Source: Chara braunii (lineage: Eukaryota; Plantae; Charophyceae). Taken from it: a DNA stretch of 64,000 bases. Location of the stretch: NCBI GenBank assembly GCA_003427395.1, contig BFEA01000003.1, positions 8,637,554 to 8,701,553 of the forward strand, read 5' to 3'. A program made the position numbers and the translations under genes. The notes beneath the pieces were generated by a model. That model ran no database searches, was not told the origin of the DNA, and was given only the letters and a program-made list of their open reading frames with translations. Shown piece after piece: positions 1 through 64,000 of this stretch. The stretch's first letter is position 1, and each line of letters begins with the position of its first letter.

Positions 1-919
1 TTTTTTTTTTTTTTTTTTTTTTTTTTTTGCCGCTTGTACGGACGAACCGAGACAACATGATCGAGATATAGAAAAGTTACTGTCTCCAAACTATCTGCAA
101 GTGGAAACGCAGCAGCCGCATCAATCCACTCAGAATGATCCAGATATAGAAAACTATCTGAACTATCTGAAAGTGGAAACGAAGCAGCCGCGTCAAGCCA
201 CTCACCCCGATGGACGCTTGAAGCGTGACCTGCACACAGATCAAATAGATGGCTCCCTGCCTCACCGGGTTATGACGGTTGGGTCTACAGACTGAGTGAG
301 GAGTTGCCTCACAATGGTCTTTCTTTTGCATGGGCATGGGAAAAAGGAAGGGGGGACCCACATAGGTCATCTCGCCCACCAGCAGATTGCAAACCTCCTC
401 AATCTGCGCCACCGCCTCCTCAGCAAACAGGCGGCATGAGAGCAAACACACTCACTCTGGTGGCCAATATTACGAGAGCGGTAGCAGCCGGATCACAGCT
501 ACGGTACCAGGCACACAAAGCTCTTCCGGTGAAGGATCAAGCAGCGCGGACAAACAAAGAATCAGATTTATCATTCAAGACCACCGCATCAGGCAGGGCC
601 ACAGGCAGCTTATCATCACTCCTATCTGTTGACGCAGGCGGTGTTTGTTTTATAAAAAAAACAAAAGAACAAGAAAAAAAAACAATGCAGGGCCACAGGC
701 AGAAAATTCAATGTACTGACCAACTGGAAGAACTGTTGTGTGTTGGCAAATAATAATGACAGGGGGAAGCAGATTTGTGTTGCACTGTCTTGCACAGCAG
801 GGGGGAACAACCTTCAAACAGGAAAACAAAAAAAAGAAAGAATCATCACAATACTACTCATCCAAAGAACAGTCAGCCCCCCCCCAAAAAAAAAAAAACA
901 AAAAAAACAAAACAAAAGG

Positions 920-1450
920 GGAGGTAATGCAGGAACAGGAAACATATGGGGCACGGTCCCACTAGCAACGCGGATCTCTCAGATTCAGTCCAGAACTCAG
1001 TTGTCCGACCTGTTGAAAGAGGTGTTTAGCCCTCAACCAATGGAAATCTTTCCATCGAAAGAGGTTTTCCGTCCTCTACCAATGGAAATCGATCCAATCC
1101 CGGGTGCCCCCCTCCCCCCAGATGTCTCTCCCACGGGTCACAGAGTGGTGGTTAACAGAGACCCAAAATTTCAGCGTAAGTGAAAATTTGGCCGAAAAAC
1201 CTGATTTCAGCAATGAAAACAGTTTACCCCAGTAACCACTGGTGCTGTCACAGGAACAGATGCCACAGAAGGGCAGCAGGCAAAGAGAGCTATAAGACTG
1301 CAGACGGTTGCTGATTGGCTGTTGGAAAGCCCAAAGTTGAAGCATGTGGGCCATAATGACCTCTTCGGGGATGACTTACAGGCAGCTGGTTCCACTGTTG
1401 AAATCCAGTGACGGCCTTTGTAAGGCGCTCTGCTGCAAGGACTGCCAGCA
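920..1450 (+). pseudogene. Fragment of L1/Tx1-type LINE ORF1, same family as 22660-31512 and 38880-45717
   Basis: DLLKEVFSPQPMEI resembles DIFSEVFGPTPMEV (39415) and DPFRKTFGPAPVEL (25315); starts right after an A-rich run. Confidence 0.5.
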
Positions 1451-1499
1451 GGTGCCACATGGCAGCTAATGAATGTGTCACAGACTACTTGCAGTGATA

Positions 1500-1619
1500 G
1501 CAACTACCGTCTTCACCCGAATAGAACGCCCGGTCATTATAGCCGTATCTGGACTCAAAATCGCACCAAATACGGCTATAATGACCGGGCGTTCTATTTG
1601 GGTGAGGACGGTAGGTTGC
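1500..1619. repeat. Long inverted repeat, ~53-bp arms with a 13-nt loop
   Basis: 1500-1552 is the near-perfect reverse complement of 1566-1619. Confidence 0.9.
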
Positions 1620-1829
1620 AGCGACCATAACAGCCTGGAGGACACGCAGTACAGAGTAAACTTACAGACTGTTTCGCAGGCAATCATCCAGCGTTCGGGG
1701 GACACGGGACAGCTGAGCTCGACTGAGACAGCCCTGGTGGCTGTGGCTGACGATTCGGAACTGAGACCCCTTTCTGATGGTCCCATAATGATAAATGAAA
1801 CGTCAGAATCAGAAACAATTCTACGGAGT

Positions 1830-3920
1830 AGATATATCTGAGGACGCATCAGGGAGGCTCTACCACTGTCGGTTGTAGAGGATTTGAGGACAAGTTGCAA
1901 CGGGCTGGTTATGACCCCACTTGACCGTAATCCCGGTGAAGCACTTGTCCTCTGCCCTCGTTTGTATGTTGAAGCAATGATGAACACTTTTGTGCGTAGT
2001 TCGGGTTACATGGTGGTCGATCAACCGGTAGAGCAGGTGTTGAGCACGGTAAAGGAGGATGTTGGTATGATGGGTTTGACTCACTTTGCGAAATGGGAGA
2101 AGACTGGTAGTATCGGATCCTCTTATGTTTTGCCGAAGCATAAAGATTTGGATAGGTAAAAAAAAAAAGAAAAAAAAGGGAAGATTTGGATAGGTATCGC
2201 CCCATTTGTCCAACGATGGTGAAGACAAGTAACGCTGTGTCGAAAGCATTGAATCATATGCTTTTTTGCCTGCCAAAAAATTGGCACTTCAACTTGCCCG
2301 CTGTCTCACTGCTGGCAGACAGACTGAAGTCTATTGATTCGAAGATAGAACGGTTGAATGGTGAGGTGCACATTGCAGCCTTCTTGTACGACATCAAGGA
2401 TATGTTCAGTCCTCTCCCGCACGATTGTATCCTTCAAGCTGTTAATTGGCTGGTCACTGTGTATATCCAGAAAGGAAAGAAGTCTGTGCGCGTAAATATG
2501 CGGGGAAGGGGCACATCTTTTGGCCTCACGACAGGAGGCGACCACTGGAGGAAACTGGACATCAACGATAACAGGGGTTTTGTCCAACTGGAGTTGAAGC
2601 ATACATACAGGCATGCCACTGGTGGGCTGCTGAGGCAGGTCATCGGGATACCAATGGGGAAGAGCACTAGTCCCCCATTAGCATGCATCATGTGTGCCTA
2701 CGCTGAGTTTCGTTTTTCGTCGAGCATTGGGAGAAAGAACTGTCTGGTGCTTGAGCACTAGGCTAGTTGACGGTGCATGTCTATTTGTCGCCCACTCATT
2801 GGGATCTGATATGTCCCTCATTCGGAAGACCTTCGAGCGCTGATATCCAGACAACCTGACATTAAAACGTACAGATGAAGGCAATCACGAGTGGGATTTC
2901 CTGGGCTGTCAAATCAGAGTTCGTCAGTCCTTTCCGTATTTCAGTTGCATCCAGTCATCAAAGAATGAGCATTGCATCTAGTCAGGTGAAGTGTCGGAGT
3001 TTCAAAACGTACAGGCTTTTGCGTCTTGGAGCAGCAAAAGTAAGAAAGTGCAGCAATTGGAAGCCATCTGCACCGAATTGAGCAGAATAGTAGAATACCA
3101 CTATCCGTAGCGAAATCCCAATCCGGGTGCTGACTTTGAAGCGTGAACTGCGTATGAAGGGAGTCCCTGGTGAATTTTTCCTGAGAGTACTAAAGCGTTT
3201 TGCGTTCCGTAGGGATAAGATTCAGGAGGCGACGGTCGAACTGGTTGGATCGGCCCTGTAGAACTAGGGACTGGGACAGGGTGTCCAGAAAACTGGGTTT
3301 GTGTTCATCATGTTTGACTGTAGATTTATACAGGGTCCGTTCCTGGGCGATGTACCATGGGATTGGTGTGGTGTGGAGTGGTTTGGCGTGTCTTGATCCA
3401 TGGTCACATTGTGCGTTAACCCTGTTGAATCTTGTAGCTTTGAGTGGGATGCGTGGGCCCTGAACGGTTCGTAGGACTGTGATGGTAGTGCAGTGGTCTG
3501 TTTTGCAGTTTGGAATTTTGTCTGCTTTGACGAAAGGACCAGGGGACTGCCCCCTGTACCTTTTCGCCTGTTACTTTTTCGAGGCTGGCCCAAGGACCAG
3601 AAGGAGTTGTGTGTGTGCATTGTCCTCTGGTATAAGGGGGGCGATTTTCGAATTACCAAACGCCATCAACCGTGTGTTAAAGTACTTAAGAACTTCTGTC
3701 GAGGTGTTATTCCCCTTTCAGGACCGACGCGTTCTCTGCGGCGGCATTTCCGGAGATGCCGGCATATAAGGGTCACGGAGGAGGGTTAGAGGTGGAAAGG
3801 ATTGTGGGGTAAGGCAGGTGGTAACCCCCTGAGGATGACTGCGCGGCGGCAGTTGAAACGTGCGTCAGGGAGCCGTTTCTGTTTGTACTTCAAGTATATT
3901 TTGAGTAGGTTGACTATGTG
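1830..3920 (+). mobile_element. 5'-truncated Penelope-like retroelement (PLE): RT remnant plus 3' hammerhead region
   Basis: Motifs PLDRNPG, YVLPKHKD-RPI, YDIKDMF, RQVIGIPMGKSTSP, degenerate RLVDG (RYVDD-like) and DFLG; stops and frameshifts; no C-terminal GIY-YIG seen. Confidence 0.8.
3825..3870 (+). ncRNA. Minimal type I hammerhead ribozyme
   Basis: CCCC-CUGAGGA-U-GACUGC(GCGGCG)GCAGUU-GAAAC-GUGC-GUC/AGGG, downstream of a PLE RT. Confidence 0.8.
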
Positions 3921-3927
3921 TTTCGTC

Positions 3928-4068
3928 TTTTTTTTTTTTTTTTTTTTTTTGCAAAAACACCCCCTCCGGTGTTAGTGCTGCTGATAAGAGCAGACACCAC
4001 TACCACCAGGAGGGAGGCTCCATCTATTGGTGGGGAGCATCACCTGCTGGAAAGCAGGTCCAGCGTCC
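3928..4068 (-). mobile_element. Poly(A)-tailed retroposon 3' module, copy 1 (double pseudoknot plus hairpin)
   Basis: Core 4017-4068, hairpin ~3970-4005, T-run 3928-3950. Confidence 0.8.
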
Positions 4069-4374
4069 TGTGTGTGGCTTTCTGTCAACGTGTGACTTGT
4101 GTGCTTCTGCAAAGTTGTACCAATTATCATTACATTATTACATCATCATTACATCAGGATCAGGGAGCACAACTTTTTTTTTTTCTTTTTTTTCAATGAA
4201 TTGTGTCTCAGATGGGGACTGCATAGCGTAAAGGCCACATGGGGGAATAATATGGGAAGCTCAGCAGAGATGGGTCAGTCAGTTAGAGAATCAATCAGGT
4301 CTGTTGGCTCACAATGGCTTCTGGCACGGACTAGATCTGCTGCCTGGTCATGCACAGGGGGGTGGCATGCGGAT

Positions 4375-4625
4375 GGTCACGCCGCCCATACTGCAGGTCA
4401 CTGCCGAAGGGCCATGTCACGAACAAGGGAATCAACAACAGCCATTGGCCTCACAGGTTCCGATAGCAGGAGAAGGCCTGCTGCGTAGTCATGTGCAAGG
4501 GGTGACCTGTGGGGTGGTTGCACCACCCATACTGCAGGTCACTGCTGCAGGAGCATGTTACGAACAAGGTAGCATTCAACAGCCATTGGTCTCGCTGGTC
4601 CCAATAGCAGGACATGGCCAGCTGC
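4375..4625. repeat. Diverged tandem duplication, ~140-bp period
   Basis: CCCATACTGCAGGTCACTGC...ACGAACAAGG...CAGCCATTGG...ATAGCAGGA occurs twice. Confidence 0.75.
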
Positions 4626-4869
4626 GGGCCCGGGGACGGATGTTCAGAGGCAAATGCATGGGTTAGCTGCTGAAAGAAACACCGTAGACAGAGGCAAATG
4701 GAGGGACCCGAGAGAGCATTTGTTCAAACCAATTGGATCATGATGGCACCCCAGCCACTCAGTCAGCAACATTTGGGTCCCCTAAGAATCTGCAGCAAGA
4801 GGAGATTTGTGCTCCGGTATCCATTTTAGATGAATGTGATCAGGTAAGGAGTTCTCGACAAAATAATGG

Positions 4870-6134
4870 TGTGATGACCCGTCCAAACATGGACTGAAAC
4901 ACACGGCTGATTTCTGAGTTTTGCCCATAGACTGAATGCCTTGCTGAGTTTCCCGCCTGCTACTAAGTCTGTGTGTGCACGCTTGCTGGACTGCATGTCT
5001 GTCTGAGTGCTGGATGGCTTGAGTGTGTGTGTGGCCGTGCCTGTCTGAGTGCTGGTTGGCTTGAGTGTGTGTGTGGCCCGCAAGGGCACTTTCTCGTTCA
5101 TTAGGCCCTCAGGGCCGGTACTTACCTGTGGCCGTGACATTGAGGGATTGCAGCAGGAAAAACACTTCAAGTAGCAGGTAGGCCGGTACCGCACCTTGAA
5201 GAGGTAGATGTGCGGGTACTGGAGGCCGAGCAGAAGAAGACAAAAGTAGCATTTTCAGAGGCCCAGTAGTTGTAGGTTAGATCTAGGCGGGTACCACTCC
5301 AACCTGTCTGGGTCTAGGGTCTGTACGGGCAATATCAGAGTCTGCAATGATGTTTCCCTCCGAAAGGGAGGAGGTACCGGTTGCTTGGAACACCGCCCGA
5401 AGAGGCAAGCAGGCCGCTATATCTCCCAGCCGGGGGAAGAGCACGGCCTCATTCTTGGTGTGCAAGTTTGGCGACACACTGGTTGGAGCGCCGGTTGGAG
5501 CAGCGCTATCCGGAGCAGCACTTCTGGGGAAAGGAGAAGGACAAGGAGGAGGAAGAAGGACAGGAAGGGGTAGGAGCGCCAGGGGTACTTACCTGGCTAT
5601 GGTGGCAGCCATCTTCATCACCTTGGTGGGCGCTGCAGCAGGGAGTCCCCAACTGGGGAGAGCTACACCAAGAAGCTTCGAGGCAGAATCGGGCATGGCG
5701 GCCTGAGTTGGAGCAGCCATAGCTACTTTGGGTTGTCCTTTGGGCATCTGGGCAAGGCCTAGTAGTCCGACATAGCCTTGGCCTATGATGATGAAGGGAG
5801 GAAGAGGCCGCCATGGCTATGGTGGACCTCAAGTGATGCCGGCAGTAGAAGAGGAGCTCGGACACTGATTCTGAATCGGCCATTCAACATTGTATTATTA
5901 TTTCTTGTATGAATAAGAGAAGGGGGAGATAAGGAGGAGGAGATTGTTGGGAGAAGAAGAAGAGCCTTGTCATCTGTCTATGCTGGTGTACATCATCTTC
6001 TTCTTCTTTCTTACTTCTTCTTCTTCTTCTTCTAATCCTCTCTCTCCTCTCAAGTTCATTCATTTCTTTCTGCAACTGGACGGCATTGTACTATCTGATG
6101 GATGGGTATCTCGAAATTGGTCAGGATCATAACA
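4870..6134 (+). repeat. 5' LTR of element 1
   Basis: TGTGATGACCC...GATCATAACA; direct repeat of 14103-15387. Confidence 0.95.
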
Positions 6135-6135
6135 T

Positions 6136-6147
6136 TGGTATCGGAGC
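6136..6147 (+). promoter_or_regulatory. Primer binding site (tRNA-iMet type)
   Basis: TGGTATCGGAGC, 1 nt after the LTR. Confidence 0.9.
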
Positions 6148-7464
6148 GGATTCTACTTGCTGGTGAGAGTTGACTTTGCTGCCCTAACCCTAACCTAAGT
6201 GGTTGAGGGCAACACTTAGGGTTAGGGTTGGATGTAAGGGAAGTGGGGCAGCGTGACTAAGGGAAGCTGCCCCCACCTGGTTAGGTCATGTGGGGTCGAC
6301 ATTGAACCTAACCAGGTTGCTTGAGAGTGAGATTAGGGTGGCAAGACATCTCGAGGAGACATCATGCGGCAATTTGAGAGAGGCGACAGTGAGAGGCACT
6401 TGCACCTGGAATCTGATTCAAGGGAGACACTCGGCAACTTAAGGGCTGCCCTCAAGTAGGCGAGCTTGAGGGTCAGCGGCCACTCATCATCTACGGACTG
6501 CAAGTTGCTACTTCGTTCTTCAACATCGACGGGGGATTCGGCATTGCACTTTGGTGTTGGATTCAGACCCTCCTAGGAGATAGGACACTAGTGTAGGGGT
6601 AGCGTTAGAGGGGTCAGGAGGATCACATGAGAGGGGGGTGAGTTCTATTCATCTCGAAGCTCAAGGCCACTCAGGTAAGTGTCGTGCACCTACAGGATGC
6701 CCATGTATGTGTGCATGGTATGGATTGTCCTGCTGGGGTTACTCTGGAGTTCTTTTCCTACTCCTCTGTGGTCTTGGCTGTGTGATTGAATGCATGTGAG
6801 CTACCTACTCACCGGATGGATGGAAAATGAAGTATCTTGATCAGAATGCCGAGTCTTTCTACAGTGCTTTGTCTTTTCATCTCTGAACGGTTGTAGTCTG
6901 TAGGTTCTGCCGGAAGTTGAAATTTCGTTTTTCTGTGCGGTAGAAACTGAACTGAGTCCATGTGGGACTCCTCTTGGTTGGGACCTGGTCGCGGCCTACG
7001 TGAGACCTCTGGGACCTAGTGGGACCGGGCCCAAACAAGAAGAGCCCTTTGGACCCAAATATGTTAGGCATCAGTCCATTGTCTTCCTGACTGAGATACA
7101 AAGTTCATTCTTCTTGGATTAGGACACCCACTGCCAAGGGGATCTCGGCTGAGACGTTTCACATGCTTTTGGTTGCACCGTCCATGGCTTGACTCGCACC
7201 TTGTACACCACTCAATTCTCCATTGTTGCATTTAGTCACTCGTTGTCTGATTTGTTGCACGATCACGGAGCTGGTCAGACTGGACTCGAGAGGACCTCGT
7301 ATGCAGTCTGATCAGGCCGGGTCGCTGGATCAGACCTCTCATGTGAATCTGTTTGCTCTTCTTTGGTTTGCTGCTCTCTAAGTCCGAATGAAATGTCGCT
7401 CTAACTAGGAGTTCTACCTTCACTTCTCTGAGTTTTTCAGTCTGTTTCTCTGAGTTCATTTTCG

Positions 7465-9277
7465 ATGCCCGTGGAGACTCGCAACCAGAAAGAAGAGAGA
7501 GAGAGGAGGGAGAAAGAAAAGGAAGAGAGGGAAAGTGACCATCTGGGGTGGGCAAGGACTGGGAATTTGGGAAACGGAGTGTTCGTCCAAGCGAAAAGGG
7601 GAGTGTACCTCTTGAGAGTCTGATTGATTCTTTTGCTGATTGGCGTCTCTCCGATCCACCTGGCGACGACAACGGTCTGAAAATGGCCCAGCCATGACTA
7701 ATCTCGGTCCAGTGGAAGGCCCTGTTAGATGTAGCCAGCGATGCGGAGAAACCATATCTGCAAGCACTCCTAGATAGTGCAATCAAAAGGGAACAATACA
7801 CGAAGAAGGAGAGGAAGGAATTGATGCTGAAAAGTCAAGAGGCCATCTTGGAAATTGTCCCCTCGCTGACCAAAGAGCAGTGTGGGGAACAACTGCAATC
7901 CATACTCACCGCTATCGTCAAAGTCCGGAGCCTTGAAAATTATACCACTCAGATCGCCGACGTCTTCGCAAAATTGCGGACATTTCAGGAGGATCTGACT
8001 GAGATGACTGACACGTACCGTGACTTGATGGTAGAGGTTGCTACGCTGCGACAAGCCCAAGCGGTCAATCCTCTTCCTCTGCCACTTGATTCCGGAGCTG
8101 CAATTGTAACTAACCTTGCCCCTCTTACCGTATCTTCTTCTACTTCTTCCTGGCAACCCCCTCGGGACCTACAACAGGTGGAGATTCCGTTGTTGTTGTA
8201 ATAAGCAACGGGGCAGGAAATTTTGCAACTGCTACAGCACCAAGATCTGAACCAGCAGGTGCTTGGCCCAGCCACGCCGGTCCCTATGTGGACCGAAAGG
8301 CAGTGCAAATACTGTCTAAGTACGACGACAAAGAGGACATTGAATCCTGGATCAGCCCTATGAGGGCATACTTCGAAGTTTTGGGGACTCAACCCAAGAC
8401 CCAGTCCGTGATCATGGGAATGAATGTCGAGCTGGTTGTGCGGGGCTTCCTAGAAGTCCAAGCTACGCGAGTTGGGGTTCCCAAAATAGAACTAGCAAGG
8501 TGGCTTAAGGCCACCCCGGTTGCCTCCCTCGAGGAACTCCTCATTGCGCACAATACATGGATCCACACGCTGCAACAAGGGCAAGAAGCCAACTTGATAA
8601 AATCAAACACAGCAAGTGGACGGGCTCCATGAAAAGCCTCCAGACTTACCTCAGCAAGATGTTTGCTACACCCGGATTAGAACTGACTGATCAATCTTGC
8701 TTGGATGTGGTCAAAGGCGCGGTTTCCACCAGCTTCACAAATCGCCTAGGCAGGGACTTCATTGGGTACACTGAATGGTTCACTCTGATGAAAGGCATAG
8801 TCAGTCTCGAGGTGATATACCTCGTCTCCACAACAGGCAACAAAAAGCCCATGGGCGGTAGGTGGTTCAAAGGAAGCAGCCATTTTGTTGTGCATGACCT
8901 GCTGGAGGCTGAAGAGGAGGCCGATGCGCTTGACCGCACTCTTGGTGACGACCAAGAACAGGACACTGATACAGCCTGTTCGTCAGCCCATGAGTCTGAT
9001 GCAAACCAAGAAGAAGAAAAAATTACTGCCTTTAAAAAGATTGTCAATGCAAGGGGACCGAATCAGAATGCAGGGAAGAACTATGTCAAACTTCCAAAGG
9101 GAGTCAAAATCCCAGCAAAACCGGAGGATGCGGCTACTAAACCATGGGTCAATCTCCGGATCACTGAAAAATGACTGGCGGGGTAGACTAAAAAACGGGG
9201 TATGCCTGCATTGCCAGAAACCGAACCATAAGGTACGAGATTGTTGTAGGCTTCAGGGAAACCAGACCCGGCCGTAG
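7465..9277 (+). pseudogene. gag: gag of element 1 (disrupted)
   Basis: Probable start MPVETRNQK; capsid-like region; CLHCQKPNHKVRDC zinc knuckle; frameshifts. Confidence 0.8.
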
Positions 9278-12200
9278 AGTCGATTTCAGCACACTCTACA
9301 GCAAGGGAGACTTAATCTGATGCAAATCAGCAGTCCTCCCTTGAAGCCCAGTCATCTGCTGAAGCCAAGGCTGAAGTGTGTAATGTTTTGTATGTCGATC
9401 CTTGGGAGGAGTCTGGGACGGTCGACTTCCACGACCACTTGGAGCATTGGGCTGAGATGAAACAGCGGTGTGCCCAAAGGACGATGAAGTTGATTTTCTT
9501 CAAACTTCTCATAAACCACCGCTATCTCCGTGTCTTGATTGACTGTGGTGCTATGGCTAACTTTATGTCACCTCATGGGATACGCAAAGTGGGCTTGGGA
9601 ATGAAGCAAGTGGCCTTGTAGAACCCTTGCCGAACCCTTGCCGAACCCAAGTTGGCAACAAAGAAGTTGTCTCTTCTACGCATGCAGTCAAAGGTGTGCG
9701 CACTACCTTTGACAAGGACAAAACTGTCACCCACGCGTTGAACTTCTATGTCCTTGACAAGTGCCCCTTCGATGTTGTCCTTGGCTTGGGCTGGCTGCAG
9801 TCCCAATGCGAATGGACCAAGTGGAAGGAGTCACTTTTCATGGTCAAAGATGCTTAAGGGAACAAAGTTCCCGTCCTCTTGGATGAGAAGCACGAGTCCC
9901 CAGTGACTTTTCTGAATGCTATGAAGTTCTGCAAGAAATGGCACAAGCACAAAGAGGACGAACAGTTGTATGTTGCCTTTCTTCGTCCTACCCATGTGCC
10001 ATCTACTTTTGCGGTTAATACCACTACTACTTCAACTAATGATTCTACTTCTAGTACTTCTACTTCTAGCACCTCTAATTCTCTACCTTCTACTAGTCCA
10101 AATAATCCTACTTCAGATTCGGTCACCTCTATTCGCGACCTGCGACCTGATCTAGGTGATCCCTTTGCTGATCCTCCACCCCCACCGGTTCCACCAAACA
10201 TCCAAAACCTACTCGATCGGTTCCCAGAAGTTCTGGCCGAGCCACGTGGAGTCCCCACGCGATCGGTCCGACACACCATCGAGTTGGTCGAGGGCAGGGT
10301 TGTCGAGCCCCGGCCTCGGNNNNNNNNNNNNNNNNNNNNNNNNNNNNNNNNNNNNNNNNNNNNNNNNNNNNNNNNNNNNNNNNNNNNNNNNNNNNNNNNN
10401 NNNNNNNNNNNNNNNNNNNNNNNNNNNNNNNNNNNNNNNNNNNNNNNNNNNNNNNNNNNNNNNNNNNNNNNNNNNNNNNNNNNNNNNNNNNNNNNNNNNN
10501 NNNNNNNNNNNNNNNNNNNNNNNNNNNNNNNNNNNNNNNNNNNNNNNNNNNNNNNNNNNNNNNNNNNNNNNNNNNNNNNNNNNNNNNNNNNNNNNNNNNN
10601 NNNNNNNNNNNNNNNNNNNNNNNNNNNNNNNNNNNNNNNNNNNNNNNNNNNNNNNNNNNNNNNNNNNNNNNNNNNNNNNNNNNNNNNNNNNNNNNNNNNN
10701 NNNNNNNNNNNNNNNNNNNNNNNNNNNNNNNNNNNNNNNNNNNNNNNNNNNNNNNNNNNNNNNNNNNNNNNNNNNNNNNNNNNNNNNNNNNNNNNNNNNN
10801 NNNNNNNNNNNNNNNNNNNNNNNNNNNNNNNNNNNNNNNNNNNNNNNNNNNNNNNNNNNNNNNNNNNNNNNNNNNNNNNNNNNNNNNNNNNNNNNNNNNN
10901 NNNNNNNNNNNNNNNNNNNNNNNNNNNNNNNNNNNNNNNNNNNNNNNNNNNNNNNNNNNNNNNNNNNNNNNNNNNNNNNNNNNNNNNNNNNNNNNNNNNN
11001 NNNNNNNNNNNNNNNNNNNNNNNNNNNNNNNNNNNNNNNNNNNNNNNNNNNNNNNNNNNNNNNNNNNNNNNNNNNNNNNNNNNNNNNNNNNNNNNNNNNN
11101 NNNNNNNNNNNNNNNNNNNNNNNNNNNNNNNNNNNNNNNNNNNNNNNNCCCCGGCTTGGGCCCCGGGGATCCCCGAGTGACAACAATGGTTGAGGGTGTT
11201 GTTCCTCCAAAGGGCTGCGTATACCAAATGGGACCCGGCGAGTTGGAGGAACTCCGGCGACAGATTGACGAAATGTTTGACAAAGGGTAAATCAAGCCTA
11301 GTGAGTCTGAATTTGGTGCTCCTGTTTTGTTTGTTCCGAAGAAAGGAGGCAAGCTCCGCATGTGTATTGACTATCGCGGTCTAAGCCGCATCACAAGAAA
11401 GAACGCCTATCCATTGCCTGACATAAATGACTTGCTTGATGCCGCAGGTGAGTGCAAGGTTTTTTCCAAGATCGATCTCAAGTCTGGCTACCACCAGATT
11501 GAAGTCGATCTTGCGGACCAGCACAAGACTGCGTTCAAAACACGCAATGGGCTTTACGAGTTTACCGTAATGCCTTTCGGTCTCACGAACGCACCGGCAA
11601 CCTTCCAAAGCCTTATGGACAAGGTCCTCCGCGAACAGATTGGCCGGTTCGTGGTGGTATACCTCGATGATATACTAATCTTCAGCAAATTCATGGAGGA
11701 ACACCTCAAGCACCTCGAGGAAATGCTCACTATCCTCAAGAAGACGCAACTTCATCTCAACCTAGGGAAATCTGAGTTTGGGAAGGATAGTGTCATCTAT
11801 CTTGGGCATCGGTTGTTTGCTGCAGGCCTAGAACCTGAGGCAACCAAGGTTGAGGTCATACGCAATTGGCCTCAACCCATGAACGTTCGCGAATTGCGCT
11901 CTTTTCTTGGTCTCGCGTCATACTATCGAAAGTTTGTGCCCCGCTTCTCCATTGTTGCTCATCCATTGTCACGGTTGACAAGTAAAAATGTTCCCTATTC
12001 TTGGGACACCGCTTGCACGAAACGCCTATTGAGCTTTGAAAGAATCCTTGGTAAGTTACCCAGTACTCCGCATTGCATATCCTAAATTGACATTCGTAGT
12101 TACTACAGATGCAAGTCAGTATGGAATCGGCGCAGTGCTGCAGCAAGATGACGGCGATGGCCTACGGCCGCTCGAATATTACAAAACTTATGCCCAGCGA

Positions 12201-14058
12201 AAAGGTAGCCACTTCCACCTACATGCGCGAGCTCTATGCTTTGCGTATGGCTTTGGACCATTGGGAGCACTATCAATTGGGACGCCACTTCAAAGTGTTC
12301 TCAGCTCATGAGACTTTGAAGTGAATCAAGGAGCAAACTACCCTGTCCCCTACGTTACTTTGCAGGTTCCATGAAATTGACATTTTTTACTTTTGAGTTG
12401 AAACACAAAAAAGGTTGTTACAATCAAGTTGCTGATCCATTGTTTCGCCACCCTGAGTACATGACTTGCCTTGTGAAAGTCTACGACCTCCGAAAGAAAC
12501 TGAAGGAGGAGCTCATAGAGCACACAGCCAAGGATCCGGAGTTTAGTCCCATCCTTGAGCGGCTGCGGGCTGACCCTAGCAATCAGCCTGATTTTCATGA
12601 GTATGGAGGACTGATTTTCCGTCGCTACGGGAACCACGACCGCTTGTGTGTGCCCAACCATGAGCCTCTCCGCACACACTTTCTGGATTTGGCTCATGGC
12701 CGGAGCAGGCACTTCGGCATGGCAAAGACGTACACAAATCTGTTGAGACAGTTTGATTGGCCTGGCATGAAAGGGACTGTTGAAAAGTTTGTGGCTGAAT
12801 GTCAAGTCTGTCAACGAATCAAACCATGCAGACAAAAGTCCATGGGGCTACTCACACCCCTTCCCATTCCCGATGGTCCCGGGGAGTCCGTCTCTATTGA
12901 CTTCACCGACTTGGGAAAGGTAAGTAAGAATGGTTACTCACAAGTCATGGTGATTGTTGACCGATTCTGTAAGTTCCTTAATCTGATTCCTTAGCCACCT
13001 CACGCTCCAACATAATTAGTGATCCGTGAGTTCAAACAAGTACATTCTGCGGTTCGGAACCCTGAAGACTCTTGTGAGCGATCGGGATACGCGCTTCATT
13101 AGTACTGAATGGAAGGACTTCACGCCTCAACTAGGGATCAGGTTGTGTATGACATCTGCCAGACACCCCGAAGCCAATGGTTTGGTTGAGGAGATCAACC
13201 AGACTGTGTTTCAACTTCTCCGCGCCTTGATTATTCTCGATCAGGAAACGTGGGAGGAAGAGTTGTATTCTGTTAAGGGGTTGTACAACCACTCCATCCA
13301 TTCTGCTATCGTCATGACACCCAACACGTTGCATTACGGTTGGCAGATCCGTAATCCACTCTCCTACCTATTCCCTGAGCAGTCAGCTGGGTTAACACCC
13401 GGCAGGCCTGGCTTCACGGCTAAGTATGATCGCTTGCTCAAGGTTGTCATTGCAGCAATGACCAAGCGACAGCACACCATGATCCATTATGCAAACAAGA
13501 GGCGCCGACCGTCGGATATTCAGGTAGGGAGCTATGTCTGGGTCAAGATGTCTGAATTTTCAGAAGAAGAGGGAGTCTCTCACAAACTTCTCCCATCTCT
13601 ATTATCGTCCGTGGGAAGTTTTGGATGTGATTGGCGAAGATCACTTTGGCCCTTCTTACGTAGTTGATGTGCCAGCCCATCTGCACAGACTGCACACATA
13701 CCCCGTGTTGCACGCATCAAAATTGTACCTCCACCGTGACGCTACGGCGTTCGATTATTCCGAAGACATGATCCCTCGTGCAATCAAAGGTGGGCATGAG
13801 ATAGACAGAATTAAACAGCATGTAGGGAAGGGGCGCAACAGACAGTACCAGGTTCACTTCATGTATCACCCGTTGGACGATCTATACTGGATTTCCAAGC
13901 AGGAACTGCTACGCAGCGCACCACGTGTTGTTAAAGCCTATGAGCGACAAATCGCAGCTAATGCTACTCCTAAGATCTCCGCAAGGCTCACTGCGACGGA
14001 GTATTCTAGGAACCTCTTTGCCTTGCTTGCTTACGATGCGTTTGTCGAGGACTCATAA
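9256..14058 (+). pseudogene. pol: pol of element 1 (protease, RT, RNase H, integrase, chromodomain; disrupted)
   Basis: LIDCGA; CIDYRGL, DLKSGYHQ, MPFGL, YLDD; TDAS; HHCC region, SIDF, SDRD; GPY/F-like segment and chromodomain at ~13790-13950. Confidence 0.95.
10295..11188. mobile_element. hAT-like non-autonomous DNA transposon inserted in pol (interior is an N-gap)
   Basis: Ends CAGGGTTGTC / GACAACAATG (imperfect TIR); 8-bp TSD GTCGAGGG / GTTGAGGG; removal restores HTIELVEGVVPPKG. Confidence 0.75.
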
Positions 14059-14089
14059 TGAGTTACTCGCTCAAAGGGACCTCGCTCTT

Positions 14090-14102
14090 GAGGGGGGGGT
14101 AG
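14090..14102 (+). promoter_or_regulatory. Polypurine tract of element 1
   Basis: GAGGGGGGGGTAG immediately before the 3' LTR. Confidence 0.85.
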
Positions 14103-15240
14103 TGTGATGACCCGTCCAAACATGGGCTGAAACACACGGCTGATTTCTGAGTTTTGCCTATAGACTGAATGCCTTGCTGAGTTTCCCGCCAGCTACTAAG
14201 TCTGTGTGTGCACGCTTGCTGGACTGCATGTCTGTCTGAGTGCTGGTTGGCTTGAGTTTGTATGTGGCCGTGCCTGTCTGAGTGCTGGTTGGCTTGAGTG
14301 TGTGTGTGGCCCGCAAGGGCACTTGCTCGTTCATTGGGCCCTCAGGGCCGGTACTTACCTGTGGCCGTGACATTGAGGGATTGCAGCGGGAAAAACACTC
14401 AGGTAGCGGGTATGCCGGTACCGCACCTTGAAGAGGTACTGGAGGCCGAGCAGAAGAAGACAAAAGTGGCATTTTTAGAGGCCCAGTAGTTGCAGGTTAG
14501 GTCTAGGCGGGTACCAGTCCAACCTGTCTGGGTCTAGGGCCTGTACGGGCAATCCCAGAGTCTGCAATGAGGTTTCCCTCCGAAAGGGAGGAGGTACCGG
14601 TTGCTTGGAAGGCCGAGCGGCCTGGAAGTCACCGCCCGAAGAGGCAAGCAGGCCGCTATATCTCCCAGCCGGGCGAAGAGCCTGAAATCATTCTCGGTGT
14701 GCAAGTTTGGCGACACACAGACACACTGGTTGGAGCGCCGGTTGGAGCAGCGCTGCTGGGGGAAGGAGAAGGATAAGGAGGAGGAAGAAGGACAGGAAGG
14801 GGGAGGGGCGCCAGGGGTACTTACCTGGCTATGGTGGCAGCCATCTTCATCACCTTGGTGGGCACTGCAGCAGGGAGTCCCCAACTGGGGAGAGCTACAC
14901 CAAGAAGCTTCGAGGCAGAGTCGGGCATGGCGGCCTGAGTTGGGGCAGCCATAGCTGCTTTGGGTTGTCCTTTGGGCATCTTGGAAAGGCCTAGTAGTCC
15001 ATCATAGCCTCGGCCTATGATGATGAAGGGAGGAAGAGGCGGCCATGGCTATGGTGGACCTCAAGTGATGCTGGCAGTAGAAGAGGAACTCGGACATTGA
15101 TTCTGAATCGGCCATTCAACATTGTATTATTATTTCTTGTATGAATAACAGAAGGGGGAGATAAGGAGGAGGAGATTGTTGAGCGAAGAAGAAGAGCCTT
15201 GTCATCTGTCTATGCTGGTGTACATCATCTTCTTCTTCTT

Positions 15241-15275
<35 letters not shown>

Positions 15276-15387
15276 CTTCTTCTTCTAATCCTCTCTCTCA
15301 TCTCAAGTTCATTCATTTCTTTCTGCAATTGGACGGCATTGTACTATCTGATGGATGGGTATCTCGAAATTGGTCAGGATCATAACA
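14103..15387 (+). repeat. 3' LTR of element 1
   Basis: Direct repeat of 4870-6134 with substitutions, indels and a longer (TTC)n. Confidence 0.95.
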
Positions 15388-15462
15388 ATGGCCTGCTATC
15401 AGATATCAGATAGCTACCCCATCTGAAGATCAGCCGCACACGGCGACCCCGTAGCCCCACCC

Positions 15463-17381
15463 TTTTTTTTCGTTTTTTTCCTAAGAGAATTACCTGAAAC
15501 CACTTTACGAGGGGATGTGATACAAGCAGCCTCCCCTAGTAAGGTTCTTGTTGCTCCATTCTATTGCTGTGGAGCTACTGGAAAGTTGGTCCAGCGTCCC
15601 CTTGAATACCTTTTTCTTTTTCTTTCTTTTTTTTTGTTCTTTTTTTGTTGTTTTTGGGCCAAATGCTCCAATCTATTCGTGGGGAGCCACACGTGCTGGG
15701 ATCCGGGCGCAGCGTCCATATGAATTGTACAAACATTAGAATACCGGGGCCATTACCCCCTCGAATACCATATTGATTTTGCAATTATAGGAGAACTTGT
15801 GGATCTTCTTGTCAGCATTGACTACCCCGGGGGAGACTGGGGGGTTCACTTAGCAGGTGAAGAAATGGGGTGCTGCCTGAGTCACCTCTTAACCCTGCTG
15901 TAGGGCGCCTGATCCACTAAACAGAACTGCCTTACTTCTTGCAACCCACCCATTTTGACCGCAACCTCCACTTCTACCCCAGACCATACCTCCTCCAAGG
16001 AGGCTGATGGAGACTGAGCAAATGGACGCAATAGCCTCCTTCCTCTCCACAGATATTTCAATACAGAGAGAGGGCTTCCGATTCCAATGTTGGACCCTAC
16101 ATCACCTAACCTTCTCTACAGCAACCATGTTTGTCCACTTCCTGACCGTACGAACCCGAACGTCGGGCTCATCCTTCAAAGTGTTGGCCAGGGCAATCGA
16201 AGCGATTAGATCAGGCTCTCAAAATTCAAGGTGAAATGGAAAAAAGAAAGCAATAGGGTCGGGGCTGGCAGATGGACCGACTCCTTGAATACAAGGCCAA
16301 GTGAGACGAATGACATGGGGGAAGACCGGACACCCATACCAGATATCTTGCTATCCCGGTGACAACAAAAGGACCAGCCCCACAGACGGCCCAGAGCATA
16401 CTACTGTCGTCAGCCTGAAGACAGCGCACCCAGGCTGACTTTTATGAATGTATACAAGCCATATTTCCACTTAGGTACCGCCAAAATGAGGGAGCGTTGT
16501 GTTTGGGGGAAGACGGTAACCAACACAATTAATCGATGGAATGCACAACTAGGGTCAAACACTCACATCCTTGCTGGGTAGAGCCTTAACGATCAACACC
16601 TCCATTTTCTCAATGATGTGGTACATAGCGTCCGTTTGGACAATACCGGCCCAGGCAGTATCGGAACTTCACAAGAAATGAAGAGCTTATCTCTGGGATG
16701 GAGACCCCAATAAAGAAAAACATGTCCTAGAAATAGCCTGGCATTACAATAGGAGGAAACCCTCAGCAGAAACGAACGTATCGCAACGAAAGTGGGTCAT
16801 CAAATTACTCGTCAGTCCTGGTCTACACCCTGGATTTTTGAAACCAGAGATGGGTCCGAGCTTGCTTCTCCACGATTGACATTATTATTGATTGCCGGTG
16901 TCCTGTGTTGCTGATGGTTGATTGGAAGGACACAAATACCGAGCGGTAACCTGTCGTTAACTGTCTGTGGGAGAATTGGTAGGTACTAGGTACGCTCTTG
17001 CTGAGAGTTGCTCCTGGATCAGGATCGCTCACTCCCCATATTTCCATGCGAAGTCCTCTTCGAGCAATTCCACTCACCTTTCTGGGATATTGCTCTCGAT
17101 GCATTCCAAATTGTCATCCAGATTGCGACAGCCTTTGAGGCATTTCTTGTCTGAGNTTCGTTAAACCGCCACTACCTTTCACAGAGGCGAACTCGAAACG
17201 CAAATATACCACACACCGCATTATTCGGACGGCTGGCGCCACAGAACCAAAATGGCTGCCGGTGCCAGCCAAAAGTTAAAAAGAAAGTCGTGCCGGCGCT
17301 TTGGCAAAGCTTGGCGCAGCGTTCGTTTCCGCCTCGACAAAAAGAAGCTCGGACAAAGTGGCGGTTTTAACCCGGTCCTTG

Positions 17382-17418
<37 letters not shown>

Positions 17419-20400
17419 GAACACCTGTCTGTTTGCTAGTGGTGCTGATACGAGCAGACACCACTAGCACCCATGTAGGGCTCCATCTATTGGTGGGGAG
17501 CTGCACCTGCTGGAAATTGGGTCGAGCATCCCTATACAAATGATGAAAATATGTCTGCTGGAAATCAGGTCCAGCGTCCTTGTGCCATGGTGTGAATGTG
17601 TGTGCTGGAAAACGAGTCCAGCGTCCCTATCGATCTGATCTATAGAACCTCGCAAACAAAATGAGACATCAATCCTATCAGGCGAAACCCTAATCATGAT
17701 GTAATGTGTATTACACTACTGTGATTTGTATCTGCTGGAAATCGGGTCCAGCATCCCTATACCATGTGATGCATCTATATCCAACAGGCAGAAACTAATG
17801 ACCTTTGTGCAATGATAAGATATCGAAGAAGCAATACACTCCATCCTGTACATGTACTTACGTAACCTGTATCTTGAAAAAGAACAGAGGCATTGATTAC
17901 TCCCCTACAAAAAGGGAGGATTGACCTCCTGTTCATGAGGTATTGTTCGTAATCGAGGATTACTAGTATTCGGATGTCATCTATGCTGGCAGAATTATCA
18001 TTGTCCATCCCCTGCAAGCGATCTTCAAATTCACCAATAGCAAATCGAGTTGGCGATGCCCTGACCTATCTTCCCCCTTGATTGAAGTTGCAGAAAGCAA
18101 CTCCAATCAGCAATCTCAACAAGGGGGAGCTTCAAACCAACTCCCACCCTATACTATCCAAAGAAGAGGAGATGAACTCAGAGTACACCATCAGTTTGTA
18201 GTTGTTGAGCAGAGGTATTGATTACTTCCCCACGCCACGGAAGAACCACCTCCAGCGCATGAAGTATGAACGCAGCGAGAAATAACGAGAGAATCCTTCA
18301 TGGTTGATCACCTCACCTGACGAACCAAATCAGAACTTGTGCCCCAAATCCCCAACAGGCAATTATGATATACATCACAAAACCTGAGGGGCGAACCACC
18401 CCCTCCTCCATTGAGGTTGCGGATCGGGCAACCCCAATCAACCAAGGGGGCGGGCAGACTCAACTATCCTATCCCAACCCGATGCCAGCCAAGGAGGACC
18501 AAGCGATGGTAGGGTTTGAGGGAGGGGGAAAATATCAATCCATTTCTTCCAACCCCAATCCCATCCCTATCCACCTCAGCCAATCCCCTCCCCTCTCCCC
18601 CCATACAGCTGATAATAGCGGATGCACGCACCTTGCTGCTGAGCATGTCGCTAACTCGATCTCCGCGCACGATCGTTTTTGTTATTGTTGCTGTAGTAGA
18701 TATTATTGTTATTGTTGTTGTTGTTGTTGTTGTTGTTGTTCATTCCATATGTGACTGACCTTCCCAACCCCTTTTGCCACCTAAGATAACCACGGCTTGT
18801 CCTCGGCGGTCAATGTCGGGGGTGATTGCCACCATCCTTGGTCCAATGGGTCCCCCAAAGAGTGGTTGTCTAAGGACCTTTTCTTTTGATTGGGGTTTTC
18901 TGATCTTTTTTGGGGCATGGCCTTTTCCGTGCCTCGATTAAACCGCCAGTACCTTTCCCAGCTATCGGCCGCAGGCCCTGCTCGCCGAGCTTTCGGGGCG
19001 CATCTGGCCGCCGCCGGAGGCGGAGTGCGGCCTCCGTGTTAACCGGCGCTTTTTTTTTTCTTTTTCACTAGCACCCTCGGGGAGGCTCCATCTATTGGTG
19101 GGGAGCAGCACCTGCTGGAAAGCGGGTCCAGCGTCCCTCACATATGGTTGAATTTTGAAATTTGAAAGTCCAGATTTTCAAGCGGGGAAAGGTACAGGTG
19201 GTTTAAGGATGTCCAATAGAGTAGAGGGGGGTGGGGTTTTCTTCCGGGGGGCGCCTCTGGTCCATCTCCTTTTCCCCGTCTTCAGACTCCCTTCCTTTTT
19301 CATAACCCAGAACAGGCCAGATATATTGGAAGCAGAGTCTACTGGGGTGCAGGTTCCGGTCAGATAACAACGATGGCACGGAAAAAGATCAAGATCATAA
19401 GGCCAATTAAGATTAAGGAGATCCCGGTGGCTGACAACATATGTCACGGTAGCAGTCCCCGTCAAAATTCGGCTCCACTCACGAAGCGGAAGAGCGACCA
19501 GCAGAACTCTGAGAGCTGAGTTATATGTTTCGAGTCTTTTTACCATGAACAGGAAGATGTGGTTCACTGTGTAGTAATAAGATATAAGGAAGCTGCAAAA
19601 TACTGGGTCAGAGCAGAGCAGAGCAAAGCAGAGCAGAGCAGAGAATTGGCCCTAGAGATCCACCTTTTCCCATCCCCTCTTCAGGAACACCCCATTAAAC
19701 ACGTCTCCATCCTCTCCACTAACATGCCTGCTGGTTTCCGCAAGCCAGAAAAGGTGTGGTTCAAACTTCGAAACTGTTACGGAACGCAACAGTCTGGGCC
19801 ATATGCAAAGGGAGATGCAGCATCACGCTCACTGACACAAAGAATGCAAGAGAAAAAGGTTTGGGGGTGAAACAAAGACTTCATGGAGCCTAGGTCAGTC
19901 GGTACACCTTTTTTTCTTTTTTTTCTTTTTTTTAAAGAAAACTTTGTACGCGGGAATCCCCACTTAACGAGGTGGTAAGAGTAACCCTGTTAAGTGGGCC
20001 CCGCCGTTGAAGGCTCCACCTATTAGTGGGGAGCTGCACCTGCTGGAAATCGGGTCCAGAGTCCCTATACAATGATCCAATGTGTACACCTAACAACTGT
20101 TGAAATGCAGACCCGATTTCAAATCCACATCATGGAACCAGATGAATGAAACCATATATCGAATTACATGGGGCCGGTCAGCTCAATGACAATATCTCAA
20201 GGGACAAAGGCGGGGGAGGGGGGGGGAACGACTGCATAGAAGCCGAAATTCTCTGCACAAGTTGTGCAAACGGTGAAAGGCCAAAAGTGTTAATCGTAAG
20301 AAGCCCAGATACACATCCGACACTGTGTGCACGGTTTAGTGAGATCTGGTTAGCAAATGGCAAGGTGGTGGGCCCTGGTGGCAGCACGCCAAGGTTCCAA

Positions 20401-20470
20401 AATATCTTTCTTTTTTTTTCTTTTTTTTTTTTTCAAACAGGACATGCTCCAATCTATTTGTGGGGAGCTC
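15463..20470 (-). mobile_element. Head-to-tail array of about six poly(A)-tailed non-autonomous retroposons sharing the pseudoknot 3' module
   Basis: Cores at 15553-15600, 15665-15717, 17480-17533, 19085-19137, 20013-20065 and 20446-20468 (partial), each next to a T-run on the + strand. Confidence 0.7.
16450..16810 (+). pseudogene. LINE ORF2 fragment (post-RT region)
   Basis: SLLGRALTINTSIFSMMWY...YLWDG...IAW, homologous to GRALVINNVILVALWY in the other LINEs. Confidence 0.7.
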
Positions 20471-20899
20471 CATAATATCGAACTGGGAGAACTCAGAAAT
20501 GACAGAGTCATTTAAACAGCCATCAGCAGGACATTCGGGCTCTTTTTTTCTTTTTTTTTTTAAAACAAAAAGTGGATAAAAGTTAAAAAAAACAGGTCAG
20601 CGGCACTAGGGGGGGGGTGAAGTTCAGGCTCCAGTCTGGAGTTTCGGGACTTTTCCCAGGGCCAATCCTAGTCAGGGTGGAGACGCAATGACACAATGGT
20701 ATGGGGGAGGGGTATGGGGTTAACCCTGTCAAGGGAGAATGAGTGCACGGAGGGACGACAGAAAAGTAGGTTGCGAGCCCAGTCCTAATGGATGTACAGG
20801 CCTACGGGGTAGTAGTGGGGGGATCTGCTAGAACTGAGCAAGAACAGATGGCGGGCAGGTGCAGAAGAGAGGGCTGAAGAGAGGCAGATACCCGCCCCC

Positions 20900-21437
20900 A
20901 AATTGTGAAAACCGACAAATTGAAATGTTGGTGAAATTTCATGAAAGTGCACTTTTGGCTTGCTGTTCTATATGTTTTTAATTTTTTTTTTCGTTTTTTT
21001 TTTAACAATAAGTTAGTAAGAAGTGCACTCTATAGATTGGTGTGAAATATGGTTAAAATGGCCCTTTGGTTTTCTTATAAATGGGGGAGAAAATTTGGGG
21101 GTCGGTTAACCTTCTGTCCTAGGGTAACCTTCACCACCCTGAAAAGTGCAGTGGGGATCATGTTTTTTTGGTTTTTTTGGCTTTTCAACTTTTTTGTTTT
21201 GTTTTGGGGAGTGGTGACAATTGTGAAAACCGACAAATTGAAATGTTGGTGAAATTTCATGAAAGTGCACTTTTGGCTTGCTGTTTTATATGTTTTTAAT
21301 TTTTTTTTTCGTTTTTTTTTTAACAATAGGTTAGTAAGAAGTGCACTCTATAGATTGGTGTGAAATATGGTTAAAATGGCCCTTTGGTTTTCTTATAAAT
21401 GGGGGTGAAATTTTGGGGGTCGGTAAACCTTCTGTCA
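20900..21437. repeat. ~218-bp near-identical direct repeat pair (20901-21118 and 21219-21437)
   Basis: AATTGTGAAAACCGAC...AACCTTCTGTC duplicated with a ~100-bp spacer. Confidence 0.9.
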
Positions 21438-22679
21438 ACAATTATTGTGTGCAGCGGTTGTAGCCACTTGCAATTCGCTATGGTATAAGTCCTTGCTATG
21501 GTGAGGTGGGAGTGTGGCAGTTTTGAAGGGAAGCGCTGTTGCGCGCCCGATTGCCGCAGCAGGCTTGTGGGACGTCGCGTGCAGATGTCGTTTGATATTT
21601 CTGTAGGATTACGTGGAAATGCCACGTGTCCTTACGGGACAGCGTTGGGTTGGTGCATGATTGGAGGAGAAATCGTGATTGAGAGCCATAGCCATTTTTT
21701 GTCTTCGAAGCAAAGACGATGCTCAACTCATGAGCGCTTTGTTTAATGATACAACATTGGGTCAACAAAAGTTGCTTCATCAGATTTGCTGACTTCAAGA
21801 TTTCACGGTATTCGACTAATTGCGGTGGTGAGCTTCTGTGAGGTCTATGACGATTGCCTACTCATAGGTCAGTTTTGCTTGATTTGGTGCAGACGGCGCG
21901 TGATAATCTTCATTGCTAGGTCAATGACTACTGGCTATTCACACTGCTCTGGGGATGGTGAATGACATTCCCCTTCGATAGGTCAGCGCCGTTCGTTTCG
22001 GCGGTGTGTGACATTCCCCATTGATAGGTCAGCGCTGGTTGATTTGGCGGTCCTCAATTGTTAGTCAATGCTGTTTGATTTGGTGGTTGTAGTAGGTCAA
22101 TGAAGATTGACCACTCACACTACTACGTCAACGATGTTGGTCTTATTGGCTTCCTTCGAAGAGCGGTAAGCATTTGTTGACGGCGAGTGACACTTCGAGT
22201 GTCAGAGGTTTTCTATACCAGGACAAGATGGTGATTGTGCCAGAGTCGCTTTGGTCTTGAAATCATCATTGAATGAAGGACGGTAGGCAAAGAGTCTCGA
22301 TTCCCTGTCCTTTAGTGTCTGTCATCATTTGGTAATGCTAAACTGGGAAATCCAGAGCAACGAATACCAGAGTGTTTAGTTTTGACAACAGAGGGTCATT
22401 GAGACCATGAGTGGTCGAGGGGGTCGATTTTAGTACACAAGATCGTCAGAGGGGTTCTACAGGGAGGACGGGAATCGCCGGGGTTCTGAGTTCAAGCACA
22501 AATCAAGGAAGAAGCATCGAGCGACTGAAGAGAGTTTCCTTCATGAGTGAAGTGCTTCCTCCAGCCTTACAACTTCCCCTACACTTTTCCCATCCTCTTC
22601 GTCACCAGCCAGTTCATCAAATTTATCTCATACATATTTATACATAATACATAATTTATAATTGTTTTCACAAAACAAA

Positions 22680-25600
22680 ATGACAAGGACAGTTCGGCAT
22701 CAGAGAGCTCACAGGCATGTTGATTCTATGTTGATGTTTCGTGGGGCAATGCTGCAATTGGCAGCAAAACAGTTGCACACGCCTATCAGAATGTCGATAC
22801 AAAGTGGGCTGAAAAAGCAGCTTTTACAATCAACAGCTTGTGATTGCTCTGATGACGAGGTCCTCGCAGAAGAGGAAAAATTGCAGAGAGACAAAAAAAA
22901 ATTGGCCCTAAAGAACCGCAGAACAGATACGAAAGGGGAAAGAAGGAACAAAGAGGTGGTGAGCACTCACGGATCTTCGATGATCTCTCTTTTATCAACC
23001 AACGTGGGCGTGGGGGGAAGNGNGAATTTGGGGATGGGAAGTAAAATGACGAACAATCCCCTTTTCACAGGAGAAATAATTAATCCTCTAACAATGAAGG
23101 GGAATGATGATCTGAGTCTTGCATGTCATGTCGAAGAGATTTCCTCGGTAGATAATGACGATTTTCCCCCTCTCCAGAGTTCAGGGGCAAAAAGAGGAAT
23201 GGATGAAGGATGAGAAAGACTGATTGAAGGATTGAATGATGGAAAGGGGAATGAGGAACGGGATGGGGAAAAAAGAGAAACACAAGGAGGAGGGAGTGGA
23301 AGGAAGGAAGGAAGGGAGGGAGACCGAAAGGGAGAAAGAAGGGGGAGGGGAAAGAAGAGGGGGGAACTCAACAGAGGAGGAAAGACAGGAGATGGGAAGA
23401 GCAAAAGGAAAGGAAGTGGCCTCAACTTCGACTGCTACTTCCTGGCTTCAGAAAACAAAGGGTCATTTTCAAACGAAATCGTTGGAAGTAAAGAGACAGG
23501 GGCCGCAGGCGCAATCATTACTCATCCCCCTGGCAAATGTACCAACTGCCAGGGCCTTCTTTCTTTCAAAATTTATCANTCCCTCAGAAANGAGGGTGGT
23601 AGATAATNGGGGGAAGAAGTCCATGATTAAAATGTACCCTNCGCAGAAANTGGCAGAAAGGGATCTGATATNTNAATCCCATGCCANTAATTGGGTTTTC
23701 NATGATGACGCANCGTACAAATCAGTAAATGAAAAAATAAAATGGATNATCAAACGACTTATGCATTTGAAAGGGAGNATTGAAGCAGTAAATGAAGATT
23801 TTTTAATTCAACCGGTCTCGTCTACTACTTTTACAGTTTTAAGTGTTTACACAGCTGACAAGACTCAAATTGATAGCTGGAAAAAGCTACGTTGTGATAG
23901 GTCAAAGGTCCGCATTTATCCTTGGTCTCCCCAAAAGCAAGGCCCGGACGATAGACGAAGCCAAATGATGGAGGAAAATTTCTGGGTGGAATTTTGTCAT
24001 ATTCCGATTGAAATTCAGGGGGCGTTTTTGCATGACTTTGGGGAAAACCATGATATTGTGGATTTTATTGACCCTCTACCAGCGTATGCTGCAAAGAGGG
24101 ATGATTATTTGATGATCGCAATTAATCATCCCTCTAATATCCCTTTCAATATTGACGACGTGATTCCCTACAGAGTAGGGGGGCGAGAGTATTATATTCA
24201 CACTTCACACAAACTGCGCCCGTGGTGCTTTCGCTGTAAAGCTTACGGGCATCTCTATTTGGATCNNNNNNNNNNNNNNNNNNNNNNNNNNNNNNNNNNN
24301 NNNNNNNNNNNNNNNNNNNNNNNNNNNNNNNNNNNNNNNNNNNNNNNNNNNNNNNNNNNNNNNNNNNNNNNNNNNNNNNNNNNNNNNNNNNNNNNNNNNN
24401 NNNNNNNNNNNNNNNNNNNNNNNNNNNNNNNNNNNNNNNNNNNNNNNNNNNNNNNNNNNNNNNNNNNNNNNNNNNNNNNNNNNNNNNNNNNNNNNNNNNN
24501 NNNNNNNNNNNNNNNNNNNNNNNNNNNNNNNNNNNNNNNNNNNNNNNNNNNNNNNNNNNNNNNNNNNNNNNNNNNNNNNNNNNNNNNNNNNNNNNNNNNN
24601 NNNNNNNNNNNNNNNNNNNNNNNNNNNNNNNNNNNNNNNNNNNNNNNNNNNNNNNNNNNNNNNNNNNNNNNNNNNNNNNNNNNNNNNNNNNNNNNNNNNN
24701 NNNNNNNNNNNNNNNNNNNNNNNNNNNNNNNNNNNNNNNNNNNNNNNNNNNNNNNNNNNNNNNNNNNNNNNNNNNNNNNNNNNNNNNNNNNNNNNNNNNN
24801 NNNNNNNNNNNNNNNNNNNNNNNNNNNNNNNNNNNNNNNNNNNNNNNNNNNNNNNNNNNNNNNNNNNNNNNNNNNNNNNNNNNNNNNNNNNNNNNNNNNN
24901 NNNNNNNNNNNNNNNNNNNNNNNNNNNNNNNNNNNNNNNNNNNNNNNNNNNNNNNNNNNNNNNNNNNNNNNNNNNNNNNNNNNNNNNNNNNNNNNNNNNN
25001 NNNNNNNNNNNNNNNNNNNNNNNNNNNNNNNNNNNNNNNNNNNNNNNNNNNNNNNNNNNNNNNNNNNNNNNNNNNNNNNNNNNNNNNNNNNNNNNNNNNN
25101 NNNNNNNNNNNNNNNNNNNNNNNNNNNNNNNNNNNNNNNNNNNNNNNNNNNNNNNNNNNNNNNNNNNNNNNNNNNNNNNNNNNNNNNNNNNNNNNNNNNN
25201 NNNNNNNNNNNNNNNNNNNNNNNNNNNNNNNNNNNAATGCTCTTCAGATGGAAAGAGCAAATGAGCCAGGAGAAATAATTTTAGTTAACGAGGGAGTTCC
25301 GACTGATCTTATTGATCCTTTTAGAAAAACTTTTGGCCCAGCTCCTGTGGAGCTAACTCAGTTCGATGATTTTCAGAAATCCAATGGTTCTCTGATGGCT
25401 GATATGTCAGTCCCAACCAATGGCAACGAGCAGATATAGATCTCAGTCCCAGCTAAGATTTCCCAACTGACGGACTGGATGTTACAACAATTAAAAATTA
25501 ATTTTGACTATGCATCAGAAGATTTTTGGATAAAGTCTCATGATCAACTTTTTGATATTCTAAATACCAGTTCCAGTCTGAAGGAGGTCTTACATCATGG

Positions 25601-26790
25601 CTTGCCAACAGGCGCCCTCTGGCCAGTAGTCAGCCAGAGGATGCTTCAGACAGTTCTGACGATGGTCAGGCCTCCTTTGTCACTGGAAGCACCACAATAT
25701 GCTCATACAGGGTCACTTCATGATAAGAGGGAGGAACAGATGCCTGAATATGATCCACTCACCTGTAAAGAGGATACTCAGAAAGAAGAGCAGACAACTG
25801 AGGCAGCGCTCCTCTGTGAAGGGGGTCCTCAGAAGAAGGTGCAGGTACCCGAGGATGGGCTATCGCAGTGCTCCGGTCCTCTTGATAAGAGGGAGTTACA
25901 TCCGGGAAATATTTCAGATCCCCTGAAGGGCCCTGAAGGGGGGACAGATACAAGGAAACGAACAGATTATGGTTCCTAAGGGGATGGTAATGCTCAATGA
26001 GGGAGATGAGGAGTATTCGGAGATCATTGACCTCTCAGGTGATATTATTTCCCAGGAATCCCACAACACTCTGTCCCAGATACCTCGAGGGGATGAAATA
26101 ATACTGTACCAACACAAAGAAGAAGAGACCAATGGGTCCTTGCAGCAAGAGAATGATCAGTCAATCATTCCTATTGAGGAAAAGAAAAAGAGGATTTCAC
26201 AGCAAAGAATGGTCTCCTTAAAATCGACAGATGCACAAAGTCAAATTGAGGGTTTGGTTTCCTTTCCAGTTCCGGTAACACAAGAAATGGGAAAAAGACA
26301 AAAACTAAGGAATATGCTGGAAAGGGGACACGCGGTTAAACCGCCAAACCTAAAAGGGAATCTAGTGATACCTGTGAGAAAGAGGAATGGGAAGTGGGAG
26401 CTTGGTCTCTCCCCGATAGGACAAGACCAGTATGGGGGCGTCACGTTAAGGGGATGGACAACACATACAGAGTATCAGACAGTGAACGACCGAATGTTCA
26501 AAAGAGATTTACAAGATTTCTTATCCAAACACTATGACCCGGGTTCACAGGCCATTCTCATGGAAGTTGGGGACAAAGCTCTGATGACTAAGAGAGATGT
26601 CTTTGTCCGCTTTGAGGAACACAAGGAAGCAGGCCTTAAGTGATATTCTCATACTGCCCTCTTGGATCTGCAATGCCTTAAGGTCAAGGTCAATTCTGTG
26701 TGGTCGGTAGCTGATGTGGCATCCTTTTGCTGTTCCATTCTTAGAAGAGGAATTCTCCTCTCCTCTTCCGATTTTGACAAGGGAGCTTGG
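22680..26790 (+). pseudogene. LINE A ORF1 (long, disrupted, spans an N-gap)
   Basis: FWVEFCHIP and CCHC-type knuckle; C-terminal region homologous to LINE C ORF1. Confidence 0.7.
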
Positions 26791-26857
26791 AATAGACTAT
26801 AAAAAGAAGGAAAGATAAATTTTTGATATTTTGATAAATATTTTGATCATATCACTT

Positions 26858-29800
26858 ATGGAGGCTCTTCATGCTTTTTATGGTAGAAATCCAGCATGGC
26901 ACCGTGCTACACAAGCAGCAGATCTGGATATCAGATCGCTCAATGTAAACGGACTAGCCACGGCTGATGGGGAAAAGAGAAGAACCTTGATGGAAAACTG
27001 AAAGGAGTAAGGGGACGTATGTGGCCAGACCTTATTTGTATCCAAGAGACGCATCTTACGGAAGCTCCTATTCATGTGAGAGCCCATAATTTGGTTTGGC
27101 CATATACTAAGTACTACTCACCATCTCAACGCAGTGGTTCGGGGGGAGTGGCCATTTGGGTTCCGCCGGAATCAAGAGTGNAAATCATACAATGGTCAGA
27201 TGATAAAAGTCATGGTAGATGGGTGTCTGCGTTAATCATGGTAGAACTAGAAGTCNTATGTGTAATAAATGTGTATGGACCAAATGATGTTCAAGAAAGA
27301 GTGAATTTCTTCCAGGAAATTAAATCTCAGATGTCAGCAGGTATTCCGATTATCATGGCAGGAGATTTCAATGCTGCTCCGGACAGATGGTTAGATCGTT
27401 GGAAAATACCTGATCCATGTCCGCCATATGTAGAAATAGATGAAATAATAATTAATTCCCTATGTGAAAATCAGCGATTATTTGATACCTATAGAAGGAT
27501 TTTTCCACTGGAGAAATTATTTACTTGTATTAGAAATAGTGGAACCCCATCTCAAACGCGCTCCAGAATTGATCTGATACTGATGTCTGATGATCTAGAC
27601 AGATCCTTACTGTGGGCGGCAATATTCCCACAAAGCCCTTGGTCGGGGGCCGATCATAAGATGTGTGTGGCTCTCCTGTCTTTTTCAAAAAAGATAGACT
27701 AAGGGCGAGGCTTTTACAAACTAAACTCTTCTTTACTTAAACAGGGTCAATTTAAGCATTACAGATGTGTGGGCCTTTTGGCATTCAACTAAAGATAGGC
27801 ATGATTCTTATGAGGAATGGTTTAATAATGGCTTAGCTTTTTTATCTAAGAAATGTAATGAGTTTTCGAAAATACAAGCCAAAAACAGATATCAACAAGA
27901 AATAAATATACAAGAACAAATTCTAAATTACGAATTATCATATCATTCTGATGATGACCCTCCTCTTACTGATATTCAGGACCTAAAAAAACAATTACTT
28001 TCCTTTGCTCAGCATCGCTGGCAAGGTCATTTGATTAGAGACAAACTAACTAAGTTTGTGACAGAAGGACAAATGGATGCTACTTTCTTTGCTCTCGCTC
28101 GTACACGATCGAGACGCTCCTTAATAAATGGACTTACAGATCCAAGTAGTACGGATCAACTTTTATCCTCATCCTCAGCAGGCAGTCTAAAAATAGCATA
28201 TGATTTCTACAAAAATTTCTTCTCATCTTCCAAGGATCCTGAGGAAACAAAGGAAGATGATTTAGCAATAAACAGTTTTCTTCAGCCCATGACACAAACA
28301 CTCTCCCAGGAACAAAAAAATTTATTAGAAAGACCAATGGAAAAAGAGGAAATTTGGGCAGCATTACTACAGATGGAGGAAGGGAAAACCCCAGGAATTG
28401 ATGGCTTGCCAAAAGAATTTTGGGAAATCATGTGGCCAACTTTTGCCTCTGATCTAATGAAATTCTTTAACTCAATCAAGGAATCTGGAAAAATGGGGGA
28501 ATTTGTGGGACAAGGAATCCTTACACTCATCCATAAAAAGGGGGATAAGACAAACATTAGAAACTACAGACCGATTACTTTATTAAGTGTGGTCTATAAA
28601 ATGTTAGCTAAAGCTTTGGCTAATCGTCTGATCCCTGTGATGGCGGACATTATTCATCCCTCTCAAACAGAATTTATCAATGGGAGACATATTCAAGACA
28701 ACATATTACTCATTAACGAAATAATTAAACTATCAAGACAATCAAAGAATAACGCTGCCTTTATTTTTATCGATTTTGAAAAAGCTTATGATCATGTGGA
28801 TTGGAGATTTTTAGATGCTTGCTTAGTTAAAATGAATTTTGGACAAAACTTAAGGAAATGGGTACGTATCCTACATATGAATGCAACCACACGCATTCTT
28901 ATAAATGAGCTTCTTTCTGCGGAAATCAAACTATAACGGTCGGTCAGACAAGGAAATCCATTAGCACCCTTCTTGTTCTTAATCATCATGGAAGCACTAG
29001 GGGCCAATTTGAGGGCAAATAGAAATATAAAAAAATTGAGTATCTCTGGAATCCCTGAGGAAGTCATCCCAATCTTTTCAATGTTTGCTGACAATCTTAC
29101 TGTTATCATGGATGCGACACAAGAGAATATGGTTGAAATCTAAGCGCTAATGAACAGGTTCGCACAAGTCTCAGACATGGTTGTCAACTGGGGCAATAAA
29201 ACCCAGGACTGGTCGATCCACTCTGCAAGAGATAGGCCACCGGAACAACCAAGAGTGAAATAGCTACCTTTAGAAGCACCAGTGCATGTCTTGGGGGTCT
29301 CCCTAACTGCAGTCGGGAAACCCACCACTCATAATGAGTGGGTAACTAAACCAGTTATTGACAAGATGAATTTATGGAAAAATAAGCATACTTCAGTATG
29401 TGGGAGAACTCTTATTATTAACAATGTCATATTGGCTTCTATATGGTATAAAACGGAGTTGTGGTCGTTGAGTAAAATAAGCACTAAAGTGTTGCATAGG
29501 CAGACCACAGCCTTTCTGTGGAGGGGTAATCATGATTTGAACAAGGTTATCCCTAGAGTGGCTTGGAGATATCTGTGCCAACCTAAATCCAGAGGGGGCC
29601 TAGGGATTCTAGACCCTACACTTCAGTCGCAGGCTTTAGCTTAACAATGGATAAAAAAGTTAATCTTGTCTACTGATTTACCATGGCAACCAATGGTCTT
29701 AGAACAAATTAGAAGATTAGCACCCCGGGCAAGTGAAGATACTCATCCTCTTTCCTGGATTGAAGATCGATTTTGGACTATCCCTAGAGTGTTAATGGGA

Positions 29801-31402
29801 AGAAGAGGTTCAGGGGATAGAGAGGAGGCCAGAAGGGATCTAGTTTTGGATAATTTATGGGCAAATCTTTTTAAAATTTAGAGGCAGCTTCCATTGCCAG
29901 ATGGACCCTTTCCCAATAGGTACGAAGAAATCCTTCGCCAACCCTTGTTTGGAAATCGTTGGATCACTGGCATGAATGGTTGTATCCTTAATGCTTCTAA
30001 ACCTCCATGGAGTCAATGGGTTAGAAAAGGCATTACACGGATTAAGGACATATGGGATCCCTGTATAAAAGATTGGAAGTCAGGTGATCAAATTAAATCG
30101 ACACTAAGGTATGCACATCACCTAAATACAAACTTGGAGCAAATGATTTTTTTCATTCCTCTAGCATGGGTTTCCACCCTCAGGAAAGGTCCTAAGATCA
30201 AGGAGGGGGATTGAGTGGTGGGAGTTCAAAATAATGGAGAAAAGGTAGTGGGGCAGGTAGTCCTTAAATCCCAGCAAGATGCCTCAGTCAGCATCTGCAG
30301 AACTAACAGACATCATTTCCTGATTCACGCGAGGGATGATCCGGTAGTATTGTTCCCCTTAACACATATGTATCGGGTTAGGGTTCTATTTATTCCATCA
30401 GTTCAGAAATGNAAGGTTTTCCACCCAGAAATTCTCATCCCAGATTTACCGCTGGACCCTGAGGAATGGGTATGGAATACCTCGAAAAAAGGTCACTCTA
30501 GATCCCTGCAAAATCTTACGGTTAAAGCGACATATCGATTACTTAGACCAAAAATTTATATTTAAGCAATCATTTGGGAAAGATGGGCTACGCATCTGAA
30601 TCAGGACATAAATTCGATCAAAAGAATTAAATTTTTCAATAAAATTAAACAGAGGCCAGCAAAATTCACGTCTCTCCAATGGCAAATAGCACACCGATGC
30701 CTACCCACCAATGATTGGATTACAGACCGAACTTCATTAGAACAAAAGGGTTTAGCTCTCCCTTGGTGCAAATCTTGTGTAACAAATTTTCCTAGTAAAA
30801 AATGCAGGGAAACAATAGAACACATTTTCATGCAATGCCCTGGGTCGGTTTTACTATGGAGAAGATGGGATTATATATGGAGAAAGTACACGGGTCTAGA
30901 TTGGCCATGGGATTGGAAAGCAATCCTACTAGGGCATTGGTTACCACAACATATCTCCCAATCTCCCTTTCAATCGAACTTTTTTGAAGTAGGGAGAAAA
31001 GCAATCATCTGGGTCCTTTGGTATAGACGTTGTGTGTCAGAAAGAGAAAACGTTAGGTTGGAAGGATCTGAACTGACCGAATACATAATTCAGTTCGTTC
31101 AGACAGAAATCAGAAATCAATGGGAAAAATTGGTTACTAAATTATATAAACTTCAAAGGAAAAAAGATATTATTGGTCTAATCAACGAATTTGAAAAGGA
31201 CTGGCTGGGCAATGAAGAGGATAGGAGTCTGGGTGAAGTGAAATGGTCAGGGAAGGAGAGACCAGGATCTCTTTTTAAAAGAGATTTCCAACTTTTTTTC
31301 CACAATTGGTTTTCAATTCAATCAAACGCCTCACTCAGAGATCCTATGTTTTTTGCTGATCCCTTCCCACCTTCCCAATTATCACTAATAGAAATGGTCT
31401 GA
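26858..31402 (+). pseudogene. LINE A ORF2 (APE endonuclease, RT, C-terminal Zn finger)
   Basis: SLNVNGL, IQETH, GDFN, RIDL, ADH; PGIDG, NYRPITL, DFEKAYD, VRQGNPL, FADN; CKSC...ETIEHIFMQC. Confidence 0.95.
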
Positions 31403-32517
31403 TGATAGAGTGTCACTAGGTGAAAGTTCCTAGGTCCTGAGGCAGCAGGCCTCCTCATTTGGATGAGGGACATTCATTAGGGGGAGTTTTTTCCAAAAAA
31501 AAAAAAAAAAAAGGTCCCAGGCTAGCGGAGTCTATTCCTCACCCACCCACCCAGCCCAATTTTATGGCACAAGAACCTCAACGCTAGCTTGAGAGGTAAG
31601 ATTTGGCACCACAAGGAAAGGTGAAGAGGTGCGGGGGCAGTTGATGTCGAGAACAGGTGGTTAGAGGAAAGAAGGACAGAAGGAAACAAAACATATATTT
31701 GATTCCCCCAGAATCAACATCCTCTCTTCAGTAGCTTGCAGANNNNNNNNNNNNNNNNNNNNNNNNNNNNNNNNNNNNNNNNNNNNNNNNNNNNNNNNNN
31801 NNNNNNNNNNNNNNNNNNNNNNNNNNNNNNNNNNNNNNNNNNNNNNNNNNNNNNNNNNNNNNNNNNNNNNNNNNNNNNNNNNNNNNNNNNNNNNNNNNNN
31901 NNNNNNNNNNNNNNNNNNNNNNNNNNNNNNNNNNNNNNNNNNNNNNNNNNNNNNNNNNNNNNNNNNNNNNNNNNNNNNNNNNNNNNNNNNNNNNNNNNNN
32001 NNNNNNNNNNNNNNNNNNNNNNNNNNNNNNNNNNNNNNNNNNNNNNNNNNNNNNNNNNNNNNNNNNNNNNNNNNNNNNNNNNNNNNNNNNNNNNNNNNNN
32101 NNNNNNNNNNNNNNNNNNNNNNNNNNNNNNNNNNNNNNNNNNNNNNNNNNNNNNNNNNNNNNNNNNNNNNNNNNNNNNNNNNNNNNNNNNNNNNNNNNNN
32201 NNNNNNNNNNNNNNNNNNNNNNNNNNNNNNNNNNNNNNNNNNNNNNNNNNNNNNNNNNNNNNNNNNNNNNNNNNNNNNNNNNNNNNNNNNNNNNNNNNNN
32301 NNNNNNNNNNNNNNNNNNNNNNNNNNNNNNNNNNNNNNNNNNNNNNNNNNNNNNNNNNNNNNNNNNNNNNNNNNNNNNNNNNNNNNNNNNNNNNNNNNNN
32401 NNNNNNNNNNNNNNNNNNNNNNNNNNNNNNNNNNNNNNNNNNNNNNNNNNNNNNNNNNNNNNNNNNNNNNNNNNNNNNNNNNNNNNNNNNNNNNNNNNNN
32501 NNNNNNNNNNNNNNNNN

Positions 32518-33690
32518 CAGAGGGTCGTGTGAGGATAAGTTCAGCCCCGCCATGGAAAAACTGGGTCAAACATGGAATTCTTAGGATTGGAGACCTCTGG
32601 GACACTGACAGACAGACATGGAAGACGGGGGACCAAATGCGGGACATCTTAAGGTACTGCCATCGGGTCGAGGAATCCCTGGAAAACCTCGTTGAAACCA
32701 TCCCGCTGGAATGGTATCGGATTCTCAAAAGAGGCCCCACTTTAATAGAAGGGGATTGGGTGACGATTGTAGGGACCCCACACCTGATTGGATTGATCCA
32801 TATGGTTTCCCCCCAAATGATCCTGATCGAACACCACACCATCACAAAAGAACATACCCTCCAATCAATGGAGGTACCGTTTGTATGGGAGAGCAAAACA
32901 ACGGCCAACCGAGTGAGAGTCCTGGAAGAAAAGGGACAGAGGGTGGCCTTCCAGCCAGATAAACCCATCCAGGACTTAGCCTTGGACCCGGCATAATGGG
33001 CATGGNGCCAGATAAACCCATCCAGGACTTAGCCTTGGACCCGGCATAATGGGCATGGCAGCTCCCTCGACGGAGGGGCACCCCCGGAGGGAGCCACATT
33101 AGCCTGCACCTCCTAACGGTCAAATCAGCCTACAAAATGCTTCGACCCAAACGCCACTTGAGGGATATTATTAATGATAGATGAGCCAAACATTTGAATC
33201 TTGACCGCTCTCTCCTGACACCGATTCAATGGTTCAAGGAACAAAAGCACAAGCGAATGAAAATTACCTCGCTGCAATGGCAGATAGCTCATCGCTGTCT
33301 GCCGACTAACGATTGGTTGATTGACCGAACAAACCTTGAACAAAGAGGTCTGCTGCTCCCATGGTGCCAACGATGCCATAGCCTCTTCCCCTTCCACAAA
33401 AAGGCAGAAACCATTGAACACATCTTCATGCAATGTCCGATCGCCCAGTTCATATGGAGATGGTGGGACCGTGTCTGGCGAAAGATGGAACCAGATATCC
33501 CCTGGCCTTGGTCATGGCAAGCCATCCTAGCCGGACACTGGCCCCAGACAGAGACTGCCACATCCTTCACCGAAAACATGTATAGAATAGGAAGGAGGGC
33601 AGTGATGTGGGCACTTTGGTGGCAAAGATACACTCTAACCATGGAAAAAGTACGAGTAGAAGGCGCGGTTTCCAGCAAAAAGTACAGGTA
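32518..33690 (+). pseudogene. LINE B ORF2 C-terminal fragment
   Basis: PWKNWVKHGILRIGDLWD; LQWQIAHRCLPT; ETIEHIFMQC. Confidence 0.9.
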
Positions 33691-33709
33691 ACAAGACCCG
33701 GTTTCCAGC

Positions 33710-36700
33710 ACTGCATAAAGATGTGCTCGATAGTGTCATTCCTTTTTTGCATTGGGAATGCGGCCAAGCATCGGTGGCACCACAGATGCGCTTCCCCCTT
33801 TTGTTTCAAATGTGTATGGTCGATCAGCAAAGCATTTGTCGGCAGACAACGATGGGCAATCTGCAATTGCAATGACGTGATTTTTGCTGGCCTGGTTTTT
33901 GTTCCAATAAACCACTTAATGTTTGAGGAGGGATCGATCCACATTCAGGTGATGGGCCCATCTATCATTAATTCGGTCCCTTTTTTTACCTTTTTTTTAA
34001 CCTGCTATTGGAGGTGATACGAACATTCTCCAATAGCACGCCCCAGTTTATAGATGGTTCCAATCTATTGGTGGGGAGCATCACCTGCTGGAAACTGGGT
34101 CCAGCGTCCCACAGACAAGATCAGAGAAAGTATACCTGGCAGAACAGCATTGATTGCCCTCTCATGAGGGGATTGACTGTCCGCCTCATCAGCAGCCAGG
34201 TCACAGTACTCTCTTGGGTCGAAGCATCCTATACATGGATTTAACAGATAGTGTTTAGGTGGACTAGTTTACCAGTCGTCGTTGCTGTCCCTCGGGCCGT
34301 TTGCCATTGCTATTCCTCTGGGTTGATAGTCAGTTCAGGTATCGGCGTTTGGCGAAGAAAGACCTTAAAATCTTGTTCCTCCTGCAGCACTCGTACTCGA
34401 AACACCTTGAATTTCTCCCGCCACTCAAGGGGATTGCGAGAGCCACGAAGCACCCCCTTTGGCCCGATTGTGAAGTATTCCACCAAAACATCAGATATCC
34501 GCACGATGTGGATCTCCCTTAAGGTGGGGCCATGTTTAAGCACTCTATACCAAGCCAAAGAGATTGCTTCGATAACCGTTTCCAAGTGTTGCTCCGTATG
34601 GTGGCAGTACCTGAGGGTACCTTGCAGTTGGGATGCTGTTTTCCAGTCTTTCCTCCCCTGGTCCCATAGATGCCCAACACGAAATACCCCATTCTTCACC
34701 CACCCCTTCCAGGGGGCTGCTGAACTGTTTAAGATCTGCCCGTAATGGGGGTAATCCACCGGTTACCAAACAGCGGTTGTTGGCACACTTCCTTTCAGCG
34801 CTCCGATGACTGTTTCTAGGGGAGGGGAAGCCCGCGCCTGTTTTTTAGCAATGATGGGCAGAATTCGTCTGCTGCTTGGCCCTCGATTTTGCACGGTATT
34901 GACCAGTAGCGATCATCTAACCATGTAAGCGGGCTAACCTCTGGTGGGGCCGACGGGGCCAGCCGGGCAATGTGTTATAGGGTCAGAATCTGCCAAGGGC
35001 TATCCACAGAGACGATCAGCATCTTCAACCATTTAAGGAGGAGGGCCTGGACTTGTGTTGTGGGATCGATGATGCCCAGGCCCCCCGCCCTTTTCGGTTG
35101 TATGACTGACTCCCACGCTACCCTACTAACGACGTTGGCTCATTCATCTTCTGCTCTTCATAGGAAGGCTGCCACTGTGAATCTAAGCGCTTGAAAAGCA
35201 GTTTTGCTCAAGGGCTAGAGCATCGACTTATACCACAGCGTAGCAAACACTACATTGTTAATGGCCAGCACTCGGGCAAAGATGGAAGTATGCTTGTTTC
35301 GCCAGTCGGATAGCTTAGCTACAAATGGAGTCGAGATCCAATCGTCATTCGAGGGAGGGCGACCCTGGGCAGTCGATGATACCCCTAGAACTCGGACAGG
35401 AGCCTGCAAGGGGAGCCAGTGTATGTTGAGGAAGTCCAGTGGTCGGCCGCCTTGGTAGTGGATCCACTAGCCCTGGGTTTTACTCCCCCAATTCACCACC
35501 ATGTCGCAAACATGGGCAAATTCGTTCGTTAAACATTGAATGTCCATCATGTTCTCTTGTGTGGCATCCACTATGATGGTGGGGTCGTCTGCAAATAACG
35601 AACATATCGGGACCACGTCCTCAGGGATTCGCATAATCTGGATTTTTTTAATGTCCTTATTAACTCGGAGGTTGGTCGATAAGGCTTCCATAATAATGAG
35701 AAAGAGGAAGGGCGCTATAGGGTCGCCCTAGCGTACAGCCATTCCGACTTAATCGGAGGGGTCAGGGTCCTGTTGTTTGCACCCTCGTGGTGACATTGTG
35801 GTGAAGGATACGTATCCACCTACGGAAGACCGGCCCAAAGTTCAATTTTTCCAGACTTTTGTCTAGAAAGAGCCAGTCAACATGATCGTAGGCCTCCTCA
35901 AAATCGATAAAAACAAGGGCTGCATTTTGCTTAGATTGTCGGGACAACTGCAACACCTCATTGACCAGCAAGATATTTTCGTGAATTTGTCTGTGTTGCA
36001 TTAACCCTGCCTATGATGGATGGATCACCGTCTCTAGGACTGGGATCATCTTATTGCCAGGGCCTTAGCCAGCATTTCATAGGTAACGATAAAGAGGGTA
36101 ATGGATCTATAGTTTCGTATATTGAACTTGTCCCTTTTTTTATATGAAAGGGACAATACCCCTCGGCCGACCAACTCCCCCATGTCCCATGTGCACCAAA
36201 CTTCATTATGATATTCCATAAGATCAGGTCTCATACAATCCCACATTGTTTCCCAAAATTCCTTCGGCAAACCATCCAAACCGTTTCTTTTTTCCTCCTC
36301 CATCTGTAGGAGGGTCGTCCATATCTCTTCCTTGGTTAGGGGAGCCTCGAGCCGCTCCTTCTGTTCAAGGGAGAGAGACTTATCAATAGGTTGAAGAAAA
36401 TCCTCAACCTGTTTCCAACGGGTCTCCTCATCAGCAAGAGGAATATGAGTTGCGAAAAGATCCTTAACAAGTCTCAGACAATTTTGACACATCCTGCAGT
36501 TGTGATAGTAGGGTGTGTTTCGGAGCCCTCCGGTCCATACAATACTTTCACCACTTTGCACTTGGCTCTGGCACGGGCAAGGCCGAAAAATTTTGTGTCC
36601 ATTGAACCTTCGGTGGTATAATGAGAGAGTTTACCATGAATTCAAGCACCCTGCCATCGATATTGAGCTTGTTAGAGTAACTGAGTTCTTATTGCCTGAA

Positions 36701-36897
36701 TGGTCTGTACGTAGTGGTCCGATGGTCTGTACGTAGTGGTCCGAGTCTTGTGATATTGGTTGTTGTTCCAGTTCTTGGAGTTGATTTAGCAAGTCTATTT
36801 CGTGCTGATTTCGCTGTTTGGCCTGTTGTTTAGAGAACTCATTGCATTTTTTGGCCAGAAAAAAAACAGCCCATTATTGAACCATGTCAGAAGTAGT
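33710..36897 (-). pseudogene. LINE D ORF2 (RT to Zn finger), antisense, interrupted at ~33980-34250
   Basis: DGLPKEFW, NYRSITL, DFEEAYD, LFADD, HRCLPT, TIEHIFMQC. Confidence 0.9.
33981..34110 (-). mobile_element. Retroposon 3' module copy nested in LINE D
   Basis: Core 34057-34110; T-run 33981-33998. Confidence 0.75.
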
Positions 36898-36898
36898 C

Positions 36899-37560
36899 TT
36901 TTTTTTTTTTTTTTTTTTAACAATTGCTCCAATCTATTTGTGGGGAGCAGCACGTGCTGGGAACCCGGCCCAACGTCCCTTATAATTGGAATACATTGAT
37001 GGTTAATGAAAATTTGGGATGATTCAGGAATATTTCATGATGATTAAGATAACAAGCTAGAGATTGATGTTGACTACTCAGAATGCTTATCTACTCAGAT
37101 CTCACGTACTACCCTAACCCTAATCTCAGATATTCATACTAACCAGCCAATCTCTACTGAGTGAATATTGATACCAACCAAGCCTCTAACCGGTCTCACA
37201 CCCCAATCTAGCTAGGTTACAGGGCAGCGCCATCCACCCTAGCTCCGACCCTCGTCGACCAAATTGTAGCCTTTGGTCAAGTATTGCAATTGCCTTCCAC
37301 CCTCAACAATCCCAGATCTCTATCCAAGGTCAAGTATTGCAATTGCCTTCCACCCTCAACAATCCCAGATCTCTATCCAAGGTCTCAAGCTCCTTATGAA
37401 GGTTATCGGGCGATGCCCCAACATCGGCCAACGTTGTTCTTGTTTCTACTCAACCTGGGCAAGAACACAATAAGAACTCAATTAGGAAATCAGCTAAACT
37501 AGAATGCAACCTAAGAATTCGGATCTGATAATAGCGGGATCCCGAGCAAACAACCAATCT
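36899..37560 (-). mobile_element. Non-autonomous poly(A) retroposon with the 3' module; body related to 58300-59332
   Basis: Core 36926-36979; 37190-37260 matches the reverse complement of the 58915-58990 repeat; internal 55-bp tandem duplication at 37274-37384. Confidence 0.65.
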
Positions 37561-38721
37561 GATGATGATGATGATGATGATACTTGATGTTGATTGACCG
37601 TCCCTGTCCACCCCTCCTCTTTTCCCCTCTTACCACCCCTCCTTTTTTCCCCTCTTACCACCCCTCCTCTCCCTTGCTACCTCCACTAATCAAAACCACT
37701 CTGTTGTTGAGTGGTTCCTCACAGCCCCAGCAAAAGGAAAGCCTCCCTCTACCCTACTCCCCTCAAAGAAGGTTGTTCCCCCCAAAAACCTACCTCAAGC
37801 TATCTTTATCCTGCTCTACCACCACTAATAGATGATGTTCCGCCTTCCATCTCTCCCAGCCCCAGAGTTAGACAGTCCCCCTTCTCTTCCCTTGTTCCCT
37901 ATAGGCAAAAACTTCCCACCTTGTGTTTCTCCTGCAGGAAAAAAAACTCTCCCCACTCCCTCCCTCCTGCCCTCCACACCGGCAACCTTGTGGGGAGGAT
38001 TTTCACAACCTAAACTATAGAAAAGAACAAGGAAATAAAAATTGAGAAGTTGATGATAATGATGTTGATGATGATGATAATGGTCAATGAAGCTGATGAG
38101 AATGAAGACTTTTTCTCCCCCCCCCCCCCTCCTACTTTTCACGCTGACACTTCACTGCCTCCGCTGAACAGAAGTGCCCTGATCAAGAGCAGTCCTCATC
38201 AGCCCCAACTAGGGTCAGACCCACTCCTCCCATTCTCCCTACAAGGCATATGGTTCCCCCAAAAGTATGCTTCGATCAAACCTTTGCCCCAATCTGCCAC
38301 CGCTGGGATATAATCGCAGCCCCAGATTAGTACACTCCCCAAAGTCTGCCCTCGCTCCCTACAGGGCAATCATCACCTCCCGCCTTGTGATGCCCCTACA
38401 GAGGAAGGTTCTCCCCCAACTTACCATCTCGCCAGAACCAAATCATTAGTTAACGAAGGGAAAGATAGAAAAAGAGGAAATAAAACTCCATGAAGATGAC
38501 AAATGATGATGATGGCAAGAAGTGCCCTAGGATGAAGAGACTAACGAACATGTTAATGAGAAGAAGCAGCGCAGTGATGATGAAGACCCACCGCACCCTG
38601 ATGATGTCAACAATCAACGTGAAGATGCAAGAAGCGCCATGCGAAATGATGGAATTTACGACGAGGATTCGCAGTCAACATCTCTTGATCCAGCCTATAT
38701 TCATTCTGTAATTCATTCTAT

Positions 38722-38851
38722 GGGACGTTGGACCCGTTTTCCAGCAGGTGATGCTCCCCACCAATAGATGGACCTCTCCCCGGGTGCTAGTGGTGTCTGG
38801 TCTTGTTAGCACCACTAGCACTGCAGGGGGTGTGTCAAAAAAAAAAAAAAA
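38722..38851 (+). mobile_element. Retroposon 3' module copy (core, hairpin, poly(A))
   Basis: GGGACGTTGGACCCG...CCAATAGATGG; GTGCTAGTGGTG/CACCACTAGCAC hairpin; A-run 38837-38851. Confidence 0.8.
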
Positions 38852-38879
38852 GGATGAAGTGTTGAGTTATTAGGCAGAT

Positions 38880-41800
38880 TGCAACAGGACCCGCTCTCAC
38901 CTACCAGATGGACGACGGTTGACCCTGGCCATGAAGGTTGGGTCTATGTGGAAGAGAAGGACGTGAACGGGCAACTTTTTGGATGGAAATGGGAAGGTAG
39001 AGGTGAACCAAGATGGGATACGAGACCCCCCAACACGTGGTATCCCCCACAGCTGCCTGGAAAAGGCCCTTCCCCCCCCCCTCCCCACCTCCCCAGGCCA
39101 GAAAGAGAGTGACAAGAAACTGAAATCTCACTGGAAGGAATCTCAATGGAAGGAAAAAGGCCCAGGTGGGACACGTAGTATGGGGCCAGAAGCGAAAGAC
39201 TACCTGGGCGAGATGCACGAGGAGGCAAAAGGGAAGGAAGCGGGAAAAATCTCAGAGAAACAGAGGGAGAAGAAGGAAGGGGTATCTCTTTTAGGGGAGT
39301 CGGCCACGAAACCCCTGAAGGGGATGCCAGAGGGGGGAAAGGAGAAGGGAAAGGGGAAAGGAAAACGAAAGCAGGACGTGAAACAGGAGGGGAAGATGGG
39401 AACGAGTCAAACCGATATCTTTAGTGAAGTCTTCGGACCGACTCCCATGGAAGTGGAGGAAATTCAAGGAGCATCCCCCCCCCACCCACCTCTCCCCCCA
39501 CGGTAGATGAGGTGATGCAGGACGCGGAAGAGAAAAAGGAAATGAAGGAAGGACAGACAGACCAGCAGGCTGAATCCGAAACGGCGGAGGATAGATTAAG
39601 AAACGTATATGAATGGATAATGCACAATTTACACCTTAAATTCCCAGATTTGTCTGAGGAATTATGGGACAATACATTCAGAGAACTCATCCCACTATTG
39701 GAAAACAGTGAGAGCCTCAGACTTGTCTTGGACCAGGGACTTCCACAAAAAATGTGTTGGGAAGAGGTCTGCCACCAAATGTTGAGTATCGTTCTCACAA
39801 GATTCCACCCCCCAACTGCTGCACCGGAAGATACCCCAGAGGAACAAGGAAAGAAAGAAGAAACGGTCGAAGACATGGACGGGATAGGAGGAAGTGAAGG
39901 AGGATCACAGACGAAAGCAGACCCCGGGGGCAGACAAGACTGACTGGAAGGAAAGAAGGGAGGGAAAGAACAGACATTGGAGATATTGGGGAATAAAACA
40001 GCCCCCGGAAAAGAAAAGAAGGAAGAGTGGCAGACCCCCCCNAAANGGAAANAANGAACCCCCCCCCCCCCCCCAACAGGCCCTCCCCCCCCACCCGACC
40101 CTCCGGATGAAGAATTGGTCGGTGGGAGGCAGAAGCTCAGACACGTCCTAGAAAAAGGGCAATGGTTGCAATCACTATCAAAAATAGATGTGATGGCAGT
40201 GCCAGTGCGGAAAAAGGAAGGAAGCTGGAAAATAGGTCTGACAAGTCTACCGCAATCACAAAAGGGGGAGGTCACGTTACACGGGTGGGAACCCAAAGTG
40301 CCACTTTGGCTGTCATCTGGGGAGGAGGCATTCCAAATGGAAATGAAGGAATTTTTGCGTTGCACATACTAACCAGGGGCAATGGCAGTAAAAAAAGCCA
40401 CATATGGCCAACATACTTTGACAGATACATATTTATACGTGTTGTTCGAACCTGGAAAGGAGGCGGGCCTGCGGTGGCTCTCACAAAATGCATTGTTGGA
40501 TCTCCAACTTCAGAAAATCCAGAGCAGCAAAAACTGGCCAGAGGGAGATGTTTGTACAACCCTCCTCAAAATTTTGAAGGAAGAACATCTTCACACAACT
40601 GGCACAAAAGAGGCAAATTGGGACCTGGTGGAGTGGGAGGCATTGGGATAAGGGGATGAAGAGTAAGGGTGGAGAGGAAGAAGACAAGTATGGATTTGAC
40701 AAAGATCTTGTACGGGAAGAATAAGGTATGGGCGCAGACAAAGAGAGAGGCAGACTTAGACCTGCGATCTCTAAATGTGAACGGTTTGGCCACGACCTCC
40801 CCTCAAAAGAAACAGGCCCTATGGGAACAGCTAAGAGGGATAGAAGGGAGGGATTGGCCAGATGTCATATGTGTCCAAGAAACCCACCTTATGGACAAGG
40901 CGGAGCACCACCATGCACACAAGGAGGTATGGCCCTACCAGGCTTTCCGAGCGCATGCCCCAAGACCGGGGAGCGCGAGGGTGGTTATTTGGATTCCTCC
41001 CAACTCAAGGGTTGAACCTGTTCATTGGGAGGAAGACCAGATAGAAGGGAGATGGGTGTCAGTCCTGGTAATGCTGGAGCTGGAGATTATACAAATCTTC
41101 TGTGTGTTTGGACCGAACCAGGCAAGGGCCAGGCGAGCTTTCTTCGAAGCTATCACCATCAGAATCCCAGCTGATGGGATCCCGACCATTTTGGCGGGTG
41201 ATTTCAATGCATCCCCCAACCGCTGGCTTGACAGATGGCGCCTTCCCTCCCCATGCCCAGTCTACGTGGAAACAGATGAGCAGATAATCACAAATCTATG
41301 TACATCATTGGGAATGTACGACCCCTTTCGTAGACAATTTCCGACCAGACAAACCTTTTCATGCTATAGAAAAAATGGAACAGAAAAAGTCACAAGATCA
41401 AGAATCGATTTAATATTAATCTCGTAAGACTCGGAAGGGGCTTTGCAATTGGTGGAAGTGTTCCCACGGAGTGCCTACCCTGAGTTAGACCACACAATGT
41501 ACGTGGTCGTCCTCTCCTTTAGGAAGCGGCCAGACCAGGGTCCTGGATTCTTCAAACTAAATACATCCCTATTAGCAAGGAAAGATTTTCAGAATTTTAT
41601 ACACGACATACGGCAGTATTGGAGAACACACAGAGAAACAATTCAAAATGACATCCTGTGGTTTAACAATGGACTGCCCTTTTTAGCCAGAAAATCTAGT
41701 GAATTCGCTAAAGGGCTGGCTACTCGGCGACTTGCGGAAGAAATGGACCTACACCACCAACTATGTCAACTAAAACAACAGGAAGAGCAAAATGAAAATA

Positions 41801-44800
41801 TGGATACAAGGGAGCTCTCTGAGGCCATCGAGTTAACAGAGGCTCGGTTGTTAGAGTACATGGAACACAGATGGCAGGGAGCACGAATTAGGGAGAAACT
41901 GAGGGGACAATAGACGCCCCATTTTCTCCCTTAGCCAGGATAAGGACGGGCAAAACCACTATAGAGGCGATGTATGACCCGTCACAACCTGGGGGCCCAG
42001 TGACCACGTCTACAGCTGGATGTGTTCGGATAGCAAGAGACTTCTTTAAAGACCTTTTCACATCCAGGTGCAAGGAAAAACCATATGAACAAAGGATGAT
42101 AGAAATAGATGGTTTCTTGAACCCATTGCAAAATAGTCTCTCGGAACAGCAAAAGGAAACACTCGAGTTGCCCTTGTCCAAGGAAGAGGTGTGGTCGGCG
42201 CTTATGCAAATGAAAGAGGAAAAGACCCCCTAAATAGATGGTCTCCCTAAGGAATTTTGGGAGTCCACATGGAGCACCTTAGCACACAATCTGATGGACT
42301 ATTATAACGCAATATGGACCACGGGCCAGATGAGTGAGTTCGTGGGACATAGCATTTTGACCCTGCTATATAAAAGGGGCATCAAATGAACATTAGAAAC
42401 TACAGACCAAGCACCCTCTTAACTGTGGTCTATAAATTGGTAACAAAGGCTCTGGCAAACCGCCTGGGGGAGGTGATGGGAGATATTACCCACCCAGCAC
42501 AGACTGGCTTCATCAAAGGGCGAAAAATCCAACACAACATTTTGTTGGTTAACGAGGTCATTAAAGTATCAAGACAATCTAAATATAATGCTGCCATCAT
42601 TTTTGTGAATTTTGAAAAGACATATGATAATGTTGACGAGACCTTTTTGGACAAATGTCTGGAAAAGATGAATTTTGGCCCGGCCTTCAGGAGATGGGTA
42701 TAAATCCTGCATCAGAATGCCACAACGACCGTCTGAATCAATGGTAGACCGACCCCTGCCATATACCTAGAACGGTCAGTGAGGCAAGGAGACCCCATCG
42801 CCCCTTTCCTTTTTGTCATAATAATGGAGGCCCTGACTGCAAACTTAAGAGTCCACAAACTTGCACAAAGACATCTGAAAGATAAGGCTCACCTCTATCC
42901 CAGAGGATGCTATCCCCGTCTGCTCTCTCTTTGCAAACGATCTTACCATAATGATCGATGCATCTCACAAAAATATGCTAGAAATCCAAAAACTGATGAA
43001 TCAGTTCTGCTCCCTTTCAGATATGACGGTAAACTGGGGAAACAAGACACAAGGGTGGTGGTTAAACTACCAAGGAGGGAGACCACCAGACACTACCAAA
43101 ACAAAATGGATACCCACAGAAGCACCGACCAGAATCTTTGGGGTCCAAATGACAGCAAAAGGGAAACCACCCTTGAATGATGAATGACTCATACAACCAG
43201 TCCTGGGGAAACTATCCCAATGGAAGGACCGTCAGACTTCCTTAATGGGTAGGGCCCTAGTAATCAATAACGTAATCTTGGTTGCCCTTTGGTATAAAAC
43301 AACAATCTGGACACTCAGCAAACCTGCGACATCTTCCCTCCAAAGACAGGTGGCAGTTTTTTTATGGAGAAGGAATCATGAATGTCCAAATGCTATCAGT
43401 AGAGTGGCCTGGAAGTCGGTTATACAGCCAAAAACCAAAGGAAGGCTAGGGATAATTGACCCGACCACTCAAGTGATGGCCCTGGCTCTCCAATGGGTAA
43501 AAGGTTTTTTCTTCTCCACACTCGCGCCATGGCAACCATTGCAGCAGATTGCTAGGCTAGCGCCACCTGCGCCCCCAGAGGTCGAACCAGAAACATGGCT
43601 TGAAGATAGATACTAGGCTATACCTCAAAAGTCTACTCCGTCCAATGGGGAAAAAGTATCGGATAGACAAGACTTGAAAAGAGACCCTCTCTGGGCCACG
43701 ATACTGAGGACATGGCGCAAGCTGCCCCTACCCGACAAAATCTCACCCAAACGGTGGGAAGAAGTGGTCCGTCAACCACTGTTCGGAAGCCGATGGCTGA
43801 CTGGCCCCCAAAGCCGAGTCTTCCGGAGCACTGAAAATCCTTGGAAAAGTTGGGTTAAGAATGACGTACTGAGGGTCAAGGATATTTGGGAAAAGGAAAC
43901 CAAAGACTGGTTGTCGGAACCCCAACTAAGAAGGAAATTGAGGTACTGTCATTATGTGGGAGAAGCATTGGAAAACATTATCTTCTCTATCCCACTTGAC
44001 TGGGTCCGAATCCTGAAAAAAGGACCGATGATACTGCAGGGAGATTGGGTAGGGTTCTGGGATACTGAGGGGGTGGTTGGAAACGTAGTGTACACCCGCA
44101 AGGTTGGCATGAGGGCAGAACAGGAAGTGGTGGCCAACCGTTTCATAATAAATGCAGATAATTTTCTGGAACGGATACTGCCAGAAGAGACAGCATGGTA
44201 CCCGACATCCGATATTTACCGTATTTGTGTCCTTACAGAGAAAGGCCGGTGGCAAGCATACAAACCAAACAAACCAATCCAAGAACTGCCTTTAGACCCA
44301 AACGAATGAATACGGACCCAGCAATTTGGAAGGGGGAAGTCTGGGACACGGCAATTTCAGACGCTTTCAGTCAAGGCAACTTACAGAATGTTGTGACCGA
44401 AAGTAAACCTGAAAGATGTCGTCGAGGCGCGCTGGATGAAACATCTAAACATGGGGAGAGACATGTTGCGACCTGTCAAATGGTTCAAAGCAAGGAAAGT
44501 TATGCCCGCGAAGCTAGCCTCACTCCAGTGGCAAGTGGAACATAGGGCATTGTCGGCCGATGACTGGCTGATAGACAAGACGCGCCTTGAACAAAAGGGA
44601 CCGACGCTCCCATGGTGCAAGCTATGCACAACATCCTTCCCGTCTCGAAAATGACCGGAGACCATAGAGCATATGTTTCTGCAATGCCCGACGGCGATAT
44701 GGTTATGGAGATGGTGGGACCGAATATGGAGACAACTGGGTACCTCACGACCCTGCCCATGGGACTAGAGAACGCTCCTCTACGAGGCATGGGCCCCACA

Positions 44801-45717
44801 GCGAACCACCTCCTTCGAAGACAATATGTTTAAAATAGCACGCTGGGCGGTTATCTGGGCCATCTGGCGGAGACGATGCACACTTGAAATAGAAGGGGTG
44901 AACCGAGACGGTACGAAGTTTATCAATGCAATAAAAGAACAAATACAAAATGACATCTCTATCCAATGGAAAAGACTCAAAGAAAAGATTACGCATCTGC
45001 ACTCGCAACAGGAAATTAAACCACGGGTCCCCCCGCCACCGAAAACCCCTAGTCCCTGTGAGTTAGGGTCGGGTTGTACGGAGGGGCGGCGATCGTACAG
45101 AGGCGTCGGGTTGTACAGAGGCCGACGGATCCAATCCCGCCATTTTGCAAGCGGCAACTTTGCCGATTTTTTGTGCTCAGAAGAAGCCATGAAAATATCT
45201 GAAAATTTGAGGGTCCATAGATTAGGTCGTGATCTTTCAAGGGAAAATACCAGGAAAAAAAAAAATCATTTTGACGGTGAAATATTCTTTGCGCCGATTC
45301 GGTTTATTTCCATTTTTTGTCGCAAATTTTGTACGGAGGCCCGCCCGGTTTTCCACGCTGTACGGCCGGTACCCGTCGTGAAACGGCGCTACCGGTACCC
45401 CGAGGTTTTTGACGTCAGGGGGACCTGTGGCAAGCATACAACATATTGTGAGGTTCTGCAAAGACTGGCTGGGTGGAGACCAAGGGGGTTGGATTGCAAA
45501 GGTAACATGGAAAGGAGGGGGGAAGGGGGGGGAAGACGTAGAAGAAGGGGAAAGAGACTACCACCTCTGCTTTCAGGACTGGACAAAGATTGATCCCTCT
45601 ATCCCACACCGACCCCTCTCCGATTTTGTTGAATTCTTCCCGCCCCTGCCCCTAGCTTTGGTTGAGATGGAATGGTACCAGGGCATGGCCAATTAAATAG
45701 TACAAAAAAATAAAAAG
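38880..45717 (+). mobile_element. Decayed L1/Tx1-type LINE (LINE C): ORF1 remnant 38880-40651, ORF2 40690-45696
   Basis: APE motifs (NVNGL, QETH, GDFN), RT motifs (NYRP, RQGDP), Zn finger; C-terminus homologous to LINE A; A-rich end. Confidence 0.9.
45021..45430. mobile_element. ~410-bp TIR DNA element (MITE-like) inserted in LINE C ORF2
   Basis: ~29-bp imperfect TIR CCAC(G/A)GGTCCCCC...AAAACC; internal TTGTAC(G/A)GAGG repeats; LINE homology resumes after it; TSD not clean. Confidence 0.75.
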
Positions 45718-45933
45718 ACTGATCTTAAAATATCAGTGGCCCAAGCAAGGAAAGGTGGGGAGGTAGGTAGCAGGGGTAATGGAAGCCACATTGCGAAGGC
45801 ATACCCAGACAACCCCCGGAGCATCAGGGCAATCATTGCAATCATTGCAGACAACTTTGAGGCAGTCAAGAGCTCAGCCAATCCCCGGAGCACTAGAACA
45901 ATCAATATTGGAAGACCACACAGTTCTTGCTCC

Positions 45934-45936
<3 letters not shown>

Positions 45937-46022
<86 letters not shown>

Positions 46023-46147
46023 NNNNNNNNNNNNNNNNNNNNNNNNNNNNNNNNNNNNNNNNNNNNNNNNNNNNNNNNNNNNNNNNNNNNNNNNNNNNNN
46101 NNNNNNNNNNNNNNNNNNNNNNNNNNNNNNNNNNNNNNNNNNNNNNN

Positions 46148-46215
<68 letters not shown>
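45937..46215. repeat. (GA)n microsatellite spanning an N-gap
   Basis: Direct reading of the sequence. Confidence 0.95.
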
Positions 46216-46218
<3 letters not shown>

Positions 46219-46357
46219 CTCTCCAGCAGATGGATTTTTGCACAATCCTGGTTTTCCCATCTAACAACTGCTCAGTTAACCCCTCAATCTCACTGGGGCA
46301 GTCAATGCTGGCAGCCAGATTCTTACTTACTTTCTGATGCTTAGCAGCTGTTCAAAT

Positions 46358-46499
46358 GGGACGCTGGACCCGTTTTCCAGCAGGTGCGGCTCCCCACCAA
46401 TAGACTGGAGCAACCGGATCGCGCACTAGGGGAGGTTGCTCGTATCACCTTCCCTACAGACGATGGTCTGGCTTAAAAAAAAAAAAAAAAAAAAAAAAA
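46358..46499 (+). mobile_element. Retroposon 3' module copy (core, alternative hairpin, poly(A))
   Basis: Near-consensus core 46358-46411; hairpin 46427-46456 with loop CTCGTAT; A-run 46475-46499. Confidence 0.85.
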
Positions 46500-48150
46500 G
46501 GAGTTATTAAGTGTTCAGGATAGGTTTAAGTGGTGAGAAGGCAGAGTTGACCTACCTTTGTTGTGCCTTACAATCACCATGGTGACCACTAAGTCCGGGA
46601 CTGTGACCCAGCCGTTGACCGCAGAGGAGGAGCACAAGATAGAGGAGATTTTAAAGCAAAGAAAGGAGGACAAAAAAAGAGAAAGAAGGAAAGAGAAGAG
46701 GAGAAAGAGAAAGAGAAGAAGAGATTGGAGGAGGAAAAAAGGAAGCTATAGGAGAAGTTGAAGAAGAGGAAGAAGAAGAAGAAAGGGAGGAGGAAAAGCC
46801 GGAAAGACCAAGAAGGGGGGCAATCCTAATAACGGTCCCGAAGGACCCGGGACACACCAGTGAGCACCACCGAAGGTATAAACATCAGGAGGAGCAAGAA
46901 TGGGCGAGAACGTTCTACATGCCCGGGAGTCAAACGTTGGAAGAGCTATAGGGGTATGTAGCTCACTATAAGAAAGAGTTGGAGGTGCTGGGCGGGGAAG
47001 ATGCACAGATGGCGGAGGTAGAGGTCGGCATGGAGGCCACGCAAAAAGCCACCCAATAGAGAAGGAAGGAGGCAGCAGCGAGGAAGAAACTGCTAGATGA
47101 TGGGGTGGCCATAGCTACGGAGTTGGAGAAGCAGGCAAAGGGAGAGGAGGAGCAAGAGGTGAAAGACCAAATTGGACTGTTGACCGAAGCTGAACTCCAA
47201 GCCGCCCGGGAAACCTCAACACTGCGCACCGCCGTTGAGCGATTAGCTGCACAACACGACGAGTTTCGAGGTAGGTGAAATAACTTTACCACTGCCACAC
47301 TTCGCACAGTCCACGATAAGGTGGCCCAAATCCTCATGGGGGAAATTATAGACAGTAAAAAGATAAGATGTCTCAAAGGACCTCGAAATTAGGCCGGCAC
47401 GAGTGAGGTAGGCACGCAATGGTCGCCGAGACGAGGCACCGCACCATGCGCGTATCGCACCAGTATGCAGCAGTGTGTCGCTGGCGATGTGGGCGCGGGT
47501 TTCCAGCGGGGCTTCTTAGCATTGCCGGCGAGTACGTTTGCAGGCGTGGAGGGGACGTGGTGCTGGTTGTGTGCATGAGCACATTTGGCAATGTCAACAG
47601 CTGGCGAAGTGGGCACGTGCTTCGGGAGGAGCACGTGGCTGGCGCTGGTGGCTATGCGGGCACCACTGGCTGTGCTATGGTGCACAGCTGGCGAGTGGAC
47701 GGGCGTGGGTGGTAGTGTGCTGGAATATGCATGCTGACTGGCCATGCCGCCATGTCAGCACAGCTCAGGCGGCAATGCAGGCATCTCAAGTTGTGGCGGG
47801 TGGTGCTTAATTTCGGCTGATTGATGAGATGCCACTAGATGGCGAGAAGGAAGATAGAAACATGTCACTTGTTGACTCCTTGCTTTTGAAAGCACACAAG
47901 TGCCATCTCTATGCTTCGTGCTCCATTTGAGTATTGTTGCAGGCTAGCATGCCGGATGGAGGGGGGCTTGCTTTTATGCACGTGAAGTCTCTTGAGTAAT
48001 CACTCTCTCTCTTTATCTCGCGAGTTATAGTGGAGGGAGGTCGACTGTTGCGAGGGGGAGAAGAGGAGGGTGTGTCACGGGAAGTGGGAGGAGCATCGTC
48101 AGGAGGCAGTGAGTGAGGATTCGTCGAGGAGAAGTCCACGCGGCAGCAAG
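46500..48150 (+). mobile_element. Internally deleted gypsy remnant: gag N-terminus joined to PPT region and probable 3' LTR starting 47404 (end uncertain)
   Basis: MVTTKSGTVT at 46579 resembles MVTLRSGTVT of element 2; GGACCTCGAAATTAGGCCGGCACGAG|TG resembles GGACCTCGAATTTAGGACGGCGGGAG|TG of element 2. Confidence 0.6.
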
Positions 48151-48889
48151 ATTTCGTCAGACAAAGATAAGGCTTCTACTTTGGGAATTTTTTTTCATCA
48201 TCTTGTTGTTGTGATATTCTTTGTCTATCAGCATCATCTGGAATCCCCTAGCTACATCATCATCATCATTATCATTACTTTCATCAACATCATCGTCTCC
48301 ATCGCCAAGGGCAGTCATCTTTAGAAGATCATCAGTTTCAGCGTCATCATCACTACAACGTCGCCGTCTTCAACATCATCGTGGGTAATATCTCTTCTCT
48401 TCTCTTTTCGCTAGAAGTCCTTCTCTCCTCCTCCTCCTCCTCGATAGCTTCATCGCCTTCTCTTCTCTCGTTTCCCTTTCTATTCAGCCCCCACCTTATG
48501 TCCTTCATTTACTCTTTGTCTCGGCATTTCTTTCTGACATCCAGCTCTCAAATGATTTTTCTCTTCGGGGGAAGAACAAAGGGGGGAATGGGTGTGATGT
48601 TAGGAGGAGGTGCAAAAGGGAAGAGTGTGAGGGGTGTGGGGGATATGGAAGAACAAAGAAAACGAAGGGGGTGGGAGAAGAAGTCAATGGCAAGATGGTT
48701 GGGATTGATGGTATATGGGGAAAAGAGATAGGGGCTGTTAACGTTTTTATTATGGTCATAAATTTTGCCATTTAGTAATCCAGGCAAGTATATTAATCAT
48801 CATATACATCATCATCCTAATCACCAATCTACTCTTTCATCTAAAATAATATCCTAATTAAATATCCAATTTAATTTCCTAAATAATAT

Positions 48890-49962
48890 TGCAATCAGAC
48901 TCAACTCTAGACTTGCTCACAACATGCACACTTGAGAACCGATGGCAAGACTGAACTCTTTCAACTCAAAAAAACAACAATGAACTTGTCTTAAACTCAA
49001 TCTTAACAGCTGCACAACTTGCGGCTATGGCCGCCGAACANGGTCTCTACCACCAGCCTCNCTCTCTCCCTCACTGTCTCATGCGTGCACGTACGAGGAT
49101 CACCCTAAATGTCCCCACTCAGCACAACCTCACACACTCTGAACACTTGTCTTCACCAACAGCTGGGCGGCTATGGCCGTCGTCGTCTTCCTCCTGCTGG
49201 CTATGGCCGCCGACATCTACCCCACTGGCCAGCTATGGCCGCTGTCTTCTTCACTACCCACTTCGTCTCCAGGCACCTGCAGACCTCCATGCACAAGACA
49301 CCAAGGCAGCTCTTCCGCATGGCTCACAGGCNAATGAATGAATGGCTGGACGCTGCCTGTTTATTTATACTTCTTCGGAGGTACCCGGATCCTGCCTCCA
49401 GACCTGTGGGCCTGGGCCAAAACGTGTGGCCCAGGGAAGCTTCCAGACGTTTGACCTTCTGGGCCAAAACATGTGGAACTCTCTGCATGCTCCAGAACCT
49501 TCCCCACGTGTAGCCCTTACCCAGGTACATGCTGGCTGGAACCCCCCTACAGAACCCTACGGACTTCTGGAACCTACAGACTCTACAGACTTTTGACAGA
49601 CTCAGTAGAGACTTCTAGAACAGGCTTTCTAGGCCTACTGGTAACAGACCTAGCTGCTAATCTACAGACCTAGGGATCAAGTCCTACTGACCAAACTACA
49701 GACTAACCTAAGTCGTAGGACAGGTTTGGGGCTGTCTCTTATACACATCTAGATGTGTATAAGAGACAGGACTAACCTAAGTCGTAGGACAGGTTTGGGG
49801 ATCGAATCCTACTCAGGTCACGGGGTCTATGTACAGGTACAGGGTAGGTCTAGGGATCGAATCTCACTCAGCACACAGGGTCAATGTACAAGGTTAGGGC
49901 ACAGGTCTAAGGATCGAATCTCTGTGACTGCAGTACAAGGTCAACTGGGTGAAACCGTTTCA
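48890..49962 (-). repeat. 3' LTR of element 2
   Basis: Direct repeat of 56419-57539. Confidence 0.9.
49732..49769. other. Nextera mate-pair junction adapter (assembly contamination)
   Basis: CTGTCTCTTATACACATCT+AGATGTGTATAAGAGACAG; absent from the sister LTR. Confidence 0.97.
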
Positions 49963-50000
49963 CTCCCGCCGTCCTAAATTCGAGGTCCTCCGAGAACCCT

Positions 50001-53000
50001 CTAACTCAAGGCAGGACCTTTACCTTTTCTTTCCCTCTTGTAGGCGTGTACTATGTCGGGAGCGGTTTTTAAAAGCTCTGTTCTTGTAAACCACCGGTCG
50101 TCCTCGGGTTCCTGGTATGCGAACCTAACTTTGTATTGTTTCTGGGGACGACCTCGGCCTCCTGTCCTAAACATGTCCTCTTCCACAATTCCCCCTATAT
50201 CGTATGCGCCATCCATGTCTGGAGGAATCATCGACCTTCTGGAAGGGAACCTGTCAGACGTGGTGCAAGGTAACAACTTAGAGGCGTGGAAGACTGGGTA
50301 CGTGTGAAGGTGTGCTGGGATCTCTATCGTATACGACGGGCCGTCCTCTCCTCCTTTGACTTTTAGGACAGGCCATGGTCCTCTATATACAGGTGAGAGC
50401 TTCTGCGAGATGTTTTCCTCCGGTGCGAACTCCTTTGACTTGACCCAGACTAGGTCACCTACCTGAAATTGTGAAGGTCGGCGGTGCTTGTTAGCCTGCT
50501 CTATCATGCGGTGTTGGGCCTTCCTCAGGTTGTTTGTGACCTTAGCAACCTCTTGCTCATGATGGAGTGCGAACTCTCGAGTACCGGGTGGAAGTCTCTG
50601 GATCTAATCCCGGTTTAGTCCTTCTAGTGGTCGCCTCGGTTTAAAAGACTTGTGTAGCTCATTAGGAGTCCGACAAGTAGCTAAGTGAACACTGTTGTTG
50701 TAGGCACTTGCTACTTTGGGGAGCAACTCGTCCCAATCTAGTTGATCTAGTCTAATGTACATTCTGAGTAGCTGTTGCAAGATCTTATTCATCTGTTTTG
50801 TCTGACCGTTAGTCTCGGGGTGTCGTCCTGACGACATCAACAACTTAGACCCATATACTTTCATAAGATCTTGCCAGTGCTGGCTGGTAAACCGCGTGTC
50901 CCTATCACTTACTATGGACAATGGCATACCATTCTCGCTTACCCAAAAATCAAAGAACTTCCTTATAACTAACTCTGTACGGGCCTCTGAAGGCAAGGGA
51001 ACAAATACTGCATACTTACTAAATCTGTCTACTATGACCATGACTTGAGTTTTTCCATGTCTGCTTCTGACTCCAGTATCCATGAAGTCAATGGACACTG
51101 AATCTCCGGGTCCAGAGGGAATAGGCAAGGGTCTAAGAAGACCCAGGGGGGCTCTAGTCGTAGCTTTATTACGCTGACACACTTTGCAACTGCGCACATA
51201 TTCTATGCAGTCTGCTTTTATGCCTGGCCACGTATAGGACGTCATCAGGTTAGCTAAAGTCTTCTGCCATCCAAAGTGCCCTTCTGTATCGTGGCATTCC
51301 CCTAAGATCAGACTACGGATCTCTTCACTATTGGGGACGCATAGCCTGTCAGCGACATTAGTCTTTTCAAACAGTAGCCCATTCGTGGTCCGGTAGTGTG
51401 GCTCACTATCTGGGGCTTCCCTTACTCTTTTGAGCAGCTCACTGTAGATTGGTTCCTATGCATAGGCATCTCTTACTTTCTGCTGCAGATCGGCCCCTAT
51501 ATCTAGATAGTGTACTATCGCACCGAAATAATCAGATCTCCTGCTTAGCGCATCAGCTACCACGTTGTACTTGCCTTTAACGGGTTTTAACTCAAAGTCA
51601 TACTGGTCTATATCTCAGCAGCCCATCTTGTCAACTTGGGCGTCATCTTGGCCTATGTCTTTAGCCATCTAAGAGTCTCGTGGTCTGAATAAACCTTAAA
51701 GTGCCTCCCAAGCACGTAGTGTTTCCAGTGCTCTAGAGCCTGCCTGAGAGCGTAGAGTTCCCTCTCGTATGTCGATGCGACGACTTTCTCTGAAGGCAGT
51801 CGGGCTGACGTGAACTCTACGGGCCTATACCCGTTGCCGTCATCTTGCTGTAGAACGACACCTATGCCATACTGACTCGCGTCTGTAGTAACAACAAATG
51901 ACAATGATGGATCGGCAACTTTTAGAACAGCGTACTCTATCAAAGCCTTCTTCAATTTCTTGAAGGCTGACGTACAATCCTGATCCCACTTCCAGATAGC
52001 TTCTTTCTTCAATAGTCTACGAAGGGGAGCAGCGATCGTAGAGAAGTTCCTCACGAACTTCCTGTAGTAGTTAGCCAGTCCTAAGAAAGAACGCAACTCT
52101 GTTAGTGTCTTAGGAGTTGGTCAATCTCTGATGGATGCTATCTTGCTGTCCTCAGGCCGAATGCCATCGCCGTCTAGTACATGGCCTAGGTAAACGACCT
52201 GTGTCTTGGCCCATTCGCACTTCTTCGGGTTAATCTTAAAGTTAGACTCTTTGAGCTTACTTAGAATCTGCCGTAGATGGCCCTCATGTTCCTCGAGGGT
52301 CTTGCTGAACACTAGGATATCGTCTAGGTAAACTACAACGAACCTATCTAGCCAAGGTTTAAACAAGTCGTTCATACAACGCTGAAATGTTGCGGGTGCA
52401 TTAGTAAGTCCAAATGGCATCACTATGAACTCGTAATGCCCATACCTTGTCCCGAATGCCGTCTTATACTGATCGTCAGGGTGGACCTCTATCTGATGGT
52501 ACCCTGATTTTAGATCTATCTTCGAGAAATATTTGCACCCCTGAACCTGATCTAGCAAATCATCCATACGCGGTAATGGCTCTGCATTCTTAATCGCGAT
52601 GGCATTCAGTCCCCTGTAGTCAATACACATGCGCAACTCTCCCTCCTTCTTTGGGACAAACAGAACAGGTGCACTGAACGGCGATGAACTAGGCCGGATC
52701 CATCCTTTTTCTAGGAGCTCATCTAACTGTCTGCGTAGCTCCTCTAACTCTTTGGGAGACATCCTGTAGACTGCCCCCTTTGGCGTTCCACTGCCAGGTT
52801 CTATTTCTATTCGATGCTGGATCGGTTTAGGCACTACCCCTGAAGGTGGTTCATATAAATCCTTATATTCTTCCAGCAGACTAACAATAGCAGGATGGAT
52901 CTTTTCTTCCTCCTTAGGCTGATCGGACACTAGCCTAACATAGGCCACGAACACCTGCTCTTCAAGTTGCTCCTATTGCACAAGCCTGGCGAATGCAGGA

Positions 53001-53695
53001 GCGCTGAGGCAGCAATGGGCAAGGGGATTATCTACCCCGGACTCATGGAACAGGCGGACTTTCTTGACTTCGCCTGACGCACTAGGGAGCGTACACTCAT
53101 GCTCTCTGAGGTGAAGTGTGGCTCCTGCTGCCTCTCCCCAATCTGTGCCTAAAACTATGTCAAACGGGAGACTCTCTTCTACAAGGAGGGTCAGGGAGTG
53201 CAGTACCTTCTCTACCTTGCCATCTTTCTCCAGGCGAAAGTAGGCGTGAACTCCCTCAACATACTCTTCGACGCGCATCCTTCTATTGTCTGCAAGGATG
53301 CTGACCACAGGCTCTTCTAGTCGTTGGACCTTTAGGTTCAACTTCAACTTCCTCAGCGCTTTACGACTAATATAGCTCCTAGTCGCCCCGCTGTTTATGA
53401 GGGCTCCTACTCTAGCTCTAAATATCTCTACATCTGCGAGGATTAGTTGTCCTTTACTATCCTTCTTCATCTTGGCCCAGGCTTGCCTCCTCTCTCTCAG
53501 TTCATCGGCTAAGCCTGTGAGGGAAGCGCCTAAAGAGACCCTAACACAAGCGATCTCTGGACAGCTTACTAGACGCTGGCCTGCAACCTCTGCCATGGAA
53601 ATATGTGGAGTGGGAGACCCTACTTCGCGGGCACGCTCAGATCCACATACTCCTGAGGTAGGGGCAGTTGCAACCCCTACCGGCGACTGTCTTTT
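50001..53695 (-). pseudogene. pol: pol of element 2 (PR, RT, RNase H, IN, chromodomain; several stops)
   Basis: LINSGAT; CIDYRGL, YLDD; TDAS; SIDF, SDRD; YRGPW; chromodomain YDIGGI...YKVRFAY...W. Confidence 0.95.
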
Positions 53696-55625
53696 GCTGC
53701 CCCAGATGCAGCACGGTCCCTATACTTAGGACAAAATTTGATAATGTGGCCCGGGTCCCTGCAGAATACGCATTGAGAACTATTAATGCGTTCTTGCCAT
53801 ACCCTTTGATCTATACCCAGGTCTAACCAAGGTCGGCCTTCAGGCCGGCCTGGATGCAACCTTCCTTGTCTGGGAGGTGACCGACTAGAACTCGGACGGT
53901 TAGACGGGGGACCTCCCCTTCCTCCCGCTTGGCAGTTGCCATAGCCGCCAACCCCGTAGCCGCCCTATCCTCGGCCACCCTGGGCCCAACCACTTGGGCC
54001 GGACCGTTGTCCTCCTTGCGGCCTCCCTCCAGCCGCGACAGCAGCGTAGGTTCTCCCCTGGCCTGCGCTGTTGTCCTCCTCTAATCCCCACGCGATGTCA
54101 GAGTAGGGAACCTCCTCTGCACCACCTTCCTCCATCGTTAAGATCAGACTATCTTTGGCCTTGATTTGGCTTGAGATGGTGCGTCCCTTCCACGTTTTTC
54201 CCTTAGACAGATCCTTGTGCCAGAACGTGGTAACTGGCGACGCTTGGGCGGCAAATGCAACTGCCTCCCGACTAAGTGTATCGTAAGTCATGCCCTGCTG
54301 ATTCTTCTTCTCGAAGAAGTGTCCCTGAATATTTTCAGGCAGGGCGCGGTAGAAGAGGTTAAGGAGTTGCACATCAGTGACTCCATGTCAGGGACCGCAA
54401 TCAGTTCGTCCATAGCGGACCTTAGCGCATGCACACTCTTCCACTGACGAGTGTGGATCATTTGGAGTTTGTCTGAGGCCTTCGAGTGACATCAAAAAAT
54501 CGCTCCCTGAGGGCTTTCAGGAAGTCGGAGAGGGGTGTCAGTCTGGAGTATGCAACCATATCGTTATCGCAGTTGGCAGCGCGGGCTAGCGACCTAGCAA
54601 AGCTAGTTGCTTCGTCTCTAAGGGCCTGGAAGGCCACCAAAGTATGGTCTTCAGGTGTGACTCCCTGCAGATACAGATAGGAGTGCACATTGGCCTCCCA
54701 GATATCAAAATCTTCACCCTTCTTCCCACTGAAGGGTTCGGGAAATCGGACCTTGACTTTCTCGCGACATGGTGGGGCCGGCTCCTCTTCCTTAGGGGCC
54801 GCTAGCTTGGCGCCTTCAATGGCGCCAGTACAAAACTCTCGGATCCTATTAACCGCAATGTGCACTTCGGTCAGCAGGTAATTCATCATGTCGCACGCGA
54901 AGTCCTTGAACCCCGCGCGTATCGCGTCTATCTTGATGTCTTGACTGCGTTCGTACTGCATTTGTTCCCGCCGTGCGACTAATAAAGCCTCTACACTTTG
55001 GATCAGCGTATCTAGCTTGGTTGCTAGCTCAGTCTCCGCTCGGATCTTCCCCATCCTAACTTCCGCCGCTCTTAGGTCCTTGTCCGCCCTCTCTGCCGCT
55101 TCCAATCTCCTGACCCTTTCTTGGGATAACCGGTATCTCCACGCCATCCGCTGTTCCTCCTCCTTTGCCCCTCTCTTTACTGGATCCCTCTCTGCTTCTA
55201 TTTGCCTCCTGGCTGCTTCTTTTTCTTTCTCGGGTACAGCCATCTCAGCCTCCTGGTCTTCCCCTAACTTCAAATGTGCGGCCCACTCCTGTGCCCTTTC
55301 CGCAATCTCCGCTTCTTTACTTGTGTTTCCTCCTCCTCTTCTCCTCTCTAGCGGTCTTTCTTCTTCTTCTTCCGCTTCTTTTTTTTTTCCTTCTTCCGCC
55401 TGAATAGCTGCCATCTTCTCCTCCTGCTCCTTCTTCCATCTTTCCATCTCCTCCTCCATCTGCCTCTTCTTTGCTTCCTGCTCCTCCAACAGCGCCAACA
55501 TCTTAGCCTGTCTNATTAGTTCCCTCTTCTCCATCTTCTCTTTCTTCTCACGCAGAAGGGCGGCAGCTCTCTCCTCCTGCTCTTTGCTGTAGGGTGGTAA
55601 CGGTTCCGGATCTAAGGGTCACCAT
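53677..55625 (-). pseudogene. gag: gag of element 2 with long E/K/R-rich N-terminus
   Basis: PEPFSG, LFYRAL; CVFCRDPGHIIKFC zinc knuckle. Confidence 0.85.
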
Positions 55626-56405
55626 GTTGACAACGCACAATTAACAACAATTCCACACCTCAACACTTAGACCGAACAAGTTACCTATACTTCGGGGATT
55701 TGGTTCACTACCCGAACTGAACTCGCGGTTCTATGACCACACACACAGAGTCCTAACACCCTAGACAGTAGTGACAGGGAGATAGGACTAACTGTCCTTG
55801 ACAGACTCTATGCCGGCAAGTACCGGGGTGAAGGTACACACTCACGGGGTAAGGGATAGGCCAGGCTTGGGAAGATAGTACCGTTTGTCTTCTTGCTCCA
55901 GCTGGATCAACGCTCCGTCAACGGACTTGGTCAACTTCGCCGGTCAACGCTCCAGGTCAATGCGCTAGGCAGCTCCGGTCAATGCTCAGTCAACGCCCTA
56001 GACAGCCCGATCAACACTGGTCAATGCCTGCTCAACACCCGTGGTCAACCTTGGTCAACATCTGGTCAACTCTCCCGGTCAACCTTCTGACCTCCCGGCT
56101 ATGGTGGACCTCCTTCTCCTTCACCTCAGCTATGGCTGATCTTGTCTCCCTCTTCGTCACTGTCTTCTTCCTTTCTTCTCTTTGCGTCTCTTCTTTCTCC
56201 CTCTTTGATGTTGGTCTTCTTCCCCGAACTCGACAGCTATGGCTACTGTCCCCCTTCCTCTCTCTTCCTCTCTCTCTCTCTCTCTTACTCTCTCTCTCTC
56301 TCTCTTACTCTCTCTCTCTCTCTCTCTCTGCCAAGCTCCGGCTATGGCGGCTTCTTCCTTCTTCCTTGTGTGTTGCAGCTCCGCCGGCGTGGACAACGGG
56401 TACCT

Positions 56406-56417
56406 GCTCCGATACCA
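56406..56417 (-). promoter_or_regulatory. Primer binding site (tRNA-iMet type)
   Basis: Reverse complement reads TGGTATCGGAGC. Confidence 0.9.
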
Positions 56418-56418
56418 G

Positions 56419-57539
56419 TGCAATCAGACTCAACTCTGGACTTGCTCACAACATGCACACTTGAGAACCGATGGCAAGACTGAACTCTTTCAACTCAAAA
56501 AAACAACAATGAGCTTGTCTTAAACTCAATCTTTACAGCTGCACAACTTGCGGCTATGGCCGCCGAACACGGTCTCTACCCCCAGCCTCACTCTCTCCCT
56601 CACTGTCTCATGCATGCACGTACGAGGATNNNNNNNNNNNNNNNNNNNNNNNNNNNNNNNNNNNNNNNNNNNNNNNNNNNNNNNNNNNNNNNNNNNNNNN
56701 NNNNNNNNNNNNNNNNNNNNNNNNNNNNNNNNNNNNNNNNNNNNNNNNNNNNNNNNNNNNNNNNNNNNNNNNNNNNNNNNNNNNNNNNNNNNNNNNNNNN
56801 NNNNNNNNNNNNNNNNNNNNNNNNNNNNNNNNNNNNNNNNNNNNNNNNNNNNNNNNNNNNNNNNNNNNNNNNNNNNNNNNNNNNNNNNNNNNNNNNNNNN
56901 NNNNNNNNNNNNNNNNNNNNNNNNNNNNNNNNNNNNNNNNNNNNNNNNNNNNNNNNNNNNNNNNNNNNNNNNNNNNNNNNNNNNNNNNNNNNNNNNNNNN
57001 NNNNNNNNNNNNNNNNNNNNNNNNNNNNNNNNNNNNNNNNNNNNNNNNNNNNNNNNNNNNNNNNNNNNNNNNNNNNNNNNNNNNNNNNNNNNNNNNNNNN
57101 NNNNNNNNNNNNNNNNNNNNNNNNNNNNNNNNNNNNNNNNNNNNNNNNNNNNNNNNNNNNNNNNNNNNNNNNNNNNNNNNNNNNNNNNNNNNNNNNNNNN
57201 NNNNNNNNNNNNNNNNNNNNNNNNNNNNNNNNNNNNNNNNNNNNNNNNNNNNNNNNNNNNNNNNNNNNNNNNNNNNNNNNNNNNNNNNNNNNNNNNNNNN
57301 NNNNNNNNNNNNNNCCTAGGGATCAAGTCCTACTGACCAAACTACAGACTAACCTAAGTCGTAGGACAGGTTTGGGGATCGAATCCTACTCAGGTCACGG
57401 GGTCTATGTGCAGGTACAGGGTAGGTCTAGGGATCGAATCTCACTCAGCACACAGGGTCAATGTATAGGGTTAGGGCACAGGTCTAGGGATCGAATCTCT
57501 GTGACTGCAGTACAAGGTCAATTGGGTGAAGCCGTTTTA
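56419..57539 (-). repeat. 5' LTR of element 2 (contains an N-gap)
   Basis: Matches 48890-49962 at both ends. Confidence 0.9.
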
Positions 57540-58269
57540 ATATTTCTGATTATTCCAAAATCATTCTCAGAATCATCGTAACTCTCAACTCCTAGAACTA
57601 AGCGGATTGGTATTTTTTAATACCTAAATTCCTAAATTTAGAATCTCTGAATCTACAATCTGTATCACTTTCCATGTTTTATCTTCGCTGCATTTGCTTC
57701 CATTACCTGACTCTTATCTAATTCGATTGCAAAATCCTCGTCTTCAAAAATTACTCGAAATTTCTTCAGCGTATTTTTCTTTGGTTCGAAATGCCAGTTG
57801 TGTTTCTGGTATCTATATTCTCCTCTCTGAGCATCGACGTTTATTTTCGATGGATGGAAGGTGGGGTGAACAGGGGAGAGCTTTGCTCTGCACGGGCGAC
57901 ACCAGGAGGGAGGTGAAGCCCTGGAGGGGGTGCGAGCAAAACTAGTGGGTTGCCTTATTCTAGGGTTGGGGTGGGGGTACTCACACCAGCGGAGGCAGAT
58001 TAGGTAAAAGGTGGGCAGATGCATACTTTGGGAGGGAGCCGTATGCCTTAGTGGGATAAGGGTGGGGAAGGTGGGACTGTCCCAAGTTGGGGCGGTGATG
58101 GGTTGCCTACAATCTGGGTAATCCGTTTTGGCGAGGCGGCGTTGGGACATGATGGAAAGGAGGGGAGGGAGGAGGCTAATCTTAGGTGTAAGCACTAATT
58201 ATGTTATATCAAGCTTACCTGTTTTTTTGCAATCCTAGGCGATATCTAGTTTTCCCTTGATATAAAATA

Positions 58270-59897
58270 CATGGTTTTAGAGATGGTAGAATCCTGACAG
58301 ATGTCTGCAAAGCCAATGTGTTTCGGGCTCTTGGTTTGCCGATGCTAGAACGACGCTGGCTGGTGCTGGGGCGTTAGCCCTGTGACCTGTTGGTAGCAGG
58401 AGCGTGAGGCCTGGTAGAGAGATCTAGAGATTAGTAGAGGGAGGAAGGCAATCCAGTGGCGAACTGGGGGGAGTCAGCCTTGACAACCTAAAGGGCAGGG
58501 TATAGTCTTGGTGGCAAGATCACATCAGCTGTGACTGGCATTGGTTAGGAAAGTATTGTCTCTGGGGTTGTGTGTTTGGTATAAGGGATGACTAGGTTTG
58601 CTAAAAAAAATAAGAATCCCATAGTTAAATGATAGTTTTCAATCATGTTATATTAATTTACCGCCGCCAGTATAGAGGGATATCACAGGGCTTTTCAAAA
58701 AAAAAAAAAAAAAAAAACTTTCTCTTAGCAATCCATCTTAGGCGGTTTCGATGCTGTTATACCCAGTGATCTGCGGCTGTTCGATACCAGAACGACGCTG
58801 GCCGGTGCTGGGGTGTTGCCCTGTAACCTGCTGATGCAGGAGCGTGAGGCCTGGTAGAGAGATCTGGGATGCTTTGGGGTGGGCATCCCAAGGGATGACC
58901 AAGGGTTGCTGCTGGGATGACGCTGGTCGGAGCTGGGGCGAGTTGTGTTGCCCTGTAACCCAGCAGGGTGGGGGCGTGAGGCCTGGAAGACCTCAGCAGG
59001 GAGTAAGACGGTGTTGGGAAGTCTTAGAAGGGTTTGTTAGGGAACCTGAGGGTTGTGAGCATTCGTAGGACCTCTGTGGCAGGTTATTGCATGAGTAGTT
59101 CCCTAATAGGTCATTAGACACTCTTTATTCTCCCCATGTTTCTGAATCACATCGTGTTCATAGATTGTTCTCAGCCGAAGCCGGGTAATGGCCCCAGTAT
59201 CTGAAATGATCTCAAACGATCACAAATGTTCTCAATGATCTGTACAATTCGATATGGGACGCTGGGCCCAGTTCCCAGCACGTGCTGCTCCCAATGAAAA
59301 GACTGGAGCATTTGTTTAAAAAAAAAAAAAAAGCTTTCTGGTGTTCTGAAATTTAAAATTTTTGGCAGCATCTGGCCTTCTTCCTCAGTCAGGATATAGG
59401 ATTTCAGAGATGGTCAAACCTGGACTGATGTCTATAGAGTTGCTTTGTTCTGTGCCCCTGGTTTGCCGATGCCAGAACGACGCTGGCCGGAGCTGGGGCG
59501 TTGCCCTTTAACCTGCAAATGGCAGGAGTGTAAGGCCTTGTAGAGAGATCTGGGGTTTGCTGAGGGAGGAAGGCAATCCAGTGGCAAACTGGGTGGGCTG
59601 CCTTGACAACCTATGGGGCCAGGGATAGTCTAGGTGGCGAGATGAGGTCGGCTATGGTTGATGTTGATAAGGTTGGTATTGTCTCTGAGTTGCAATGTCC
59701 TGGTACAGGGAGTGCTAGGAGTTGTTCTAGAATTAGGAGACCAGAATTGCTGATATAGCATAGTCTTCTATAAGTTTTGTATACACTAATCATTATCATC
59801 ATTAGTATGATTATCTCACATTTCACATAGAATCAGCAGGAGTTCATCATCATCATCATCATCATATGAGGGACGCTGAGCCCGGTTCTCAGCAAGT
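58270..59897 (+). mobile_element. Two head-to-tail non-autonomous retroposon units with internal ~85-bp repeats; 3' modules at 59256-59332 and 59870-59897 (partial)
   Basis: ACGACGCTGG...GCCCTGTAACC...GTGAGGCCTGG repeated at ~58340, 58780, 58915 and 59465; 59170-59330 matches the reverse complement of 15640-15780. Confidence 0.6.
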
Positions 59898-59921
59898 TCG
59901 GTTCTGTCACTCCGGGTAGAC

Positions 59922-60846
59922 TGTGAGGACCCCGGCCTCAATTTCCTTATTGGTAATATATATATAAAAACAAAAAAGGATTTCACACAGCTAGGCACCA
60001 GAAGTCTCGGTCCCAAGGACCCAATCAGTCCCGGTCTCAGGCTGTCCCAAAGGATAGGTCTTAGGGTTCGTAGGCCAAAGCATCGCAGGTCGGTAGGAGT
60101 CGACAAGTGGGCCGCTATATCTTCGGGATCAGTAAGCAGCTCCTCCTCATTTGCAGTGTGCAAGGATTGGTGACATACTGCTGGAGCCAAGCGCTGGACT
60201 TGGAGCGCTGCCTGGAGGAAGGAGAGCAGCTGGGCGCTCAGCCTGGCTATGGCAAGCAGCCCGGCCTGAGGAGGAGGAAGAAGGGGCCGAAGGAGGAGAG
60301 TGGCGAGGTACCAACCTGGCTATGGTGGACACCGTCTTCATCACCTTGATAGGCGCTGCATCTGGAAGGCCCTAGTTGGGGTAGTGCTACACCAAGGAAG
60401 CTCGAGGCAGAGTCAGGCATGGCGGACTGATGAGCAACGACATAGCTGCTTTGTGTTGTGCTTTGCACAAGAGGGCAGAGCCCCTGGTAGTCCGTCATAG
60501 CCTTGGTATGTGAGAGGAAAAAGAAGGGGGAAGCCATGGCTATGGTGGACCTATTGTTGTGCGGGTAGTAAGAGGGAACTTCGAATATTGATTCGGGTTC
60601 ATCCACTCATTGTTATTATTATTATTCGGAAGAAGAATAAGATTGGCAAAGTCAAGGAGGAGGAGCAAGGTGGAGAGAGAAGGGGAATTTGTCATTGGTC
60701 TTGCTCGTGTACATCTTCTTCTTCTTCTTCTTCTTTCTCTCTTCTTTGGTCTCTATCTCTTTGCAAGTGCTTTCATTTCTTTCGCAATTGGGTGGCATTG
60801 TCTTTCATTGTGAATTTGCACTTTGGGAATGACCAGGATCGTAACA
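59922..60846 (+). mobile_element. Probable solo LTR related to element 1
   Basis: TGTGAGGACCC...CAGGATCGTAACA, colinear with the element 1 LTR; no PBS and no matching TSD. Confidence 0.7.
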
Positions 60847-60851
60847 AGTAG

Positions 60852-62081
60852 TGTAATCACCAGAAAAATCGCAGATTGAGAACATTACTGTTTTCTAAAC
60901 TTTTCCGAGTATTGCTGTTTTCTGGAATGATTTGCTCAGATTTCCATGTTCAGCTGAGATTTGCTGTGTCTGCTGGGTGTGTGTTTTAGATTGGAAACAA
61001 TTATGCTGGTGCCAGGGTGTGGCATACTGTGCAGCCACACGCGCCTGCAGGGCCCGACCAGAGTTCTCAGCCTAAAAGCCTGAAAACGAGGGTCTACAGG
61101 CCCTGTGTCGCTTTCAGCCTAAAAGCCTGAAAACGAGGGCTTACAGGCCCTGTGTCGGTTCAGCCTGACAGCCTGAAAATAAGGGCCTACAGGCCCTGTG
61201 TCGTTTCAGCCTGACAGCCTGAAAACAAGGGCCTACAGGCCCTGTGTCGTGTCAGACTGACAGCCTGAAAACGAGGGCCTACAGGCCCTGGGTCGGTTCA
61301 GCCTGACAGCCTGAAAACAAGGGCCTATAGGCCCTCAGTCTTTAGCCAGAAGCTACCTGGAAACTACCTGGAAGCTTCCTCAGGGGCTAGCACGTTCTGG
61401 CATTGGCAAGAGCGGCCTCCCGGAAGCTTCCTCAGGGTCTAGCACGTTTGGGCATTGGCAAGAGCAGCCTCCTGGACGGACCAGCACTATATAAGACTGG
61501 CCCGCCCTACAGGAAGAGGTAGTTCATAGGGACTGGCCAGGCACTTCATGTGCAGTTCAGGAGGCAGGAGGTAGTCTTCAGGATTCGGCAGCATCACTCT
61601 GGAGGAGCGCTGCAGGAGTAGTAGTAGTCTTCAGCGCTGGGCGCTAGTAGGAGCTAGAGTAGCATTGGAGAGGGAGAGAGAGAGATGGTTGGCGGAGGCC
61701 AGGGAGACTTACCTGTGGCGCCATAGCTCCAGGTTCGTCTGCAACAAGGTTAGTACCGGACTGAGAGAGAGAGAGAGAGAGTTCTTCTTCTTCCTCTTCT
61801 AAGTCCACCATCTCTTCCTCACCCTCTCGCTACCTGACTGCTCAGTATCTGCAGACTACGAGAGAGAGAGATTGGGGACTTTGGGACTTGACGACAGTTG
61901 GATCCAGACTTGACATTGGGATTCAGACATTTGACGAGGAACTATTTGGGACCTGTACTGAAGACTTGGTGTTGACTACATTCCCATCTTCCCCTCCTCT
62001 TCGTCTAACCCCCCTCTTCTTCGTCTGTGTATGGTTGGGGACTGGCGCATTCTTCCTGTGTGAGCGCCAGGCCCCTTCACA
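60852..62081 (+). mobile_element. Probable solo LTR of another family
   Basis: TGTAAT...TTCACA ends, U3-like tandem repeats, TATATAA at 61488; no TSD found. Confidence 0.5.
61066..61335. repeat. Tandem minisatellite, ~42-43 bp x about 6
   Basis: Unit TTCAGCCTGACAGCCTGAAAACGAGGGCCTACAGGCCCTGTGTCG. Confidence 0.9.
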
Positions 62082-62937
62082 CCATGGAATGATGATGACG
62101 TATGTTTGGTCTGCATTGCGACATTGATTGGGTTGATCATTGGTATTTTAGCCTTCCACTGCGCTATCTTGTACTATGTGAGAGAGGTCGGTTCTTGTTC
62201 TGGTCTGCACCGTTACGGTATGCGACACAGGGTTTGAATCTCGAATAGGCAGAAAAAACAGTTGAGAGCAGCACACAATAGCGGTAATGTTTTTGGTCCA
62301 TTTTTGGACTTGGGCCCTCCACAGACCACGGACCGCCCCTGTGGTTATGACATCCGCACTTGTTACGAAGTGTCACGAGGCTTTTTTTGCTTTTTCGAAC
62401 TCGGCGCGCGCGAGACCCGCCGCTACTTGTTTTTTGTGCCGATCCGCAAACTCGTTTTCGTTCACTGTGCAGTTGGCTCTTTAGATTTCACCACAACAGC
62501 CCCTGGCCCACCTAGATGAGTATATCAAAAATCGATGCAGCTTTACCTCTGTTGCAGACAATGAAACAGTTTCACCTCTATACAAGCAACATGGAGCAGA
62601 ATAGATCCTTTATATCCCTTTCTTGACTATCTTTACTTTGGCTTTCTTTGGGGTGCCCCTTTTATTTGTTTTGGCAGCTCCCCTTTTACTATGCCTCTCA
62701 TGTACAAGGCTAGTCATGTTCATTGTGGTTCAGCACCAGCTGCCCACATCCCAGTGCGCCTTAACGGCACACTTGCACATTATGAAAGGAGGCAGCGTAA
62801 AACGGGGGTACACTCCTGTACATTTTTCTTTCGATTTCCAGCTTATATTTTGTCTGTTCTCTTAATGATGCTCATTCGTACGCATTCCCTAGTAGTACAC
62901 AAGGGGAGGAAGGAAGGAACGGGTGGGGGTGGAGTTC

Positions 62938-62939
<2 letters not shown>

Positions 62940-63018
<79 letters not shown>
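62940..63018. repeat. (GA)n microsatellite
   Basis: Direct reading of the sequence. Confidence 0.95.
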
Positions 63019-63021
<3 letters not shown>

Positions 63022-64000
63022 AGAACAGAGAAATCATAAACTTCACATGGTTGTCAATACTCACCGGTGGAGCAGACTACTCTAAAATAAAACAAGAGGG
63101 CAGTCGGTGTTTGGGTTGCAAGAGATTTTGAGTTAAGGAGCAGCCGTTGCCTATGGTAAGTGTCCGTCCATTCCTACAGACCGGACAGGACTGTTTCGGG
63201 TGTGGACAGTGGAAGCACCGCATCCAATTCTCGCAGTTGTACTTGCCGTATTGAATGGCACGGTGTAGACAGATGTCACAGGCTACGTGGCTCCTATGTG
63301 CTAGGAACACAGAGGCACGCCGACCACAATTGTATAGGCATCATCTTTCCAGCCCCTGTTTTAAAATGGACATGACCAACCAACCAGCCTAGCTCAGTTG
63401 GTACAACCGTGAACTGTTGAAATACAGATGAGTCACGTGAGTTCAAATCATACATGCAAGTGCACGCCGTGAGGAGAATTCCGCACGGTGCAGCGCACGG
63501 CATGCGCAGCGCACAGGGGAAATATTCACTCAGAAAAAAAAAAGGGGTCGCATGGCTGGGTCAATGGTCACCTGTGTCCCCCTTTGAAGACTTGTTGTGG
63601 GATGGAAAAGAAAACAAAACAAAACTGGTGGGAGAGTAATGACGCTACCGAAAGGAAGACTGATGCCCCAGACACCTATTTGAGGCTATTTCTCATGCCC
63701 AATTGGTATGGAAAGGAAAATCTGTATGACTGTACTTGAAAACACTCTATTCCTTAGGTGTTGCACTCTTCTGTATCTACAAAAACAGGAGGAGGGGGGG
63801 GGGAGAGGGAAACTGCTGCTGGTAGGGTGCACGAGCAGGTGCCGCACAGTACGGCACACAGTGCGGCTGCAAGTATTGTGCAAATCCATATGAAATCTGT
63901 TGAATGAACTTCTGAATTACTTGGGGCCTGTCAGTTCCAAAATGATATCCTAAGGCCGTCGCACTTTCTTTTTTTTTCTTTTTTTTTAACAAGCCCCTTC

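What the first reader, a model, noticed from the sequence alone, without database searches (positions are those of the whole stretch)
46427..46456. Accessory hairpin with a conserved 7-nt loop on three unrelated stems
A hairpin lies between the pseudoknots and the poly(A). Its loop is CTCGTAT (46427, 17435), CTCTTAT (3975), CTTGTAT (15510), CTCTTAC (19960) or degenerate GTCTTGT (38785), usually with a bulged pyrimidine 2-3 bp below it. The stems are entirely different: GCTAGTGGTG/CACCACTAGC, TAGGGGAGG/CCTTCCCTA and CCCACTTAAC/GTTAAGTGGG. Loop conservation with stem turnover suggests a protein-binding site, analogous to the 3' stem-loop of stringent LINE/SINE pairs. Copies with the CGTG-type core lack it.
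Basis: partly seen in the sequence, partly recalled or inferred. Interest (0 to 1): 0.75.

Follow-up and report, generated by a model that had tools for sequence, protein, structure and literature searches.

The report
Capped stem on algal L1 tail
In a stonewort-like alga, diverged L1 retrotransposon families end in two predicted pseudoknots and a long hairpin whose tip keeps its sequence while the stem changes in matched pairs; the tip is likely a helper protein-contact site, and the pseudoknots likely the main handle for copying.

Summary
The hairpin is real. All six loops and three stems are at the stated places, four on the minus strand. I found a seventh copy in the window (34004-34037) and two outside, one with a new stem and the same loop.

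Corrections: (1) The stems are one covarying helix (6 of 12 pairs compensatory, 0 of 500 shuffles), not unrelated stems; only 19960 is near chance identity. (2) The conserved unit is an 11-nt apex, UG-YUYNUAY-CA (84% against 58% for arms, p=0.003; loop alone p=0.07). (3) The apex caps a 16-23-bp rod in the 3' UTR of a charophyte L1-clade LINE; L003 joins ORF2 to this tail without a gap.

The double pseudoknot is better conserved (48 of 52 between families with 45% ORF2 identity). It is kept by 5 of 5 hairpin-less CGTG copies, three headed by 7SL-like dimers. One copy is polyadenylated inside the stem, and a related L1 lacks the tail.

Best reading: an R2-like pseudoknot-plus-stem template module, with the apex as an accessory, probably ORF2p, contact rather than the essential signal. 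No binding or function was tested. New variant of a known kind.

The parts
46427..46456 (+). Copy A: apical hairpin of the finding; loop 46439-46445, U bulge at 46436
46414..46471 (+). Full predicted rod (21 bp) that the hairpin caps; fills the space between pseudoknot 2 and poly(A)
46358..46381 (+). Predicted pseudoknot 1 (3-bp and 6-bp stems)
   Evidence: covariation on 15 copies
46383..46411 (+). Predicted pseudoknot 2 (4-bp and 5-bp stems, A-rich loop 3), GGTG type
46475..46499 (+). poly(A) tail, followed by one G outside the target-site duplication
46273..46310 (+). Upstream conserved box (two UCAAU-like words around a short stem); also before G, B, D and L003
   Evidence: fold z-scores weak
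38875..46499 (+). L1-a: 5'-truncated L1-clade LINE (APE at 40660-41424, RT, ORF2 end near 45669) whose 3' end is copy A; an N gap at 46023-46147 lies in its UTR
   Evidence: TSD 38864-38874 and 46501-46511, 10 of 11
17435..17468 (-). Copy B hairpin (tail 17384-17532; three pseudoknot-1-only repeats upstream to 17760)
3971..4004 (-). Copy C hairpin (tail 3928-4069)
15507..15540 (-). Copy D hairpin, decayed (tail 15463-15600; first strand of pseudoknot 2 deleted)
19959..19998 (-). Copy E hairpin, most divergent stem (tail 19909-20065)
38786..38819 (+). Copy F hairpin with degenerate loop (tail 38722-38851; TSD at 38529)
34004..34037 (-).
19050..19137 (-). Copy H: both pseudoknots, then poly(A) inside the 5' arm of a B-type stem; no apex
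59256..59332 (+). CGTG-type tail without hairpin, ending an element (about 58724-59332) with two 7SL-like monomers at 58789-58860 and 58915-58990
36899..36979 (-). CGTG-type tail without hairpin; 7SL-like monomers at 37440-37373 and 37260-37184
15611..15718 (-). CGTG-type tail without hairpin, 5'-truncated, inserted at the start of copy D (TSD 12 of 13)
20405..20469 (-). 5'-truncated tail classed as CGTG type by its loop 3; no hairpin

Best explanation
The hairpin is the tip of a long covarying stem that follows two predicted pseudoknots at the 3' end of a charophyte L1 retrotransposon, and it is likely an accessory contact for the element's own ORF2 protein, while the pseudoknots likely are the main recognition signal. 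Shown: the order (box, pseudoknot 1, pseudoknot 2, rod, poly(A)), the link to L1 ORF2, the covariation, the conserved apex, and the hairpin-less partners. Inferred: ORF2p grips the pseudoknots, as vertebrate R2 protein grips its pseudoknot and hinge. The rod folds out so that the poly(A) stays mostly 5-14 unpaired bases from pseudoknot 2, close to the 7-12 bases of hairpin-less copies. The bulge-hinged U-turn-like apex would add affinity or cis-preference but would not be needed for priming.
For: L003 joins an L1 ORF2 C-terminus to about 410 nt of UTR, both pseudoknots, the hairpin and poly(A) without a gap. L1-a ends in copy A with a 10 of 11 TSD inside the 55-nt interval that must hold its 5' end. 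L1-a against L003: ORF2 end 45% amino-acid identity; DNA 65% against a shuffle mean of 58% (max 64%); pseudoknots 48 of 52; the stretch after pseudoknot 2 37 of 61, at shuffle level; apex 10 of 11. Stem covariation and pseudoknot covariation, 94.8% paired, 0 of 500 shuffles. Exterior unpaired bases 5-14 in 8 of 10 rods (E 24, L002-minus 1) against 7-12 in 5 CGTG tails. Hairpin absent in 5 of 5 CGTG copies and cut in H. Precedents: pseudoknot-hinge-stem of A-clade R2 (PMC11601368, passages); stem-loop positioning on human ORF2p (PMC12503042, passages).
Against: No binding or mobility data exist. The LINE that moves the CGTG copies was not identified and may be another family. L1-c, 51% identical to L003 at the ORF2 end, has poly(A) 93 nt after its stop and no match to the pseudoknot model, so even the pseudoknots may be dispensable or family-specific. 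H has no TSD and could be a later deletion. The L1-a link crosses an N gap. R2 is a different clade with different RNA-binding domains. A host protein fits the apex data equally well.
Confidence: 0.5

Rival explanations
1. One reading: the apex is the essential, stringent RT-binding loop of the GGTG-type L1 families, as in eel UnaL2; CGTG elements are moved by a separate hairpin-less L1.
For: Conserved apex on a covarying stem, 18-41 nt before poly(A). The bulge below the loop recalls the required bulged C of UnaL2 (PMC1636434, abstract and introduction). The monocot-1a L1 hairpin keeps UCU in its loop on a variable stem (PMC3472496, main text and supplementary figure text), and the commonest loop here reads C-UCU-UAU.
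Against: H lacks the apex and L002-plus has another tip (2 of 11 GGTG-type tails). Loop position 4 is U, G or C, so UCU is not invariant. No hairpin-less CGTG LINE was found in the 64 kb or the 3 loci. A match of 3-5 letters to the monocot loop is too short to show homology.
Confidence: 0.2
2. The apex binds a host protein that governs 3'-end formation, tail quality, stability or translation of the L1 mRNA; partner elements with other heads would not need it.
For: Only LINE-type (GGTG) tails have it. B-type hairpins occur in oligo-dT RNA reads (329 reads, 205 on the strand expected for sense). The loop fits the Y-U-N-N-N-R pattern of anticodon-like U-turn loops in 8 of 9 copies (pattern recalled). 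G follows or interrupts most A-tails.
Against: G-ended tails occur in hairpin-less copies too (S59, S599). A sense-read group of about 56 of 205 carries a heavily changed loop and is still in poly(A) RNA. The anticodon-equivalent middle base varies, which argues against synthetase mimicry.
Confidence: 0.2
3. Only the rod matters, as a spacer; the apex persists through shared ancestry or because it folds a stable cap, and nothing reads its sequence.
For: Arms are still 58% identical across stem types, and the 7-nt loop alone is not significant (p=0.07). Within the B family, loop and stem are about equally invariant. L002-plus has a 23-bp rod with a different tip.
Against: The apex is kept at 9-10 of 11 between lineages whose neighbouring UTR is at shuffle level. 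Five loop positions vary by under 1% in the listed DNA rows while two vary by 19-22% and over 90% from copy B. In A, E and L002-minus the apex pairs are not even in the minimum-energy fold.
Confidence: 0.1

Closest known systems
Monocot-1a L1 / ZmSINE2-3 3' hairpin (Ohshima 2012, PMC3472496)
   Same: Green-plant L1-clade LINE; hairpin just before poly(A); variable stem with compensatory changes; pyrimidine-rich loop containing UCU.
   Different: The monocot tail is a short hairpin with a 5-nt loop and a conserved CGAG 3' of the stem, and the SINEs share it. Here a 16-23-bp rod with a bulged 7-nt loop follows two pseudoknots, and the partner elements drop the hairpin.
Eel UnaL2 / UnaSINE stem-loop (Nomura 2006, PMC1636434)
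   Same: Specific loop above a bulged pyrimidine on a long stem at the 3' end of a LINE.
   Different: L2 clade, GGAUA loop, UGUAA repeats; shown to be essential and shared with its SINEs. None of this is shown here.
Vertebrate A-clade R2 3' module, pseudoknot-hinge-stem (PMC11601368)
   Same: Pseudoknot 5' of a terminal stem, a few unpaired bases before the priming region, divergent sequence with kept architecture.
   Different: R2 has a restriction-like endonuclease, zinc fingers, an rDNA target, one pseudoknot and a 6-nt GGAAAAG-containing hinge. Here an APE-type L1 has two pseudoknots, mostly a 0-3-nt joint and a conserved apex.
Chlamydomonas L1-1_CR / SINEX-3_CR shared tail (PMC3472496)
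   Same: Green-algal L1 sharing a 3' tail and poly(A) with a short partner.
   Different: tRNA-headed SINE; no pseudoknot described; by eye its printed tail shows neither this core nor this apex.
7SL-derived SINEs (Alu, B1, Tu, Urop, hagfish SINE1; PMC13023118)
   Same: The hairpin-less partners carry two tandem Alu-domain-like monomers and an L1-type tail.
   Different: Reported only from animals. Here the Rfam score is far below the gathering threshold, and the element begins upstream of the first monomer.

Membership tests
L1-clade LINE 3' end | APE endonuclease, RT and C-terminal zinc region upstream; poly(A); TSD | tested here: met
   PF03372 in L1-a (E 4e-11); PF00078 in L1-c, with L1-a 67% identical over 162 aa; zf-RVT in L1-d below the curated cut-off; TSD and tail; L003.
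L1-clade LINE 3' end | Sub-branch (land-plant L1, green-algal L1 or Tx1) | not tested
   No tree built. Best hits are Chara braunii, then Closterium, a cnidarian and unnamed sequences.
Stringent LINE/SINE 3' stem-loop | Stem-loop in the LINE 3' UTR next to the terminal repeat | tested here: met
   18-41 nt from loop to poly(A) in 9 of 9; L003 and L1-a.
Stringent LINE/SINE 3' stem-loop | Conserved loop on a covarying stem | tested here: met
   Met for the 11-nt apex; marginal for the 7-nt loop alone (p=0.07).
Stringent LINE/SINE 3' stem-loop | The stem-loop is shared with the partner SINE | tested here: not met
   0 of 5 CGTG copies carry it; they share the pseudoknots. Their true partner LINE is not identified.
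Stringent LINE/SINE 3' stem-loop | Required for retrotransposition and bound by the RT | not testable with these tools
   Circumstantial against: H, L002-plus, L1-c.
A-clade R2 pseudoknot-hinge-stem module | Pseudoknot 5' of a terminal stem | tested here: met
   Topology by covariation and folding; not probed.
A-clade R2 pseudoknot-hinge-stem module | R2 protein (RLE, zinc fingers) and GGAAAAG hinge motif | tested here: not met
   APE-type L1; no such hinge in alignment A1. It may work like R2 but is not a member.
tRNA anticodon mimic / tRNA-like structure | Y-U-N-N-N-R loop on a 5-bp stem with a fixed anticodon | tested here: not met
   Loop pattern (recalled) fits 8 of 9, but the stem is 2-3 bp before a bulge and the middle base varies; ARAGORN found 0 genes.
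Known ribozymes and other Rfam families | Match to an Rfam model | tested here: not met
   No credible match on any tail among 7 hits in the window at E<=1 and 7 in three loci at E<=2; the few that touch a tail are low-scoring hairpin or poly(T) matches far below gathering. Rfam models pseudoknots poorly.
7SL-derived SINE (for the CGTG partners) | Head with the SRP Alu-domain sequence and fold | tested here: inconclusive
   Metazoa_SRP 27.2 bits against gathering 70 on one monomer; no SRP hit on L001; three-way fold 94.9% paired, 3 of 500 shuffles, 3 of 16 pairs compensatory.
7SL-derived SINE (for the CGTG partners) | Identity to the host 7SL gene; RNA starts at the head under Pol III | not testable with these tools
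   No genome held. Similarity between S59 and L001 extends about 50 nt upstream of the first monomer.

The most novel reading that the evidence does not exclude
A charophyte L1 lineage selects its template with an R2-like double-pseudoknot-plus-stem module, so structure-based recognition survives in the algal relatives of land plants. A dimeric 7SL-headed element, an 'Alu' outside animals, parasitises it by keeping the pseudoknots and replacing the hairpin: SRP Alu domains take over the tethering job of the apex.
Probability: 0.15. Interest if true: 0.82.

Novelty: new variant of a known kind. Interest (0 to 1): 0.55.

Why it matters
L1 is the textbook 'relaxed' LINE that reads only poly(A). 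Ohshima (PMC3472496) proposed that green-plant L1s were ancestrally stringent, from one monocot lineage and one Chlamydomonas pair. A charophyte L1 with a deeply conserved, modular, structured tail fills the gap between those two points. It also gives ready-made natural variants (with apex, without apex, cut stem, other tip) for asking which part an L1 ORF2p reads. If the pseudoknots are the signal, L1 and vertebrate R2 have converged on one template architecture, and a compact selective 3' module for an APE-type RT would be useful for RNA-templated gene insertion. The hairpin alone is a modest addition to a known class.

Tried and rejected
No whole genome is held, so the genome-wide motif search could not be run. 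Pattern scans of viral contigs and prokaryote genomes gave 0 matches. An RT search in viral contigs gave 5 pattern hits, none confirmed. Earlier findings: none. No listed holder run is on record as RNA; raw RNA reads were laid instead.

Ribozyme (HDV-like, hammerhead, twister): no Rfam match, and the strand order does not fit an HDV fold by inspection. tRNA origin: ARAGORN 0; variable middle base. Loop-to-upstream kissing: runs of 4-7 pairs with the G-run at the start of pseudoknot 1 appear in some copies but rest on G-U pairs, do not covary, and are absent in B, C, D and L002-minus. Exonuclease-resistant short RNA starting at pseudoknot 1: no pile-up of read starts or ends, and TSD-defined 5' ends lie 18-183 nt upstream. 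Partner RT = the Penelope-like RT at 2156-3500: copy C lies tail-on on the opposite strand, and L003 ties the tail to L1 instead. Summed contig depths (1.6 million on the pseudoknots, 0.10 million on the B hairpin, 0.0007 million on the A hairpin in run X3) were not used as copy numbers, as the tool warns. RNAalifold on the MAFFT alignment of whole tails mis-registered the apex; equal-length apex-centred pieces were used instead, which left out H and L002-plus.

Full report
CONTEXT. The window is repeat-rich eukaryotic DNA. The best relatives of its LINE ORF2 are named Chara braunii proteins (67% and 57% identity), so the source is very likely a stonewort. It holds Ty3/Gypsy pieces, at least five L1-clade pieces, a Penelope-like RT and many A-tailed short insertions. 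No whole genome is held.

OBSERVATION. All six loops and three stems are present, four copies on the minus strand. A pseudoknot-anchored search added copy G (34004-34037, loop TTCGTAT) and copy H, whose poly(A) starts inside the 5' arm. One metagenome scan gave 3 loci with 4 more tails. Of 11 GGTG-type tails, 8 match the apex at 9 or more of 11 positions, F at 8 of 11, H is cut, and L002-plus has another tip. Of 5 CGTG-type tails none has a hairpin. A variant tail at 59868-59933 was left out of these counts. A motif scan blind to the pseudoknots found 6 stem-bearing hits among 56 core matches, all behind a pseudoknot; shuffles gave 0.63 on average. This test is partly circular and missed F and L002-minus.

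THE STEMS ARE ONE HELIX. Apex-centred 34-nt pieces of 9 copies align without gaps. With 12 named pairs, 88% of 108 cells pair, 6 pairs show changes on both sides, 0 of 500 shuffles reach the covariation score, and slid registers fall to 28-64%. Related sequences can beat such shuffles, so this is support, not a probability. Arms of A, B, D and G are 5-7 of 10 identical to B; E is 3-4 of 10. Against the B-type reference, four other stem types match the 11-nt apex at 37 of 44, the loop at 22 of 28 and the arms at 46 of 80 (Fisher p=0.003 and 0.07). The hairpin caps a rod of 16-23 predicted pairs that fills the 58-81 nt between pseudoknot 2 and the tail. Unpaired exterior bases number 5-14 in 8 of 10 rods (E 24, L002-minus 1) and 7-12 in the 5 hairpin-less tails.

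GENOME-WIDE VIEW FROM READS. Contigs of three DNA runs of one sample laid on the B hairpin (507, 973 and 982 records) show loop position 4 as U in 91-95% of depth and C in 3-4%, and position 7 as C in 19-22%. Listed changes at the other five loop positions stay under 1%. Three stem positions vary by 3-12% without a listed partner change (only records at 80% or more are laid, and ends are under-reported). So the commonest loop is CUCUUAU, and within this family loop and stem are about equally fixed. Oligo-dT reads cover the pseudoknots (3333 of 8.9 million and 7190 of 16.7 million reads read; about three quarters on the strand expected for sense), with very diverse flanks and no pile-up of ends. 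329 reads of one run lie on the B hairpin, many running into A-tails; about 56 sense reads carry a heavily changed loop. These may be read-through transcripts.

IT IS AN L1 3' END. L003 runs from an L1 ORF2 C-terminus (58% to L1-d, 51% to L1-c, 45% to L1-a) through about 410 nt of UTR to both pseudoknots, a B-type hairpin and poly(A). In the window, L1-a has APE and RT, ends its ORF2 near 45669 and is closed by copy A. An 11-nt TSD with one mismatch lies in the 55 nt where its 5' end must be. An N gap in the UTR weakens this second link, and such a match would not be significant over the whole 12 kb searched. Between L1-a and L003 the ORF2 DNA (65%) and the stretch after pseudoknot 2 (61%) are at or barely above shuffle level, the pseudoknots are 48 of 52 identical, and the apex is 10 of 11. 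Selection on both is the plain reading. The pseudoknots themselves covary: 94.8% of 191 cells pair, 3 of 13 pairs are compensatory (the second stem of pseudoknot 2 was counted apart, 4-5 of 5 pairs in 16 of 16).

WHAT THE PARTNERS KEEP. The three CGTG copies with intact 5' parts (S59, S36, L001) are headed by two tandem monomers resembling the SRP Alu domain. They keep both pseudoknots and drop the rod. In stringent pairs the shared part is the signal, which points to the pseudoknots. Against this, L1-c has a poly(A) 93 nt after its stop and no match to model R1 at E<=1, so relaxed ends also exist in this lineage, and the LINE that moves the CGTG elements is unknown.

MECHANISM. Most likely (0.5), ORF2p reads the pseudoknots, the rod keeps the poly(A) close, and the apex adds a secondary contact. 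Only the anatomy and conservation are shown; every binding step is inferred. Rivals: essential stringent loop (0.2), host-factor site (0.2), unread cap (0.1).

COMPARISON. Monocot-1a L1 keeps UCU in the loop of a covarying 3' hairpin shared with SINEs (PMC3472496: main text and most of the references, parts 1-2 of 3, and the text of the supplementary figure PDF; structure drawings, two TIFF figures and the .doc were not readable and may bear on the comparison). The review PMC3747384 (passages) repeats this. UnaL2 needs its loop and bulged C (PMC1636434: abstract, introduction). A-clade R2 uses a pseudoknot-hinge-stem (PMC11601368: passages; PMC12503042: passages). 7SL SINEs are reported only from animals (PMC13023118: passages). 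PMC8501958 was seen as abstract and outline only and not used. Eight literature searches listed no description of this tail or of a charophyte 7SL SINE. Repbase and subscription papers were not searchable, so this is not proof of novelty. The anticodon-loop pattern is recalled, not from a call.

VERDICT. Real, selected RNA structure at an L1 3' end; a new variant of the LINE 3' recognition hairpin, with the surprise lying in the double pseudoknot and the hairpin-less partners. Interest 0.55.

Noticed in passing
58789-58860 +, 58915-58990 +, 37440-37373 -, 37260-37184 -, 59474-59546 +, 58347-58420 +; L001 183-253, 310-386, 1308-1367: SRP (7SL) Alu-domain-like monomers. Tandem pairs head the CGTG-type tails, suggesting a dimeric Alu-like element in an alga; two single monomers lie in another repeat that has no pseudoknot tail of its own. 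Rfam score is low (27 against 70 bits); the fold is kept. Worth its own follow-up.
   Followed up: partly
46273-46310 +; near 34161 -, 17905 -, 15829 -; L003 near 194 -: A second conserved 3' UTR box, two UCAAU-like words around a short stem, 35-140 nt before pseudoknot 1; it has its own depth peak in DNA and RNA. Further copies near 45826 and 45880.
   Followed up: partly
A-tails across the window: A G follows 16 of the 17 tails examined (counting the G at the end of the tail at 20405), and in 4 of 7 TSD-defined copies it lies outside the TSD; many tails are (AnG) repeats. Possibly an RT-added base or mixed tailing.
   Followed up: partly
17555-17760 -: Three pseudoknot-1-only copies in tandem upstream of copy B; similar back-jumps to the start of pseudoknot 1 appear in contigs. 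L003 has a weak extra copy too.
   Followed up: no
22600-31512 +: L1-c, same lineage, ends in poly(A) 93 nt after its stop with three small hairpins and no pseudoknot match.
   Followed up: partly
59868-59977 + and 20542-20670 -: Two other A-tailed 3' ends with variant pseudoknot-like cores; the first has compensatory changes in pseudoknot 1 and a 10 of 11 TSD.
   Followed up: no
2156-3500 +: Decayed RT with Penelope-like motifs by inspection (weak RVT_1 hit, E 4e-4).
   Followed up: no
1504-1614: Near-perfect hairpin of about 50 bp inside an L1-like region; Rfam miRNA hits are below gathering and generic.
   Followed up: no
15757-15769 and 15598-15610 -; 17576-17583 -: Two insertions have TSDs that include the G-run at the start of another copy's pseudoknot 1, hinting at clustering of insertions in earlier tails.
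   Followed up: no
61065-61341; 20901-21436: Tandem repeats of 46-47 nt (5 copies) and 318 nt (2 copies, A-tailed).
   Followed up: no
L001 700-735: The tail is followed by an inverted copy of the element's own upstream sequence.
   Followed up: no

What the first reader, a model, noticed from the sequence alone, without database searches (positions are those of the whole stretch)
46358..46411. Conserved tandem double-pseudoknot RNA module capping many unrelated poly(A) retroposons
Seen: the consensus GGG-AC-GCTGGA-CCC-GNTT-TCCAGC-A-GGTG-NN-GCTCC-C-CACC-AATAGAT-GGAGC occurs at 4017, 15553, 15665, 17480, 19085, 20013, 20446 (partial), 34057 and 36926 on the minus strand, and at 38722, 46358, 59256 and 59870 (partial) on the plus strand. 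All but 59870 point toward a nearby poly(A). It folds as two adjacent H-type pseudoknots: PK1 GGG/CCC plus GCTGGA/TCCAGC, and PK2 GGTG/CACC plus GCTCC/GGAGC, both with a 2-nt L1 and joined by one A. Compensatory changes are visible: CAGG/CCTG (4017) and AGG/CCT (17555) for GGG/CCC; GCTGGG/CCCAGC (59256) and GCTGAG/CTCAGC (59870); CGTG/CACG (15665); G-U variants at 20013, 36926 and 38722. Some copies carry mismatches. Established: stacked small pseudoknots occur in tobamovirus 3' UTRs, and stringent LINE RTs recognise 3' RNA structures. Inference: this is a shared RT-recognition, stability or translation element for a retroposon network. I do not recognise it as a described family.
Basis: partly seen in the sequence, partly recalled or inferred. 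Interest (0 to 1): 0.9.

Follow-up and report, generated by a model that had tools for sequence, protein, structure and literature searches.

The report
Shared RNA tail of Chara retroposons
A 54-letter RNA module, probably folded into two small pseudoknots, sits just before the poly(A) tail of many L1-like jumping genes and their 7SL-like parasites in the alga Chara braunii; it most likely marks these RNAs as templates for the elements' reverse transcriptase, a known kind of signal in a form not yet described.

Summary
The window is Chara braunii-like DNA (best RT hit 67% identical). It carries 11 full copies of the ~54-nt module, 3 first-half-only copies, 1 second-half-only copy and 1 diverged variant, all pointing at an A-rich tail. 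Across 264 kb of Chara sequence I found 25 full copies. They are 86% identical to each other on average, while their flanks are at random level (25-29%).

The carriers are not arbitrary retroposons. They are diverged L1-like LINE families (APE + RT + zinc-binding C-terminus; one 7.6-kb copy with a target-site duplication ends in the reported module), 5'-truncated LINE tails, and SINEs with a 7SL-like head.

DNA contigs pile >1000-fold deeper on the module than on its flanks. Oligo-dT RNA reads cover it, mostly in sense.

Both hairpin stems are solid. The two loop-to-flank helices that make the pseudoknots are 95.6% paired with a few compensatory changes, which is suggestive but not proven.

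Best reading (0.55): a stringent-type recognition signal for the LINE reverse transcriptase, hijacked by SINEs. It has no Rfam match and I found no description in the papers searched. This scan already noted and followed up the same module in other windows of this genome. It is a new variant of a known kind.

The parts
46356..46411 (+). The reported module: PK1 (GGG-AC-GCTGGA-CCC-GTTT-TCCAGC), an A linker, then PK2 (GGTG-CG-GCTCC-C-CACC-AATAGACT-GGAGC). It lies at the 3' end of LINE#1.
   Evidence: (77.1 bits, E 2.5e-16)
38873..46499 (+). LINE#1, an L1-like element, frameshifted. It has ORF1-like parts, APE 40660-41424, RT 42374-43177, and a C-terminal zinc-binding region running to about 45669 that is interrupted by an insert at 45017-45445. 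A 3' UTR of about 800 nt follows, then the module, an accessory hairpin and poly(A). It is flanked by a 9-nt direct repeat, GAGTTATTA.
46262..46315 (+). Upstream 3'-UTR block (CTGCTCAGT.AA - short covarying hairpin - CAGTCAATGCTG). About 6 of 15 copies examined share it.
   Evidence: moderate depth excess
46427..46456 (+). Accessory hairpin between the module and poly(A), with a conserved loop (GCTCGTATCA-like) on family-specific stems.
46475..46499 (+). poly(A) tail of LINE#1
38720..38774 (+). Full module, followed by a long accessory hairpin and A15.
59254..59309 (+). Full module of the short-tail class (GCTGGG/CCCAGC; CGTG with a decayed partner), 8 nt before A15. It ends the SINE at 58724-59332.
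58724..59332 (+). SINE-like element: two 7SL Alu-domain-like head units (58782-58868, 58918-58997), a body, the module, and poly(A). A CTTTCT repeat flanks it.
59868..59930 (+). Diverged variant. PK1 has GCTGAG/CTCAGC. The second half is replaced by a different stem with a 12-nt loop that keeps TAGA. It belongs to a second SINE subfamily (head at 59467-59554).
4017..4071 (-). Full module with (C)AGG/CCT(G) in place of GGG/CCC.
15553..15602 (-). Module lacking the GGTG-NN segment.
15665..15720 (-). Full module, short-tail class, with CGTG/CACG.
17480..17534 (-). Full module. Three PK1-only units lie before it in the same 3' UTR.
17553..17759 (-). Array of three PK1-only units (17553-17582 with AGG/CCT, 17602-17629 with GGG/CTC, 17727-17759).
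19085..19139 (-). Full module with a truncated accessory hairpin and an A-rich tail.
20013..20067 (-). Full module (CACT gives a G-U pair; the first stem base is T).
20446..20472 (-). 5'-truncated copy: PK2 part only, then poly(A).
34057..34112 (-). Full module inside a tail fragment of about 230 nt that is inserted into the ORF2 of another LINE (36884 to 33690, minus strand).
36926..36981 (-). Full module, short-tail class. It ends a SINE whose 7SL-like head lies at 37350-37446.

Best explanation
The module is the conserved terminal element of the 3' UTR of several diverged L1-like LINE families of Chara braunii. Non-autonomous SINEs with a 7SL-like head have copied it.

In the RNA it forms two hairpins. 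Each hairpin's loop probably pairs with the 3-4 nt lying two bases upstream of its stem, which gives two adjacent H-type pseudoknots joined by one A.

It most likely acts as a stringent-type template signal. The LINE ORF2 protein binds this fold next to the poly(A) tail. The poly(A) anneals to the T-rich nicked target, and target-primed reverse transcription starts. Only RNAs that carry the module are copied efficiently, which is why SINEs and 5'-truncated copies all keep it.

Shown: presence, copy number, position, conservation, sharing between LINEs and SINEs, the hairpin stems, and sense-strand presence in poly(A)+ RNA.
Inferred: the two pseudoknot helices, and binding by the reverse transcriptase.
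For: 1. Eight independent LINE 3' ends run ORF2 C-terminus, then a 0.5-1 kb UTR, then the module, then poly(A). They are the window's LINE#1, L005, L004, L007 (two), L001, L003 and L002.
2. Their ORF2 C-termini are only 30-55% identical in protein, and their UTRs do not align. The module is 86% identical on average, against 25-29% in the flanks.
3. SINEs with a 7SL-like head end in the same module.
4. SINE-borne modules in the sample have no run of four T, while some LINE-borne ones have TTTT in the PK1 loop. This fits use inside Pol III transcripts.
5. Variation in the 25 copies is greatest at the second L3 base of PK1 and the two L1 bases of PK2 (major-base share 40-60%). The reads listing adds the optional extra L3 base of PK2 and the first stem base (46363). 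All other columns are at least 70% conserved, so nearly the whole module is constrained, single-stranded parts included.
6. Structure: the full model is 97% paired against 26-52% for slid partners. The pseudoknot helices alone are 95.6% paired, with two-sided changes at 3 pairs (8 of 500 shuffles reach this). The nested consensus leaves exactly the complementary segments free.
7. More than 10,000 DNA contigs per run lie on the module. Oligo-dT RNA reads lie on it about 3:1 in the sense direction.
8. Precedents: stringent L1-clade tails in plants and green algae (PMC3747384), and a pseudoknotted 3'-UTR element bound by the R2 protein to start TPRT (PMC12222951).
Against: - There is no binding or retrotransposition assay.
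- The distance to poly(A) falls into two classes, 6-25 nt and 58-81 nt, so the signal is not at a fixed distance from the priming site.
- First-half units also occur as arrays further upstream in the UTR. That fits a multi-site RNA-binding protein such as ORF1p at least as well.
- Other poly(A) retroposons in the window, including a fairly intact related LINE (26968-31512), lack the module.
- The pseudoknot helices rest on few independent compensatory events among related copies.
- The GGG/CCC helix has only 3 bp.
- Two further Chara loci (74 kb) hold almost no copies, so the density is uneven.
Confidence: 0.55

Rival explanations
1. The module is an RNA 3'-end or stability element. It helps define or protect the 3' end of the element's transcript, either as a polyadenylation enhancer (near-upstream-element-like AAUAGA) or as a compact fold that blocks 3'-to-5' decay. 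It would not be read by the reverse transcriptase.
For: - It always lies close to poly(A).
- In the short-tail class, AATAGA sits about 15-20 nt before the A-tail, a suitable distance for an AAUAAA-like signal.
- A loose TGTA motif is common just upstream.
- The module is abundant in oligo-dT RNA.
- An earlier follow-up in this scan (s1-543698) favoured 3'-end formation.
Against: - In most copies AATAGA is 65-90 nt from the tail, too far for a near-upstream element.
- The module is kept in SINEs with a 7SL-like head, which are presumably Pol III transcripts with encoded A-tails.
- AATAGA lies inside the predicted loop 3 of PK2.
- Related LINEs with other tails manage without it.
Confidence: 0.2
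2. The module is a packaging or translation element. It would bind ORF1p for RNP assembly, or a host factor such as eEF1A as the tobamovirus upstream pseudoknot domain does, rather than ORF2p.
For: - PK1-like units are repeated 1-3 times upstream in several LINE 3' UTRs (L005, L004, window 17553-17759), as expected for multi-site binding.
- The tandem small pseudoknots resemble the viral domain (own knowledge).
Against: - SINEs encode no protein and still keep the full module.
- Only the terminal unit carries PK2, and only that unit is universally present.
- There is no sequence similarity to viral elements (viral scan 0 hits; Rfam none).
Confidence: 0.1
3. Structural rival, independent of function: the module is just two ordinary hairpins with sequence-conserved loops and flanks that a protein reads. 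The GGG/CCC and GGTG/CACC complementarities do not pair.
For: - The nested consensus is the two hairpins.
- Complementarity of 3 and 4 nt between a loop and a nearby flank is only mildly improbable by chance.
- The compensatory events in these helices are few (A-U twice at pair 3-16; C-G in one subfamily at pair 28-43; A-U once at 29-42).
- Some of those are CpG-decay transitions.
- 5 of 35 copies break pair 3-16.
Against: - All subfamily-level stem differences seen are compensated (A-U to G-C at 13-21 together with G-C to C-G at 28-43 in the short-tail class).
- All three C-to-T changes at column 16 and all three at column 43 keep pairing.
- Slid-partner controls give 35-56% pairing against 95.6%.
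- Loop lengths (2 nt over a 5-6 bp stem; 4 and 7 nt over 3-4 bp) fit H-type geometry (established knowledge).
- The two bases predicted to cross the deep groove of PK2 are the most variable places in the module.
Confidence: 0.35
4. The module has no function. It is simply a young common tail spread by recombination or template switching between families, and is conserved only because it is recent.
For: - Tails are clearly exchanged: the same 7SL-like head is joined to at least three different tails.
Against: - Variation concentrates at a few loop positions and is not spread evenly.
- The flanks directly adjoining the module are at random-level identity.
- The carriers include LINE families with 30-55% protein identity.
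Confidence: 0.05

Closest known systems
Stringent-type LINE 3' tails shared with partner SINEs (eel UnaL2 / zebrafish ZfL2 stem-loops; the conserved 3' hairpin of one monocot L1 lineage with ZmSINE2/3; Chlamydomonas L1-1_CR with SINEX-3_CR). Sources: PMC3747384, PMC4176376
   Same: - A short structured RNA lies just upstream of the terminal repeat or poly(A).
- It is far more conserved than the rest of the element.
- It is shared by LINE and SINE.
- The carriers are L1-like, end in poly(A), and come from the green lineage.
   Different: - Here the element is about 54 nt with two hairpins and probable pseudoknots, not a single stem-loop.
- Many deeply diverged LINE families share it.
- First-half units are repeated in the UTR.
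- A second, loop-conserved hairpin often lies between it and poly(A).
- There is no functional assay.
Pseudoknotted 3'-UTR element of avian R2 (R2Tg), bound by the R2 protein to start TPRT (PMC12222951)
   Same: - A small pseudoknotted RNA in the last tens of nt of a non-LTR retrotransposon 3' UTR.
[quoted passage not shown]
   Different: - R2 is a site-specific, restriction-like-endonuclease element without poly(A) priming.
- It has one pseudoknot with base triples, solved by cryo-EM.
- There is no sequence similarity.
- In Chara both the fold and the binding are only inferred.
Tobamovirus upstream pseudoknot domain and tymovirus 3' pseudoknots (own knowledge, not tested here)
   Same: - Consecutive small H-type pseudoknots with 3-6 bp stems and 1-4 nt loops near an RNA 3' end.
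   Different: - Those occur in viral genomic RNA without poly(A), and bind eEF1A or act in translation and replication.
- No sequence or Rfam similarity was found, and no hit in viral contigs.
Alu/B1 with L1: 7SL-derived SINEs mobilised by an L1 (PMC7245038, PMC13023118)
   Same: - The SINEs that carry the module have a head resembling the 7SL Alu domain, sometimes as two units, and end in poly(A).
   Different: - Mammalian L1 is relaxed: Alu needs only poly(A) and SRP9/14 binding.
- The Chara SINEs additionally carry the LINE's structured tail.
- The 7SL similarity is below the Rfam threshold (27 bits against 70).

Membership tests
Stringent-type LINE/SINE 3' recognition tail | Lies at the 3' end of an autonomous LINE, just upstream of its terminal repeat or poly(A). 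| tested here: met
   Eight LINE 3' ends show ORF2 C-terminus, UTR, module, poly(A). The distance to poly(A) is 6-81 nt.
Stringent-type LINE/SINE 3' recognition tail | Much more conserved than the rest of the element across diverged lineages. | tested here: met
   The module is 86% identical on average, against 25-29% in the flanks. ORF2 C-termini are 30-55% identical in protein. UTRs are unalignable.
Stringent-type LINE/SINE 3' recognition tail | The same tail is present on non-autonomous partner elements. | tested here: met
   SINEs with a 7SL-like head at 58724-59332, at 36919-37446(-) and at L007 18301-18858(-) end in the module.
Stringent-type LINE/SINE 3' recognition tail | The tail is required for retrotransposition and is bound by the LINE ORF2 protein. 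| not testable with these tools
   This needs a retrotransposition or binding assay.
H-type pseudoknot (two in tandem) | A hairpin stem supported by covariation. | tested here: met
   PK1 stem: two-sided changes at pairs 8-26, 12-22 and 13-21 (A-U 25, G-C 10), 98% paired. PK2 stem: 97% paired, but its two-sided changes come only from diverged rows fitted by the model, so it rests on conservation plus the replaced stem of the variant.
H-type pseudoknot (two in tandem) | Loop bases pair with the strand 5' of the stem, supported by covariation. | tested here: inconclusive
   95.6% paired. Pair 3-16 has A-U twice and G-U once, but is unpaired in 5 copies. Pair 28-43 has C-G three times (one subfamily) and G-U three times. 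Pair 29-42 has A-U once. Shuffles reach the observed count in 8 of 500, and slid partners give 0-2 pairs. The independent events are few.
H-type pseudoknot (two in tandem) | Loop lengths sterically able to cross the grooves. | tested here: met
   L1 is 2 nt over 6- and 5-bp stems. L3 is 4 nt over 3 bp and 7-8 nt over 4 bp. L2 is 0 and 1 nt. This is read from the alignment and judged against established pseudoknot geometry.
H-type pseudoknot (two in tandem) | Experimental evidence of the tertiary fold. | not testable with these tools
   This needs SHAPE/DMS with compensatory mutants, or a solved structure.
L1-clade LINE (plant type) | APE endonuclease, then reverse transcriptase, then a C-terminal zinc-binding domain (zf-RVT); an ORF1 upstream; a poly(A) end. 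| tested here: met
   Exo_endo_phos and RVT_1 are above cut-off. zf-RVT is weak here (19-22 bits against a cut-off of 27.5), but is on record in a related metagenome LINE. ORF1-like ORFs have no Pfam match. Poly(A) ends are present.
L1-clade LINE (plant type) | Phylogenetic placement of the RT inside the L1 clade. | not tested
   Only nearest hits were seen: Chara, Closterium, a plant 'reverse transcriptase zinc-binding domain' protein, and one sea anemone protein.
Any Rfam 15 family (including tRNA-like, viral pseudoknot, ribozyme and ENE families) | Covariance-model match. | tested here: not met
   There were 0 matches at gathering score in the window. At E up to 10 on 46250-46500 there was only a chance RNase P fragment.

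The most novel reading that the evidence does not exclude
A tandem double pseudoknot is the common 'licence plate' read by the reverse transcriptases of many deeply diverged L1-like lineages of a streptophyte alga, and SINEs derived independently from 7SL RNA have copied it.

This would be the first pseudoknotted template-recognition element in the L1 clade. It would also be direct support for the idea that the ancestral green-lineage L1 was of the stringent type. It offers a compact RNA (about 54 nt) with a protein partner, suitable for structural work.
Probability: 0.3. Interest if true: 0.75.

Novelty: new variant of a known kind. Interest (0 to 1): 0.6.

Why it matters
Mammalian L1 copies almost any polyadenylated RNA. 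Whether the ancestral L1 of the green lineage needed a specific 3' structure is an open proposal (PMC3747384).

Chara gives a clear case. One 54-nt structured module is kept at about 86% identity on LINE families whose proteins have drifted to 30-55% identity, and SINEs have borrowed it. Judging by the number of contigs, it is present in at least ten thousand places.

If it is the reverse-transcriptase signal, it defines who can be mobilised in this 2-Gb genome. It would also be a small, well-defined RNA-protein pair for mechanistic or structural study.

It is also a practical marker for annotating Chara retroposon 3' ends.

Tried and rejected
- **Rfam:** gathering search on the whole window and E-value search on the module gave nothing.
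- **tRNA scan of the window:** none found, so no tRNA-type SINE heads were detected.
- **Pattern scans:** of the metagenome collection, only two contigs of BFBZ01 matched. This is the sister accession of the Chara assembly, so there is no evidence outside Chara. Viral contigs gave 0 hits.
- **Model search elsewhere:** with filters off, the covariance model found nothing on a Closterium LINE locus or on three metagenome LINE contigs. This is only 30 kb, so it is weak evidence of absence.
- **More Chara DNA:** two further Chara loci (L010, L011; 74 kb) added no full copy, so the sample stayed at 25.
- **ORF1-like protein search:** no homologues. ORF1-like ORFs have no Pfam match.
- **Alignment problem:** MAFFT put the last stem arm out of register in copies with the extra loop base. 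I therefore built the model from the 15 gap-free copies and used the model-made alignment. The pseudoknot helices were not part of that model, so their counts are not fitted to it.
- **Single-sequence fold:** the minimum-energy fold of the reported copy pairs GGGA with UCCC through the variable NN bases. I rejected it because it depends on bases that vary among copies.
- **Second pseudoknot in the 59868 variant:** I found no convincing loop-flank pairing.
- **ENE-type triple-helix element:** I considered it and dropped it on inspection, because there are no paired U-rich internal loops.

Full report
**What is there**

BLAST, nhmmer and a covariance model recover all the listed places and a few more. 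The window holds:
- 11 full copies;
- three copies of the first half only (17553-17759, minus strand);
- one 5'-truncated copy with the second half only (20446-20472);
- one diverged variant (59868-59930).

Each faces an A-rich tail, including the variant, which has a weak one. Rfam has no match at gathering score, and none of note at E up to 10.

**Where the window comes from**

The best protein hit of an RT ORF in the window is a Chara braunii protein at 67% identity, followed by Closterium proteins. Loci fetched from the C. braunii assembly GCA_003427395.1 carry the same module. Across 264 kb (the window plus 12 loci fetched before that search) there are 25 full copies and about 12 partial ones. 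The density is uneven: two loci totalling 74 kb have practically none.

I laid public runs of the same species on 46262-46500.
- 10,532 and 13,725 DNA contigs match the module.
- Summed depth on the module is more than 1000-fold that of the flanks.
- The flanks of those contigs are heterogeneous.

The module is therefore in at least about ten thousand places in the genome.

**What carries it**

tblastn with the window's own LINE segments shows the same order in eight independent cases: an L1-like ORF2 (APE, RT, and a C-terminal region with weak zf-RVT similarity), then a 0.5-1 kb 3' UTR, the module, usually an accessory hairpin, and poly(A).

The reported copy ends LINE#1 of the window (38873-46499). 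This element is frameshifted and is flanked by a 9-nt direct repeat.

Some other copies are 5'-truncated tails. One is a 230-nt fragment inserted into the ORF2 of another LINE.

A third class is SINE-like:
- The element at 58724-59332 has two head units that resemble the Alu domain of 7SL RNA (Rfam Metazoa_SRP, 27 bits, E 7.5e-5, below threshold).
- The head recurs at seven places.
- It is joined to the module, to the diverged variant, or to a tail without the module.

So 'unrelated retroposons' is true at DNA level, but they form one LINE/SINE network.

Not all poly(A) elements have the module. A fairly intact related LINE (26968-31512) and several other retroposons end differently.

**Conservation**

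| Measure | Value |
|---|---|
| Mean pairwise identity of the 25 full modules | 86% (range 71-98%) |
| Ungapped identity of the 55 nt on either side | 25-29%, i.e. random |
| ORF2 C-termini of the carrier LINEs, protein identity | 30-55% |

Variation is concentrated at the second base of the GNTT loop and the two bases between GGTG and GCTCC. This holds in my sample, and these places are among the five module positions the reads listing printed; that listing omitted 78 further rows. The listing adds one optional extra base before the last arm and the first stem base (46363). Everything else is held, including the single-stranded AC, the joining A and AATAGA.

**Structure**

RNAalifold on 15 gap-free copies gives two hairpins (GCTGGA/TCCAGC and GCTCC/GGAGC). 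It leaves GGG, the loop CCC, GGTG and the loop CACC unpaired.

On the 37-row alignment the four-helix model does as follows:
- It is 97% paired, against 26-52% when the partners are slid.
- The first hairpin has two-sided changes at three pairs.
- The second hairpin's two-sided changes come only from diverged rows fitted by the model, so it rests mainly on conservation.

The two pseudoknot helices were not part of the search model. Taken alone they behave as follows:
- They are 95.6% paired.
- They show two-sided changes at three pairs (8 of 500 shuffles reach this; slid partners give 0-2).

The concrete events behind those numbers:
- AGG/CCT appears in two copies at different positions of their elements.
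- CGTG/CACG characterises the short-tail subfamily.
- CATG/CATG appears in one copy.
- All six C-to-T changes on the 3' sides keep G-U pairs.

Against the helices: five copies break the outer GGG/CCC pair, the events are few, the copies are related, and some changes are CpG transitions.

I rate the two hairpins as established, the second pseudoknot as likely, and the first as plausible. Loop lengths fit H-type geometry (established knowledge).

**Expression**

In two oligo-dT RNA-seq runs, 3,333 and 7,190 reads lie on the module. They are about 3:1 with the first mate on the minus strand, which in the usual stranded libraries means sense RNA. This shows presence in poly(A)+ RNA. It does not show autonomous transcription.

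**Mechanism**

I commit to a stringent-type template signal for the LINE reverse transcriptase, at 0.55. The reasons are the position, the extreme conservation across diverged LINE lineages, and the copying of the module by SINEs.

The SINE-borne copies in the sample have no run of four T, which some LINE-borne copies have in the first loop. This fits Pol III transcription, and argues against a purely Pol II 3'-end role.

Precedents:
- Stringent tails of L1-clade elements in plants and green algae (PMC3747384).
- The pseudoknotted R2 3'-UTR element bound by its protein to start TPRT (PMC12222951).

Head-to-tail trains and a tail-to-tail pair show insertion into earlier A-tails, as expected for an L1-type endonuclease. 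This last point is an inference.

Rivals:
- A 3'-end or stability role (0.2). AATAGA is well placed as a poly(A) signal only in the short-tail class.
- An ORF1p or host-factor site (0.1). The upstream arrays of first-half units favour this.
- Hitch-hiking without function (0.05).
- Independently of function, the hairpins-only structure keeps about 0.35.

**Known or new**

The kind of element is known. This fold and sequence have no Rfam match, and I found nothing in four literature searches. I could not consult Repbase or Dfam.

This scan has already noted the same module in many other windows of this genome. Two earlier follow-ups reached similar readings. I treated those as leads and tested the points above myself.

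Noticed in passing
window 58782-58868, 58918-58997, 58340-58425, 59467-59554, 37350-37446(-); L007 18522-18858(-), 21073-21160; L005 33931-34018: A repeated SINE head resembles the Alu domain of 7SL/SRP RNA (Rfam Metazoa_SRP, 27.2 bits, E 7.5e-5, below gathering 70). It is sometimes present as two tandem units. It is joined to at least three different tails. According to PMC13023118 and PMC7245038, 7SL-derived SINEs are known only from supraprimates and hagfish, so a charophyte case would be a further independent origin.
   Followed up: partly
window 46427-46456 and the equivalent places after 4017, 17480, 38774, 34057, 15553, 20013: An accessory hairpin lies between the module and poly(A). 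It has a conserved loop (GCTCGTATCA-like) on at least three unrelated stems. It is absent in the short-tail (SINE) class.
   Followed up: partly
window 46262-46315, 34140-34200(-); L005 11815-11865; L003 170-220(-); L007 about 13190-13240: A second conserved 3'-UTR block lies 50-95 nt upstream of the module in a subset of LINEs. It has two TCAAT-containing motifs around a short hairpin whose stem covaries (CCCTG/CAGGG, CCCTC/GAGGG, CCCC/GGGG).
   Followed up: partly
window 17553-17759(-); L005 11453-11792; L004 10744-11020; L007 13493, 18367-18420(-): One to three copies of the first half alone (PK1 unit) lie 50-450 nt upstream of the full module within the same 3' UTR.
   Followed up: partly
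window 26968-31512 (+): A fairly intact related LINE (APE, RT, zinc-binding C-terminus, A18 tail) has a 95-nt 3' UTR without the module. Two copies of another repeat (ending at 20982-21003 and 21300-21321, minus strand), and the elements ending at 58697 and at 1-28, also have poly(A) but other tails. Several tail types therefore coexist.
   Followed up: partly
window 15463-20470, 38851/38873, 58717/58724; L002 405-450: Elements lie head-to-tail, and once tail-to-tail, with new copies starting within a few bases of an older A-tail. This suggests preferential insertion into A/T tracts.
   Followed up: partly
type C and variant modules (59254, 36926, 15665; L004 6596; 59868; L007 21511) compared with the LINE-borne modules: SINE-borne modules have GTTCCC or GTTCTC in the first loop/stem junction, with at most two T in a row. 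Some LINE-borne ones have TTTT. The paired A-U to G-C change removes a possible Pol III terminator.
   Followed up: partly
window 45017-45445: An insert of about 430 bp with a short A11 run interrupts the ORF2 C-terminal region of LINE#1.
   Followed up: no
L007 5039-5092 (-): A sub-threshold type III hammerhead ribozyme match (41.6 bits against gathering 48.5) lies in a Chara locus. Other notes of the scan mention hammerheads in pseudo-LTRs.
   Followed up: no
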